In this document: positions 1 through 64,000 of the stretch, one piece after another | Position numbering within the stretch: position 1 is the stretch's first letter | Layout of the letters: each line of letters opens with the position of its first letter | Origin: Squalus acanthias | Lineage: Eukaryota | NCBI GenBank assembly: GCA_030390025.1 | Contig: CM059432.1 | Location: 66,466,001-66,530,000, forward strand | Length of the DNA stretch: 64,000 nucleotides | Reading direction: 5' to 3' | Program-made: the position numbers and the translations under genes | The notes under the pieces: generated by a model | The model's input: the letters and a program-made list of their open reading frames with translations, nothing else | Told to the model about the DNA's origin: nothing | Databases searched by the model: none

Positions 1-860
1 AACTCACTAAGACACTTCCAAAGGTGAGCACAGATCTGTACAATAAGGCAAAGTGTTGAGAATAAAGATTTCAATGTTTCACAACACATTAACAAAAAAT
101 TTACAAGAACATTGCATAAAACACCCAAGTGCCTACCCTTTTGTGTGTTGTTTGTTGGTATGATTGTACTAGGATGAGGGTGAGTGTGAGGGGTGACTAG
201 TGAGATGGGGTAGTGATAATGTAGATAGAGAGGGATGGAGTGGAGGTGCAAGGTAAGTTGGTGTGAGTAAGGATGTGCATGAGTAGGGTAGGGAAGGCAG
301 AGTTATGGGGATGTGATGAGAGGCACAGCAGGATGAGGTTGAGTGTGGCTTTGCAGTACGTTTCGTGATCTACTGAGATCATTGAAAGGTTTGCGCCACT
401 GCACCCAGGTACTCCTGACGACATCCCTGCTTTTGCACTCCTGTGCAATGTGCAACCAGGCTGTGTTAATCTCCTGGGGAGGTCTCTTCCGCCCTTGGAA
501 GGGAATAGAACAGCCCTGCGTGCTGTGACTTCCTCCATAAGCATATGGAGGGAGTCAAGCGAGAGCCTGGGTGCAGCTGTGCACCTTTGTGCAGTGCTTG
601 TCAGTGTTTGCAGCACCTCAATGCTACAGAACACTGACAGCACAACTGTCAAAATGAATGCGGCCATGGCCCCTTTAAGGAAAGCGGCTGATGAGCGTGT
701 CATCAAATTAAGTCATCAGACATGCTTCCTTTTAATTGGCCGGGAACCCCGCAGGGTACGGAAAATCCTTTTCACAGAGCGGCTGCACCCGGGTGCAGGA
801 CCGGAACGAGCCAATCACCTCTCCTGCCGCGATCCCGCCTCCGCTGGTGAAATCAAGGCC
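1..860 (-). mobile_element. PIF/Harbinger DNA transposon, Myb/SANT end (runs off window start)
   Basis: Terminus CTGGTGAAATCAAGGCC (to 860) resembles the TIRs at 43526 and 60996. Minus-strand exon APRLSLDSLHMLMEEVTARRAVLFP is homologous to the Myb/SANT exon 1 copies at 9042, 43256 and 60716. Confidence 0.8.
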
Positions 861-2554
861 TGCGTATTCATCAAATTCTGTTGTGTCACTCTATTTTACC
901 AATGATCCTGATGTAGTCTTGAATAGTTAATAAAACTACAGAATGTCGAGGTGGGCACATTTATGTATTTGTCCACTGAAGCCTATCAACATAAGAAGGT
1001 AGGAATACGAAAAGGCCATTTTGCCTATTAAGCTCACCTTATCATTGAGGTTCCCATTTTTGAATCCAGGCAGATCATTTTAATTTCCATACTGTCTTGA
1101 CATCAAACTCACATCCCTTTACTCCCTCCTGAGTTAAGAATTTGTCGATTTTCATTTTGAAAAATTCAATGGTGTCAGCATTTGCTGCAGTGAGTTGCAG
1201 TCTATTCAATAAAACAACATGATTAAATGCAAAAACATTACTTTTCTAGTTATTGTCACTCTTCATAGCTTGCATTCAGGTTCCCTGGTTCTCTGCAACA
1301 CAAAGAATTTCTCTACATTCAACTTTTTAATTCCCTCCATGATTTTAAAATCTTGGATAAGAGCTGATCATTCAGAACTGACAACACAGTTAATTACTTT
1401 ACTTTCCTACTTAGCTACTTCATTATCAAATAGACAACTTCCTTTTTATCTTGTGTGGGAAAATATTGGGATTGTTTTTGTGGCCAATAAATCCAAGTCA
1501 ACACAAATTTATGATTGGATAAATTAATTATTTAATAATAAAATAAAGGTTAACGTGAGAAAATGTAATACTAACCCATAATTTTAAGTGTCAATGTAAG
1601 CGTGGATGACTTTTTTTCATTACCTTTAATTATAAATTTTGGACCATATTGGATTAATTATGTCAATAAAAAGGAATACTGTAATAGTATCCTCTGGCTA
1701 AGTTTCCTGCCTGAGTATCTATTCCTATCCATAGCTTAGGACCTAGCCTCAATCATTTGAGTGTCACCAGGAGAGACTTCCACTCCATCTTATTCCTGTT
1801 CAGAAGTTGTGCCTTCCTTCTTCCCGCTCATGGAAACTTGCTGCATCCAAGTGTCTCTACATGTGTAGCTGACATTCTGTTTCCTGTTCTCTAGCTGGGG
1901 ATAGTTTTTTTTTCCAAGGCTGACACACCATCTGTGCTCAATCGCTGGTTCTTCCCCGCTCACTTTTCCAAGATTTTGAAATATAGGTACCTTACACTTC
2001 TGGAATTTCTGTGTGCTTCCTTCACCCGGTCTCTGAAACGACTTCTGGTAGCCACTGCTGTTGTCTTCTGAGCCTACTTGTACTCATGCTCACATCCCTG
2101 TTAAGCACTGTGGAGCAAAAAAAAAATGCCATTTGTTGTCCCAGGTGATCAATAAATATTAGTGAGAAAATTGCAGGCCATCTGGTTTGCACTGCAACCG
2201 TGCCCCAAAGGAAAAGAAATGCACGTCTGCCTTCTCCACTGCTGCCAGCGCACATAGGAGCACCTGAGGACCAGGAATCGGTGAACACAATCCATTATAC
2301 AGTGACAAACCTCACCCCCCACTGGACAACTAAAAAAATCAACCATAGTGGTTAAAGCCACAAGGCCACTTTCATATCCCCATTAGACTTCTAAGGATTA
2401 GTTAGATATTATTGAAGTGTGCCCAGGAATTCGGTGCCACACATAGTAGACAATCGAAAAGCAGATATTCTTCACTAGACCTCCATACTCTTGCCGATAA
2501 ACACTGGAAGACGAAGTGCAATTTTTAATAAAAAGTGCCAGCATCTTCCTCCCT

Positions 2555-2670
2555 GGCATCCATGGCTCAGTGAATAAATACACTGCAAGGCAGCACCGAC
2601 CCATACAGAAAGATTTCTGCTCTGTGCGAGTTAGCACCAGCACCCTTGGGCTAGGAAGAGTGAATTGGTT
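2555..2670 (+). mobile_element. Degenerate tRNA-derived SINE, LF-SINE-like
   Basis: A-box-like TGGCTCAGTGA, then CCATACAGA, TCTGTGCGAGTTAGC and CAGCACCCTTGGGCTAGG, which match my recollection of the LF-SINE consensus. Confidence 0.45.
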
Positions 2671-3725
2671 CTCTCTAGTATTGAAGGTTGCACAATTGGC
2701 AATGTAAAGTTCAGTACAGAATCAAAGAGTCTCATCAGAGAAAATGTAACTGACTGAATATTGATGCATAGGTATAATTTTCAGCAGTGCTGTTTATTTA
2801 CTAACTCAAGATCACTTGAATGTTTGTGTTACCCATGTGAGATGAGTTAAGGGTAAACAGATGGTTTGTGTGATTCCAGTGTGGAAAATGGTGAGAAGTG
2901 CAATATACCATAAAACATTAGCACATGAATTTTATTCAGAGGGCAAATAAAGGAAGGCAACATTTTGATGGGGAAGTATTGCATGTATTGGTAAGATCAT
3001 GATAATCAGAAAAATGTGATGCTCATTATTTAATAGTGACAAATTATCACAGAAAACAAATCACACCTACCCTAGTGTATAGTGCTCGTAGAATTTGCTG
3101 CAGTGTTTGTAGGAGTGTTTAATTACTCAGTAATGCAGTAGGTGGTGGAAGCAAATCCACTTGGGAATGATATTTGCCATGGTAATAGTGAAATTTTAAC
3201 TCAAAACAACTCAAACTCAGCTAAGAACATTGTGCGTGTGCAGTCCAAATGGATTTCGAAATATTAATAGCATTAAGCATAATTACTTTGAAAAGTGCTG
3301 CTGGAAATAAAAACAATCTCATCAGTGAGTGGATTTTAAGCTATTACAGTATAAAGAGCTAACTAAGTATGCTACATCATGAATTATTCAAATAATAGAT
3401 CAAATATGAGTAGATGAGGTCCTAAAAAACCTCTCAAACCAAAATATCTTAATTCTATTTGGTCCAGAAAGTCTGTTTCATCACACACTGTTATTTATTT
3501 GAATTTATTAGATAATTTTCATATAAATTCTGCCAGAAGTTTAGAACCAATGTCAGGATAAAGGGAGATAATGTAGGTGAGGCAAAAACTTTGGAGTCAT
3601 TTAAGAGACAAAACAGGCAGAGACATCATAACAAAGAATTCTTATAGATTTCATCATAGAGTTCTTAAATGTGAATTGTCACTAATAAATGTATCATTTT
3701 TCTTCACAAGATCACAAGAAGACTA

Positions 3726-4387
3726 GGGCCACGAAATTTGGTGTGTTAGCGCCTCCCGTCAGCACCTGCAAACTTCAGTGCTGGCTTATCGCCTGGGCCT
3801 CTAGCGCCTCACAGATTGTGACGTCATAAAGTGCGCAGCGCCCCATTATCGCCGCGGATGTAAAATTGACTCTCGCCCCCTGCTTTATCGCCTCACGCCG
3901 ACAACGCCAGCAAGAGGAAGCGTTGTGAACTCAGCTGGCCATTTCGGGAGTGGTAATTAAAGGGAATGCTTTTCAGCTCGCGCAACCTTTATTATTTGCA
4001 CCAGTCTGGTGCCTGCGCAAAGTTTTTAATGTTTCATTGATGCGAGATGTCCAAGCCGACCACTTTGTGAGAGTGTTTGGGGCTGTAATGGCAGTCGTCC
4101 AGGTCGCCTTGCAAAACAGAACTGATGACAACTAGCTTGTGCAGCATCATTGGCCCTTCCCTTTAAGTGAGGGAAGCAGCCTCTGATGCTGTTTACAATG
4201 CGCTCAAAATTGTTTAGCGCTCTGCCGCTACCACCCCGCTCTCGGACTTTAGCGCCCCAAGAGAAGTGGTTAGCGTTGGATTTAGTGTGCAACTTCGCGG
4301 GAGGCGAGAATGATTAGTGCCTGGCGCTAATCTTTCAACTTTTAAAGCATTAACGCCCCAAACGGAGCTATACCGAATTACTCCCCC
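3726..4387. mobile_element. Non-autonomous Harbinger (MITE-like), AGCGCC-rich family
   Basis: Imperfect TIRs GGGCCACGAAATTTGGT / ACCGAATTACTCCCCC. CpG-rich with many TAGCGCC/GGCGCTA motifs, like the MITE at 30071. No clean TSD. Confidence 0.65.
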
Positions 4388-4394
4388 ATCTAGA

Positions 4395-6450
4395 GGGCTA
4401 GAAATTCGGTATAGCCCAGGAATGGGCGGTGTCAGTAGAAAAGTTGGAGAATTAGCGCCAGGCGCAAAAGCTTTAGACTGCACGAAAAATTTGTGCTCAC
4501 TGCTCAATAAAATGATTGGAATCCTAAATCAAGTCTTAAAACCCAAGCTCATTGGCATTACACTTGAAGGGTGGACCAATATCGGGTGCTCTCTAATTGC
4601 AACTTATCATTGCCGCAGGCCTTTTGCACAACTTAAAGGGGAGGTTCATTGATGCTGCAGCACCTCATTCTCAGCATTGCTGGCTGTGCAGCTGCCTCAG
4701 CAAGTAGCAGCACATTAAGGAGAAGGAGCCGGAGGACTGAACCAGATTGCTCATGGCAGGTCCACGTCCCAGGGAGAGAGCCCGCAGATTCTCTGATGAA
4801 GCATTGGAGGCATTGTTTTTTGCTGTGGAGAGATGGAGTGTGGTGCACTACCCGGCAAGTGAGAGGAGGCCCTCGCCACAAGTCTTCCACACCATGTGAA
4901 AGGAGGAAGCGCAGCATGTCTCGGGCAGCACTGTGGTCCCCAGGACCCACACACAGTGCTGGAAGAAATTTAACGACCTCACTCGGGTGGTCAGGGTGAG
5001 TGAATGCTTCAACAAATGCTACATATCACCATCTGTACCACAATCTTCAAACACTGCCCAAAGCACCACACCCCCAGCACTCACCCACCAACAATCACTA
5101 ACTACCAACATTCACACCCACATCTCACACCTTGCACACAATGATAGTTATTTAACAATGGCAGGCACATCACCCAAACACATTGCTCCACACTCACTCA
5201 CACACTTTCATTTCTCTTGCAGGCTAAGATGACGCACAACAGGAGGGAGTAGGAGTGCACAGGCGGGGGACAAGCTGACACTAAACCACTGTCTGCGCTG
5301 GAGAATCAAGTGCTGCAAATTCATTGGGTGCCAGGTGGTGGGCACTGTGGCCACCGGCGACATTGACACCCTTGGGGAGAACAACGGTATGTTCATCACT
5401 ACTCCTTCTTCTCACATCCCACTTCCCCCTCACCCCACAAGCATTTCGCAGTTTCCAGCTAATCATGCTGTATGCATGCCTTTCTCCATTCCTGCCCCCT
5501 CCCCTCACCTTATGCCTTTATGCTTTCAGATAATCAGCAAGCACCTGAGCAGCCTGCCCCTGAAGGCACCGCAGAGAGTGAGGCGGGAGAAGAGGAGGAG
5601 GAAGGACTCATCGCGTCACTGCATCTCTCACCCGCAGACACCAGCTCAGATACTGGCACTACGCATTCTTTAGAGGCTAGCATAGTAGCAGGATCTGCAC
5701 AGGGTGAGGCACTGGGGACGAGTGGGCTGCAGCAAGGCCAGGGTAGGTCGGGGGCCAGCTCCCTGGAGGGCGAGTTCGCGCGCGAGTTCTGCTGCACATG
5801 ACTCAGATGAGGGCCTCGAAGGGGAGGTGTTTAGAAGAAGGGTGATGCACATGGAGATGACAGATGCAATGGCAAGGGTGCCCGAGAGCCTCTCGGCAAT
5901 GGTAAGGAGCATGGAGGAGTCCACTTCCAACATTGAACAAGGCTCTGTGCACACCATGGAGCCCATCATTTCCAGTCTGCAAAGGATAGTAGACTCCCAG
6001 AGAGACCATGGCGTCCCAGACCTGATGTCACATATGATGGGCGATCCAGCAGCTTCCATTGCAGCACAGGCGGAAGCAACGCATCGTCTTAGTGCTGTAA
6101 TGGAGTCTATGCTTGCGGGCATCCAATCTCAGACTGCTCTCATGCAGTCTCAGCTCGATGCCACGCAAGCTCTGACTGCTGCCATCGTGGCTGGGTCTAC
6201 CACCATCGATCGGGGTTTTCACATGTTGCAGCAGGCCAGCAATCTGTGCTCCCGGGGGAGTGGCAGTCGGTTAGTGGAGCAAGAACCTGCTGTCCTCGCT
6301 CAGGATGACAGCATTCCTGCTCCCACCACTGCCACTCCACCTTTGCCCTTCTCACTGCCTGTCATCTAGCCAACCCAGACTACTGCTGCTCATGCTGAGG
6401 TGGTGCAGTCTACAGCCAGGCCTTCCAGGTCCAGAGGTGGTTGAGGACAA
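4395..6450 (+). mobile_element. Harbinger element, Myb/SANT half (3' truncated)
   Basis: Starts GGGCTAGAAATTCGGTAT, homologous to the end at 52354, and contains the spliced Myb/SANT gene. Confidence 0.8.
4760..6450 (+). pseudogene. Harbinger Myb/SANT-like DNA-binding protein, 3 exons, decayed
   Basis: RRFSDEALEAL...RTHTQCWKKFNDLTRVVR, GT-AG introns 4996-5222 and 5387-5529, then an acidic linker and a Met-rich heptad region (ORF 5704-6369). Confidence 0.8.
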
Positions 6451-6468
6451 GGACTAATCATTGAAGAT

Positions 6469-6888
6469 GTGGATGATGACACCCTTGTGGAGGCCAATGA
6501 GGCCAAGGAGCACTGTAATGAAAGCCACATGATGACCAGAAGTGTCATAGAGCAAGCAATCGGCATGCTGAAGATGCGCTTCAGATGTCTTGACAGATCT
6601 GGAGGAGCCCTTCAGTACGCACCAGCCAGGGTCTCCAGAATTATCATTGTATGCTGAGCGCTGCACAACATAGCGCAGCAGCGAGGATTGGAGCTGCAGG
6701 AGGAGCAAGGTGCAGAGCACAGAGCCTCTTTGGAGGAGGAGGAGGAGGAGGAGGAGGAGGAGGAGAAGCAGGTGGAACACGAGGAGGAGGAGGAGGAGGA
6801 GGAACCTGAGGTAGAGAGGGCACCAGCAGTGGTGCACATTGCTGCCCGAGAGGCCTGGGATGGCCTCATAATGGCCCGATTTAGTTAA
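6469..6888 (+). pseudogene. Harbinger DDE transposase (HARBI1-like), C-terminal fragment with poly-Glu tail
   Basis: NESHMMTRSVIEQAIGMLKMRFRCLDRSGGALQY...LHN carries the catalytic Glu region. One in-frame stop; (GAG)n at 6733-6802. Confidence 0.9.
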
Positions 6889-7189
6889 GTTGCACCAGTG
6901 CACCCATCTGGCTCCCAGATGGTGTACCAACTGCGCCACCCTACCCCCACCCCCTCGCCACCAACACCACAAAGCAGTCCTAAAATGACCAAACCATTCC
7001 TGTCTCACACACACAACCATTGCCCGAGGTTAAGTAATGTCTCACCATTCACTCGAACTGACAAGGCCACTTCCCAGGTAGCAGGCAAAAATGGACAAGA
7101 CGGGAAAGTGGTGCAAAGAAATAAATTTATGTGGCTCATAAATAGAACTGAAACTTAACACTAACATTTTGGCAAACACCCTTGTGCAT

Positions 7190-9042
7190 CTACGATTGTG
7201 TCATTTTTCTTTTCCACTTGCTTCTACAAGGTGCAACCCCTGTGGATTCAGCAAAGGTAGAGGTAGGCTGCTCACTTCCCTGCTCTGACTGCTTAGACAC
7301 TTTTGGTGGTCGTCCTCTGGGTTTTGGAGCCTGTGAGGGCCCTGCCAAAGACTGCTCCTCCTGCAACTGTGCAGGGGCAGACTCGGCCATCGGGATCCGA
7401 GGCAGCATGTGGGGCTCTGACTGAGGGGGAGGCAATGGGGGAGAACAGGGAGCGCTTTGAGCAGAGCCCTCACTTCCTCTCACCATTATCCCTCTCATGG
7501 GCCAGCCATACTTCTCTGCTAGCAAGGATCTAGCACCTTGCTGCACACCAATGGGATGACGAACGTTCAATTCTACATTGGTATCCCTCCTAGAGATGAC
7601 TGCAATCAGAGTCTGCAAGCTGTTGTTCACAGCAAGCATACACTCCTTTGACTGGCGCATTAGCTGCTCCATGCAGGTGGCCATCCTTTCCATGGAGCAG
7701 CACATCGTCGCCATAGCCTGCAACATGGTGCTGCTCATGTTAGAGATGGACTCCTCCATTCTCTGTACAATTGTGCACATCGCAGCTGGAAAAGCTGCCA
7801 GAGCCTCGCGCATTTGCTGCTTCTCCTCCAGGATCAATCGCCTAGTTGACGGCCCCTGAGGTTTAGCATCTGCATCCATCTGAGCAGAGCTTGGAGTGTC
7901 CTATGCCCTCCGGCAAGGACTCTCCACTGCTGTCCCTGTCTCTACCATTTGCTCTTGCTCACTTGTGATGTGTGAGACACCAGGTGACAACACTACTCTA
8001 TGTCTCACAGGACCCACTGACATGCACGTATCTGCACTGGTGCTGGGTGCGCCTGGGTCTGGTGATGCTGCACCCTCAGAGACTGGAGCTTCCTCTGAGG
8101 AGTTGTCTTCCTCCTCTGGCTAGACAGTGGTGGGGGAGTTTGATGGACATATGGAAGAGTAAAGACATGAATTAGAACTCTTATGATAACAATGTTTCAA
8201 GTTACCATTATGCACATCATGATATTTCACTGGCTGCTGACATCAAGTCACCATGAGTGACGGTTGTATGCCATGTGGCTGTATGATATTTAATTCTGTC
8301 ACCAGGTTGCTGGGAGGTTCCCCTCTCTCCATCTCCCACCGCCAGCAGCTCTGCCACTCCGCTTAATTCCAGCACCACCTCCTCTGCTGGCAACAATGTA
8401 GTCTAAATTGGAGGGCCACCTCCGGTTCTCTGTCTCTCCCTGTTGTTCTGCGCTCTCTTCTCCTGCAAGCAGGTAAAGAAGAAAACTTTGAGTGAGAGTG
8501 CTGGATTGAGTGTAAGGGATGGATGGGTTATATCTGTAGAGGGTGACTATGAGGGAGAGGCGTGACATTGCCAAATGGCCTCCTTCTGTGGCGTTACTTT
8601 CTATGATTGCATTAGGCTGAGGGTGAGTGTCAGTGGTGGTTAGTCAGATGGGGATGTGAGTAGGTGCATAGACAGTGAGGGATGGGCGCACCTGCAAGGT
8701 AGGTTGGTGTGAGGAGTGGGAGTAGGCTTGGGAAGGCAGAGTGATGAGGTTGAGGTGACACACACATCAGGATGTATTTGAATGTGGCATTGTACTGACC
8801 TTTCCTGCCCTCGTGAGGTTATTAAATCTCTTCCTACACTGCATCCAGGAGCGGCTCACAACACCCCTGCTGCTCACTTCATGGGCGATCTCCAGCCATG
8901 CCCTCTTTGTTTCACTGGCTGGCCTCTTCCTGCCGTCACCAGGGAAGAGGATCTCCTTCTGTGCTCTCACTTCCTGGAGCAGGATGTTCAGGGAGGAATC
9001 AGAAAACCTGGGCGCAGCCTTCTGGCGCTGAGACTGCATCAT
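7190..9042 (-). pseudogene. Harbinger Myb/SANT-like gene, 3 exons (approx. 9042-8800, 8462-8303, 8148-7190)
   Basis: APRFSDSSLNILLQEV...WLEIAHEVSSRGVVSRSWMQCRKRFNNL. Donor and acceptor sites are visible; exon 3 has a heptad region and PRGRPPK. Confidence 0.88.
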
Positions 9043-9624
9043 TGGCTATAAATGCTTGCATCCTCAGGGTCAAAGTATTGGATGTAACAGCGACAGGCAC
9101 CTCTCACATCCACCTCAGACCCTCCTACAATAACCTTCATCTCTGATGTGTGCAAGACTCCTTTAAATAGGCGAGCTGAAGGCAAGTCATCTGTGACTTC
9201 ATCAAACCTGCTCCAGTTAATTGGCCAGGAAACCCGCATGACTCAGTCACTTGACCTCGTTAAGTTAAACGCACAGTGGAGAGTGCGCTGATGGAAAGTT
9301 CAGTGACGGCGACCCGCTACGTGCCGCCCCCCCCCCCCACCGACTCCCTCCCCCCGACTCCACACCCCACCCCCCCCCCCGCCCCCAAACCCACTCACAG
9401 GTAAAAATTCAGCCCCATATTACAATATTTTATCCCAGTATGAATACTCACAGTCGTAAGAAATGACCAGGCTGTACATTACTTTTGTTTAGAATTTTAA
9501 AGTGTAAATTGTTTCAATGCAATTGCATCTCTGTGTTACTGGGAATGAACAGATTCGTCAAATATGAAAAGCTCTGTTTATGCAACATTCATTGTTGAAA
9601 TGATACAATCCAGACCACAAACTA

Positions 9625-9910
9625 TATTAACATCAACATCCTGGGAGTCACCATTGACCAGAAACTCAACTGAACCAGCCACATAAATGCTTTGGCTAAT
9701 AGAGCAGGTCAGAGGCTGGGGATTCTGTGGCGAGTGGCTCGCCTCCTGACTCCCCAAAGACTCTCCACCACCTACAAGGCACAGTTAGAAGTGTGTTGGA
9801 ATACTCTCCACATGCCTGGATGAGTAGAGCTGCAACAACATGCAGGAAGCTCAACACCATCCCAGACAAAGCAGTCAGCTTGATCGGCACTTCATCTACT
9901 AGCTTAAATA
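9625..9910 (+). mobile_element. Old CR1-clade LINE fragment (RT C-terminus)
   Basis: Frameshifted translation ILGVTIDQKLNxTSHIN...YKAQ.RSVLEYSPHAWM...KLNTIPDKA. A related minus-strand piece lies at about 62600-62855. Confidence 0.7.
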
Positions 9911-10174
9911 ACCGCCCCAGAGGCGACACAACTTTGTGACAAGCTCCCTAGAGAAGTACAGCCTTCTTATGCACTGCTCCTCAGAGAAATGCAGGTATGT
10001 TGTCCTGGGCCTGTGCACGATTCCTGCGAGCACACCTCCTTCTATTTGTTATCCTTGAAGCTGCAGCACTGTTTGTCCTTCCTCCTGTTACTCCTCCTCT
10101 TCCTTTTCCTCTGGCCAGAGTAGAATTGAGAGGTCGCACAACACCAGGTTATAGTCCAACAGTTTTATTTGAAA

Positions 10175-10216
10175 TCACAAGCTTTCGGAGCTATCGATTG
10201 CCCCTTCCTCAGGTGA
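10175..10216 (-). ncRNA. Minimal type I hammerhead ribozyme motif (Penelope-type)
   Basis: Minus strand reads TCAC-CTGAGGA-A-GGGGC(aatcgata)GCTCC-GAAAGCTT-GTGA: intact core, stems I and II, and palindromic AGCT in place of stem III. Confidence 0.8.
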
Positions 10217-11859
10217 ATTGGCAGAAGGATTCCCATGAAGAAAAAAGCACATTGCCAGATGCCCCTTAAGAGTTCAGAAGATTGTACTAGCACTTTAAAA
10301 TCATCTAACACAATGTAATAGCAGCAAAAGTGTACAATTATTGTATATCACTGAAAGAAATAGAGTGAAATTATCTTTTTTTAAATATAATTCTTCTCTA
10401 ATCCTTGACCTTCAGCAGTCAAACTGTTGCCATGGAAACTAATTAGGCTTTCAACAAAAATGTTGCCAGGGTGAGAAAAGAGTTAGTAAAATATAATGAG
10501 TGGATATAGGTTTACATAATATAAGTTATTTCCAATTCACACAGTTAGATAAAGATTAATGTTATTTTTCATTTGTTACTGCTGCACTCTTAGTCTGGAT
10601 ATCAGGATGGAATCAACATCCCACAAAGCATAAAATAGAAGCAGTCATTTTCTTGCTAGGATGAGAAATATTAATTTAAAAATAAAAATAGCCACTGAGA
10701 TCATTTTGATTACTTGCCCTACTGGTGACACTCAAGTGTCTTTTATTTTGCTTTATTTTTCTACTTTGTGACTATTCATAAGTGCAGTATTTTGCCTAAC
10801 GATGATCGTTGCATATGTCCCACCAATATTAAAACAATACATGTGGTAAAAATAGAAAATGCTGGGAAAGCAGGGTGCTCACCTGAAATAACATAAATGT
10901 ATTTTCTCTTTAAAGATTCTGAGTGACCTGCTCTGTATTTGCAGCATTTTCTATTTTTTTTGCAGGTTACCAGCATTTGCAGGTTTTCCATTTCTTACAT
11001 TTCAATGCATGTGGTGCCTCTGATGCTGCATTACATACTGCCTTTGCACCTTCTTTAAGACTGAACTGCAAATTAACCGTGCCATAGCAACTGCATCGAA
11101 GGGGGAAGAAGGAAAGAATATTACCCAAACTCTGTGTTGTGGCAAATGCCATGAAATGCAAAACACAAAATTTGACCAGTTATCAAAAAGTAGTAAATTC
11201 AAATGCATTTTTAACAAACTTAGAAGCAAAACGCTCAGTCCAACTCTGGCATAGTACCAAAATTATGTGTTACAACTGTAGTAACTACAATATCCGTTTC
11301 GTCTTTTGACCTCCCGATGCAGAGCTTTGTGCACCAGAAGCGCATAGTGGGAATTTAAGTACCTGCTCAATTCATGGGTCCATGTTTTTCTGTCCATTAA
11401 TAGATAGAAACTTGTGAACCCACAAATTAGTTGTATGCCCGAATTCCTAATACATGGGTCTCGTGTGCAAAGCTCTGTGCAATGATCTGCACTGGAAGCA
11501 CTAAAGAAGAAAATTTTACCCTATCATCTCACAAAGTGTAAGATCTATTAAACTCTCAATTTGTTGTTTACTTCAAAGGAACGGCTATATTATGAGCAAT
11601 GTCCCATGGCACATATTACAGCTCTAGTTTCTAATCTTTAGTTCTGGTAGAACATCTGAACTCTGTGGGAGAACAGGAAATCACATGGTCTGCATACAGC
11701 ATCATATCTTGAAGGTCTATGAATGAGACAAACCTGACTGTTTCATCCAAAAGTTATGTAACTTATCAGCCTCTGTGAGAAACTTATAAATAAAAAGCCT
11801 GGATGAGATGTGAAAGTGATCTTCAACAATCCCCTGTTCTGTCTGCAAATGCAAACCCA

Positions 11860-12100
11860 GGCTCTGTCACTTTCAACTGCAATTCCTCATTCCACTGCCA
11901 TTCTGACCTCTTCATCTTTGACCTTATACGTTATGCCAATGAAGCTTAACACAAGCTTGAGGAACAGTACCCTGTCTTTTTATTAGACAATTTGCAGCCC
12001 TCTGACATTAATATTGACTTTAATAAAGAAAGACTTACATTTACATAATGCCTTTTGCGACCGCAGGGCATCCCAAAGCGCTTTATAGCAAATTGGCGTG
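11860..12100. mobile_element. Degenerate Penelope 3' coding end (+) abutting a DeuSINE/AmnSINE-like tail (-)
   Basis: AAGCTTGAGGAACAG...GCAGCCCTCTGACATTAATATTGACTTTAATAA matches 56047-56125. It is followed by AAAGAAAGACTTACATTTACATAATGCC...CCCAAAGCGCTTTATAGC; similar tails lie at about 14688-14800 and 53451-53600. Confidence 0.6.
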
Positions 12101-12104
12101 GTTG

Positions 12105-13270
12105 CAGATGAGCTGCACATTGAGGGAGTGGAAGCCCTTCCGGTTCACGAACACTCCTGATCTGGAGGTGCCTTGATGGCCACATGTGTGCATTCGATGA
12201 GGCCCTGCACCTGTGAGAAGCCAGCCAGAGCCACAAAGCCGAGCGCCCGCTCAGTAACACTGGCTTCATCAGTGGCAAAGTGTACATAAGTGCCTGACTT
12301 TTGAAACATGGCATCGATCACCTGGGTGATTCATTTGTGACGGCCGACTGCGAGATCCTGCAAATGTCTGGAAGGAGCCTGAGGTGAAGAAGTTGAGGGC
12401 AGTGGTGACTTTGACAGCCACTGGTAAGGAGTGTCCACCAGGAGCTCTGGGCAGCAGGTCTTGTTCCAGCAAGCTACAAATGTCTGCGATGACCTGGCAC
12501 AATAGCCTGAGCCTCCTGTAGCACTGCTGCTCAGTCATGTCCAGGAAGCTCATCCTCTGCCTGTATACCCTGTGTTGGGGGTATCGTCTCCGGAGAGGTG
12601 TACCCCTGTGCTCATCCCCTCTCTGCTGTAGAGCAACAGGTCGGTGAGGAGAAGGCAGTTGTAGCTGCTGCTGCTGTTGCTACTGGGGCTCATCTTGGTC
12701 CAAATCTGAGGTCCATGGTGAAACAGCATAAGCGGCACCCATGCTGATCTGATAGATGCCAGGTAAAGTGGAGGTGAGAGGCACAATCCTGCAATGTAGT
12801 GAGAGTGGCTTCTGAGGTTGCAGAAATCACCTGCAAACTGCTGAAAGCAAATTCTCTGCACAAAATGTTGTCAGCAAGAGTGTTTCCCTTAGGCACGGAA
12901 GCAGGTGTAAGGTGTGAATATTAATATGCTTTTGCCAGCTGTCAATTAATGAACTCGCACAATGGCCACTGAGCTCTCGCCTTGTCTTCACAGGGGAGGT
13001 TCAGGAAATCCGTGAATCCCGTGCACAAGCAGTAAAAGCTGAAACTTCAGGTTAAAAAGCCTCTTAAGGGTCTCTCAATGAGCTGTTAAATACTTCAATG
13101 AGGTCGCCCGCCTCTCCCAAGCGGGTTTGTGGCGCACTGGGAAATGCACCCGAGTTAAAAGTGGAAGTCGGCGGGATGAAGGCGGGTTTCCGATGCGCTG
13201 TCAATTTCAACGCTTTGAACTGCCGACCCGCTCGCGAACCCGCACTCTCATCAATATAAAAATTCTGGCC
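12105..13270 (-). mobile_element. Harbinger element, transposase end with N-terminal half of a decayed transposase
   Basis: [17 protein letters not shown]...[20 protein letters not shown] and FSQVQGLIECTHVA. Terminus GGCCAGAATTTT on the minus strand at 13270. Confidence 0.87.
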
Positions 13271-14156
13271 ATTCATTCTATTATACACTAATGTGAAATT
13301 TGGATGAAAATTAAAATTTTCTTTCCTCTGTTAAAGATGGTATACAGATGGGTCTTAATTAATTTCTTCTTAATTCCACAGCTGTAGGAACTGCTGCTGG
13401 ATGATTGAGATGTCTCTACAATAAACAAAATTCTACTCCACCCATAATTTCTGACCGTGTAGAAATATTTTCCACCAGTTTAACATGGGGTAGATGATTC
13501 AGATTGGTGCAACGTTCATTTCACTGAACAATTTTGCCCTATAGTATTTGCTTCCTGTCCCACGCTGATGGCAGTTTCTCACGAACAATGACTCATTGAT
13601 TGCTCTTATTTTATAGTGTTCACTACTTGTCCACGTTTACACATCTCCCAGGTTAAACATTAGGATAAATGCCTGAATTAGTACCTGCGTGCAGCTATAG
13701 ATTGTGCAAGACTAGAGTTTTGAATCTGCATGCCTGGCACGAAGTTTTGCGAGGTCATAAACCCTTCAGGGGTGATTCAGTGATCGACGATCTCGCAATG
13801 GAGATGCGCACACAGAGAGCACTTCTCAGGAAATTAGGGGTATGCAGGCCATGATTTCCCATTCATCACGGACGACATAGCTGTCATTTCCTGAGAAGTG
13901 ATCCTTGCATGTGCTGCCCCCTGCTGGGAGCGCCAGTTCACACTATCACCATTGTTGGAAATTTGGCATTGAAATCAGCAGGCTCCATTGGATCTTTGAT
14001 CGTCCACCCTGGCGATGGTGTGAAATGGGCGATATCGGATCGACCATCCATTATATGCCTTGCCTGATTTTCCTTTTCATTGACTTCAATGGAGAGAGTG
14101 CACTAACGGTCAGGAAAATTGTGCCATGCACAAAGCGGGCAGGAAGCTGGTGACTT

Positions 14157-14477
14157 TTCACAGAATCACAGAATCCCCACAGTGCAGATAGAGGCCATTT
14201 CGGCCCATCGAGCCTGCACCGACACATATCCCACCCTATCCCCATAACCCCATGTATTTAATCCCCCCTAACACTAAGGGTCAATTTATCATAGCCAAAT
14301 CAACCTAACCCGCACATCTTTGGACTGTGGGAGGAAACCGGAGCACCCGGAGGAAACCCACGCAGACACGGGGAGAATGTGCAAACTCCACACAGACAGT
14401 CACCCGAGGCCAGATTCGAACCCGGGTCCCTGGCGCTGTGAGGCAACAGTGCTAACCACTATGCCACCGTGTTGCCC
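14157..14477 (-). mobile_element. V-SINE (shark HE1-type): tRNA head, V domain, CR1-derived tail
   Basis: Head GGGCAACACGGTGGCATAGTGGTTAGCAC with B-box GGTTCGAATC. V domain GTGGAGTTTGCACATTCTCCCCGTGTCTGCGTGGGTTTCCTCCGGGTGCTCCGGTTTCCTCCCAC. Tail (GATTCTGT)n. Confidence 0.92.
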
Positions 14478-15240
14478 TCTTCACCCGGAAAGCACTTTCA
14501 CCATTGGAGTTTCTAGGCCAATACACCAAAAATGATCAGAAAAATGAATAAAAAATAGAAAGGAAAGTACCTTGATTAGCAGATTTGGCCAAGATTTTTT
14601 TCTCAACCTTTTTTTTAATTCAGTTCAAGCTAAGAATCTTTGTGATATGTGCAAACTATATAAAATCAAGGAAACTGAACTGTTAATAGAAAGGAAGAAG
14701 TACATTCATATAGCGCCTTTCATGACCTCGGGATGTCGCAAAGCTCTTTACAGCCAATGAATTACTTTTGAAGTGTAGCCACTGTTTACTGTAGGAAATA
14801 TATGTATCTGTTGTGCAAAATAGCTGAATGCTGTAATTGTGCTGATTATAATTTGATCAGCAGCAATTTGTAATAATTGCTAGTACTTTAAATTTATCAT
14901 TAAACCATGGTGCAAATAATTCCAGGTGATTAATGTTCAAGCAGCTTTGATGACTCATAGCAAGCAACTGAAACTGTGATGTTATGGGTGGGGTTGTCTT
15001 TTTTGGGGTGAAGTAGGCACAAGGCAGGACTCTGCCCACACCTCTGACTCTGCTCTGACTCAAACTCATTTTCCTGGGTTAGGGTCATTTGGCATGCAGA
15101 GCGGGCATGTTACAAACCAACTTAGTTATGCAACTTCAATTAAACAGTACACTCACAAGTAAAGTTAATCTATTCAAAATGTTAATACTTCAAATAAAGT
15201 TAAATACGTACAGCTAAGTGAGCTTGGCTGGAGAAACAGT

Positions 15241-16237
15241 AGCCTCGATATTTACCAGGGTGGGATGCCAAGCCGGAGATGGGGTGGCGGGGGGGGGGAG
15301 TTCTGGTCATGGAACCTAGAAGTCCGGGTTTCCCCGAACACCGTGGAGTTTTAAGTCATGTGTGAGTGTTATTTTTTTAACTGGTTCCCCTCTCAGAAAC
15401 CAGCCTGATTGACAGGCTTCGCTCCTGTCAGGCGGGGAATGCTGCGGAAGAGGTGGCAGCCCAGGAGCAGGTAAGTTCGTACTGCTGGGGTAGTGATCGT
15501 GAGGGGGGAAGTGGTACAGCGTGGTTTAGAGGATCGGGTGGTGATCGCAGGGGGCGTCAGAGAGAGATCGGGGCAGAGATGGGGCTCAGGGAGAGGTTGG
15601 AGGGAGAGCTTGGGGGGTGGGAGAGAGATCGGAGGGAGAGGTGGGGGTCGGACAGAAATCGGAAGGGGGCCGAAGAGAGATCGGATGGAGAGATGAGGAT
15701 TCAGAGAGAGATTGGAGTGGGGTCGGAGAGAGAGCGAAGGAAGAGATGAGGGGTCGTAGACAGATCAAATAGAGGGATGGGAGGGTCGGGGAGAGTCGGT
15801 GATCGCGGGGGTTGGGTCCGATCACTGGGGAGGCTTAGAGGTTTGCTTAGTGAGCCAGTGGGGAAGCATGCCTGCTCCTCGTGGCCCAGAAGCGGTGCTG
15901 GAAAAGCACTTATCTCTTGCATGCAGCAGTCCTCGCCTCCCTTTAGCTGCCGGGTTTCCTGAGGCCCAGGAAACCCAGCCAGCCAGTGTTAAGCCTGCAA
16001 CACAGATAAAATCTTCGGCACGCAGCCTCATTAAAATATTTAAATGAGTGACCCACCTTCTGGGAGCGGATTTGTCTCCCGCCCAACACCCCCTGCCCCC
16101 CCACCCCCCGTCCCATCTCCATTAATACCAGAAGTGGGTGGTTTCAGGGCAGGTTTGGTTCGGGATTGAGATTTTTTTAAATTTTACTTCCCACTTGACC
16201 CAAACCCACCTGTTTTTGTGGGTTAAAATTCCCCCCA
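15241..16237. mobile_element. Probable non-autonomous Harbinger derivative with purine-rich GAGATCGG repeat core
   Basis: Ends AGCCTCGATATTTACCAG and GGTTAAAATTCCCCCC resemble Harbinger TIRs. Low-complexity GA/GATCGG tract at 15540-15830. Confidence 0.5.
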
Positions 16238-16882
16238 GTCTTTCAAGTTACAATTCTTGGGCTCAAATCCAAAATTGCGCTGTATTACGCTGCTTTCAAA
16301 ACACCCTTACATAGCATATCTAGCATGGCAGCATCACCTAATCATGCCTGGTTCATATCCAACTTTTCATTTCTGACCTACAGTGACATGATACAATGGT
16401 CCTTTGATATGAGTGAAGCTGGCTCAACCTTCAGTCTTCCTGTTATCTACCCTCCTACATACTAAAGTTACCAACTTTCTCTAATCTTCCGTGTTCCTAG
16501 GTCTCCAGGCCATCCTTTAATTAAGTTTTAATACCAGTCAGTACCATTTATTTTCAGGTTTCAGAGAATGCAGGGGAACCTACCTTGATTGGACGGAGAA
16601 TCGAGTCTTCTGTCCACAGGGAACGTGTCTCAGGAAATTGCGAATGCACAGCCCATGACTTGCTGTCAATTAATGTTAATCTCGGAATTGCAGATTCACC
16701 CTTAATATTTAATACTAATTATCACTATAGGGTGCAATTTTCAGTGGACGTGTTATGTAGAAGGATGGAAAATCGCAGGCACTGCATCCACCATTCTCTG
16801 ATAATCTGACCACTAAATGCAAGGCCCTATCAGTGGAGTGGTGCCTAAAAGCATTTCACCCATAGGGCTATGTTAGCAAGGA

Positions 16883-18519
16883 TGTAGAATTCGCAATATA
16901 TCGCGATTTTATTAATAAGGAGAAAACACAGAGTTTCGTTCAAACAGCTTTTATTTCAGCAGAATGCTGACAGGTTTAAAGTGGACACAAGCAGCCTGTA
17001 AAATGGCCGCCGCACCTCGTGACAGAACATTCTAGACTTTTCAACAGGCAGACAAGATGGCGTTCCAATAAACATTTGTGCAAGATCGATTAAGATTCAG
17101 CACAGTGAAGATAATACACGAGACATTATGGGTTTGCAGTATACACATAAATACTGAAATCGGTCTCCCAGGTACAAAGGAAAGCCATTGTACCGAGTAA
17201 TCAAGGGCCCATCCAAAAGACATTAATATGTAAAATCCCAACGACTCTACGATGAGAGAGCCGTTAGCAGGTAGTTATACAGGACACTTGGAAGCCCCAA
17301 AACCCCTCCAGGGAGAACGCCGACCGATTTAACAATGGGAGAAATATTAACAGGTACTCAGACATTTACGAGTAGCCCCGAAACCCATTAAGAACGGAGA
17401 TCACCCATACAAGACATTTGAGCGCCAGACCTTAAACAAAAGAATGGACATTATAGTTGGGCGGGAAACGGAAGATTTTTGCACTATAATTGCAGGCTCC
17501 AAACCGTCCATCTTTCTCTTATCGGATCGATTCGTAACCTCGTGGCTGCTCCTGTGTACTCGTAGTTGGGCTCGCTCCTGCTTGCCTGTTGTCTCTTTTG
17601 AAAAGGACTGTTGAACTTTCTGATCCGTTCGGATCTACCTCGTGTCGCGTAACGAAGGCCTATGTTGGTAACTGGCAGCGGAACCAAAGGCCCGAGATGA
17701 GATGAGATGAGATGAGATGAGATGAGAAGAGAGGAAGACCATATCCATCGCCACGGTCAGTAAATCCCGACCGCGCCTGTAGGTCGATTAGCCAAGTTTT
17801 CCTTGCCAGGAAGACTTCTTCGAACTTGTAACGAAACATATCGCATCGATGATATAACTGGACTGTGCTCGAAAGTACCTGTTAAACCAACCAACACAGG
17901 TCTTCATCACAGCAGACGTTCCAGCCTGCTAGCCGGAGCAGCAGAAGCAAGTAAACAAGTGGGACCAGGAGATCTCCTGACCGACACGTGGGTGCTGCGG
18001 TGAAAAACATCCGATCAGCTATTCGGAATTTCTCCGAGTTATCACGAGTGGTGAGCATGAGTCTCGAAATCCTACGAATCTAGTTTAGGATAGATATTGA
18101 TAGGGGAGGGTTTAAGGATTAAGGATATTTGTAATGTGTGCCCCTATTTACTATGTGCCGTTCGTTCCTCGTTTCCCTAAGATCGACTATATAACTGTTT
18201 GTAAGATTGTACTGTCATTAATCTGTGCTTATGACATGTATTTCATAATCTTAAGTATCATGCAATAAAGATTTTCCATTTCGTACCATTCAAACCGAGT
18301 CTACATGAGTTTCATCTCCATTACTGCTCTCGCATCTAAGTCCAGTGTCTAGAACCGTAAGGGAGAGTGATTCGAACCACTCACAGGTGTGTCTAGTGTT
18401 CCCAGACTGGCTGGAGACCAGAACAGGCAACAAGGTCTAGACCCGCACTGACATACAGGCTGCACGGAGCCGCGTGAATCTCACAGGCTGCGAGACACGC
18501 AGGGTCAGAATCCCTTACA
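16883..18519 (+). mobile_element. Solo LTR, family A (about 1.64 kb)
   Basis: TGTAG...TTACA termini, TATAAT at 17485, (GATGA)n, AATAAA at 18264. Flanks AGGA / GGA suggest an imperfect TSD. Colinear with the inverted copy at 37233-39947. Confidence 0.85.
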
Positions 18520-19214
18520 GGAAACAAACAAATTCTTCCATGACAATATATTATTTTGGCAAAATTTTATATGACAAATTATGAAATTACTGGCCCAGAA
18601 ATCCGATGCGACGGAAAACAACTGGTGTTACCGTGGGGTGAGGTTAACTCCCGCCCGTAAAAAGAGCGCAGGCAGCTCCTTTATTTTGGTGCTGCCTGCT
18701 GATTTAAATGATCGGCGCACAGAACCTGCCATGTAACGTGTTGTTTCAGGCAGTAGTCTCAGCAGGAGACCCAATGTAACGTGGCTGTAGCATCCCTGGA
18801 GCAAGGCAGCGTTGTCTTAAAGCTAGCCTGTCATTTTAGAAAGCAGTCTCGAGCCCTTAAAGGGGAACTACCTTCTAAAATAAAAAAATAAAAATCATTT
18901 TAAAATAGGCAGTATTTAGCTTATTAGAGCTCAAATGCCTTCTGGAAATTTTTTTTTTAAGTAATTCGAAAATGGCAGTCTCAGCTCTTAAAGATGAACT
19001 GCCTCCTGCATGTAAAAAAATGGTAAAAGTGCTTCAGCACTAACCCAAATGGTTCAACAAGCCAGGGAAAGGGCACCCAGAGTCTTGCACACAGCTCTCC
19101 AGCTTGGTGCAGGGGGTCAACAATGCAAGAGAGGTCCTCTACCCACAGGGACCAGATCACTGATGTCACCATTGCCAGCAGTGTCACCCCCATGACCTGG
19201 CTCCAGTGCCCAAA

Positions 19215-19957
19215 GAAGTTTCATGCTAACATAAAAGGGAATCCAAAAGTCTTCTATAAGCATATAAATAGTAAACAGGTAGTAAGAGGAGGGGTGGGGC
19301 TGATTAGGGACCAAAATGCGGACCTACGCATGGAGGCAGAGGGCATGGCTGAGGTACTAAATGAATATTTTGCATCTGTCTGTACCAAGGGAGAAGATGC
19401 TGCCAAAGGCATAGTGAAAGAGGAGATAGTTGAGATGCTGGATGGGATAAGGAGGAGGTACTAGAAAGGCTGGCCGTACTTAAAGTAGATAAGTCACCAG
19501 GACCGGATGGGATGCATCCTAGGATGCTGAGGACAGTAAAGGCAGAAATTGCGGAGGTACTGGTGCCAGAGGACTGGAGAATTGCAAATGTTACACCCTT
19601 GTTAAAAAAAGGGTGTAAAGATAAACCCAGTAACTACAGGCCAGTCAGTTTAACCTCGGTAGTGGGGAAGCTTTAGAAACGATAATCCGGGACAAAATTA
19701 ACAGTCACTTGGACCAGTATGGATTAATTAAGGAAAGCCAACACGAATTTGTTAAAGGCAAATCGTGTTTAACTAACTTGATTGAGTTTTTTGATGAGGT
19801 AACAGAGAGGGTTGATGAGGGCAATGTGGTTGACGTGGTGTGCATGGACTTCCAAAAGGCATTTGATAAAGTGCCACATACTAGGCTTGCCAGCAAAGTT
19901 GAAGCCCATGGAATAAAAGGGACAGTGGCAGCATGGACACGAAATTGGCTAAGTGAC
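19215..19957 (+). mobile_element. CR1 LINE ORF2 fragment, 3' end lost at the ERV LTR junction
   Basis: NPKVFYKHIN...KSPGPDGMHP...SCLTNLIEFFDEVT...DFQKAFDKVPH. Confidence 0.92.
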
Positions 19958-20508
19958 TTACAAATCAACATGACAGGTAACGATCATGGTTCCATCGAGT
20001 CTGGATCGGTTCCCTCATCCTTTTGAGATGTTAATATCAAAATTGTTGCTGGAGTAAAACCCATTCACCAACCTTTCAGAATGCAGATAAGCCCGGAACT
20101 TTTCCCATCAAAACACCTTTGTGTGATAATGGACTATTCACTGACCCAGGATGGAGAAGTGATCAAATCAAGTACTCTATAGATTTGCAGAAACAGACAA
20201 GATTAAGATGGTACAATCAAAGTGTGGGGGGGGGGAGGTGGTGGTCAATCAATTGTCATGGGTATGATCTTTGTATTATAAAAAGGGTGCGTTTAGGGAC
20301 AAACTTCGGCAACTTGCAAGGGAACTGCAGACAGATTTGATCACCCGTACAGATGGAAACATACTCCTCTGAGTGGTCGCGGGGGTGAGTGGTGTTTGAA
20401 ATTAAAGAGAGTTAAAGGGAATAGCGTATGTAAATACTATTTGCAGTTAAAGGGAACAGTGCATTGACGTTTATATGCTATCTTTAGTACATAAACAGTT
20501 AAAAGAAT

Positions 20509-20926
20509 CTGGACTTAATATCGAGTTCAACAATTTTAGATCATAACCTCAGCTCCAATCACATTCATATTTTATTTTTTCCACCCTTTTATTTGCCCCC
20601 CCCCACCTTTTTTTTTTCCTCCTAGAAGCTGGCAGCTGTCCTTCATTCTGCCAGTGGATTTCACACTTCTTTCAGCCTTAATCTGTCACATTAACACCAC
20701 CTCTAGCCTTGCATATCTCTTAATGTCTCTTAATGTCTCTTCATCTCCCCCTTTGTTCTTTTATCCCCTCCCCCTTTTCCCAGCTTTACTCTGGCCTTAA
20801 ATCTATTTGATTTCCGGCTCTTCACAGTTCTGACGAAAGGTCATCGACCTGAAACGTTAACTCTCTTTCTCTCTCCACGGATGCTGCCTGGCCTGCTGAG
20901 TTTTTCCAGCGTTTTCTGTTGTTATT
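20509..20926 (+). mobile_element. 5'-truncated Penelope-like element inserted in the 5' LTR
   Basis: Matches 56096-56513. 10-bp TSD TTAAAAGAAT (20499-20508 / 20927-20936). Absent from the 3' LTR. Confidence 0.92.
20826..20862 (+). ncRNA. Minimal type I hammerhead ribozyme motif
   Basis: AGTT-CTGACGA-A-AGGTC(atc)GACCT-GAAACGTT-AACT. Confidence 0.85.
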
Positions 20927-21042
20927 TTAAAAGAATACTGAGTTGTACTGAGTTGTGAGCCTTGACCATTTTACCCCACCCAGACGATTCTGTAATTAGA
21001 GTATAAGAGGGAAGGTGCGGGTTCACCTACCTACAGATTTAG

Positions 21043-21060
21043 TGGCTCCCGAACAGTGAC
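21043..21060 (+). promoter_or_regulatory. Primer binding site, tRNA-Lys(UUU)-type
   Basis: TGGCTCCCGAACAGTGAC matches the Lys3 PBS TGGCGCCCGAACAGGGAC at 16 of 18 positions. Confidence 0.88.
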
Positions 21061-21074
21061 CTGATAGGGGAAAA

Positions 21075-24000
21075 ATGGAAGATAGGGTAGAGCAGTATTT
21101 GGGTAAGAAATTACCTTTGAAAGAGGGATGGGTATGAGTCAACGCGGCAGCATCCGATCCTCTAAAAGAAGCTGAGGAATGGGAGGAAACTCCCATGGCC
21201 AAGAGAAATCCAAAATGGGTACGCCCTGTGTGGTTGTTAGCATATAGGCAAAAACACAACAGTTAGTGCAGTCGCATCATCGATATGAAGAAAGGTTGCA
21301 GGAAAAGGATGCAGTAATAGCGAGATTGACAAAAGTGACACCGGTGGCTAGGGGAGACCCGGTAGTGTTGAATTATGATGAAGCTTATACTCCCTCACAA
21401 TTAAGGGAAGCAGCAAGGGATTTAGGAACCCTCGGACGGGGAGGAGATGTGGAAGGGCATTTTTTGCGCATAGAAACGATGGCTGCGATGCAGGGTTTCG
21501 ACGAATCTGAGAAAAAGAGAGCTGTTTGCTTTTTAGTCTGGCTGGGTTACCCCAAGACACCAAGTATGCCCAACCCGCGGTAACTTGGGACAATACTAAG
21601 TGACACGTTAGAGAAGCTTGCGGGTACTGAAGGGATGATCCATTTAAGATCATGGCACACTCTATGCAGGGGAAGGAGGAACACCCAGAAGCGTTTGCTA
21701 GCAGATTGTGACCTGTTTATAATGAAACACAAGGAAGAGGGTTGGATCGGAATCAACTGGCAGGAGACAGTCTCCACCGATGGATAAGAGCTCTTATAGC
21801 TCGCACGGAACCCGTTACTAATACAGCTATGTCAGGGTTTGATTTGGGAGACCCAGGCATGACAGAAGCTCGAGTGTTGAGGAAGTTGATTATATTTTGG
21901 GAGGATAAACAGGACAAGCAGGATAGGAACAAGGAATAAGGGAGGAAGAAAGGAAAAGTACAGAAGATGAAACCCCAGGTAACACCAGACCCGGCCCCTA
22001 AACAGGACCTGGGGAAACAGTGGAGATATGAAAGAGCAAAGCCAAGGGGGCCACCTGTGGGAAAAAAACAAGTGTAGGTGACCAACCAGGTAGAATCATA
22101 GATTCATACGGCACAGAAGGAGGCCATTCGGCCCATCGAGTCCATGCCGGCTCTCTGTAGAGCAATCCCATTCCCCCGCTCTATCCCCGTAGCCCTGCAA
22201 GTTTATTTCCCTCAAGTGCCTATCCAGTCTCCCCTTGAAAACATTGAGTGTCTCCGCCTCCACCACTTCCATTGGCAGCGAGTTCCAGGTCCTCACCACT
22301 CGCTGCGTAAAAAAGATTTTCCTCACATCCCCCCGTAATCAAAACCTTAAATCTGTGTCCCCTAGTCCTTGTACCATCAATTAGTGGGAACAGCCTTTCC
22401 CCGTCTAGCCTATCCAAACCCGTCATAATCTTGTACACCTCTATCAAATCACCCTTCAACCTCCTTTGCTCTAAGGAAAACAAATCCAGCTTCTGCAACC
22501 TGTCCTTGTAGCTAAGATCCCCCATCCCCAGAACCATTCTGGTAAATCTCCTCTGCACCCTCTCAAGGGCCTTCACATCCTTCCTAAAGTGTGGTGACCA
22601 GAACTGGACGCAATACTCCAGTTGTGGCCTAACCGGCGCTTTATAAAGGTTCAGCATAACTTCTCTACTTTTGTACTCAATACCTCTATTTATGAAGCCC
22701 AAGGTCCCATATGTTTTGCTAACCACTCTCTCAATATGTCTTGCCACCTTCAGGAATCTATGCACATTAACTCCCAGGTCCATCTGTCCCTGCACACTCT
22801 TTAAAACTGTGCCATTAAGTGTATAATGCCTCTCCCTGTTCCTTCTGCCAAAATGCATCACCTCACACTTCTCTGTATTAAATTCGACATGCCACTTGTC
22901 TGCCCATTCTGCTAGCCTTTCTATGTCTTGTTGCAGTCGATTAGTATCATCCTCACTATCTGCCACCGCCCCAAGTTTGGTGTCATCGGCAAATTTAGAA
23001 ATTCTACTCTGTATTCCAATATCCAGGTCATTTATATATATCAAAAAAAACAGTGGCCTCAGCACTGACCCTTGGGGAACACCACTGTCTACCATCCTCC
23101 AGTCTGAAAAACAGCCATTTAGCACAACTCGCTGTTTTCTGTCCTTAAGCCAATTCCTTCTCCAAGCTGCCACTGACCCACCTATTCCATGAGCCTCAAT
23201 TTTGTTAACCAGCCTTCTATGTGGTACTTTGTCAAACGCCTTCCGAAAATCCATGTCGACAACATCCATTGCATTCCCTTCATCAATCCTCTCTGTTACT
23301 TCATCAAAAAATTCAATTAGATTAGTCAAACACGATCTGCCTTTTACAAATCCGTGTTGGCTCTTCTTAATTAGCTTAAACCTCTCCAAGTGCCCGTTAA
23401 TTTTTTCCTTGATTATTGTTTCTAAAACTTTACCCACCACTGATGTTAAACTGTAGTTACTAGGATTGTCCTTGCACCCTTTCTTGAACAATGGTGTCAC
23501 ATTTGCCACTTTCCAATCCTCAGACACCTCTCCCGCATCTAGGGAAGATTAGAAATTTATGGCAAGCCCTTCTGCTATCTCCTCTCCCAGTTCCCTTAGC
23601 AACTTGGGATGCAAGCCATCTGGACCAGGCGACTTGTCCACTCTAAGCATACCCAAACTTTCTAGTACATCCTGTCTATCAATTTTCACCCCTTCCATTG
23701 CTTCTACCTTTTCCACTTCTACTGATATTTTGTCAGCATTCACCTCCTTAGTAAACACCGATACAAAGTACTCATTGAGTATTCTAGCCTTGCCCTGCGC
23801 CTTTAAGCATATATCACCTTCTTTGTCTCCTGCCTCTTACTACCCACTTACTGTTTACATGCCGGTATTTTTGGGTTCCCTTTTATGTTAACCACCATTC
23901 TACTCTCATATTCTCTCTTTGCCAATCTTATTTTCATCTTCACTTCCCCTCTCAATTTATTGTATTTGTTCTGGTGCTCCCTTGAAGAATTCACCTAACA

Positions 24001-25151
24001 TGCACCATACACCCTCTTTTTTAATTTCATCATCTTCTCTATCTCCCTCATCATCCAAGGATCCCTTGCTTTGGTTCCCTTACCCTTCCCTCTTGTTGGA
24101 ATGTACCTAGCCTGTACTTGGAACATCTCCTCCTCAAAGATCACCCATTGTTCCGTTACAGTTTTTCCTGTCAGTCTTTGGTTCCATTTTACCTTGGTTT
24201 GATCTTTTCACATCCCATTGAAGTTAGCCCTATTCCAGTTTAGAAGTTATTCTCCAGATTGTTCCTTGCTCCTCTCCATTGCTAATCTAAATCTTATGAT
24301 ACGATGATCACTCGTACCCAAGTGTTCTCCCACAGACACTTGGTCGACCTGGCCCACCTCATTCCCCAGCACCAGATCCAGCAATGCCTCCTTCCTAGTT
24401 GGGCCAAGAACATATTGGTCAAGGAAATTCTCCTGAACACATTTCAGAAATTCCTCCCCCTCCTTTCCCTTTACCCTAGCATTATCCCAATCGATATTTG
24501 GGTAATTAAAGTCCCCCAATATCACCACTCTATAGCTCTTGCATATCTCTGCGATTTCCCTGCAGATTTGCTCCTCTACCTCCCTCTCACTATTTGGAGG
24601 CCTATAGAATACCCCAAATAGCGTAATCATACCCTTTTTGCTCCTCAACTCTAACCAAATGGATTCTGTCGTTGTCCCCTCAAGAACATCCTCTTCCTTA
24701 ATCAGCACTGCCACCCCACCTCCCTTTTTTCCTTCCCTATCTTTTCTGAACACCTTGTACCCTTGAATTTTAAGTGCCCAGTCCTCACTGTTTTTAAACC
24801 ACGTTTCCGTTATTGCTACAACATCATATTACCACATGGCCAATTGTGCTTGTAGCTCACCAACCTTATTCACCACACTTTGTGCGTTTACGTACATGCA
24901 TTCTAAACCTATTTAGCAGAGAATACTATAACTGTGGGAAACTTGGCCATATAGCATGGGAGTGCTATGCGCCAAGGAATAGGGAAGGACCGAGAAAGAA
25001 TCCTGGGGGTGGTGGGTCTCAGGATGCAATAGTGTGACTGGCCCATGCCTTGGAGAAGGTAGTAAGCCAGACTGGAGGTAAATGTCATTCCTCCAAGGGA
25101 GGAGACGGAGGGGAACCTAAGCTGGAACCCTCCACACCCTCCGAGCAATGA
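21075..25151 (+). pseudogene. gag: gag, split by a CR1 insertion
   Basis: ATG 14 nt after the PBS, then capsid-like helical segments. After the CR1 comes the knuckle (Y)YNCGKLGHIAWEC (CX2CX4HX4C with first C changed to Y). Ends EPSTPSEQ-TGA. Confidence 0.75.
22095..24905 (-). mobile_element. CR1 LINE (endonuclease + RT ORF2, 3' tail) inserted in gag
   Basis: APE motif VVILGDFNYPNIDW; RT motifs GVPQGSVL and KFADDTKL. Same subfamily as 50521-51963. Confidence 0.95.
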
Positions 25152-27660
25152 AGGGGTCGTAACAGCCAGCTATCATATTGTGCCCACTCAGGTATGACAG
25201 CCACAGAAGACTGACCATGGATTTAATGGTAGAAGGAAAGTAAGGGGAATACCTGGCAGATACAGGGGCGTCGCATACCGTGGTCCACGCGAAGGATCCG
25301 CGGAGGTCCAATTGGTCTAGCGGTGAACCCTACGTTTTGGGAGAATTTACGGGAAATACGCTGCCTGGCATGGTATCAAAACCTCTTCGCATACAAGTGG
25401 GGCCACTTGGAATAAAGTGGGTACGCATATTAATGAATTGGGACAAGGCGAGAGGAGTATTGGGATCAGATTGTATGGAAGCAAATGGCTTAGTGATAGA
25501 TCTAGTTAATCACTGTTTATGGAAGGGCAGTGAAGGACAGTGTGTTCTGCTGGATGGACAAGGAAAGGAGAGTGTGGTTTCGGGAAAGGGAGCATATGAC
25601 TGGGAGGCACTAGTGAAAAAAGCCCTGAGTGGAGTAAAGCCATTAGAGAGCAGGAGAAGGGGGCGTTTGCCCAACACAAACACGACTGCGGGAGAATACC
25701 AGGAGTAGAGGTGGTAGTAGAGGGAGAACCTATGAAAACCCCGCAGAGGCAATATAATTTCCCCAAAGAAGCAGAGAGGGATTTAGAGGTAGTGGTAAAG
25801 TCCCTCGTGGATCAAGGGGTCTTAAGAACTCTGGCGATACACGTAAATTCACCGATTTGGCCTGTTAAGAAACCAGATGGATCATGGAGGACAATGATTG
25901 ATTATAGGGTATCAAATAAGAACATTCCTGCATGTGCCCCAACGGTCGCTGCTGTGACAGATTTGATTGGCTGTACACCAAGCTCCGTGGAAGGATACAC
26001 TGTGTTGGATATTTCGAATGGGTTTTGGTCTATTCCAATGAGAAAAGAAGATCAGTACAAATTTGTCTTCACCTTTAAAGGGCAGCAGTACACGTGGACA
26101 TGTCTGCCACAAGGGTTTCATAATAGCCCTTCACTATTCCATCAGCAAATGGCTAAGTGTTTTGAAGTGTTTTCCGGCAGGGACAAGCTGATCCAGTATG
26201 TGGATGACTTGTTACTATTCACAAAGACTCCTGAGGAACATATGGTGTTGCTGAAGGAGTTGTTGCAGCTCCTAATGCGATGCGGGTTGAAGGTAAACCC
26301 AAAAAAGGCTCAGATAGGGCAAAAGGAGGTACAACTTTTGGGGCTCACACTGCGACTGGGAGAGAGAGGCATAGATGAGGCAAAAAGGAAAGCGGTACAA
26401 GAGTTACCGATACCGGAGGATGTTCCGGCTTTAAGATCGTTTTTAGAACTGACGGGATATTGCCGTGAGTTTATAGAAAATTATGCAGGTATAGCTTGAC
26501 CTTTGTACACATTAACACGGAAGTCAGCCAAATGGGAGTGGACAGAGGAATGTGAGAGGGCTTTTCACACACTTAAGGAAAAGCTGCAAACAGCCCCAGC
26601 TTTGGGAGTGATAGACCCTACGCAGAATTTCTGGCTAGAGTGCGCAGCTATGGAAGCTAGTTTAAGTGCAGTACTGTTACAATCAGCCCATGGGAAACTT
26701 AGACCAGTAGCGTACGCTTTTCAGACATTAACTCCGGTAGAAATGGCGTACTCATCATGTGAGATGTTAGCTACCTAGTGGGCAGTTGAGCACTTTGCTG
26801 TATTTATGGGAGCCGCCACGGTAACCCTGAGAACGGGACATAATCCAACAAGATTATTGGTAGATGGGAGAATTAAAGAAGGGACGGTGTCCAGCCCTAC
26901 TATTAGTAGATGGAGTGTGTTACTGGGGTCATATGATCTGAAGGTGGAACCATTGAACCACCCGACCCTCGCATTAAATATGGAGTACACGGGAAAACCA
27001 CATCAATGTACAGTAGAGGGGATGTGGGAAATAGAAGGAGGATTTAAGAAGGGCATTCACCCGCAGGGGAGAGACATCTTTGTAGATGGATCCAGTTATA
27101 TGGAAAAGGGAGAAAGGCAGATGGGATGTGGAATTTGGGATCCAAGTAATGAGATAGCCGTGTCACTGAAATTACCGAATCATCTGAGTGCACAGCAAGT
27201 GGAGTTGGCTGCTGTTGCACATGTAGTAACCCACCCAACTGAGTTCCCACCACATTATACTGTCTGTTCGGATTTTATGTTTGTTTGTAATTCACTGACG
27301 GAGTTTCTAACGATTTGGGGAAAGCGAGGATTTAGATCAGCAGACAGGAAACCACTCTTAAATGGCCCTCTGCTGAAGATGGTGCTGCAGGTGATCAGGA
27401 ACAATGAAGGGAAATATGACTGTTTTATACACAAAGTGAAGGCTCACTCTAAGACAGAGCTGAGATGGGAAGGAAACGAGAATTCAGACATGCAAAGCAA
27501 AGAAAGGTACTGTAGGAGGAGTGCCTTAGGATCCCATGGAAGGAATGGGAGAAATAGCAATGATGGCGGCGGTTGAGCCAGTGAGAGTGAGTGATCTTAT
27601 GGAAGTGCAAAAGGCAGGTCCAGTACTCAGGGAGGTGTTAGGCAAACTAGAAAAGGGGGA

Positions 27661-27742
27661 AATAACAACAGAAAACGCTGGAAAAACTCAGCAGGCCAGG
27701 CAGCATCCGTAGAGAGAGAAAGAGAGTTGACGTTTCAGGTCG
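27661..27742 (-). mobile_element. 82-bp 3' tip of a Penelope-like element inserted in pol
   Basis: Reverse complement of about 20844-20926. 12-bp TSD AGAAAAGGGGGA (27649-27660 / 27743-27754). Confidence 0.9.
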
Positions 27743-28955
27743 AGAAAAGGGGGAGCCTGTTGAGGGACCCGATGGAAGACCTGAAGTGGGAATAAAAGAA
27801 GGGATGTTGTTTAAGAATGATAAATGGGTGGTGCCTACAGCCCAGAGGGAGGATTTTCTCTGATTAGTACATGGGGGACCGGGAGCAGGGAATCCTAGTG
27901 TAGAGGAAACGTGGAGAAGAGTAAATGCAGTGGGATGGTGGCCTCATCAGAGAGAGGATGTGGAGGATTTTTGTCATAATTGTCTGATTTGTGCAGCCAA
28001 TAATCCAGACCCACATAGGAGAAAGGTACCTTTGGGGTGCACCCAAAGATCAGAAGGGCCTTGGCAGTGTGTGCAGATAGATTTTATAGGACCTCTCCCA
28101 ATATCCAGCAGAGGGAATAAGTACTGTTCAGTTCTGGTAGATAACTTTACCAAATGGGTTGAGGCGTTTCCATGTAAGGCAGCTACTGTCCTAACTACAG
28201 CTAAAATCCTGGTGAAGGAGGCATTCTCTAGATGGGGACTACCATGGATCATGGAATCAGATCAGGGAAGTCACTTTACTGGACAGGTACTGCAAGCGAA
28301 TTTGAAACTGCTGGCTATTGAAGGGAAATGACATGTAAGCCATAATCCGCAGTCCTCAGGAATTGTAGAGCGCATGAATAGAACCCTAAAAGAAAGACTT
28401 AGGAAAGAACTGGATGAACAAAAGAAGAAATGGGATGAAGTGTTACCACTGGTGTTGATAAATATTAGGGGGAGTACCTCTCATACAACAGGGTATTCAC
28501 CTCATGAGTTGATGACAGGGAGACCTATGAGAACACCGTTACACTTATTGGTACCTGTTCTGACTGAAAGACAGGAGAATGAAGTAACTCAGGACAGATT
28601 TGTGAGAGACCTGAAGAAACAGTTGGAGGAGCTCTGTAGACAAGCTGCAGGGAATATTGGCAGAAAACATCAAACCAATAAAATTAATTTAGAACCACAC
28701 AAACCACAGGAATGAGACATAGGGGATCAGGTGATGGTGAGGAATTATGCTCGGGTAGGAGTGTTTGAACCGCTGTATAAGGGACCGTATAATATTGTGG
28801 AAAAAGCTCGCCCACTGGTATATATGGTACAACTACCCAAGAAGGTAAAATGGTTCCACATCAATCAAATGAAACTGTACAAACCCCAAAGGAAACAACA
28901 GAGAGCGGAAGGGACTGTTATAAGTATGATAAAATGTGGACCATGGAAGATGAGT

Positions 28956-29330
28956 CATCGAGTCATACAGTCATAACGGCACAGAAGGAGGCCATTCGGC
29001 CCATTGAGTCCATGCCGACTCTCTGCAGAGCAATCCAGTCAGTCCCATTCCCCCGCTCTATCCCCATAGCCCTGCAAGTTTATTTCCCTCAAGTGCCTAT
29101 CCAGTCTCCCCTTGAAAACATTGAGTGTGTCTGCTTCCACCACTTCCGTCGGCAGCGAGTTCCAGGTCCTCACCACTCGCTGCGTAAAAAGTTTTTCCTC
29201 GCATTCCCCCTGTATCTCTTGCCCAAAACCTTAAACCTGTGTCCCCTAATCCTTGTACCATCAACTAGTGGTTTTCCCTGTCTAGCCTATCCAAACCCAT
29301 CATAATCTTGTACACCTCTATCAAATCACA
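28956..29330 (-). mobile_element. CR1 3' end fragment inserted in the integrase C-terminus
   Basis: Near-identical to 22100-22450 and 52084-52350. Confidence 0.9.
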
Positions 29331-29625
29331 TCAAATCAAATCAAATCCTCTATCAATGAGGGTGTACTTTGTTGATTCATCCACAGAGACAGCCACAAGG
29401 GCCTCCAGTATCAGTCCCAGCCCCTCGAAGAATGGCAACAGGAGGTGCCAACAACAGAAAGGGAGAGAGCCCAAAGAGAGCTAGCCCTAGAGGCCCGAAA
29501 TATAACTTGAGGAGTCATAAATGCCAAGGGCATGCATGTAAATTCTGTAAATGAATAAGTTACTTATTTAACCAATCGGATCTGCGTAGCCTGGATAGTG
29601 TAGTAGGGGCCAACGCAAAGCGAAC

Positions 29626-29647
29626 CTTTGTTTATTTTATTTTACAG
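29626..29647 (+). promoter_or_regulatory. Probable env splice acceptor
   Basis: T-rich tract TTTGTTTATTTTATTTTACAG ending 24 nt before the env ATG. Confidence 0.7.
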
Positions 29648-29671
29648 GGAAAAAGGGAAAAGGAGGAAGAG

Positions 29672-32630
29672 ATGAAGAGTGTGTTAGCGCTTCTCTTGGG
29701 AATCATGTGGTACGAAAGTATGACCTCCGAAGTAGATTGGTGCTCATCGATGGTCACCTACCTGGGGAAAATGGCCGAAGCTGAAACATACTCTAAGGAA
29801 CTGTATTTTGCATGTCCTTTTGACAGTAACAACAGCTCTGAAAAAGGGGCAACAGGATGCAAGGGTAATTTAGCTTTGGTAAAGGTGCTAGAGGTAAAGG
29901 AAGGGAGACGAATCTGTGAAAAACGTAGCTTTGAGTCACCAGTGGATAGTAACAAGTGCACAATACCTAAATTACGCAATGCCACAGACATAGTACTGTT
30001 CACGCCTGCACCGGGAAAACCTAGTGTGGAAGGGTTAAATGCAGAAGCGGCTGTATCTGTAAGATTGTACGGGGGAAAAATTGGGTTCATTTGCGCCTCT
30101 CATTAAACGGGGCACAAATCCCCTAGCGCCTCCCGCAGCGGTAGCTGGTAGCGCCCAGTAGCGCTGCGCCACCGACGATAACATTATCGATGTGCACAGC
30201 GCCCCGCTTGCACCCCAGTCGCAAACTTCCCTTGTGCCCCTGACCTATCGCCGGACGATATGTCCGACAGGGTCAGGGGGCGCTTTTGCAGCGGCGGCGG
30301 CGGTAGTTAAAAGGGCAGGTGTCGGGTGGCCACCTTTTTTTGGCCGACTGCCAACACTTGCCCCCTTTCCCTTTTTTTTTCAGGGTGCCGGCCGCGCTCG
30401 CTCAGCCCGGCACTCCATTGCAGGCCTCCTCCCTTTAATCAGGGGAGGAGGCCTGCAATGACACGGTGCTATGTGCCTACGCGCGTGCCGTTGTTGCACG
30501 TAGCGCCGCGATCTTCAGTAGTAGCGCCCCAAGAAGGAGGTAGAGCACTTCCAGTAGCGCCCCACCTCCTGCTTGGGGTGCCACCACTGAATTTCCGGCA
30601 GAGGGGCGCTAACTTTTTCGGGACGCTAAAATTAGCGGCCTGTTGATGTTAGCGCCCCAAAAGGGGCGCCACCCAATTTTTCCCCCTACGAAACCAATCA
30701 ATCTGTGAGTGACGGTATAGTCTACTGTTGGCCGAATTGGAATAAGCAATACGAGGGCAAATATTATTGTGAGCGTAGTGCCTTTGGGAATAATGTAGCA
30801 GGAAAGAGTGCGAGTAAAGAAGTAAACCATCAAACTATAATAATGTATCATTTAAAAACAACACCAAAGAAAACACCTGATTTAAAACAACAAAAATCTC
30901 CAGAGTGTCCAAAGCAAATACCAGGACCCAAAAATGGCCTGGTATTGGTCCCAACCAATCCGATTTTATATCAAAACGTTCTTTATCAGATAATTCCAGT
31001 TATTTTGAATTTGACCGAGGCAAGATGGCCAAGCTGGTGTAAAAGAGACACCCGAAAGCCGATAGATAAAATGCGGCAACAAGTAGTTAAAGATTTTTGG
31101 GGGGACACTGGAGATTCATGGGAATCCAAAGATTTGATAAATCATTAGGAAGAAGTGGAGAAGTAGCCGACTCCACCTACTATAGTGGTCACGACCCAAA
31201 GCCCACAAGGAAAGAGGAAGAGAAGGAGTTTGATTAATGATATAGTGACGGGAGTCAACACAGCAGGAATGGCTTCTAATAGATTAGATTTAGTAACAAT
31301 GAATCGTGAATTAAGGAAAGCTAAGCAGCAAATCAAAAGTATCTTACAGCAAAGCAATAATTTAATGCAACAGCAACTATACGAGGACCTGATAATGACT
31401 CTCCATTTAACAAAACTTACTAATCCTATTTTAGATACTGCTAGAAAGGTGGATCAGCTCATCAAGGAAGATCGAAATGCTAGTACAGAGGCAGCTCAGA
31501 ATTACATGTGCATGATGTGTGGGAATTAGTTGGTAGAACAAACCCGCCATCATTTAGAGAAATTAGAGGAGGGATATGTTTCTGATTGGATTAGCAATGA
31601 ACACTTAACACAATTGACAGATTATGAAATTTCACCTAATGTGAGTATATGTAAATTAAGAAGGTCGATTAAGGCTCAAGTAGTTTATCACAAATGTGAT
31701 AGTCCTGCTAATGATACAGTGGTAGGAATAGTGTTGAAATTCCCTCTCATAACTCCAAAACATCAGGGATATCCCCTGTTTAGAGTAGAAAACATTGGAC
31801 ATGTATTGTATGGGACACAAATAGTAACGGAGCACCGAGACAATGCTCCTTATGTAGCCTGTAACGCCTCCGCGAGTGCAGCGGATAGGTGGATTCCCAT
31901 AGACCTGGTGGGATGTCAGCAAGTGAGAGAGACAGTAATTTATCCCTGTAGATTACATGACCATAAAGGATCAGCATGTGGATTCTCTGGGAAGAGGGCA
32001 AATTGTACCATGTAATCTATATCAGGAAGACGTGGAGTTGTTAACTCTGCTTATAGAGGGAATGGAATGATTTGTGTAACCACAACTGTAAAATCTTTTA
32101 TTTATGGAAATAATTTGATATGCCCAGTTATACAACCAACCTTTTGTATTAAGCCTGTTCATGTGGTATTGATAGGACATAGGATTCTACAACCCTTACA
32201 CCTAGGAAAGGAAACTGGTATTGATGTATCAGACCCACTCTCGAATTTGAACATGGAAGAATTTGTTAGTAAGTTTGGCTATGATATAGATTTACTTGAA
32301 CCCGAAGTTTAGGCTAAAATAACTAAATTACTGAATGATCTTCATGTAACCCAGCATGTATTGTGGAAATTAAAGCAAAGACAAAGTGAAGTGGGGAAAG
32401 ACATGCAAAATATCAAAATTATCCCATGGTGGAAACAATTATGGAATTGGGGAACTACAGTTGAGATAAATCCTTGGATAAGAATCGTGTCTCATGTATT
32501 GGTCATAATCCAATTGATCATTGTGATCTATTTGCAATGTCCGTCGATGGCATAGAAAAGACGGCAGAAGAAGAGACAGCAAAAGTTAATGCGTGAGGTC
32601 TTGTTTCAGCAAGAACAGAAGTTGGTTTAA
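29672..32630 (+). pseudogene. env: env: class I fusion glycoprotein, 779 codons after MITE removal, six nonsense codons
   Basis: Signal peptide MKSVLALLLGIMW, furin site RKRR (31215-31226), fusion peptide SLINDIVTGVNTAG, HR1, Cys-rich region, HR2, Trp-rich PWWKQLWNW, TM helix, basic tail. Confidence 0.9.
30071..30686. mobile_element. Harbinger MITE inserted in env
   Basis: Perfect 16-bp TIR GGGGGAAAAATTGGGT and TSD TAC. Excision restores the env frame (VRLY/ETNQSVSDG). Confidence 0.95.
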
Positions 32631-32670
32631 AAGTGACTGATTCCCTGATGAGTCAGTACATCAGTCACTT

Positions 32671-32679
32671 GGGGGTGGA
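32671..32679 (+). promoter_or_regulatory. Polypurine tract
   Basis: GGGGGTGGA, 4 nt before the TGTAG that starts the 3' LTR. Confidence 0.65.
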
Positions 32680-32683
32680 CTCC

Positions 32684-33713
32684 TGTAGCCAGTCCTGCAG
32701 CAAGAATGCACTTAACTTAAAGTAAACCGACATTAAAGGGTTAAGCGGCTGTACTGTACAGGAAGTTTTGTAAATTGGCCAATCATAAGAAATTGACCAA
32801 GCTTCATATCCCAGCATGCCTCGAAGAACCAACGGGTCTTTTAAATGAACTTTTTAAACAAGCTGTGAGCTGAACGGAATGCAGGAGGAAATTATTCATA
32901 CAGAGACACAGACATGATTGATTGACTTTATGAATATGCGAACCAAGGAAGTAGCTGGAGTAATCAGGCCACACAATGACATGTGTTTGTTTAAATTTAA
33001 CTGACTGCCCTGTCCATTGGTCAGGCTGTTAACAAGACTTACAAATCAACACAACAGGTAACAATCATGGTTCCACCAAGTCTGGATCGGTTCCCTCATC
33101 CTTTGGAGATGTTAATATCAAAATTGTTGCTGGAGTAAAACCCATTCGCCAACCTTTCAGAATGCAGATAAGCCCGGAACTTTTCCCCATCAAAACACCT
33201 TTGTGTGATAATGGACTATTCACTGACCCAGGATGGAGAAGTGATCAAATCAAGTACTCTATAGATTTGCAGAAACAGACAAGATTAAGATGGTATAATC
33301 AAAGTGTGTGGGGGGGGAGGGGTGGTGGGGGGTTGCGTCAATCAATTGTCATGGGTATGATCTTTGTATTATAAAAAGGGTGCGTTTAGGGACAAACTTC
33401 GACAACTTGCAAGGGAACTGCAGACAGATTTGATCACCCGTACAGATGGAAACACACTCCTCTGAGTGATCGCGGGGGTGAGTGGTGTTTGAAATTAAAG
33501 AGAGTTAAAGGGAACAGTGTATGTAAGTACTATTTGAAGTTAAAGGGAACAGTGCATTGATGTTTGTATGTTATCCTTAGTACAAGAAACAGTTAAAAGA
33601 ATACTGAGTTGTACTGAGTTGTGAGCCTTGACTATTTTACCCCACCCGGACGGTTTCAGGTTAGATTCTGGAATTAGAGTATAAGAGGGAAGGTGCGGGT
33701 TCGCCTACCGACA
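32684..33713 (+). repeat. ERV 3' LTR (about 1.03 kb)
   Basis: TGTAG...GACA termini; TATAAAA near 33370; matches the 5' LTR from 33036 onward. Confidence 0.9.
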
Positions 33714-34178
33714 GTAGTGAGATATTGAAATTTTAACGTTCTAGAAAGCCCTTGCAAGTTATTTGATTGACTGCAGATTCTATTACGCGTACCGTTAAAA
33801 TGTTTAATTTTTAACAAACTTTAAAAGACAGTACAGAGACTGCCAACCACACTGCACTGGTGAGACCATTCTCCACACCTCCCCCCAGGCAGACCCACCA
33901 GTGTAGGCTGGGGAACCTGCCAACATTATTCAACTGACCCTGACCCCAGAAAATAAATCTAGGCAAAGGGCACTTCTTTGTGGCGGACAAAGTTTTGCCA
34001 ATCTGCACTTCCTCTGACATCATGGGCGAGTGGATCCAAGCTATATTCTTAGAACCAGAGAGTACAGATATTTTCTAGTTTTGCATTTCTGCGGTGAGAT
34101 ACCGATTGCGCTGTTGCACCCGTTCTTATTGTTTCTCACAATAAACCAGTTGCACATGTCCTTTAGTTTGGATACAAC

Positions 34179-34903
34179 GGGCCAAAAATTAGTCTTAGTA
34201 CGCGAGAGTACGCACTGTGTACTCTCGCGTATTCTGTCTCCAATTGCCGGTTTTCTGCATGCGCTGAAAACCGGCACTTGGTGAACTCAAAAGGGGGCGG
34301 TTCCTAAGTGCACTGCGTGCATGCTACAGGCTGCGCGCACGCAGTGCACTTAGTGCTTTGAACGTGCAGGTAAGCATGGAAGATTTTGCACATAAAGAAA
34401 GGAGGCGTAAGACCCTCTTTTAACAAGTTAATTAAGTATTATTTTAAAAAATTTTCAACAGGTTTATCTTTTTTAGAGACTTTAAAGAAAGGTAAGTTTA
34501 TTTTTATAACTTTTAAAAAGATTTTAAATTTTTTCAAAAATTTAATTTTTTGTTTAAAGTGGTTAATTTATTTAAGTATACTTATTTTATTAATGTGATG
34601 GTTTCTTTTAAAAATTTAATTGAGGTTTAGCTGTTCTTTTGGGGGGGTATAGATTCATAGCTTTGACAGCCCTTGCTGTCAAAACTATGAATGAAAGATG
34701 GTGTGCTGCCATTGGCTCTAACTGAATCACGTGATCCCACAGCTCGCACGAATTAACTGCGTCTGTGGGATACGCACACACTGCACAGCTGCAGCCTTGA
34801 AACTAAAGTTCGTGTGAGCTCGGAAGGAAAAGGCAGGCGCGCAGTGAGATATCGCGGGGAAGCCTTACCCCCGCAGGAAGGCTCCGTCTTTAATTTCTGG
34901 GCC
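34179..34903. mobile_element. Harbinger-type MITE with internal palindromes and AT-rich core
   Basis: TIRs GGGCCAAAAATTA / TAATTTCTGGGCC (11 of 13 match); TSD AAC. Confidence 0.8.
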
Positions 34904-37232
34904 AACGTGTAACATCGTCTGCACTACATTGCAGGCATTATAAAATACACACGATACTGCATGGAACGCACAACTGTGATGTGTTAGCAAATGACATGTG
35001 AGCCTAATACGCATTATAACACGGTGTCAGAACAAAAACTTTGGTCGCGATTTTGCCGGCGCTCAGAGGGCAGGTTCGGAGGCGGGTCCGCTGTCAAAAT
35101 CAAAATGATTGACAATGGGTTGGGAACCCGCACCGAACCCGCTTCCATGTAAGTTTCCAAAGTGTCGGGTCTGCAATTTCAGAACAGATCTGACACCAAG
35201 CGACGGGGGAGGCATTTAAGATAGTTAAATGCTTGTTAAGTGCTTGTTAACTACTATTTTGGCAGCCTATTTCTATTTTACCACATTTTTAATGGGGTTC
35301 ACGTAGTTTGGAGATCATGTCAGGTAAGTATGTCGGGAGGTTAATCGAGCTGAATAGTTCACAACTGCAACTGCAGTACAAAATCTAACCTTTCACATCT
35401 GTTCAGTTTCCAATGTCAGAAGTTGCTGATTTCAGGATTTGGAAGACACATTTGATCTTTATTGAGGCTGTAAGTGTGTGGTGTAAACCCTATATCCACT
35501 GTCACCTCCTTGGAATAACCTCTCTCCCCATTGACTGATTGCTTCTAACATCTCATCCTCACCTGCCATATATAACAGCAGAATGGGAATGATTTATACT
35601 CTCTCACCCTGGTCCTCAGAATCTGACCACGATCAGCCGCAGCAGCAGCAGAACCAGGCACACCAGCAGCACCAACAACAAGAGCACAGGGCAGAGGGAA
35701 TCAATGCAGGGCTGCACCGTGCCGCTGGAGATACCCCCAACACAGGGTTTACTGGCCGAGGATGAGCTTCCTCAACCTGACTGAGCAGCTGTAGGCTTCG
35801 CAAAATCCCCCAGAAACTTGTATAGAACCCTAAAGGGGGTGATGAAGGAATTTGAGGTCAAGGCCTCAGTTTTGAAGATATTTTGAAAGGAATCAAGGAA
35901 GAAATTACAGAACCTGAGGAAAATGACTTTTGGATGATAAAGATACCTTTTTAAAAGGGCCATTGGGAAAACCTGCAATCACAGAAACACAGGCTGTGGG
36001 AAAGGGTGTGGTGAGGCAGTGGACAGCTTTTGGTTATTGGGACCAAGCCAAGCTGTCTGGGAGATGTTTGCACTGTAATCCAACCAAGGAGGAAGAGCCT
36101 CATCCAAAACCTCACAAACACATCCAAAAATGAATAAACTAAGACCCCTTTTGAAATTCCCAGGTCCAGACAGAATGCTGGAAGTCTGAAAACAATTCCT
36201 AACAATAAAACTTCCAGTACACAGCTTCATAGCCCATCATCCCATCAAAACCCGATTAGCCAAGTATCTACAGGAACAGTTTAACAAGCCCGCCAAAAAC
36301 CTAAGACAAAAGGAGCGAGATTTGGCGCGTAGATAAAGGCCCTGTCTAAATGGAAGACATCGGAAGCCATCAGGACAAGTTAACACAAAGTTAAAGTCAT
36401 CAGATTTAACGAGCCCGCCAAAACCTAAGACAATAGAATAAACAGGCCTCAACTGAAACCCAAATCACTTCAACGAGAAACTGATTTAGTAAAGCAGTTC
36501 TGGCGCGAAAAACACAATAGGCCTGAACAGTATAATTGAGGGCCGAATCCCCCAAGAAAGTAAGTTACTCGCAGTTCAACACACAGCCACACGACATGAG
36601 CAGGAGGAGAGACAAGCAGCTAGGCCACGAGGCAGGCAGACCCGAGGCGAGATCGGAGGCAGGGACAGACAAGGCAAGGGCTAGAACTGAGACCACGAGC
36701 TGGGAGCAAGTCGGCATTGCTCAACATACGGTCCAGCTCTAGCAGAAACTAGCAAAGGTCACTGGAAGCTGGGAGCGAGTCAGCATCGCTCAACACACGG
36801 TCCAGCTCTAGGAGGTGCCGCCCTGACAGGCCTCCAACGCAACGAACCAACAACAAGAGCCGCCAAGGGCTCCACGAGGTAAACCGACACTTGAAAGTAC
36901 CGCGGAAACCAAGGCCCCGCGCAGCAACCAACCACCAGGCGACACCGAAAGACCAACACCAGGAAAACCCGAAGACACGCAAGTTTCCACGCTACAAACT
37001 ATTCCTGACTTACCCCTGGGTAAGATTTTCCCTTAAAAAACTCTAAACCCTACCTCTAAGGAAGAAAAATCGGGTACTCACCTGATAGAATCCAATACGC
37101 ACCTTACCGCATCTGCGGACAGACCCAAACTGACCTGGAGTGCAGCTGGAGTCTTCTACCACGTCCGGGGTACGGCAGGCCCCAACAACCAAAAACCTCA
37201 GTGAACCCCGAAATCGCGAAATACCTCAACTG

Positions 37233-39947
37233 TGTAAGGGGTGACCTGCGGCTCTGTGCTTAGCCTGGGTGCTAGTGCGGGGTTAGACCTTGTTGCCTGT
37301 TCTGGTCTCCAGCCAGCCTGGTAACACTAGACACCTGTGAGTGGTTCGACCCACTCGCCCTTACGGTTCTGACACTGGACTTAGGTGCGAAAGCAATAAT
37401 GCAGAGAAAGACTCAAGTAGACCCGGTTGAATAGTGTGAAATGGAAAATCTTTATTGCATATTATTCAAGATTACGAGATACATGTCATAAGCACAGATT
37501 AATGACAGTACAATCTTACACACCGTTATGAAACTACTTTTAAGGAAACGAGGAGCGCATGACACATCGTAAAAGGGGACACACATTATAATTATCCTTA
37601 AAACTTAAACCCTCCCCTATCAATACCTGTCCTAATCTAGATTTGTAGGATCGAGACTCATGCTCACCACTCGTGATAACTCGGAGAATTCCGAAACTCT
37701 GCTCGGATGTTTTTACCGCAGCACCTGACTATCCACGTGTTGATCAGGGGTCTCTGTACCCCACTTGTTTACTCGTTTCTGCTCCGGCTAGCAGGCTGGA
37801 CCATCTGCTGTCATGAAGATCTGTGTTGTCCTCGGAGTTCCGATACTACTCAAAAAAGAGTCTTCCTGTGCCCTCACACCGGTTCGATAAAGCTCAAAGA
37901 AGGGTCTTCCTAGGCAAGGAAGTGTTTATTCGACTTACAGGCGCGGTCGGGGCTTACTGACCGTGGCGATGCGTATTGTCGTCTTCTTCTCTTCTCATCT
38001 CATCTCATCTCATCTCCTCTCGGGCCTTCGGTTCCAACACCGTTTACCGACTTCTCGGATGGTGCGCCCGTTTCAAGGCCTCACAGCCCAGTTCTCCACA
38101 GATCTTCGCGGCAAGCCACAAGGTTGATCCTAGCGGATCAGAGTCCAGAGCCGTCAGGCAAGAGAATAAAAGTTCAGCAGCCTTCCAGCGAGTCAAAGCA
38201 GCAAGCGCAAAAGGAAGAAGAGAGCGATGGACAGTTGTACCTCACAGTTATAGTGCTGTAATTCCTCTTTTCCCGCCCAATCTTAATGTCTATCTTTTGT
38301 CAGGGTTTTGGCGCTCAAACTTCTTGTATAGGGTGATCTCAGTCTTTAATGGGTTTCGGTGATACTTGTAACTGTCTGAGTACCCGTTAATATTTCTCCC
38401 ATTGTGGAACCGGCTAGTAGTCTCCCTGGAGGGGTTTTGGGGCTTCCAAATGCTTACTGTAAGTACCCGCAAACGGCTCTCTCATCGTAGAGTCGTGGGG
38501 ATTTTGCATATTAATGTCTTTGGATGGGTCCTTGATTGCTCAGTACAATAGCCCTTATTTGCACCCAGGAGACCGATTCCAGTATTCATGTTTAAAATGC
38601 AAACCCATCATGTCTTGTCATTTATCTCAAATGTGCTGAGTCCTGTACGATCTTGCACAAATGTTTATTGGAACATAAGAACATAAGAACATAAGAAATA
38701 GGAGCAGGAGTAGGCCAATCGGCCCCTCGAGCCTGCTCCGCCATTCAATAAGATCATGGCTGATCTGATCCTAACCACCAATCTACTATCTATCACAGAA
38801 CCATCTCCTGCATCTAACAGAATTGCACACACGAAATAGGAGCAGAATCAGGCTACACAGTCCCTGGGCCCGCTCCACTACCCACAGGGCCATGACCGAT
38901 CCGAACCTAGACTCATGTCCAAATTCCTGCCCGCTCCCCGTAACCCTTAATGCCCTTTACTTCTAGGAAACTGTCTATTTCTGTTTTAAATTTAATTAAT
39001 GTTGTAGCTTCTACAGCTTTTTGTGGCAGCATATTCCATGGACCTACCACCCTCTGAGTGAAGTAGTTCCTCCTCATCTCAGTTTTGAAAGAGCAGCCCC
39101 TTATTCTAAGACTATGTCCCCTAGTTCTCGTCTCACCCGTCATCGGGAACATCCTCCCCGCATCCACCCGATCCAACCCCTTCACAATCTTATATGTTTC
39201 AATAAGATCGCCTCTCATTCTTCTGAACTCCAATGAGTAGAGTCCCAATCTACCCAACCTCTCCTCATATGACCACCCCCTCATCCCCGGGATTAACCGA
39301 ATGAACCTTTTTTGCACTGCCTCGAGAGCAAGGATGTCTTTCCTTAAGTAAGGACACCAAAACTGTATGCAGTATTCCAGGTGCGGTCTCACCAATACCT
39401 TGTACAACTGAAGCAATACCTCCCTATTTTTATATTCTATCCCCCTAGCAATGAAAGCCAACATTCCATTTGCCTTCTTAATCACTTGCTGCACCTGCAT
39501 ACTAACCTTTTGAGTTTCGTGCACCAGGACCCCCAGATCCCTTTGCACTTCAGTACTCTCCAGTTTCTTGCCATTAAGATAATAAATTGCTCTAGGATTT
39601 TTCCTGCCAAAGTGCATCACCTCACACTTTCCAGTGTTGTATTCCATCTGCCAAATCTCTGCCCACTTACTTAGCCTGTCTATGTCCCCTTGCAGGTTTT
39701 TTATGTCCTCCTCATTCACTACTTTCCCTCCCATCTTTGTATCATCTGCAAATTTTGATATGTTACACCATCTTGTCTGCCCACTGAAAGTCTAGAACTT
39801 TCTGCCACGAGGTGTGGCGGCCATTTTGCAGGCTGTTTGTGTCCGTTTTGAAACCTGACAGCATTCTGCTGAAATAAAAGCTGTTTATACGAAACTTTAT
39901 GTCTCCTTCTTATTTTATAAAATCGCGATAATTTTGCGAATTCTACA
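37233..39947 (-). mobile_element. Solo LTR, family A, nested in LTR-B
   Basis: Inverted homologue of 16883-18519; TSD ACTG (37229-37232 / 39948-39951). Confidence 0.9.
38675..39764 (-). mobile_element. 5'-truncated CR1 nested in LTR-A
   Basis: Open ORF2 C-terminus 38913-39734 (LVRPHLEYCIQFW); (ATAAGAAC)n tail. Confidence 0.95.
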
Positions 39948-41559
39948 ACTGTCAAGAACTGTCAATTGGTGAGCATTATTGCTGATCCTCTGGAATTAAA
40001 CCTAGCTAGGCAGTGGGATTGGGAGGGATAAGGGTTTTTGTATATTGTAATTCTCCCTCGCCTGTACCGTGTGTTCGCCAACCTGTGTTTAAGCATTAAG
40101 TGTGTTTTAAGTTTCTTACCTTTTTCTTTAATAAAAGTCAAAACTCTTTCATCAAAACCTGTTGTCTACTGCATCTTTGTTCACAACCCCCAAATAAGTC
40201 CCAGGTCTAGAACCAGGGGCATGGGAGCGATTCGAACCGCTCACTGAGTCAGAGGTGAAGTTGACCCTACCATACCACCCCCTACACAGCAGTGCCAAAG
40301 GAGGCTGAGACTTTTGCGACAGGTAGTTGCAGGCATTTGCACAATGCTCGATCAAGACCTGCAGCCCAGAGGAATGGGTGGACACGCCTTACCAGTGGCT
40401 GTCAAAGTCACCACCACCCTCAACTTCTTTGCGTCAGGCTCCTTCCAGCAGACATTAGCAGCATCTCTCAGTCGGCCGCCCACAGATGGATCACGCAGGT
40501 CACCGATGCCCTCTTTGACAAGTCTGCCAATTACATCCACTTTTCCACTGATGAAGCCAGTGTTACCGAGCGGGCGCTCGGCTTTGTTAATCTGGCTGGC
40601 TTCCCACGGGTGCAGGGCTTCATCGACTGCACACATGTGGCCATCAGGGTACCCCATCAGAACGCAGCAGTATTTGTCAACCACAAGGGCTTCCACTCCC
40701 TTAACAGTAGCTGGTCTGCAACCATAGGAAGAGCATCATGCGTGTGTGCGTGAGATTCCCTGGCAGCTGCCATGACTCTTACATCCTGCGCCAGTCCACT
40801 GTCCCTCAGCTCTTCGCACCGCCAAACGAACTTTCCGGCTGGCTCCTTGGAGACAAGGGCTAACCCCTGAAGACGTGGCTAATGACACCGTTGAGGAGGC
40901 CATCAAACGAGTCTGAAGAGCATTATAACCAAAGCCACATTTCCACCAGAAGTCTCATAGAGCAAACAATAGGGTTGCTCAAAATGCACTTCAGTTGCCT
41001 GGACAGATCTGGTGGAGACCTTCAGTAAACACCAGCCAGGGTCTCGAGAATCATCGTTGTCTGTTGTGCTCTGCACAACATAGCACTGCAGCGAGGATTA
41101 GCGCTGCAAGAGGCACAAAGTGCAGAGCGCACAGCCTCTTCAGAGGAGGAGGAGGAGCAGAATGAGGTTCAGCATGAGGAAGACCTGCAGGAGGCAGCTG
41201 ACGCAATGCGACCAGCATGCGAGCACATTGCTGCCCGTGACGCCAGGGATGGCTTAATCAATGTCAGATTCACCTAACTTTATGCAGCACAGGCTGCCGC
41301 ATTTGCATGAAGGTTGGCATCACACCACTTCAACACCATAGAGCATCTCTACAATGAACTGTTCATTCCTTGCACTGTCACCACTATTGCTGGACATAAA
41401 AGGCACCCTTACCCTTCACTCTGCCACTTGCAATTGCGAGCACACATATGGAAATGAATGCAAACACTCAGAAAAAAATAATTTATTACAACAAAGTAAA
41501 AGAACAGAAACTTAACATTCATTTATAGCAAATCACCCAAGTGACTACCCTTGTGACTA

Positions 41560-43256
41560 TTTATGTGGGATCTTTCTTTTATGCGTGCTTCTACGTAGTG
41601 CTACCTCTGTGGCTTCAGCAGATGTAGAGGCAGCCTGCTCACTTCCCTGCTGCGCCTGCTTAGACGCTTTTGGCAGTTGTCCTCTGGGTTTTGGAGTTTG
41701 TGAGGGCCCCGCCAAAGTCTGCTCCTCCTGCAGACTGTCCAGGGAGGCATCTGGGGCTCTGACCGAGGGGTTGGCAAGGGGGTGGAAGTTTGAGCACTCG
41801 GAGAGGAGCCCCCACTTCCATGTCCCACAGATGATTATCTTTTTAGATTAACTCCTGAGTCTGGCGATTTATGTCCTCCATGAAGGTGGCCATCCTTTCC
41901 ATAGCGGCACCTACATTTGCCATTGCGTGCACCAAGGCAGTGTGTTTGTGAAGGACTCCTCCATTCTCTGCACACTCGCAGTCACCGTGGTTGCAAACCC
42001 TGTCAGAGCCTCCTGAACTTGTTCCTAAAGCTCCAGAATTGCCCTCTTCCTGGATGGCCCCCGAGGCTCAGTGTCTGCATGCAGCTCAGCAGAGCTAGGA
42101 GACTCCTGCGGCCTCCAACGAGGAGTCTCCACTGCTGTCCCTGTCTCCAGCATCTGATCTTGCTCACTTGTGAGCTGTGATACACCAGGTGACAACACTA
42201 CTCTATCCCGCATAGGACCCACCAAGGTGTGCGTCTCTGCGCTGGTGCTGGGTGCACTCATTTCTGCTGATGCTGCACCCTCAGAGGCTGGAGGATCCTC
42301 TGAGGAGTGCTCCTGCTCTTCCTCCTGGACAGTGGGGGGCCGGGCTCTTGATGGTGCTGTGAGAGAGTAAAGACATGAGTTAGACATGCGATATGTAGAT
42401 TGCAGACACATCCCATTATGCACATGATGAGCATTCAATTTCTCTTGACATCAGACCCCATATGAGTCACTCATGAATGCCAAATAAAATGTATGGAAAA
42501 TAATTCTGTCACTAGGTTGTTCTACTGAGCCCCTCTCTCCGTCCCCCACTTCAGGCTGGTCAACGACTCCTGTTATGTCCAGAGCTGCCTCCTCAGCGTT
42601 GGTGAGCACAGCCAATGACGATGGTCCTCCTCCTGTTGTCTCCCTCCCCCTCTTATTGTGGGCTCTCTTTTTCTGCAATGAGGGAAACAAGAAAAGTTTG
42701 AGTGAGAGTGATGGAATGAGTGTAAAGAATGGATGGGATAGAGGTTTAGAGGGAGACTATGATGGAGTGGGGTGCCAATACCAAGTTGCCTCCTTTTGAG
42801 TTGTTAGTTGTTTTGGTTGCATAATGATGAGGGTGAGTGTGAGGGGTGCATAGTAAGATGGGGATGTGATTTTGTACATAGGGAGAGAGGAATGGGTGAT
42901 AGTGCAAGGGATGTTGGGGTGAGTAAGGATGTGCAGGAGTAGAGTTGGCAATGCAGAGTGATGGGGATGTGATGACAGGCACAGCAGAATGAAGGTAGGT
43001 GTGCTTTTATACTCACTTTTCCTGAACGCAGAAGATCATTAAACCTCTTCCTACATTGCACCCAGGTGCGAACAACCACAGACCTTGCATTGACCTCCTC
43101 AGCTATTTGCAGTCAGGCTGCCCTTGTCTGATGATGAGGTCTCCTCCTTCCATTCCCAGGGAATAGAACCTCCCTGCATCCTCTGACTCCCTCCACAAGA
43201 ACATGGAGGGAGTCATTGTTGAATCGTGGTGCAGCCCTTTGTCTCTCTGCAGTCAT
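41560..43256 (-). pseudogene. Harbinger Myb/SANT-like gene, 3 exons
   Basis: MTAERQRAAPRFNNDSLHVL...RTWVQCRKRFNDLLRSGK then GT; exon 2 KKRAHNKRGRETTGGGP. Confidence 0.87.
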
Positions 43257-45084
43257 TTTTCCCACAAGCAGCACTCAGGAGCATGAAATCACAAGTGAGA
43301 GCAAATGGGGACATGGCCCCTTTAAATATACCGGCAAGAAACACGTCATCAGATGATGTCATCAGACCCGCACCTTGTAATCGGGCCGTGTAACACGCAC
43401 GGCAGGCTTAACAAGCCCAATTAACGTAAAATTGGTTTCACAGAGCGGCTGGAGCTGGGAGTGGGACCGGGACCCATCAACTACCTCTCCCGCTGTGAAC
43501 CCGCCTCCGCTGGCAAAATCTAGCCCTTTAATTCAGATTGGTGAAACCACGGGGTAGATTTTCATCTATAGCACTTGGACGGAGCACAGTGAGAACATCA
43601 GGTGAGGTGGATCACATGCTTGTGATGGAGCCTGCCTGATTTTCCTTCCACTAATTTAAATTGGGCAGGCTGTAGTGGGCGAGCCAGCTTCCCCACTTCA
43701 TTTTCCTCAATGCAATCAACAGAGCAATTTCTGCAAATTTCAGTTGTACATTGCGATTCTTTTTGTCACCATTTTAATTAAATTGCTTTATAAATGAAAC
43801 AAGCAGATTTTATTTACCCCTGCCAGTAGATACAGACCACTGGAATGAAATCACCTTGGCGATGTTAGTAATTCGTTAATGCATTCTTATGAAATGCCTT
43901 TGTTCGCTATTTTAAATACTGTACAGAAGTGTTAGTACTGTGTTTGTTACTAGTACTGTATCGTGCAATTTTAGCCCATATAGAGGTTCTCAGTGGTTCT
44001 TGTTTTGCCTGAGATGTACTGCAGGTGTAGCTGTTGCACAGTCTGTGCATTTCCTGTTGCAGAGTTTTGGCATTCATGTATTTTCTTTATTCTCCATCGA
44101 TCTCAGTAAACATGTTTTGCATTCCATAGGACATGTGCATTTTTATAACACACATGTGATGGCTGTTCCCCAGGTTAAAATTTAGTGACAAATAAATTAC
44201 TGATTTCTCTGTCCACTATTTTTTTTAAAGCAAACAAAGCAATTTAGTGTATGTCACTAACACATTAGCTCTCAGTGCACATCTAAAGAGTGCATGGGGT
44301 AGATTTTGACTTTGTGTCATAGAGTAAAAATGGGTGATAGCGAATCGGCAGTCCGTTTTACATCTCTCATGATTTTTGTTTCCATTGACTGCAAAGATTC
44401 ACCAAGTTTTCAACTGGTTTAACGTGCTCTAAATTGTATTATGGGGAGCAAGCAAGTCTTCCATTTACCCCCTACATCCTGGGCGGTGTCTGGGGGAATA
44501 TCTAAGCTACCCTGGCAATTCCACCAAATGCACTGCCATTCGGCCCAACTGAACACTTGCCTGTTGAGAGCTGGCACAAGTTCTGCTGTGGGCCGAGTAA
44601 ATGCCGTAGGACTGCACTAGGGAAAGGTAATCAATCATAGCGGGGATCAATTACCTCTCCAAAAATGGCCATATGCAATCTGAGGAGTATTTTACAAATT
44701 TGAATGCTGTTCCTCATCATTCTTTCCTGGTCTCGAAGCAGCAAGGCATCACTCCGATTTTCTTCCTAGCAGACGAGACAGATGCCTCCAAAACACCCTT
44801 ACAGGTGCAGGCCACCCACCCTTATTATGTTAATATCCCTGTAATTTAGGACCATGGGCAGCTGCATGTTCCACTCTACTGCACTTCACCTGCTGGTTCA
44901 GGCTTTGTTTCGGGGCCCAAGTTTCAAAGCTGTCACACTACATTACAACAATTGCCAAGATAAATACCAATGGGACATGATCTATAAGTCCTGAGATACC
45001 TCAATTTGATGCTGCCAGCAAGGAGTAGCGCTTGTAATGAATGCTGGACTGGAAATCACGAGCCCAGAGCTCCTGTTTTACCAT

Positions 45085-45607
45085 AGCAAAATACTGCGAA
45101 TGATGGAATATGAAATAAAAACAGAAAATGCTGGAAATACTCAGCAGGTCAGGCAGAGTTAATGTTTCAGGTTGATGACCTTTCATCAGACCTGGAAAAA
45201 GTTAGAGATATAGCAGGTTTTTAGCAAGTACAGAGGCAGGGAAAGGGGGGAGGGGAGGAAAGAACACAAGGGAAGGTCTGTGATCGAGTGGAAGGCAGGA
45301 GAGATTAAATGACAAAAGGGATGATGGTGCAAGGCAAAAGGAGATGGTAATGGGACAAGTAAAGAAACAAAGGATGGGTATAGAGGAGGTGTAAATGGGA
45401 ATAGCAGAATCATCAGCAACAACTACTATCTGAAAAGATTGGGGCAGAGGTTACGGTCTGAAATTGTTGAACTCAGTGTTGAGTCTGGAAGGCTGTAAAG
45501 TGCCTAATGGAAAGATGAGGTGCTGTTCCTCGAGTTTACATTGAGCTTCATTGGAACAGTGTAGGAGGCCGAGGGCAGAGAGATCAGAGTGGGAGTGGGG
45601 CAGAGAT
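45085..45607 (-). mobile_element. Penelope-like element 3' fragment with degenerate hammerhead (45157-45193)
   Basis: Homologous to 55990-56543; minus strand CTGATGA-AAGGTCATCAACCT-GAAACATT. Confidence 0.85.
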
Positions 45608-45619
45608 TAGGTTGGTTAA

Positions 45620-45920
45620 TAAATTGTTTGTCTTCACAAAGACAGTAGGTAGTTATTAATGGCAGCAGCTTTGCACAAAGCTGGTCTCTAGTGGAGTCCC
45701 ACAAGGATCGGTGTTAGGACCACTGCTCTTCAATTGCTTTATTAGCGATATGGATGAAGACATCGGAGGAATGATCGCAAGTTTGTGGATGACAACCATG
45801 TGAAGATGCAAGGAGCTTTGATGAAAAATACAGTTTCAGGCAGATCGAAGCACATTGAGGAAATAGGCCCCCATGTTTGGCAGATGTCTTTTAATACAGA
45901 AAAGTGCAGCATGATGCACT
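45620..45920 (+). mobile_element. Old CR1 RT fragment
   Basis: [14 protein letters not shown]...KFVDD. Confidence 0.75.
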
Positions 45921-46759
45921 CCCTCAGCACTACAACGAAGTATCGGTCAAGATCAGTGCTGTCCAATAAGTCAGCCATTAGCCACAAGAGGCAGATTGGG
46001 AATCCAGATGTGGATGATTGTATTTCTGATTGTTCAATAAAATGATTGTAATGGACACCACCACTGAGTATATGATCTCAATACTCATTCACACGATGTG
46101 CGCATGTGTACGTTATCCTTTTGTGCATTCGTTGGTAAAATGGTGAAACAAAAAGCAGAGTGCGTGAGTGCTTTACTTCCTTGTTTACTGAATGGTGGTA
46201 GATGTTTATTAAGTAAATATACACACGTGAAGTATATTTATCTGTATTGTGCGAGTTTTCCACTAAAAGTAATGGATGTGGCTAAAATGGCATTGCCATA
46301 GCCACATTGCGACTAGTCTGCAATTTCTATTGGACAACACAGGCCTAGCATATGGGCTCAAGTACCAGGAATAAGGTTGAACAGACGACCTTCTGACTCA
46401 GAGGCAAGAGTGACACCAACCAAGTTTAAGCAGGAAACTATGCGAGCCCGTCTACTGACTATCAGATGATTGCGTGAGGATCAGGTACACTGAGAATGAG
46501 TTTGTGCCCGATTTGTGGCCTTCACACTAACTGTTCACAGTCAATGATTTACACTTCTGTCAAACAATTTCCAGAACCTTTTAGTTACACAATAATATAC
46601 AGTCACCAAAGGTGTCAAAAGGAGAGGAAGGGCACCACAAAATAATGATGCACAAAAAGGAAGTAAAATATTACCATTACGTGGAAGACACATCTGAACT
46701 GCTGGTCTATGGAAAACTTGGTTTGCTTGCAGTTGGTGGCAGAGCCATTTATTTTCTGT

Positions 46760-47125
46760 CATAAGAACATAAGAATTAGGAGCTAGAGTACTCCATTCGG
46801 CCCCTCGAGCCTGCTCCACCATTCAATAAGATCATGGCTGAATCTCATACCTCAACTACACCTTCCTGGCCTATCCCCATATCCCTTGATTCCCTTAATA
46901 TCCAAACAAAGTAATGGTGATATTTAACTTCCTTTTTATGCATTATTATTTTCTGGTGCCCTTCCTCTCCTTCTAACACCGATCTCAGCCTTGAATAAAC
47001 TCAACGACTGAACATCCACAGCCCTCTGGAATGGAGAATTCCAAAGATTCACAACCCTCTGAGTGAAGAAATTTCTCCTCATCTCAGTCCTAAAAGGCCG
47101 ACCCCTTATCCTGACACTGTGACCC
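46760..47125 (-). mobile_element. CR1 3' fragment carrying a non-CR1 insert
   Basis: IRGRPFRTEMRRNFFTQRVVNLWNS and ATAAGAAC tail; sister copy at 50296-50523. Confidence 0.88.
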
Positions 47126-48234
47126 CATTGCTTGTGTATATCCTCTATATACTTTTTGCAGAGCCCAGGTAATTGGGAAACTTCCCCCCCCCCACCCCCC
47201 ACTCTAAAAGAAGTTTATTTCTTGGAACTCTCGAGACTGAAGTGGTCTCAGCTCCACCCCCTCCCCCGCTCTCCCCCCGCCCCTCGTGGTCTAGATGGCT
47301 GGGAGCAGTGTTAATGGGTATCAGATTTAAACTGGATGATTTAAGGGAGCTAAAAATCAGGTTAGTTGAACCCAAAATGCAGGTGCATGTAAGCACAACC
47401 GTTGAAGTAGCTTCAAGCATGTCAGACGCACACGGCTTCAGCCCATTGTAAAATCAAGGAGGATGGTGTGTGTGCAAAGCATGTTAAACAAAACCAGGCT
47501 GAGTTAATCACAATAGAATCATAGAATGAGACAGCACAGAAACCATAATGTAACTACAGCCGCGCAACACCAAGAAGTAAATACTTTTACAACACAAGTT
47601 TCTTTTAAAATATAAAAAATTTAATGCAGGATTGAAATGCCACACACTTTTGATCAAAATATTGAGAGGGGAAAGTTAATAAAACTGGAAGGTAGTGAGA
47701 CTTCCCAAGGCTTGTAACTGGGAGCAGACTTTTTTTTATTATTATGAACAACTCGAGATTGTCATTATTTGCTTGTTCCCCTCGAGCTTACTACTCTATT
47801 GATCTACTAGATTTGTAGGACATGCTTCAAGGAAACCCTTCTTCATCAATTTCAGCAATGTTGCTGATGCAAAGCAAAATTGATTACAGGAAGAATTGGA
47901 ATGTACACCATATTCCCGTGGAAAGCCATGGCCGGACAAGAGGAAATGTATAGCACTTGTCCTGGATCCCATTACCTTTTCTGCTTGTCCGATTGATGAG
48001 TTCCTTCTGAAGTGCTAGTGCCGCCAGCCTTGCTGTACCAACTCATCGTTCACCTAGATCAGACCATAAGTCTGCATCATTGCATATTACCAGCAATACT
48101 TACAAACTGTGCACAACTAGAAGCCAATTCAACCAGCTGCAGAGACACACAGCCATAATGCAGTCAGTCATTCAGCTCCTCTGTTAGAATTTCTGTGAAG
48201 TTTCCTAACGCCTTAGTGTGTAAATGCAACTTGT

Positions 48235-49762
48235 GACCTTTCGTCAGAACTGGAAAAAAGTTAGAGATGTAACAGATTTTAACCAGATGCAGAGGCAGGG
48301 AAAGAGGGGAGGGGAGGAAAGAACAAAAGGGACGGTCTGTGATAGAGTGGAAGGCAGGAGAGATTAAATGCTGCAAATGGGAATGGCAGAATCATCTACA
48401 GCAGCCGTCTGAAAAAATAGGGGCAGAGGATATGCTTTGAAATTGTTGAACTCGATGTTGAGTCCAGAAGGCTGTAAAGTGCCTAAACGAAAGATGAGAT
48501 GCTGTTCCTCGAGCTTACGTTGAGCTTCATTGGAACAGTGTAAGAGGCCGAGGACAGAGAGGTCAGAGTGGGAGTGGAGCGGAGAATTAAAGTGACAGGC
48601 GACCGGAAGCTCAGGCTCACCCTTATGGACTGAGTGGAGGTGTTCCGCAAAGCGGTCACCCAATCTGCGTTTGGTCTCCCCAATGTAGAGGATGGTGAGT
48701 AGTGAATACAGTATACTAAATTGCAAGAAGTACAAGTAAATCGCTGTTGCACCTGGAAGGAGTGTTTGGGGCCCTGGACAGTGGAAAGTGAGGAAGTAAA
48801 AGGGCAGGTGACACATCTCCTGCGCTTGCATAGGAAGGTGCCGGGTGAAGGGGAGGGACTGGGGGGTGATTGAGGAGTGGACCAGGGTGTTGCGGAGGGA
48901 GCGGGCAATTTGTAATGCTGAAAGGGGAGGTGAGGGGAAGATGTGTTTGGTGGTGGGATCACGCTGGAGGTGGCGGAAATGGCGCAGGATGATCCGTTGA
49001 ATGTGGAGGCTGGTGGGGTGGAAGGTGAGGACAAGGGGAACCCTATCGTGGTTCTGGGAGGGAGGGGAAGGGGTGAGAGCAGAAGTGTGGGAAATGGAAC
49101 GGACGCGGTCGAGGGCCGTGTCAACCACGGTAGAGGGGAATCCTCAGTTGAGGAAAAAGGAAGACATGTCAGAAGCACTAGTATGGAAGGTGGCATTGTC
49201 AGAACAGATGCGGCGGAGACAGAGAAACTGGGAGAATGGAATAGAGGCCTTACAGGAAACGGGGTGGGAGGAAGTGTAGTCAAGGTAGCTGTGGGAGTCA
49301 GTGGGCTTATAGTGGATGTTTGTCGATAGCCTATCCCCAGAAATGGAGACAGAGAAGTCGAGGAAGGGAAGTGAAGAGTCAGAGATGGTCCATGTGAAGG
49401 TGAGGAAAGGGTAGAAATTGGAAACAAAGTGAATGAAATTTTCTAGTTCAGGGCGAGAGCAGGAAACGGCACCGATACAGCCATCAAAAAGAGGTTAGGG
49501 AGGGAACCTGATTCGGACTGGAACAAAGACTGTTCCACATATCCCACGAAAAGGCAGGCATAGCTAGGGCCCATGCAGGTTCCCATAGCAATTTGGAGTA
49601 AGTGAATGGAGTCAAAGGAGAAGTTGTTCAATGAGAGAACAAGTTCAGCCAGGCGAAGGAGGGTGGTGGTGGATGGGGACTGGTTGGGCCTCTGTTCAAG
49701 GAAGAAGCGGAGCGCCCTCAGGCCGTCCTGGTAGGGGATGGAGGTGTAGAGGGATTGGACAT
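48235..49762 (-). mobile_element. Penelope-like element (RT + GIY-YIG), decayed
   Basis: AMGTCMGPSYACLFVGYVE and LYIGETKRRLGDRFAEH; homologous to 54796-56543. Confidence 0.93.
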
Positions 49763-50295
49763 CCTGTTTTACTGTCCATTCTGTCTGGGATCAAGGTCGA
49801 ACAAAACAGATGGGTGCGAAGCCCAATCAGAAAATCCAGGCCAGTTTTGACACTGTGGAGTCTGATCGCAATTTTAGAAACTGTCATTTTTATTATATTT
49901 TAATGGCAGCAAATAGAAATGCCAAATAGTTTTGTTTCCTGCTGGGTAAATTTGTTCTATAAGATTGCATTGGACTTATTTCCCTGGCAAATAAAGATTT
50001 TGTAAAAATATTCACCTTGTACCTTTCAAATGGTTTAACAGCCACTTAACTAGTTAAGTAACAGCCAAGGTTGGTAGCCTAGCTCCTGAGAACAGGACAT
50101 TGAAGGAGATGAAGCAGTGCAATGAATCTGTACGTCCTGATTCGCTAACAAAGCCATTTTGAAAAACTGATTTGTAGATCCATGGCAATAGAGCCATGCC
50201 TTGCCTGCTGGAAATGGCAGGAATTTGGGAGCACGCTGGCCATGCTTTTCCAACCATTAATTTAAATGTACGGAAAGTTATGGGCAGTGCTCTGC

Positions 50296-50523
50296 CATTC
50301 AATAAGATCATGGCTGATCTTCTACCTGAACTCAACCTTCCTGGCCTATCCCCATATCCCTTGATTCCCTTAATATCCAAAAAACGTAATGGTGATATTT
50401 TACTTCCTTTTAATGCATCAATATTTTCTGGTGCACGATCTCAGCCTTGAATAAATTCAACGACTGAACATCCACAGCCCTCTGGGGTGGAGAATTCCAA
50501 AGATTCACAACCCTCTGAGTGAA
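50296..50523 (-). mobile_element. CR1 3' fragment, sister of 46760-47125
   Basis: Same CR1 segment with the same internal insert. Confidence 0.85.
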
Positions 50524-51963
50524 CCCAAAAATCGTCTAGCGGCATGTAAACAGTAAGTGGGTAGTGAGAAGCGGGGTGGGGCTTTTAGGGACAAAAAAGG
50601 TGATATATGCTTAGAGGCGCAGGGCAAGGTTAGAATACTCAATGAATACTTTGTATCGGTGTTTACTAAGGAGGTGGATGCTGACAAAATATCGGTAGAA
50701 GTGGAAAAGTTAGAAGAAATGGTAGGGGTGAAAATTGATAGACAGGATGTACTAGAAAGGCTGGGTATGCTTCGAGTGGATAAGTTGCCTGGTCCAGATG
50801 GCTTGCATCCCAGGTTGCTAAGGGAATTGGAGATAGCAGAAGGGCTTGCCATAATTTTCCAATCTTCCCTAGATGCAGGGGAGGCGCCTGAGGATTGGAA
50901 AGTGGCAAATGTGACACCATTGTTCAAGAAAGGGTGTAAGGACAATCCTAGTAACTACAGGCTGGTCAGTTTAACATCAGTGGTGGGTAAAGTTTTAGAA
51001 ACAATAATCAAGGAAAAATTTAACTGGCACTTGGAGAGATTTAAGCTAATTAAGGAGAGCCAACACGGATTTGTAAAAGTTAGATCGTGTTTGACTAATC
51101 TAATTGAATTTTTTGATGAAGTATCAGGGAGGTTTGATGAAGCGAATGCAATGGATGTTGTCTACATGGATTTTCGGAAGGCATTTGACAAAGTACCACA
51201 TAGAAGGCTGGTTAACAAAATTGAGGCTCATGGAATAGGTGGGTCAGTGGCAGCTTGGATAAGGAATTGGCTTAAGAACAAAAAACAGCGAGTTGTGGTA
51301 AATGGCTGTTTTTCAGACTGGAGGATGGTAGACAGTGGTGTTCCACAAGGGTCAATGCTGGGGCCACTGCTTTTTTTGATATATATAAATGACCTGGATA
51401 TTGGAATAAAGAGTAGAATTTCTAAATTTGACGATGACACCAAACTTGGGGGTGTGGCAAACAGTGAGGATGATACCAATCGACTGCAACAGGACATAGA
51501 AAGGCTAGCAGAATGGGTAGACAAGTGGCAGATGGAATTTAATACAGAGAAGTGTGAGGTGATGCATTTTGGCAGAAGGAACAGGGAGAGGCAATATACA
51601 CTTAATGGCACAGTTTTAAAGAGTGTGCAGGGACAGAGGGACCTGGGAGTTAATGTGCATAGGTCCCTGAAGGTGGCTGGACATATTGAGAGAGTGGTTA
51701 GCAAAGCATATTGGATCTTGGGCTTCATAAATAGAGGTATTGAGTACAAAAGTAGAGAAGTTATGCTGAACCTTTGTAAAGCGCTGGTTAGGCCACAACT
51801 GGAGTATTGTGTCCAGTTCTGGTCACCACACTTTAGGAAGGATGTGAAGACACTTGAGAGGGTGCAGAGGAGATTTACCAGGATGGTTCCGGGGATGGGG
51901 GATCTTAGCTACAAGAACAGGTTGGAGAAGCTGGATTTGTTTTCATTGGAGCAAAGGAGGTTG
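50521..51963 (+). mobile_element. CR1 ORF2 RT region, open for about 470 codons, both ends truncated
   Basis: ORF 50557-51981 carries the full set of RT motifs; same subfamily as 22095-24905. Confidence 0.95.
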
Positions 51964-52350
51964 TCTCTAACCTCCCGCTGAATTTCGTGGGAGGTGTTAG
52001 CGGCGCCGCGCCCAGGCGCTAGTTGATTTGCGCCCCGTTCGCACCCTCTAACAGGAGGTGCAAATCAACTGAATTTAGCCCCCATAGAGTCATAACAGCA
52101 CAGCAGGAGGCCATTCGGCCCATCGAGTCCATGCTGGCTCTCTGTAGAGCAATCCAGTCAGTCCCATTCCCCCGCTCTATCTCCGTAGCCCTGCAAGTTT
52201 ATTTCCCTCAAGTGCCTATCCAGTCTCCCCTTGCAAACATTGAGTGTCTCCGCTTCCACCATTTCCATTGGCAGCGAGTTCCAGGTCCTCACTACTCGCT
52301 GCGTAAAAAGTTTTTCCCCACGTCCCCCCTGTATCTCTTGCCCAAAAACT
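51964..52350 (-). mobile_element. Harbinger terminus (51964-52083) joined to a CR1 3' tail (52084-52350)
   Basis: GAATTTAGCCCCC TIR with GGCGCTA motifs, followed by a CR1 tail matching 22096-22346. Confidence 0.8.
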
Positions 52351-52353
52351 TGA

Positions 52354-53230
52354 GGGGGTGAAATTCGGTATCGCCCCGTTTAGGGCGCTATTATCGGCCG
52401 GGCGCAAAGTTTAGCGGCCGGTGCTAATTATCGCCTCCTACTGCAAAATTGGCCTCTATCGCCCCTGGAGGTGATTTGAGCACTAAATCAGGCCCTACAC
52501 ACCTCTCTTAAGGCGCTAACGTCGAGGAGCGAGGCGCTACCTCAGAACGCTACCGAAGCTCAGGTGATGTCAGTTAGCAATGGAACTCAGACAGACTGGC
52601 GCCGGCCAGTTTTTAAAGGGGAGGGTCCATTTGCTGGCTAGCCACACCCTGCTCATTGCAGCCTTGAATCTCGGCCTGGAGAGACCTCTAAAGCAATTGT
52701 GCTGGAACCACTAATGGATAGGCCCAGGGAAAGAGCTCAGCGTTTCAGCGACCAGGCCTTGGTGGCTCTGGTTGGCGCTGTGAAGCGGCGACGGGCACTG
52801 CTCTACCCACAGATTGGCAGGAGGCCATTGCCCCGTGAATACAGAAGAGTCTGGAAGGAGGTGGCTCAGCATGTCTCCTCAAGGAGCCTGGTGCCGAGGA
52901 CCCACACCCAATGTCTTAAGAAGTTCAACAACCTCACTCCGATAGTCAGGGTGAATGGCTGCTTTTCAATACCTCTATATCCCTCCATCTCAACTTCACT
53001 CTGTGCCCAGAGGGTTTAAAAACCCCAAATTCCCAACTCTCATCCAAGACCTATGGTCATCTCATAAAACACACACGCACATTCCACACCTTGCATTCAT
53101 TAAGGGCTATTCAACTATAGGAGGCACATCAGGTAAGCACATGGCTGCATATATTAAGGGCTATTCAACTATGGGAGGCACATCAGGCAAGCACATGGCT
53201 GCATACATTAAGGGCTATTCAACTATGGTA
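52354..53230 (+). mobile_element. Harbinger left end with Myb/SANT exon 1 (52714-52950), truncated in intron 1
   Basis: GGGGGTGAAATTCGGTAT TIR; MDRPRERAQRFSDQALVALV...RTHTQCLKKFNNLTPIVR then GT. Confidence 0.88.
53099..53228 (+). repeat. 54-bp tandem repeat, about 2.4 copies
   Basis: ATTAAGGGCTATTCAACTAT recurs at 53099, 53153 and 53207. Confidence 0.92.
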
Positions 53231-54795
53231 GGCCGATGATTTTCCATGATTTGCCTGGGAAATGCACAGATAGCAATTTAGACTCCAAGAAAAATGGATG
53301 CACCTATGAATAATTCTACAAATAGGCCAATGCTGCACAACTGCAGGCAATCAGTGACTGCACTGTTAGGAAGCTTGGTGCCGGCAGCTAGGTATTCAAG
53401 CCTACACTTGCATGTACCACATAATTAGTCCTCACATTGTGTAAATGATTAAGAAAGAATAACCTTGCATTTATTCAGCACATAATTACATTCTTAGGAC
53501 ATTCCAAAATGTTTTCCAATAAATGTATTACTTTTGAAGTGCAGTCATTGTTATAGAGGCAAATACATTGTACACAACAAGGTCTCACAAACAACAATGA
53601 ATGAGTTCCTAATAATCATGTACTGGGGCTCCCATCAGAAACTCAGTTGCATGTTGCTATGATTTTCCATCTATTAATGCACACAAAGGTGAAGGTAAAA
53701 ACTTACTTCAAGATAAATGGTCAGTGGAAATTCTGGAAGGACTGTGCCATTATTCAGTAATATACTGTGCATTATAATAAACCATCATTATAAAGCGGCA
53801 TAACAACTGATTTTTAGTGAGCAACACAATGGAAGGTCTATTAGTTTTAATATTTTTTTATGGTTCTTCTGATATTCAAAATGAAAGGAGCAAAACAGAA
53901 GATCAAGTGATTGCCTTCGAAATAAGAATTCTGACGAATATATCAGATGCATTCACAATGAAAAAGTGAAAGTAGCGGAAATATTTTAACAATCTTTAGA
54001 TTCAATAACATTAGATTTCCTAGAGAAAACATTGACACAGAGATGAATAACTGCAGGTGAAATGTCAAATCACAGAGAGGCCCCAAATCAGTCTTCAATG
54101 ATTATCTTAACATGCCTTTGTTAATTTGTGAGGTGCTTGTTATACAAAGATTGAATCTAAAACAAGCCTGATATTTGTGAGTGCCTGAGTACATTTATAT
54201 TGGTGCAGATTAATTCATATCAGAAACCTTACTAAAAAGTGTCAGCTTTTAACCCTAGCATGTAACTAGTTAATGCTTTCTACTGTACTTAAGTATATAC
54301 TATACCTGTTAGTGTGTATATTTCCCCGTTATGTGTATAGTTTTTCAAAAGGCAAATTGTTTGCTGTTCATTATGCTGGAAGCTTGTCATGTTGAGTGCA
54401 TAATAATAGGAATAATTTTCAGTTAAGTGCATAGTTTTATAATTGAAACCCTCCCTCTTCGCACCATTACAAATGCTAATCTGTTAATTGTTCATTTACT
54501 TAATAGTCAAGCCAGTCTAAAAAGCAACCTCTAAACTCTTTCAACAGTCCTAAGCTATCCTATTATTGTAAGTATTAAACAGCACTTTACAAAATAATTA
54601 TCTTTGTTCCACAGAATATACTTATAGATTCCTCTTACAGCAAACTCTCAGCTGAATGTGAAATGGTAAAAGTCCATAATAGTCTGTACAGAAGTATGCA
54701 CAGTATTTATAGCTGTATTATTTTATCTAAAATAAATGGAACTGAAGTCTGTTAACTGGAAATTAAAGAATAAGGGAAGCCAAGGAGGAGAAAAG

Positions 54796-56543
54796 ACCAT
54801 TCCCTCCATTCCCCACCAGGACAGCCTGAGGGCGCTCCGCTTCTTCCTTGAACAGAGGCCCAACCAGTCCCCATCCACCACCACCCTCCTCCGCCTGGCT
54901 GAACTTGTTCTCACATTGAACAACTTCTCCTTTGACTCCACCCATTTCCTCCAAATCAAAGGTGTTGCTATGGGTACCCGCATGGGTCCTAGCTATGCCT
55001 GCATTTTTGTGGGATATGTGGAACACTCTTTGTTCCAGTCCTACTCGGGTCCCCTCCCTCACCTCTTTTTCCGGTACATTGATGACTGTATCAGTGCCGT
55101 CTCCTGCTCTCGCCCTGAACTAGAACATTTCATTCACTATGCTTCCAATTTTCACCCTTCCCTCACCTTCACATGGTCCATCTCCGACTCTTCCCTTCCC
55201 CTCCTCAACTTCTCCGTCTCCATCTCTGGGGATAGGTTATTGACAAACATTCACTACAAGCCCACTGACTCCCACAGCTACCTGGACTACACTTCCTCCC
55301 ACCCCGCCTCCTGTAAGGACTCTATTCCATTCTCCCAGTTTCTCCATCTCCGCCGCATCTGCTCTTACGATGCCACCTTCCATACCAGTGCTTCCGACAT
55401 GTCTTCCTTTTTCCTCAACTGAGGATTCCCCTCTACTGTGGTTGACATGGCCCTCGACCGTGTCCGTTCTATTTCCCGCACTTCTGCCCCTCCCTCCCGG
55501 AACCACGATAGAGTTCCCCTTGTCCTCACCTTTCACCCCACCAGCCTCCACATTCAACAGATCATCCTCCGCCATTTCCGCCACCTCCAGCATGATCCCA
55601 CCACCAAACGCATCTTCCCCTCACCTCCCCTTTCAGCATTCCGCAGGGACCGCTCCCTCCGCGACACCCTAGTCCACTCCTCTACCGCTCCCAGCACCCC
55701 TTCCCCTTTGCCCGGCACCTTCCCATGCAAGCGCAGGATATGCAACACATGCCCTTATACCTCCCCTCTTCCCACTGTCCAGGGCCCCAAACACCCCTTC
55801 CAGGTGAAACAGCGATTTACTTGTACTTCCTGCAATTTAGTATACTGTATTCGCTGCTCATGATGTGGTCTCCTCTACATTGGGGAGACCAAACGCAGAT
55901 TGGGTGACCGCTTTGCGGAACACCTCCGTTCAGTCCGTAAGGGGGACCCCGAGCTCCTGGTGGCCTGTCACTTTAATTCTCCGCTCCACTCCCACTCTGA
56001 CCTCACTGTCCTCGGCCTATTACACTGTTCCACGGAAGCGCAGCGTAAGCTCGAGGAACAGCACCTCATCTTTCGTTTAGGCACGCTACAGCCCTCTGGA
56101 CTCAATATCGAGTTCAACAATTTTAGATCATAACCTCGGCCCCTATCACATTTATATTTTATTTTTTCATCCACACTTTTGTTTGGCCCCCCCCCTTTTT
56201 TTTCCTCCCAGAAGCTGGTAGCTGTCCTTCATTCTGCCAGTGGATTTCACACTTCATCTAGCCTCAACCTGTTACATCAACACCTCCTCTTGCCTTGATC
56301 ATCTCTTAATGTCTCTCAATGTCTCTTAATCTCTCCTTTTGTTCTTTAATCCCCTCCCCCTTTTCCCAGCTTTATCCTTGCTTTAAATCTATTTCATTTC
56401 CTGCTTTTTTCCAGTCCTGACGAAAGGTCTTCGACCTGAAACGTTAACTCTGTTTCTCTCTCCATGGATGCTGCCTGGCTTGCTGAGTTTTTCCAGTGTT
56501 TTCTGTTGTTATTTTGGATTTCTAGCATCCGCAGTATTTTGCT
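54796..56543 (+). mobile_element. Penelope-like element, 5'-truncated: RT + GIY-YIG + 3' UTR with hammerhead (56413-56449)
   Basis: QIKGVAMGTRMGPSYA, FFRYIDD, NLVYCIRCSxCGLLYIGET; hammerhead CTGACGA-AAGGTCTTCGACCT-GAAACGTT. Confidence 0.95.
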
Positions 56544-56595
56544 ATCGAGGAGAAAAGACCCTTTGATCTACTGAAGCTCATTTCTCCCACATTCT

Positions 56596-59500
56596 GGGCT
56601 CGATTTTGCCAGGGCCGAGGAGGCGGGATTGGAGACGTGTGAGGTGTTAAAATCGCAAAAAATGGCATGCGGGCCCGATCCCGCCTCCATCCCGTCTCTG
56701 AGCAATTTTCCCAGAATCGGGGTTTCAGATCCCGTTTCCATCCCGCCTCCAAGAGGCAGGATAGGCCCTTGAGGCCCTTAATAACCACTTAATTGCCTCT
56801 ATAATCCAATTTTGAGAGGCCTTTCTGATTTTTAGACATTTCCCCCATCCTACACGCCTCCTCTGGAACACGCCAGGTATTCCTGGCGGCCTCACAAGTG
56901 GATTGCTTAGTAACAGCTGCAGCTCCACCATTAAAAAGGAGGTTTCAGCAATCATCATTTGCAGGTGGCAGAACTTTGTTGTCTCAGGTCTGGGGGATCT
57001 TTTAGCAGGCAAACTCATTGTTGTGGATGTTTGGAGCCTGAGACCCAGCTCCAGTGTGACCTCCTGGGAATCCCCTCTCCCCACCTTGACTGAGCGCTTC
57101 CTCAACTGAGGTATATAGCAGAAGCATGGGAACCATTTATTTCCTTTCCTCCTGGACATCAGATTCGGATGAAGACCAGCCGCAGCAGCAGCAGAACCCT
57201 GAACAACAGCAGCACCAACAGCAGGAACAACAACAGGAGCTGCTGCTCACCCACCTGAAACTGCACAGGCCAGAGGGCATCAGCGCGCGACCACATTGCT
57301 GCCTGGGATGCAAGGGACGCACTCATGTTGGCCAGATTTGCTTAGCCTGCACAATCAAACACTTTTGCCTCACACCTTCTTACCAGAGCATCAACAATGG
57401 ACAAGAACCTACGGATTCCTATCACTCTGACCACCATACTAACAATTGCAAGTCGCCCTAAGCCCTCAATGTGGAAGTCCCATTTGCGAAATGACACAGG
57501 CCACAACTTCAACAGTTTGCCATCAGAAATTTTTATCACAACAAGCAGCTGATGGCATTTCAAAAATAAACACAACATAACACCCAAGTGACTACCCTTG
57601 TGACTACTTGTGCATTATCTTCCTTTTACGCTTGCTCGACACCTTTGGCGGGCGTCCTCTGGGGTTGCGAACCAGTGAGGGCTCGGTAACAGTCTGCTGC
57701 TCCTGCGGCTGTTCACGGGATGAGACGCCCATCTCAGTTGGATGAGGACTCTGGTGGGGCTCTCACCGAGGGCTTTGCAGTGGCATGGTCGTGTGAGCGC
57801 TTGGAGAGGAGCCCCCATTTCCTGGTTGTTTGCCACCAACATCCCTCTCATGGGTCAGCCCCACTTCAGAGCTAGCAAGTGGTTTGACAGCACCTTGCTG
57901 CACTTCAGGGGGCCATGAGGACCCGTTTCTGCACTTGAAGTCCTACTCCAGAGGACTTCCATGAAGGTCTGGTTTCTATGCTCAATAGCTGACCATCGCT
58001 CCTCAAGAGCTGCCAGTCTATTCTGAACAATGACCATGTTTTCAACACTCTGGCGACTTAGCTCCTCCATGGCCGTAGCCATCCTCTCCTCTACCGTAGC
58101 CATCCTTTCCACGGAGTTTGCCATCCTTTCCGTGGTGATGCGTTCAGGCACCAATGCCTCCACAAAGGCTCTGCTCCTGTTCGTAATGGACTCCTTCATT
58201 GATTCGTTCCAGACTTGCAGCGACCCTGGAGACAAAACATGACAGAGATTCCTGCACCTGTTCCTGGAGTTAGCATAGAAGATAGGAGCAGGAGTAGGCC
58301 ATTCGGCCCCTCGAGCCTGCTCCGCCATTTAATGAGATCATGGCTGATCATCCAAATTCAGTACCCTGTCCCTGCTTTCTCCCCATATCCCTTGACCCTT
58401 TAGCCTTAAGAAATATATCTATCTCCTTCTTGAATATATTTAATGAATTGGCCTCAACTGCCTTCTGTGGTAGAGAATTCCACAGGTTCAAAACTCTCTG
58501 GGTGAAGAAATTTCTCCTCATCTCAGTCCCAAATGGCTTACCCCTTATCCTTAGACTGTGACCTCTGGTTCTGGACTCCCCCGCCATCGGGAACATCCTT
58601 CCTGCATCTAGTCTATCTAGTCCTGTTAGAATTTTATAAGTTTCAATGAGATCCCCTCTCATTCTTCTAAACTCTTGCGTATATAAGCCTAATTGACCCA
58701 ATCTCTCTTCATACGTCATTCCTGCCATCCCAGGTATCAGTCTGGTAAATCTTCGCTGCACTCCCTCCATGGCAAGAACATCCTTCCTCAGATAAGGCGA
58801 CCAAAACTGCACACAATACTCAAGGTGTGGTCTCACCAAGGCCTTGTACAACTGCAGCAAGACATCCTTGCTCCTGTACTCTAATCCTCTCGCTATGAAG
58901 GCCAACATACCATTTGCCTTCTTAACCGCCTGCTGCACCTGCATGCTTACCTTCAGCGACTGGTGCACAAGGACTCCCAGATCTCGTTACACTTCCCCTT
59001 TTCCCAATCTATTGCCGTTCAGATAATAATCTATCTTCCTGTTTTTGCCACCAAAGTGGATAACCTCGCATTTATCCACATTATATTGCATCTGCCATGC
59101 ATCTGCCCAATCACCCAACCTGTCCAAATCATACTGGCGTTTCTCTGCATCCTCCTCACAGCACACATGCCCACCCAGCTTTGTGTCGTCTGCAAACTTA
59201 GAGATATTACATCTAGTTCCCTCGTCTAAATCATTAATATATATTGTGAATAGCTGGGGTCCTAGCACCGATCCCTGTGGTACCCCACTAGTCACTGCCT
59301 GCCACTCGGAAAAAGATCCGTTTATTCCAACTCTTTGCTTCCTGTCTGCCAACCAGTTCTCTATCCAAATCAGTACCTCACCCCCAATCCCACGTGCTTT
59401 AACTTTGCATGCTAATCTCTTATGCGGGACCTTATCGAAAGCCTTCTGAAAGTCCAAATACACCACATCCACTGTTTCTCCCTTATCTATTCTACCAGTT

Positions 59501-60996
59501 ACATCCTCAGTTCCAGCACCACTCTCCTTCTGGATGGACCCGGAGGCACAGGGTCAACATGCAGCTGAGCCGAGCTGGCAGAGTCCTGCGCCCTCCCACA
59601 AGACTCTCCACTGCTGTCCCTGTCTCCACCATCTGCTGATGCTCACTTGTGAGCTGTGATACACCAGGTGACAACACTACTCTATCTCGCGAAGGTCCCA
59701 CCGAGGTGTGAGTGTCTGCGCTGGTGCTGTGTGCTCTGAATTTTGCTGACGCTGCGCCCTCAGAGGTTGCAGCTTCCTCTGAGGAGTCTGGAAGCTCAGG
59801 CTCTTCCTCCTGGACAGTGGGGACGGGGGTTTCGATGGTCCTGTGGGGGAGTAAAGGAAAGAGTTAGAGATGTGAGGTCAAGGTTACATGAACATTGAAT
59901 AGTGCAGATGATCATAAGTCAATCTGTTAGAGCATCAGATTAATTATCATTGACTCTTGCAATGTCAATGAGAGAGATGCCAAACTATTCTGTCACCAGC
60001 TTGCTGTGATGCGCCCATCTGTCCGTCCCCACTTGGGAATCCTCCTCGATCCCGGTGATTTCCAGGGCCGCCTCCTTCCAGGTGGTGAGCTGGGCTACTG
60101 AGGGTGGCCCTCCTCCTGTCGTGGCTCTTTCCTCTTATTGTGGGCTCTCTTTTCCTGCAATGAGGGACACGAGTGGAGTTTGAGTTAGAATGAAGGAGTG
60201 AGTGTAGTGAATGCATAGCATAGATGCTTAGAAGGAGACAAAGGGCCCTCCCTGTGTGTTGTAAGTTGTTGTTGTTGTTGCATCACAGTGATAGCGAGTG
60301 TGAGGGCTGCATGGCTGAATAGTTAAGTGAATGTGACCATAGAGACCGAGGCAATGGGTAAGGGTGCAGGAATGTAAGTGTCAAGTGGGATATGGAGGAA
60401 GAGGTTGGCAAAGCAGAGTGCTGGTGAGGAGAGGCGATGGGGATCAGATTGAGGGCAATGGGAAAGTCATACTCACTTTTCCTGTGCGGAGAAGGTCATG
60501 AAACCTCTTCCTGCATTGCAGCCAAGTTCTGCGGCTCATTGATATGGAGTTGACCTCCTGGGCCACTTGCAGCCACACAGCTTTAGTCTGCTGGGGTGGC
60601 TTTTTTCTCCCTGAGGAAGGGTAGAGCACCTCCTTATTAGATCTTGCTCCCTGCACCAGAGCTTGGAGGAAGGGCTCATCAAAGCGAGGTGCACACTTTT
60701 GCTTGCTGGTGGACATGGTCGGTAAATGAAGTCCTTCATACAATGTCCAAAGCATTTCCAGTCTCCAGAAGAAGCAAGGCTGCTTGCAGGCCTTAAATCC
60801 AGCAGCATTGATGACGTCATCGGAGGCGACTTTCTGTTTGAAAAGACTCATTGGGCCAGGGGTTCCCACACGCTGGAAATCAATTGCCTAATTAGGGGAA
60901 AATCGCAATCTTTCAACAATTCACTTCGGAGTCGGGGTCCTGACACGATTCCCACCTGACACGCCCCAGCCCGCCCACACTGGCAAAATCGAGCCC
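56596..60996. mobile_element. Harbinger deletion derivative: transposase core deleted, Myb/SANT gene (-, about 60716-57615) retained
   Basis: Perfect 17-bp TIR GGGCTCGATTTTGCCAG and TSD TCT. The poly-Q N-terminus is joined near 57290 to the C-terminal HIAAWDARDALMLARFA. Confidence 0.93.
58275..59508 (-). mobile_element. 5'-truncated CR1 inserted in Myb/SANT exon 3
   Basis: ORFs 58987-59472 and 58348-58968 carry RT motifs. Confidence 0.95.
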
Positions 60997-61049
60997 TCTA
61001 GCTCTCCCAGCCTGGTCTCCAGGTGCCTTTTCAACACCCTAAAGTCTGT

Positions 61050-62450
61050 GGGCTGGATTTTCCTGTGAATTGCTGCCTGTTTTGGGGTGAGTCGGGGGAG
61101 TAAAATGCCTACTGCCTTAAAAATGCCAGTCTAATATAGCACCAGCATTTTCTTGCCAAAAAAATCAGCAGTCCCCTTTAATGCCCACGAGGAGCCAGCT
61201 CCACCACATTTAAATAGGGTCAAGTGGATGTGGCTAATCTGTCCAACCAATTTTCCACAACTTCAACCCCACACCCACCCAAAATTATTACCGCCACTAT
61301 CTAACTGGCAGTAAGAGCACCAACAAGGTATCTGCTTGCAGGTGGCCATTTTATTTGCTGCAACTGAAGGTTGGTATTATTTTGCCTGTATATCAAACTA
61401 TTTGATCCTTTGGAGGTTTTTCCAGGACTTTTGCTGTTACTCTTAGCTCTATAAAAAGTGCAGCTTTGGACTGGGGATATGGAATTCCCAATGGGAATCC
61501 TTTTATTCCTTTGTTATGAAAAAGAGCAGGATGAGGAGATGGAAGAGGCTAGATTGGAAGCTATTATGAGTGAGGCATTACAGAAGAGGTTTGTTCCCTT
61601 CATGCAAATACCCACTCACCAGGGTTTACAGACCAAGAAGGTGTTAATTAGACTTTCCTAAATGTCAATGTGTCAGAAGGCTATACTTTCCCCTCCTGAA
61701 GGCTAGTGGGGAGATTTACCAACTTCCGACTGAAGACCTGCAGCCCACTCCCAGCAGAAGAAGAGCATTGTCTGTCCTTGTCATGGTCACCACGGCATTA
61801 AATTTCTTTGCAACCGGCAGCATCTGGTGATCTCTGTCACATTAGTTAGGCAGTAGCACACTGCTGCATCAAGAAGGTCATGGATGCTCTATTTAAGAGG
61901 GTGGATAATTTATACCTTTCCCAATGGAATGAGAGAAACAAGGAGAGAGAGAACTATCCAGTTCTAGCAGGGTTCCAACAGGTGCAAAGAACAATTGCAG
62001 AATGCATGCGTTATGCAAAGCCCCGTATGACAACTCCTTCAATTTTATGAACAAGAAAGGCTTTCATTCAATTAATGTGCAGTTAGTGCACGATGCTAGT
62101 CACATTATCCTGTATGTGAATGCCGAATATATCATTGTCACCATGTGATAATTTATCATGTCAGCCTCATGACTCAAAAACATGTGTCAGTACCATTGAT
62201 TCACAATTACAACTATCCCCTGTAGTGGTGGCTACTGGCGTCAGTAAGGCTTCCTCAGACAGAGGCAGACAACAGATACAATGAGGCCCATACAACTACA
62301 GGAATTGCTGTTGAATAGACTATAGGCTCAAAAGTCATTGTAGCTTGCTGCGTACTACATAATATCGCAATGAAGAATGGCTGGCTCTGAAATGGTGATG
62401 AAGACAGGGGAAGCACCGCCATCCCGCAGCCTGAAGAGAGTGCACGGGAA
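61050..62450 (+). mobile_element. Old, heavily decayed Harbinger with transposase remnants
   Basis: GGGCTGGATTTTC start; [32 protein letters not shown]. Confidence 0.78.
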
Positions 62451-63044
62451 GGGTAATTGGTAGATCAGGACATCCAGCAATCAGCAACTAGAGAAAGGAA
62501 TATGCATCAAATAAAGGTACAGAAATCCACATGAGTCTCCTGTCATTTTCGTCCCAAAAGTTACAAGCATACACAGAAATTAACTCAGAAATCTATGTCA
62601 CCACGTCAGGATGGTGTGTGACTTGGAACTTGGAGGTGATGATATTCCCATAATCTTGCTGCCCTTGTCTTTCTAAATGCTAGAAGGTTGTGGGCCTGGG
62701 ATGCGTTGTTGAAGTAAGCTTGGTAACATGTTGCAGTGCATCTTGTCAATCGTACGTACTACAGCCATAATGTACTCGTGGTGGAAGGGGTGTATATTGA
62801 GTCCAGTGACAGGGGTGCAGATCAATCAGACTGCTTTGTCCTGGATGGTGTCAACACTTCCTGGTTACCGCTTCCTTACCCACTGGCTTGCCTGCTACTC
62901 CCCCCAGATTTCTGCTTGCCCGCCCGCCCGCCTGCCTGATGTCCCATTTCCCTTCCACCCACCCAGTAATGGGATGTGTTGATTCACTGTGGAAGCCTAT
63001 ATCAACGTTTACACTCTGGATAGAGAGAGGCCCAGTGAGGACAA

Positions 63045-64000
63045 GGGGTAAAAATTCACTTGGTTGCGCCTCCCGTTAGCGCCTTAAGAGGGCGCTAATG
63101 GGGCGTTAAGCCGCTAACGCCCGGGCGCAGCGCTGTTTGCGCCGCTCGAGAACTTAACTTGAGATTGTGCGGCGGCGCTAAAACTTACCGCTGCGACCAC
63201 CTGCGCGCGCAGATTGTGACGTCATTCCATGGTGCAACGCCCTTGGGGCGCCCCGGAGCGGAAATTGAGTGGCGCCCCCTGCCTTACCGCCTGGCGCTTC
63301 CAACAACCGGAAGATTGGAACGTTATCAATCGGTGTGGGGCTGGGGGGGGCGCTATTTAAAGGGGGCCTCTTCCTGTCTTTTTCTGTGGTCGACATTTAT
63401 GCACCACTCGTTCTGAGAGAGAGAGAGAGATTCGGAGAGAGAGAGAGAGAGACTTCTACATTGACTCAACGCTTTGTGAGGTAGTTTTGCCTATTCATCC
63501 TAACTTTGTTGTTACTTTAGTTGCTGTACCTCATTACTTTTCTGGCAAAGAGAATATGGGGGCTGCAATGATTGGGGGCGTCGTCCTGCTCCAGCTGAAT
63601 CGGAGGATAGTGAGACGCAGACAGAGAGTGGCAATGATGGCCAGACGGAGGAGGGCCATCAGGCGCATGTACAGGAGAGCTTACCCTCCCAGGGTATATC
63701 GTGAACAGCTCTCCTACATCCATATGTCCGAGGAGCTGTGTTTGCGAAGGCTGCGATTCAGCAAGGAGGTGGTCACTGAGCTCTGCCACCTGCTGCAGCC
63801 AGATCTGCAGCCTCAGCTGAGGTCCAGGACGTCTCTGTCGGTGGCAGTGAAGGTCACAGTGGCTTTGAACTTCTACGCCACTGGCTCATTCCAAGCTGCT
63901 GTTGGGGACCTCGCCAATATCTCCCAGTTTGCGGTGCATCGCTGCATCCGGCAGGTCACCAATGCCCTCTTCAGAAGGAGACGAGACTTCATCTCTTTCC
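63045..64000 (+). mobile_element. Harbinger element, transposase end (runs off window)
   Basis: GGGGTAAAAATTC TIR and a CpG-rich subterminal region with TAGCGCC/GGCGCTA motifs. Confidence 0.88.
63556..64000 (+). CDS. Harbinger transposase (HARBI1-like) N-terminus, open to the window edge
   Basis: MGAAMIGG...PRVYREQLSYIHMSEELCLRRLRFSKEVVTELCHLLQPDL...VKVTVALNFYATGSFQ...FISF: 148 codons with no stop; absent from the supplied ORF track. Confidence 0.88.
   Translation, partial: MGAAMIGGVVLLQLNRRIVRRRQRVAMMARRRRAIRRMYRRAYPPRVYREQLSYIHMSEELCLRRLRFSKEVVTELCHLLQPDLQPQLRSRTSLSVAVKVTVALNFYATGSFQAAVGDLANISQFAVHRCIRQVTNALFRRRRDFISF

Follow-up and report, generated by a model that had tools for sequence, protein, structure and literature searches.

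A dead provirus of the shark Squalus acanthias with a canonical, most likely SnRV-like polymerase and a likely F-type envelope related to those of foamy viruses and lokiretroviruses

Retroviruses like the snakehead retrovirus (SnRV) are grouped as clade Huo, which according to the accessible part of Xu et al. (2018, PMC6001957) is found in all major vertebrate lineages. Such elements have been on record in the elephant shark since 2015, when CmiERV lineage I was reported to cluster with SnRV (Han, 2015, PMC4422223, in the text accessible), so both the lineage and the host class discussed here are already known. In the portions available of Wang & Han (PMC7947760), lokiretroviruses were detected in none of six chondrichthyan genomes, and separate origins were proposed for loki and canonical Env since the two showed no similarity. 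Independent acquisition of Env by lokiretroviruses and canonical retroviruses is also the preference expressed in what is accessible of PMC9040795. The foamy virus Env has its core in common with the F proteins of paramyxoviruses and pneumoviruses (Fernandez et al., 2024, PMC11468914), in a paper whose accessible sections mention neither lokiretroviruses nor SnRV.

The locus described here lies in a 64,000-nt stretch of Squalus acanthias DNA, called the window below. We read it with good confidence as a dead provirus that a canonical retrovirus left in the germline; this virus was most likely SnRV-like (clade Huo, class III) and carried a likely F-type env related to the foamy and loki Env. 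All the proviral parts listed in Table 1 are present, far above chance. The preliminary description had seen a near-complete provirus with the order LTR, PBS(Lys), gag with CCHC, protease, RT with YVDD, tether, second RNase H, IN with GPY, env, polypurine tract and LTR, and these parts are confirmed, those of gag and pol by Pfam and by the visible YVDD and GPY motifs. In unbroken frames, Pfam gives E-values of 2e-34 for RVT_1, 1e-19 for RT_RNaseH_2 (the tether) and 2e-16 for RNase_H, followed by the IN domains rve (5e-12), Integrase_H2C2 (3e-10) and the C-terminal SH3-type domain (4e-6), while the aspartyl protease is weak at 0.004. The zf-CCHC match (4e-4) reaches 20.7 bits against a cut-off of 20.8. 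The PBS resembles tRNA-Lys3, an assignment that we presume, and no tRNA genes were found in the window.

Table 1. Parts of the provirus and the repeats inserted in it, with coordinates in the 64,000-nt window
Feature	Position	Strand	Remarks
5' LTR	19955..21036	+	lacks first ~350 bp; ends CTACA; contains insertion 1
Insertion 1, SINE-like high-copy host repeat	20509..20926		10-bp flanking duplication
PBS	21044..21061	+	starts 7 nt past 5' LTR end
gag	21076..25037	+	start approximate; disrupted by frameshifts and insertion 2
Insertion 2, LINE with endonuclease and RT	22095..24913	-	2.8 kb; antisense, inside gag
CCHC knuckle in gag	~24927-24968	+	degenerate
Protease	25223..25621	+	DTGA motif; one stop within aligned stretch
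RT (YVDD), tether and second RNase H	25600..27576	+	single frame, two internal stops
Insertion 3, inverted 82-bp piece of insertion-1 repeat	27661..27742		12-bp flanking duplication; precedes IN
Integrase	27747..28955	+	zinc finger, DDE core, GPY; two internal stops
Insertion 4, copy of LINE 3' end repeat	28956..29355		after IN
env	29672..32630	+	split by insertion 5; six internal stops in downstream frame
Insertion 5, MITE-like, with terminal inverted repeats	30072..30686		615 bp, GC-rich (60%); within env
RKRR furin site of env	31215-31226	+
Polypurine-tract-like run	32671..32679 (about)	+	4 nt ahead of 3' LTR
3' LTR, complete	32684..33713	+	TGTAG ... GACA; ~1,030 bp

The LTR was at first thought to begin at 19955. 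The repeat pair behind that reading is real, but the repeat from 19955/33036 is only the 3' two-thirds of an LTR whose full length starts at 32684. Window 32684-33719 is matched by the complete 5' LTR of a sister copy, and most of the 40 scored genomic LTR matches begin aligning at 32684. Since the 5' LTR is truncated and adjoins a CR1-type LINE fragment, the target-site duplication of this copy is unreadable. The five insertions named in the preliminary description are evident by comparison with five sister copies, and contig depth agrees, being 10^4-10^6 on the insertions and about 10^2 on viral parts; each of the 30 bins of the region is covered by contigs, which come from four organisms in three studies. 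All five insertions are high-copy host repeats, and we take the LINE of insertion 2 to be of CR1 type. Divergence between the two LTRs (K2P 0.039 over 655 columns) corresponds to about 39 My at 0.5e-9 per site per year and 90 My at 2.2e-10, the rates assumed in the accessible parts of PMC10699275 and PMC4422223. The window copy was thus integrated roughly 40-90 My ago, depending on the rate. A single contig of another organism crosses the junction between the 3' LTR and its flank (window 33602-34174), a hint that the insertion may be shared between species (orthologous); in three other copies the alignment ends with the LTR.

In the 3.7-Gb genome of Squalus acanthias, the close family of the provirus has RT DNA that is mostly 88-96% identical, and a second family lies at about 69% RT DNA identity. 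Of 2,080 candidates in the RT DNA search, 40 were scored and gave 44 matches. For a piece of env, 150 of 5,839 candidates in the same genome were scored, giving 152 matches. The pol group is abundant and diverse there. At six sister-family loci the protease motif follows the gag stop in the same frame, and the other loci are frameshifted or cut. P0004 has no relative among viral contigs.

Four trees were built to place the polymerase: a FastTree of RT with 192 rows, seven short RT rows being left out; an IQ-TREE of RT plus tether with 56 rows under LG+G4; a quick IQ-TREE of RT plus tether under the C20 mixture; and an IQ-TREE of 88 rows. The references came from the loki, foamy, SnRV, gamma/epsilon and Gypsy groups, and neither class II (alpha/beta/lenti) nor Odin was among them. 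The lokiretroviruses were represented by sequences with the loki RT motif NSPAEFNIF (six proteins and two near-complete contigs), and the foamy references were feline foamy virus (FFV) and five further foamy genomes. An RT reference matched by eye to the SnRV RT in the Wang & Han alignment led to the SnRV genome. NSPAEFNIF occurs 56 times in the accessible part of the Wang & Han supplement, in which the window's PQGFHNSP does not occur.

In all four trees, the window RT falls within canonical Retroviridae, together with elements of sharks, frogs and coelacanth. In each of the three IQ-TREE runs, support for the branch separating Retroviridae from the 100%-supported loki clade is 98-99. Forcing the window family to join the lokiretroviruses is rejected by the AU test (p=0.016). 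The assignment to a loki-type lineage made in the preliminary description is therefore abandoned. The RT and IN trees that it had proposed as a check put the RT outside the class I, foamy, Gypsy and loki clades, while in the IN tree loki nests weakly among the window's group. Membership of Ty3/Gypsy (Metaviridae) was rejected as a second RNase H is present and the RT lies inside Retroviridae; a place among the gamma/epsilon viruses (class I) was rejected in the same way, with an RT outside class I and an env without ISD or CX6CC. The tether and second RNase H are indeed retroviral features that exclude Gypsy, but they are common to all retroviruses, loki and Odin, so they do not point to loki as had been supposed.

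A true lokiretrovirus, which would be the first from a cartilaginous fish, is an interpretation to which we give almost no credence. It draws on the presence of tether and RNase H, on the env matches set out below, and on the IN tree (seven rows left out), where loki sits with the window family in a 24-row group at support 81 and nests weakly among it (81-89). Against it, besides the four RT trees and the AU test, the window RT is only 34-38% identical to loki RTs, whereas one loki RT shows 60-82% identity to six others. When a loki RT probe was run on the shark's own genome, the best of the 150 scored of 16,609 candidates was 41% identical, and none of 24 loci from that list (22 distinct places) fell in loki. 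The PBS also differs, and the two loki references tested have no CCHC. Since the RT places the family outside loki, the loki host range is not extended, and the earlier remark that chondrichthyans seemed to be outside the reported range agrees with the published survey. The nesting of loki IN amid the SnRV-like group may reflect a shared ancestral IN or an exchange of IN, and it may explain why both groups carry 'NYNRIN-like' labels. The closest named Pol relatives are frog and coelacanth gene models called 'NYNRIN-like' or 'Gypsy integrase-like' (50-53% RT identity), names given automatically to ERV frames.

SnRV itself does not keep one position across the trees, and 'SnRV-like' is accordingly the most suitable name we have, for a grade more than for a proven clade. 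SnRV joins the clade of the window in the FastTree (0.92) and in the 88-row tree, where a 41-row clade that includes it has support 89 and the Retroviridae branch 99. In the 56-row LG+G4 and C20 trees it goes instead with the class I viruses (86-98); in the C20 tree, a 14-row clade of shark, frog and coelacanth elements without SnRV stands at 98, as does the branch between Retroviridae and loki. The IN tree and the RNase H tree, the latter with three rows left out, likewise keep SnRV apart from the window clade. The window family might accordingly be a separate deep lineage of sharks, frogs and coelacanth, merely lumped with SnRV and deserving its own name, and the failure of the shark env profile to detect SnRV Env fits this too. 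We consider it unlikely, though worth keeping in mind: SnRV joins with denser sampling, forcing it to do so costs only 4.3 lnL and is not rejected (AU p=0.39), and the published trees, as far as accessible, group the elephant-shark relative with SnRV (PMC4422223). Such a reading would alter the name and not the mechanism.

SnRV itself (PMC4977317 and PMC12193657, in the parts accessible) resembles the window family in its RT, which is 44% identical, in its CCHC gag, in a pol that continues the gag frame past the stop, and in an Env that is not of gamma type and whose TM ectodomain is long. SnRV differs in being complex, with a 3' ORF and accessory ORFs, and in having a long Env tail and a much longer SU. 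The zinc knuckle is found in SnRV and the shark families and is absent from the ORFs of at least 200 aa of two loki and six foamy references. The preliminary description had used it to set the element apart from foamy viruses; this holds for the six foamy references, but the knuckle is missing from the two loki references as well and present in SnRV.

The env product has a hydrophobic N-terminus, which by eye is a putative signal peptide, then about 310 aa ahead of the RKRR site, a TM ectodomain of about 400 aa, a membrane anchor and a short basic tail. Two related shark loci have 288 and 330 aa before cleavage. The gamma-type motifs CX6CC and ISD were looked for in env and are absent. A profile of 18 natural env pieces (A2), run with 882 decoys of which the best had E 0.42, finds the foamy TM in four of six cases (E 3e-6 to 2e-3) and the loki Env in both (3e-6 and 1e-5); a shallower profile built earlier behaved alike. 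With hhalign, env aligns to loki Env at 3e-4 to 5e-4 over ~225 columns, and its match to foamy TM is unstable, at 7e-5 in one run and 0.098 in another. The homology of env to foamy and loki TM is weak but above decoys. The relation to loki env implied in the preliminary description is upheld, and the F type that went with it is likely. Between the foamy and loki profiles no match emerges (hhalign E 0.15). The shark profile does not pick up SnRV Env either, with hhalign at E 0.13-0.25 and a profile of the F2 core at E 2.3, although some motifs of SnRV Env and the window env look alike by eye.

Direct searches of env against Pfam F (PF00523) and PDB sequences gave no match, with a loki control at E 0.002. 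Two homologue searches with env alignments found one protein among 6,787 candidates and none among 4,947 longer ones, respectively. This sole database relative is a protein of the sawshark Pristiophorus japonicus, which supports the cartilaginous-fish host proposed in the preliminary description. AlphaFold models of env are poor (pLDDT 35 and 41). Foldseek on the pLDDT-41 model places pneumovirus F at all of ranks 1-10, the foamy post-fusion Env at rank 16 and measles F at rank 17, by matches that are themselves weak (E 5e-3 or worse, TM 0.22, rmsd 27). VIA-align on the second model returns generic helices, with hMPV F at rank 41; in BFVD a torovirus spike (4e-4) and a fish paramyxovirus F (0.01) come up, mixed with numerous unrelated rows; and all ESM Atlas scores are under 0.9. 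The Foldseek matches are support in kind, and no proof, for an F-type env. Taken with the profile matches, the env product is likely an F-type (paramyxo/pneumovirus-F) fusion protein related to the foamy and loki Env.

The lokiretroviruses, in the accessible parts of PMC7947760 and PMC9040795, share with the window the tether and second RNase H, a weakly similar IN and an F-related Env with an RXKR site and detectable TM homology. They differ in RT clade, and their pre-cleavage Env measures 116 aa in two references against ~290-330 aa in the shark family, which has some 200 extra residues before the F2-like core. Some lokiretroviruses carry an smc accessory gene, and no additional ORF stood out in the provirus. 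The foamy viruses share the TM ectodomain homology, and the provirus could be imagined as a basal foamy-like ERV (clade Tu) that retained its zinc knuckle. The best PDB sequence match for Pol is a foamy RT (1e-64, with a gamma RT at 3e-63), Pfam Foamy_virus_ENV weakly matches one env piece (E 0.042), and forcing the window family with the foamy viruses is not rejected (AU p=0.099). We nevertheless find this highly improbable. No tree unites the family with FFV or with the elephant-shark foamy-like protein, foamy RT is 34% identical and stands apart in these trees, the window's gag has a CCHC knuckle, and relatives of the window copy continue pol in the gag frame past its stop. Nor is there the long leader peptide of foamy Env (568 aa before cleavage), and the gap of ~50 nt between env and LTR leaves no room for the accessory genes of foamy viruses.

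CmiERV lineage I is among the nearest known counterparts of the provirus. Both have a cartilaginous-fish host, a two-LTR provirus and a CCHC gag, and by eye the RT motifs of the window family (NSPIWPV.KPDGSW, PACAP, LDISNGFWSIP, LPQGFHNSP) recur in the elephant-shark element (PMC4422223, accessible part). Its PBS and LTR, compared by eye, are unlike those of the window's provirus, and its env, also by eye, is gamma-type, with an ISD motif and CX6CC. Because the elephant-shark relative has this gamma-type env, a single pol group appears to hold both envelope types, and at least one exchange of env has likely taken place inside the group. Gamma-type and non-gamma envelopes coexist in sharks.

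The literature searched, which lay outside most subscription journals and Repbase, did not contain an SnRV-like pol combined with an Env linking those of loki and foamy viruses. The window family would be a canonical, non-foamy lineage whose F-type Env connects the loki and foamy Env. F-type Env may be ancestral to lokiretroviruses and Retroviridae, with the gamma type a later replacement of the kind seen within the shark clade; we advance this tentatively, with slightly more doubt than belief. If true, it would overturn the preference for independent acquisition expressed in the available text of PMC9040795. With an Env profile that finds loki and foamy alike, this third lineage provides sequence material to test for a single origin of env, and the gamma-type env in the same pol group offers a datable case of envelope exchange. 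Both touch the open question of the source of retroviral env.

From general retroviral biology, the ancestor would have primed reverse transcription on a Lys tRNA. Gag-Pol was probably made by readthrough of the gag stop, several relatives having pol in the gag frame after it. Cell entry would have relied on a furin-cleaved F-type Env, whose additional N-terminal part of ~200 aa was probably receptor-binding. Infection of the germ line would then have given rise to a family of tens of LTR loci. The window copy has since lost part of its 5' LTR, gained five host repeats and become inert.

Several minor observations concern the same genome. The pol group of the provirus has at least five more ERV families there, several of which have the same non-gamma env type. 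A sister family (L017/L018, L021/L022, L025/L026) has a different PBS, a classical polypurine tract and an apparent 4-bp target-site duplication, and its LTR divergence of 0.033-0.046 indicates an age similar to that of the window copy. Two loci (L057 and L061) are class I-side ERVs with a classic gamma-type env (ISD and CX6CC). Env fragments of the window's family at 7002883, 7069923 and 7141593 of G000:C1 are spaced by ~70 kb and were possibly carried in a segmental duplication. In the window itself, CR1-type LINE fragments lie at 19027-19957, 38913-39791, 50557-51981 and 58348-59553, and the LINE inside gag shares about 92% identity with the fragment at ~50518-52350. RT and GIY-YIG-like motifs are visible by eye at 48364-49442 (-) and 54736-55422 (+), in fragments that we take to be Penelope-type retroelements. 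Finally, two open frames with coiled-coil-like composition, at 5689-6369 (+; 226 aa) and 7190-7900 (-; 236 aa), are possibly transposon-derived.

Follow-up and report, generated by a model that had tools for sequence, protein, structure and literature searches.

Retroviral envelope proteins (Env) resembling the fusion (F) proteins of paramyxoviruses and pneumoviruses have already been published for lokiretroviruses, foamy viruses and invertebrate errantiviruses (10.1101/2023.10.26.564294). Lokiretrovirus (Loki) Env resembles F (Wang and Han 2020, PMC7947760), with similarity to Fusion_gly, and is composed of a signal peptide, an F2-like module, an RxKR site, a fusion peptide, a coiled coil, a Cys-rich beta region and a transmembrane helix (TM). 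In four consensus proteins the F2-like module directly follows the signal peptide, and the accompanying Pol has a tether plus RNase H. Foamy virus Env was assigned to class Ib, a class given among retroviral envelopes to foamy Env only, with class Ia comprising orthoretroviral Env (Fernandez et al. 2024, PMC11468914). Its F-type core is built from both subunits, the receptor-binding domain (RBD) is inserted between the F2-like part and the cleavage site, and the protein has an N-terminal membrane anchor. The F proteins of paramyxoviruses and pneumoviruses (PF00523; hPIV3, RSV) have an F2-furin-F1 layout without a receptor-binding head and use a separate attachment protein.

An N-terminal, independently folding Ig-like domain, the IgV-like RBD-C, has been published for gamma-type Env, where it is carried on a class Ia SU/TM protein with CXXC and CX6CC (bioRxiv 10.1101/2024.03.17.585361). 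Epsilonretrovirus Env has been noted to stand outside the beta/gamma classification (10.1101/2021.11.05.467493). Snakehead retrovirus (SnRV) ranks as an unclassified orthoretrovirus (PMC12193657), and SnRV-like endogenous retroviruses (ERVs) form clade Huo (PMC6001957) and are known in elephant shark (PMC4422223). As to the origin of retroviral env, four scenarios were left open by Wang and Han (PMC7947760), who later favoured separate acquisitions by Loki and by canonical retroviruses (PMC9040795).

The gene analysed here lies in a 64,000-nucleotide stretch of Squalus acanthias DNA (the window). With good confidence, it is deduced to be the broken env of a dead ERV whose reverse transcriptase (RT) is most likely SnRV-like and whose encoded protein likely acted as a class Ib fusogen, its head being probably Ig-like. 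Compared with Loki Env, the predicted protein has about 185 extra N-terminal residues, probably of Ig fold, and the RT is not of the Loki type. Unlike in foamy Env, the extra domain is N-terminal, after a short signal peptide, and Gag retains a remnant of a CCHC knuckle. The F2-furin-F1 layout and the length of the post-cleavage subunit are those of paramyxovirus and pneumovirus F, but identity to these is only 9-15% and a Pfam sequence match is absent. In contrast to RBD-C, the head is carried on a predicted F-type core.

Proviral anatomy and the env reading frame

The env gene is the third gene of a decayed provirus with two LTRs (Table 1). The primer-binding-site-like 18-mer was taken to be tRNA-Lys-like. 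Pfam matches in pro-pol were gag-asp_proteas (E=0.004, weak), RVT_1, RNase_H, Integrase_H2C2, rve and RT_RNaseH_2, and an acceptor-like pattern preceded the env ATG in 10 of 13 copies. The 5' LTR remnant matched the 3' LTR at 94% and 86%, with a K2P distance of 0.040 over 669 sites. At the two substitution rates of PMC4422223, this divergence corresponds to 9-91 million years, a range that leaves the age of the provirus poorly fixed.

Table 1. Features of the provirus, in positions of the window
Feature	Position	Strand	Basis or remark
5' LTR remnant, first ~350 bp missing; insertion inside at about 20509-20926	19955..21036	+	matches 3' LTR
Primer-binding-site-like 18-mer, TGG-initiated, directly after LTR end	21043..21060	+
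Decayed gag, LINE inside (about 22095-24913)	21075..25170	+	common to other copies on both LINE flanks
CCHC zinc-knuckle remnant of gag	24927-24965	+	zf-CCHC E=5e-4
Decayed pro-pol: protease, RT, tether, RNase H, integrase	25244..28976	+	Pfam
Later repeat insertion between pol and env	28955..29389	.	missing in copy L055; repeat families D1, D20
Splice-acceptor-like pyrimidine tract and AG, directly upstream of env	29628..29647	+
5' piece of env, with signal peptide and beginning of variable head	29672..30070	+	133 codons, hydropathy
Probable Ig-like (V-type) head, MITE inside; candidate receptor-binding module	29867..30782	+	CD8-alpha, sister-family alignment
MITE, 616 bp (30071-30686), 16-bp TIRs and 3-bp target duplication	30071..30689	.	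private to window copy
Pro/Thr/Lys-rich linker	30852..30905	+
F2-like module: conserved Cys, GP-x-G-LVL strand, Cys, helix	30906..31109	+	fusion-core part ahead of cleavage site
Premature stop	31146..31148	+	also in 9/17 other copies
Furin-type cleavage site RKRR	31215..31226	+	homologues: basic site at equivalent place
Fusion peptide and HR1/HRA helices	31227..31523	+	model helices 181-226, 232-278; fusion-peptide role assigned by position
Cys-rich beta domains (F domains I/II-like)	31650..32189	+	Cys conservation; profile matches to foamy Env, F0
HR2/HRB helix	32316..32411	+	model helix 543-574
Transmembrane helix, short basic tail, terminal stop	32478..32630	+	hydropathy peak residues 597-621
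3' LTR (~1030 bp), decayed polypurine tract ahead	32684..33713	+

A preliminary description had proposed that env forms a single frame of 779 codons once the MITE and one TAC are removed, and this was borne out. The 5' piece opens with ATG and was free of stops (the remaining plus-strand frames held 11 and 13), while the 3' piece (30690-32630; 646 codons) had six internal stops against 53 and 69. These were exactly the six listed previously (31146, 31164, 31527, 32013, 32310 and 32553), and the terminal TAA at 32628 was kept in 17/17 copies covering its site. Hydropathy in the signal peptide region peaked at residues 2-14. The element at 30071-30686 was bounded by identical terminal inverted repeats and flanked by the target duplication, and was found as a dispersed repeat at at least 39 other places (best 40 of 8156 candidates scored). 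In another copy the duplication was TAA, compatible with PIF/Harbinger-type MITEs. A MITE-free site was present in all 15 other loci spanning both flanks, two of which (L027 and L028) are near-duplicates, and the two env pieces were therefore concluded to be one gene.

Cleavage at the RKRR site would yield subunits of 312 and 467 residues, the lengths given previously. Neither CX6CC nor a motif resembling the immunosuppressive domain (ISD) was matched by a pattern search of the env product, using what we take to be the usual forms of both; this agrees with the earlier report that CX6CC and a CKS-17 domain are lacking.

Likeness of the fusion core to F and foamy Env

The post-cleavage subunit and the segment ahead of it have the class Ib layout, in which an F2-like segment before the furin site is followed by the fusion peptide, HRA, Cys-rich beta domains, HRB and TM. 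About 260 residues with many conserved cysteines separate the HR1 and HR2 helices. This is not the arrangement of gamma-type Env (ISD plus CX6CC and a short TM subunit), nor that of beta/lenti-type Env, in which a single small Cys loop parts HR1 from HR2 in a short TM subunit.

A profile of 31 sequences was compared with the PDB. The best match was F0 (6mjz and 8tqk, which we take to be hPIV3; E=1.2e-4) over positions 57-485, starting from F2. Foamy Env was matched over the beta-rich region by 8ozh, presumably prototype foamy virus (E=1.8e-4), 8rm1 (E=0.002) and 8rm0 (E=0.011). The next match after F0 and foamy Env was keratin (E=0.27), and the only match of gp41-like type was a HERV-K chain (E=0.49). 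In VIA-align the F2-like module was aligned to F2 of F0; its wide and second-look lists held mostly generic helices, so that a family absent from them is still a possible relative. A natural homologue was placed by the Atlas, a language model, at 0.93 with clusters of Fusion_gly, Baculo_F and Gypsy, which had 202-215 features in common with it.

An AlphaFold2 (AF2) model of Env (pLDDT 61.5, pTM 0.42) was searched with Foldseek, the check proposed in the preliminary description. The 36 PDB rows listed comprised 35 paramyxovirus or pneumovirus F proteins and one foamy Env, and the top 10 were all F. The top matches in BFVD were Env of the walleye epsilonretroviruses WEHV1 and WDSV (Q9WHI8 and A4GTG3; E=2-3e-8), followed by mononegavirus and baculovirus F proteins; feline foamy Env was matched at 4e-4. 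No gamma- or beta-type Env and no SnRV Env was named in the 50 BFVD rows listed, of which five were unnamed. The TM-scores of the Foldseek matches were low (0.11-0.25). The walleye match was found with models only, had TM-scores of 0.09-0.15, and differs in a length of 1159-1317 aa in BFVD and in a class I Pol; it suggests that these exogenous orthoretroviruses may also have an F-type Env.

Other searches were negative: Pfam and single-sequence PDB searches with env gave no match, nor did a word-indexed protein search; a second, post-cleavage profile (A4) gave no match to F, and its comparison with profile A1 was disregarded as circular; and TLV_coat was not matched in Pfam by env or a homologue. 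A three-copy complex prediction of a natural relative, run without an alignment and with its own fold uncertain, scored 0.01. Since several weak signals agree rather than one strong one, Env is predicted with fair confidence to be F-type (class Ib, as in paramyxovirus and pneumovirus F and foamy Env) and not of the gamma or beta TM type. The earlier proposal of a likeness to paramyxovirus and pneumovirus F1 or baculovirus and errantivirus F thus stands, with weak agreement of profile, Atlas and Foldseek; best matches to TLV_coat or gp41-type envelopes, which would have contradicted it, did not appear in these searches.

N-terminal subunit

As judged from its sequence, the 312-aa subunit consists of a variable head, the Pro/Thr/Lys linker and the F2-like module. 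It had been called unrecognised and possibly a new RBD. The former does not hold for the last ~105 aa, which from about 30906 form a conserved F2-like module; as to the latter, the head ahead of this module is probably Ig-like, a fold already known for gamma-type RBDs. In RBD-C, a Pro-rich linker follows the Ig-like domain.

A profile of MITE-free natural copies and one skate homologue matched CD8-alpha at E=0.023, with both Ig cysteines aligned. No Ig match was obtained with the family-only head profile, which leaves the skate homologue out. The family head profile aligned to the equivalent domain of a sister ERV family (hhalign 71%, E=3.8e-5), and of the weak PDB matches of that domain 16/18 were antibody chains and the best was JAM (E=0.12). 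Atlas Ig rows for the head scored 0.88-0.90 and were not first, the AF2 model of the head had a pLDDT of 32, and one relative gave a weak V-set match. Overall, an Ig fold is the probable assignment. From its position only, we infer that the head bound a receptor. Three homologues (P0007, P0028 and P0031) had a different Cys-rich head, which suggests that heads have been exchanged among family members.

Lineage of Pol

The RT has the motif LPQG where the Loki rows have CPFG. Its identity was 42.5% to SnRV Pol (P0052, taken as SnRV because its RT agrees by eye with the SnRV row of PMC7947760), the closest of the named viruses compared, 32-37% to Loki-type RTs (labelled by motifs from the supplement of that paper, not by database names) and 34-35% to two foamy RTs (FFV and spider monkey SFV, the only foamy references used). 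In three trees the RT fell outside the Loki clade (support 99-100) and outside the foamy clade (100), with frog and coelacanth elements and SnRV as neighbours. The SnRV grouping was a 22-row group with SH-aLRT 86 in one tree and a polytomy in the two others. Approximately unbiased (AU) tests were run under LG+G4 on 25 of 123 rows, chosen by the authors. Union with foamy viruses gave p=0.0025, and a foamy virus identity was rejected; the SnRV-like group cost 0.8 lnL (p=0.46). A viral-contig scan with the RT found no match. The first lead, a lokiretrovirus identity, was abandoned in view of the motifs and trees of the RT. The RT therefore most likely sits with SnRV-like Pol by sequence.

Homologues and other copies

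A full HMMER search with env retrieved 37 proteins (threshold E<=0.001). Names were available for 20 of the 27 that were looked up (17 from cartilaginous fish, two from frogs and one from coelacanth), all uncharacterised, hypothetical or apparently chimeric gene models. By these sequences, the family ranges over sharks, rays, frogs and coelacanth. The conserved region opens ~105 residues ahead of the furin site; the cysteines of the F2-like module were conserved in 8/8 and 10/10 homologues, and seven of the nine in 31650..32189 in 93-100%. In the gene models of P0009, P0024 and P0025, env fragments were joined to host-like sequence (Niban-1-like, cadherin-like and fbxo15), probably as annotation chimeras. 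P0003, P0017, P0022, P0007 and P0028 had a common core with differing N-terminal heads (Ig-like, V-set-like or Cys-rich), and several of these were single unbroken ORFs (bamboo shark, frog).

The same genome holds a sister ERV family (loci L031-L053) that is young and high-copy, with env mostly open (94/94 scored matches). Its identity to the window family is 35% over the env core and 69% for RT, its Pol is of the same lineage, and its env is F-type. The window env formed a long branch separate from it and, on the sequences, belongs to a separate, decayed family.

The 3.7-Gb genome had at least 26 other env places (40 of 49 candidates scored; two matches of 72-73% were excluded). At 15 of these 26, a family RT was present no more than 16 kb from env, and env was near 15 of 19 RT places. 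Stops and frameshifts were observed in every copy examined (21 of 29 other loci, with pieces and duplicates dropped). Five of the six window stops each occurred in at most one of 14-19 other copies. The tree of 15 copies was star-like, and pN/pS was 0.82 for private and 0.54 for shared variants; the copies thus roughly record an insertion burst followed by near-neutral decay. A full-length Env product from the window locus is impossible, and domestication of the window env was rejected on the MITE, the six stops and the neutral decay. CpG hypermutation was rejected as the origin of the common stop at 31146, and we infer that this stop spread from an env-defective template.

Alternative explanations

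It is quite improbable that the F-like matches arose artefactually from long coiled coils and dispersed cysteines, the protein being unrelated or a class Ia-type fusogen. The low TM-scores, the generic helix matches, the second profile and the lack of a Pfam match would all be expected from such an artefact. The foamy Env match, however, spans the beta-rich region rather than the coiled coils, three differing methods named the same family, and a class Ia fusogen misfits a 467-aa post-cleavage subunit lacking CX6CC and ISD. Doubt attaches more to the head: with an F-type core accepted, it is possible, if rather unlikely, that the head is non-Ig, or is a spacer instead of an RBD. This would agree with the low-confidence AF2 fold, with the family-only profile and with the other Cys-rich head borne by three homologues, whereas the two Ig-type cysteines align with both CD8-alpha and the sister-family domain, the PDB matches of that domain are nearly all antibody chains with JAM as the best, and a relative has a weak V-set match. 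The preferred reading is still an F-type core with an Ig-like head.

The element could also be a lokiretrovirus and would then be the first from cartilaginous fish, with an F-like Env that is Loki Env as already described plus an additional head. In addition to the published likeness of Loki Env to Fusion_gly and the tether plus RNase H, the F2-like opening motif also begins mature Loki Env (PMC7947760 supplement, by eye), and forced union with Loki was not rejected by the AU test (p=0.072). This identity would be a host extension, as Loki was reported from none of six chondrichthyan genomes (PMC7947760). Against it, the RT lacks the Loki motifs and lies outside the Loki clade in all three trees, the forced union was 19.8 lnL worse compared with 0.8 for the SnRV-like grouping, and ray-finned fish and lamprey, where Loki is commonest, accounted for 0/20 named env homologues. 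The tether with RNase H and an F-like Env are both present here, and neither is specific to Loki. This reading is deemed unlikely, and SnRV-like Pol is preferred. Least probable of all is that the common stop was adaptive and the family made a secreted N-terminal subunit that blocked receptors. Some truncated ERV Envs act as secreted receptor blockers, and the stop, present in 10/18 copies counting the window copy, is placed after the head and F2-like module. However, the window copy additionally has a MITE within the head, decay of the copies was neutral, none of 84 columns co-segregated with it once corrected for multiple columns (best p=0.011), and spread of an env-defective template accounts for the stop equally well.

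Proposed mechanism and implications

By analogy with F and foamy Env, env would have been expressed from a spliced RNA, and the precursor would have been glycosylated (10 sequons) and cleaved at RKRR by furin. The F2-like module may have stayed bound to the TM subunit within the core, probably via the cysteines at 31038 and 31509; this link was deduced from their conservation (10/10 and 13/15 homologues, respectively) and from the disulfide that joins F2 and F1. The putative Ig-like head, N-terminal on its Pro/Thr/Lys linker, would bind a receptor, its placement being that of the coronavirus spike (an N-terminal tether) and not inserted as in foamy Env. HRA would then refold into a trimeric coiled coil, the fusion peptide would insert, HR2 would zip back to form a six-helix bundle, and the membranes would merge. 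The models for furin cleavage, the F2-like core part, the trimer, HRA refolding and the six-helix bundle are those of PMC11468914.

The locus itself is an ordinary dead provirus, and it is the family that carries the value. In the passages of the searched literature that were read, neither an F-type Env on SnRV-like or epsilon-type Pol nor an Ig-headed F-type Env was described. The published record likely understates the spread of F-type Env among early retroviruses. If true, an F-type Env on SnRV-like Pol, in a family ranging over sharks, rays, frogs and coelacanth and matching walleye Env, would break the class Ia/Ib split and favour either F-type Env in the ancestor or recurrent exchange of env between aquatic retroviruses, and the head would be a third route for adding a receptor-binding module to the F scaffold. 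Tentatively, class Ib Env could be ancestral (Loki, foamy, SnRV-like elements of shark, frog and coelacanth, and walleye viruses), with the gamma/beta TM a later orthoretroviral replacement, the shark heads exchangeable and the Ig head a possible forerunner of the gamma RBD; this is considered possible rather than probable.

Repeats and duplications

The terminal inverted repeats of the MITE are perfect, yet its best long matches elsewhere were only 74-84% identical (best 40 of 8156 candidates scored). LINE RT fragments, which look CR1-like to us, were observed at 22095-24913, 19027-19954 and 38900-39800. The first splits gag, and another abuts the truncated 5' LTR, so that the target-site duplication of the provirus is unreadable. 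Elsewhere in the genome, near-identical env copies lie 67-95 kb apart, three at C1:7.00-7.14 Mb and two at C26:7.48-7.58 Mb, and are probably segmental duplications. A further long repeat family is present in the window in three copies (6496-8850, 40906-43067 and 59602-60527) of 75-88% identity (families D4, D6, D7, D9 and D12).
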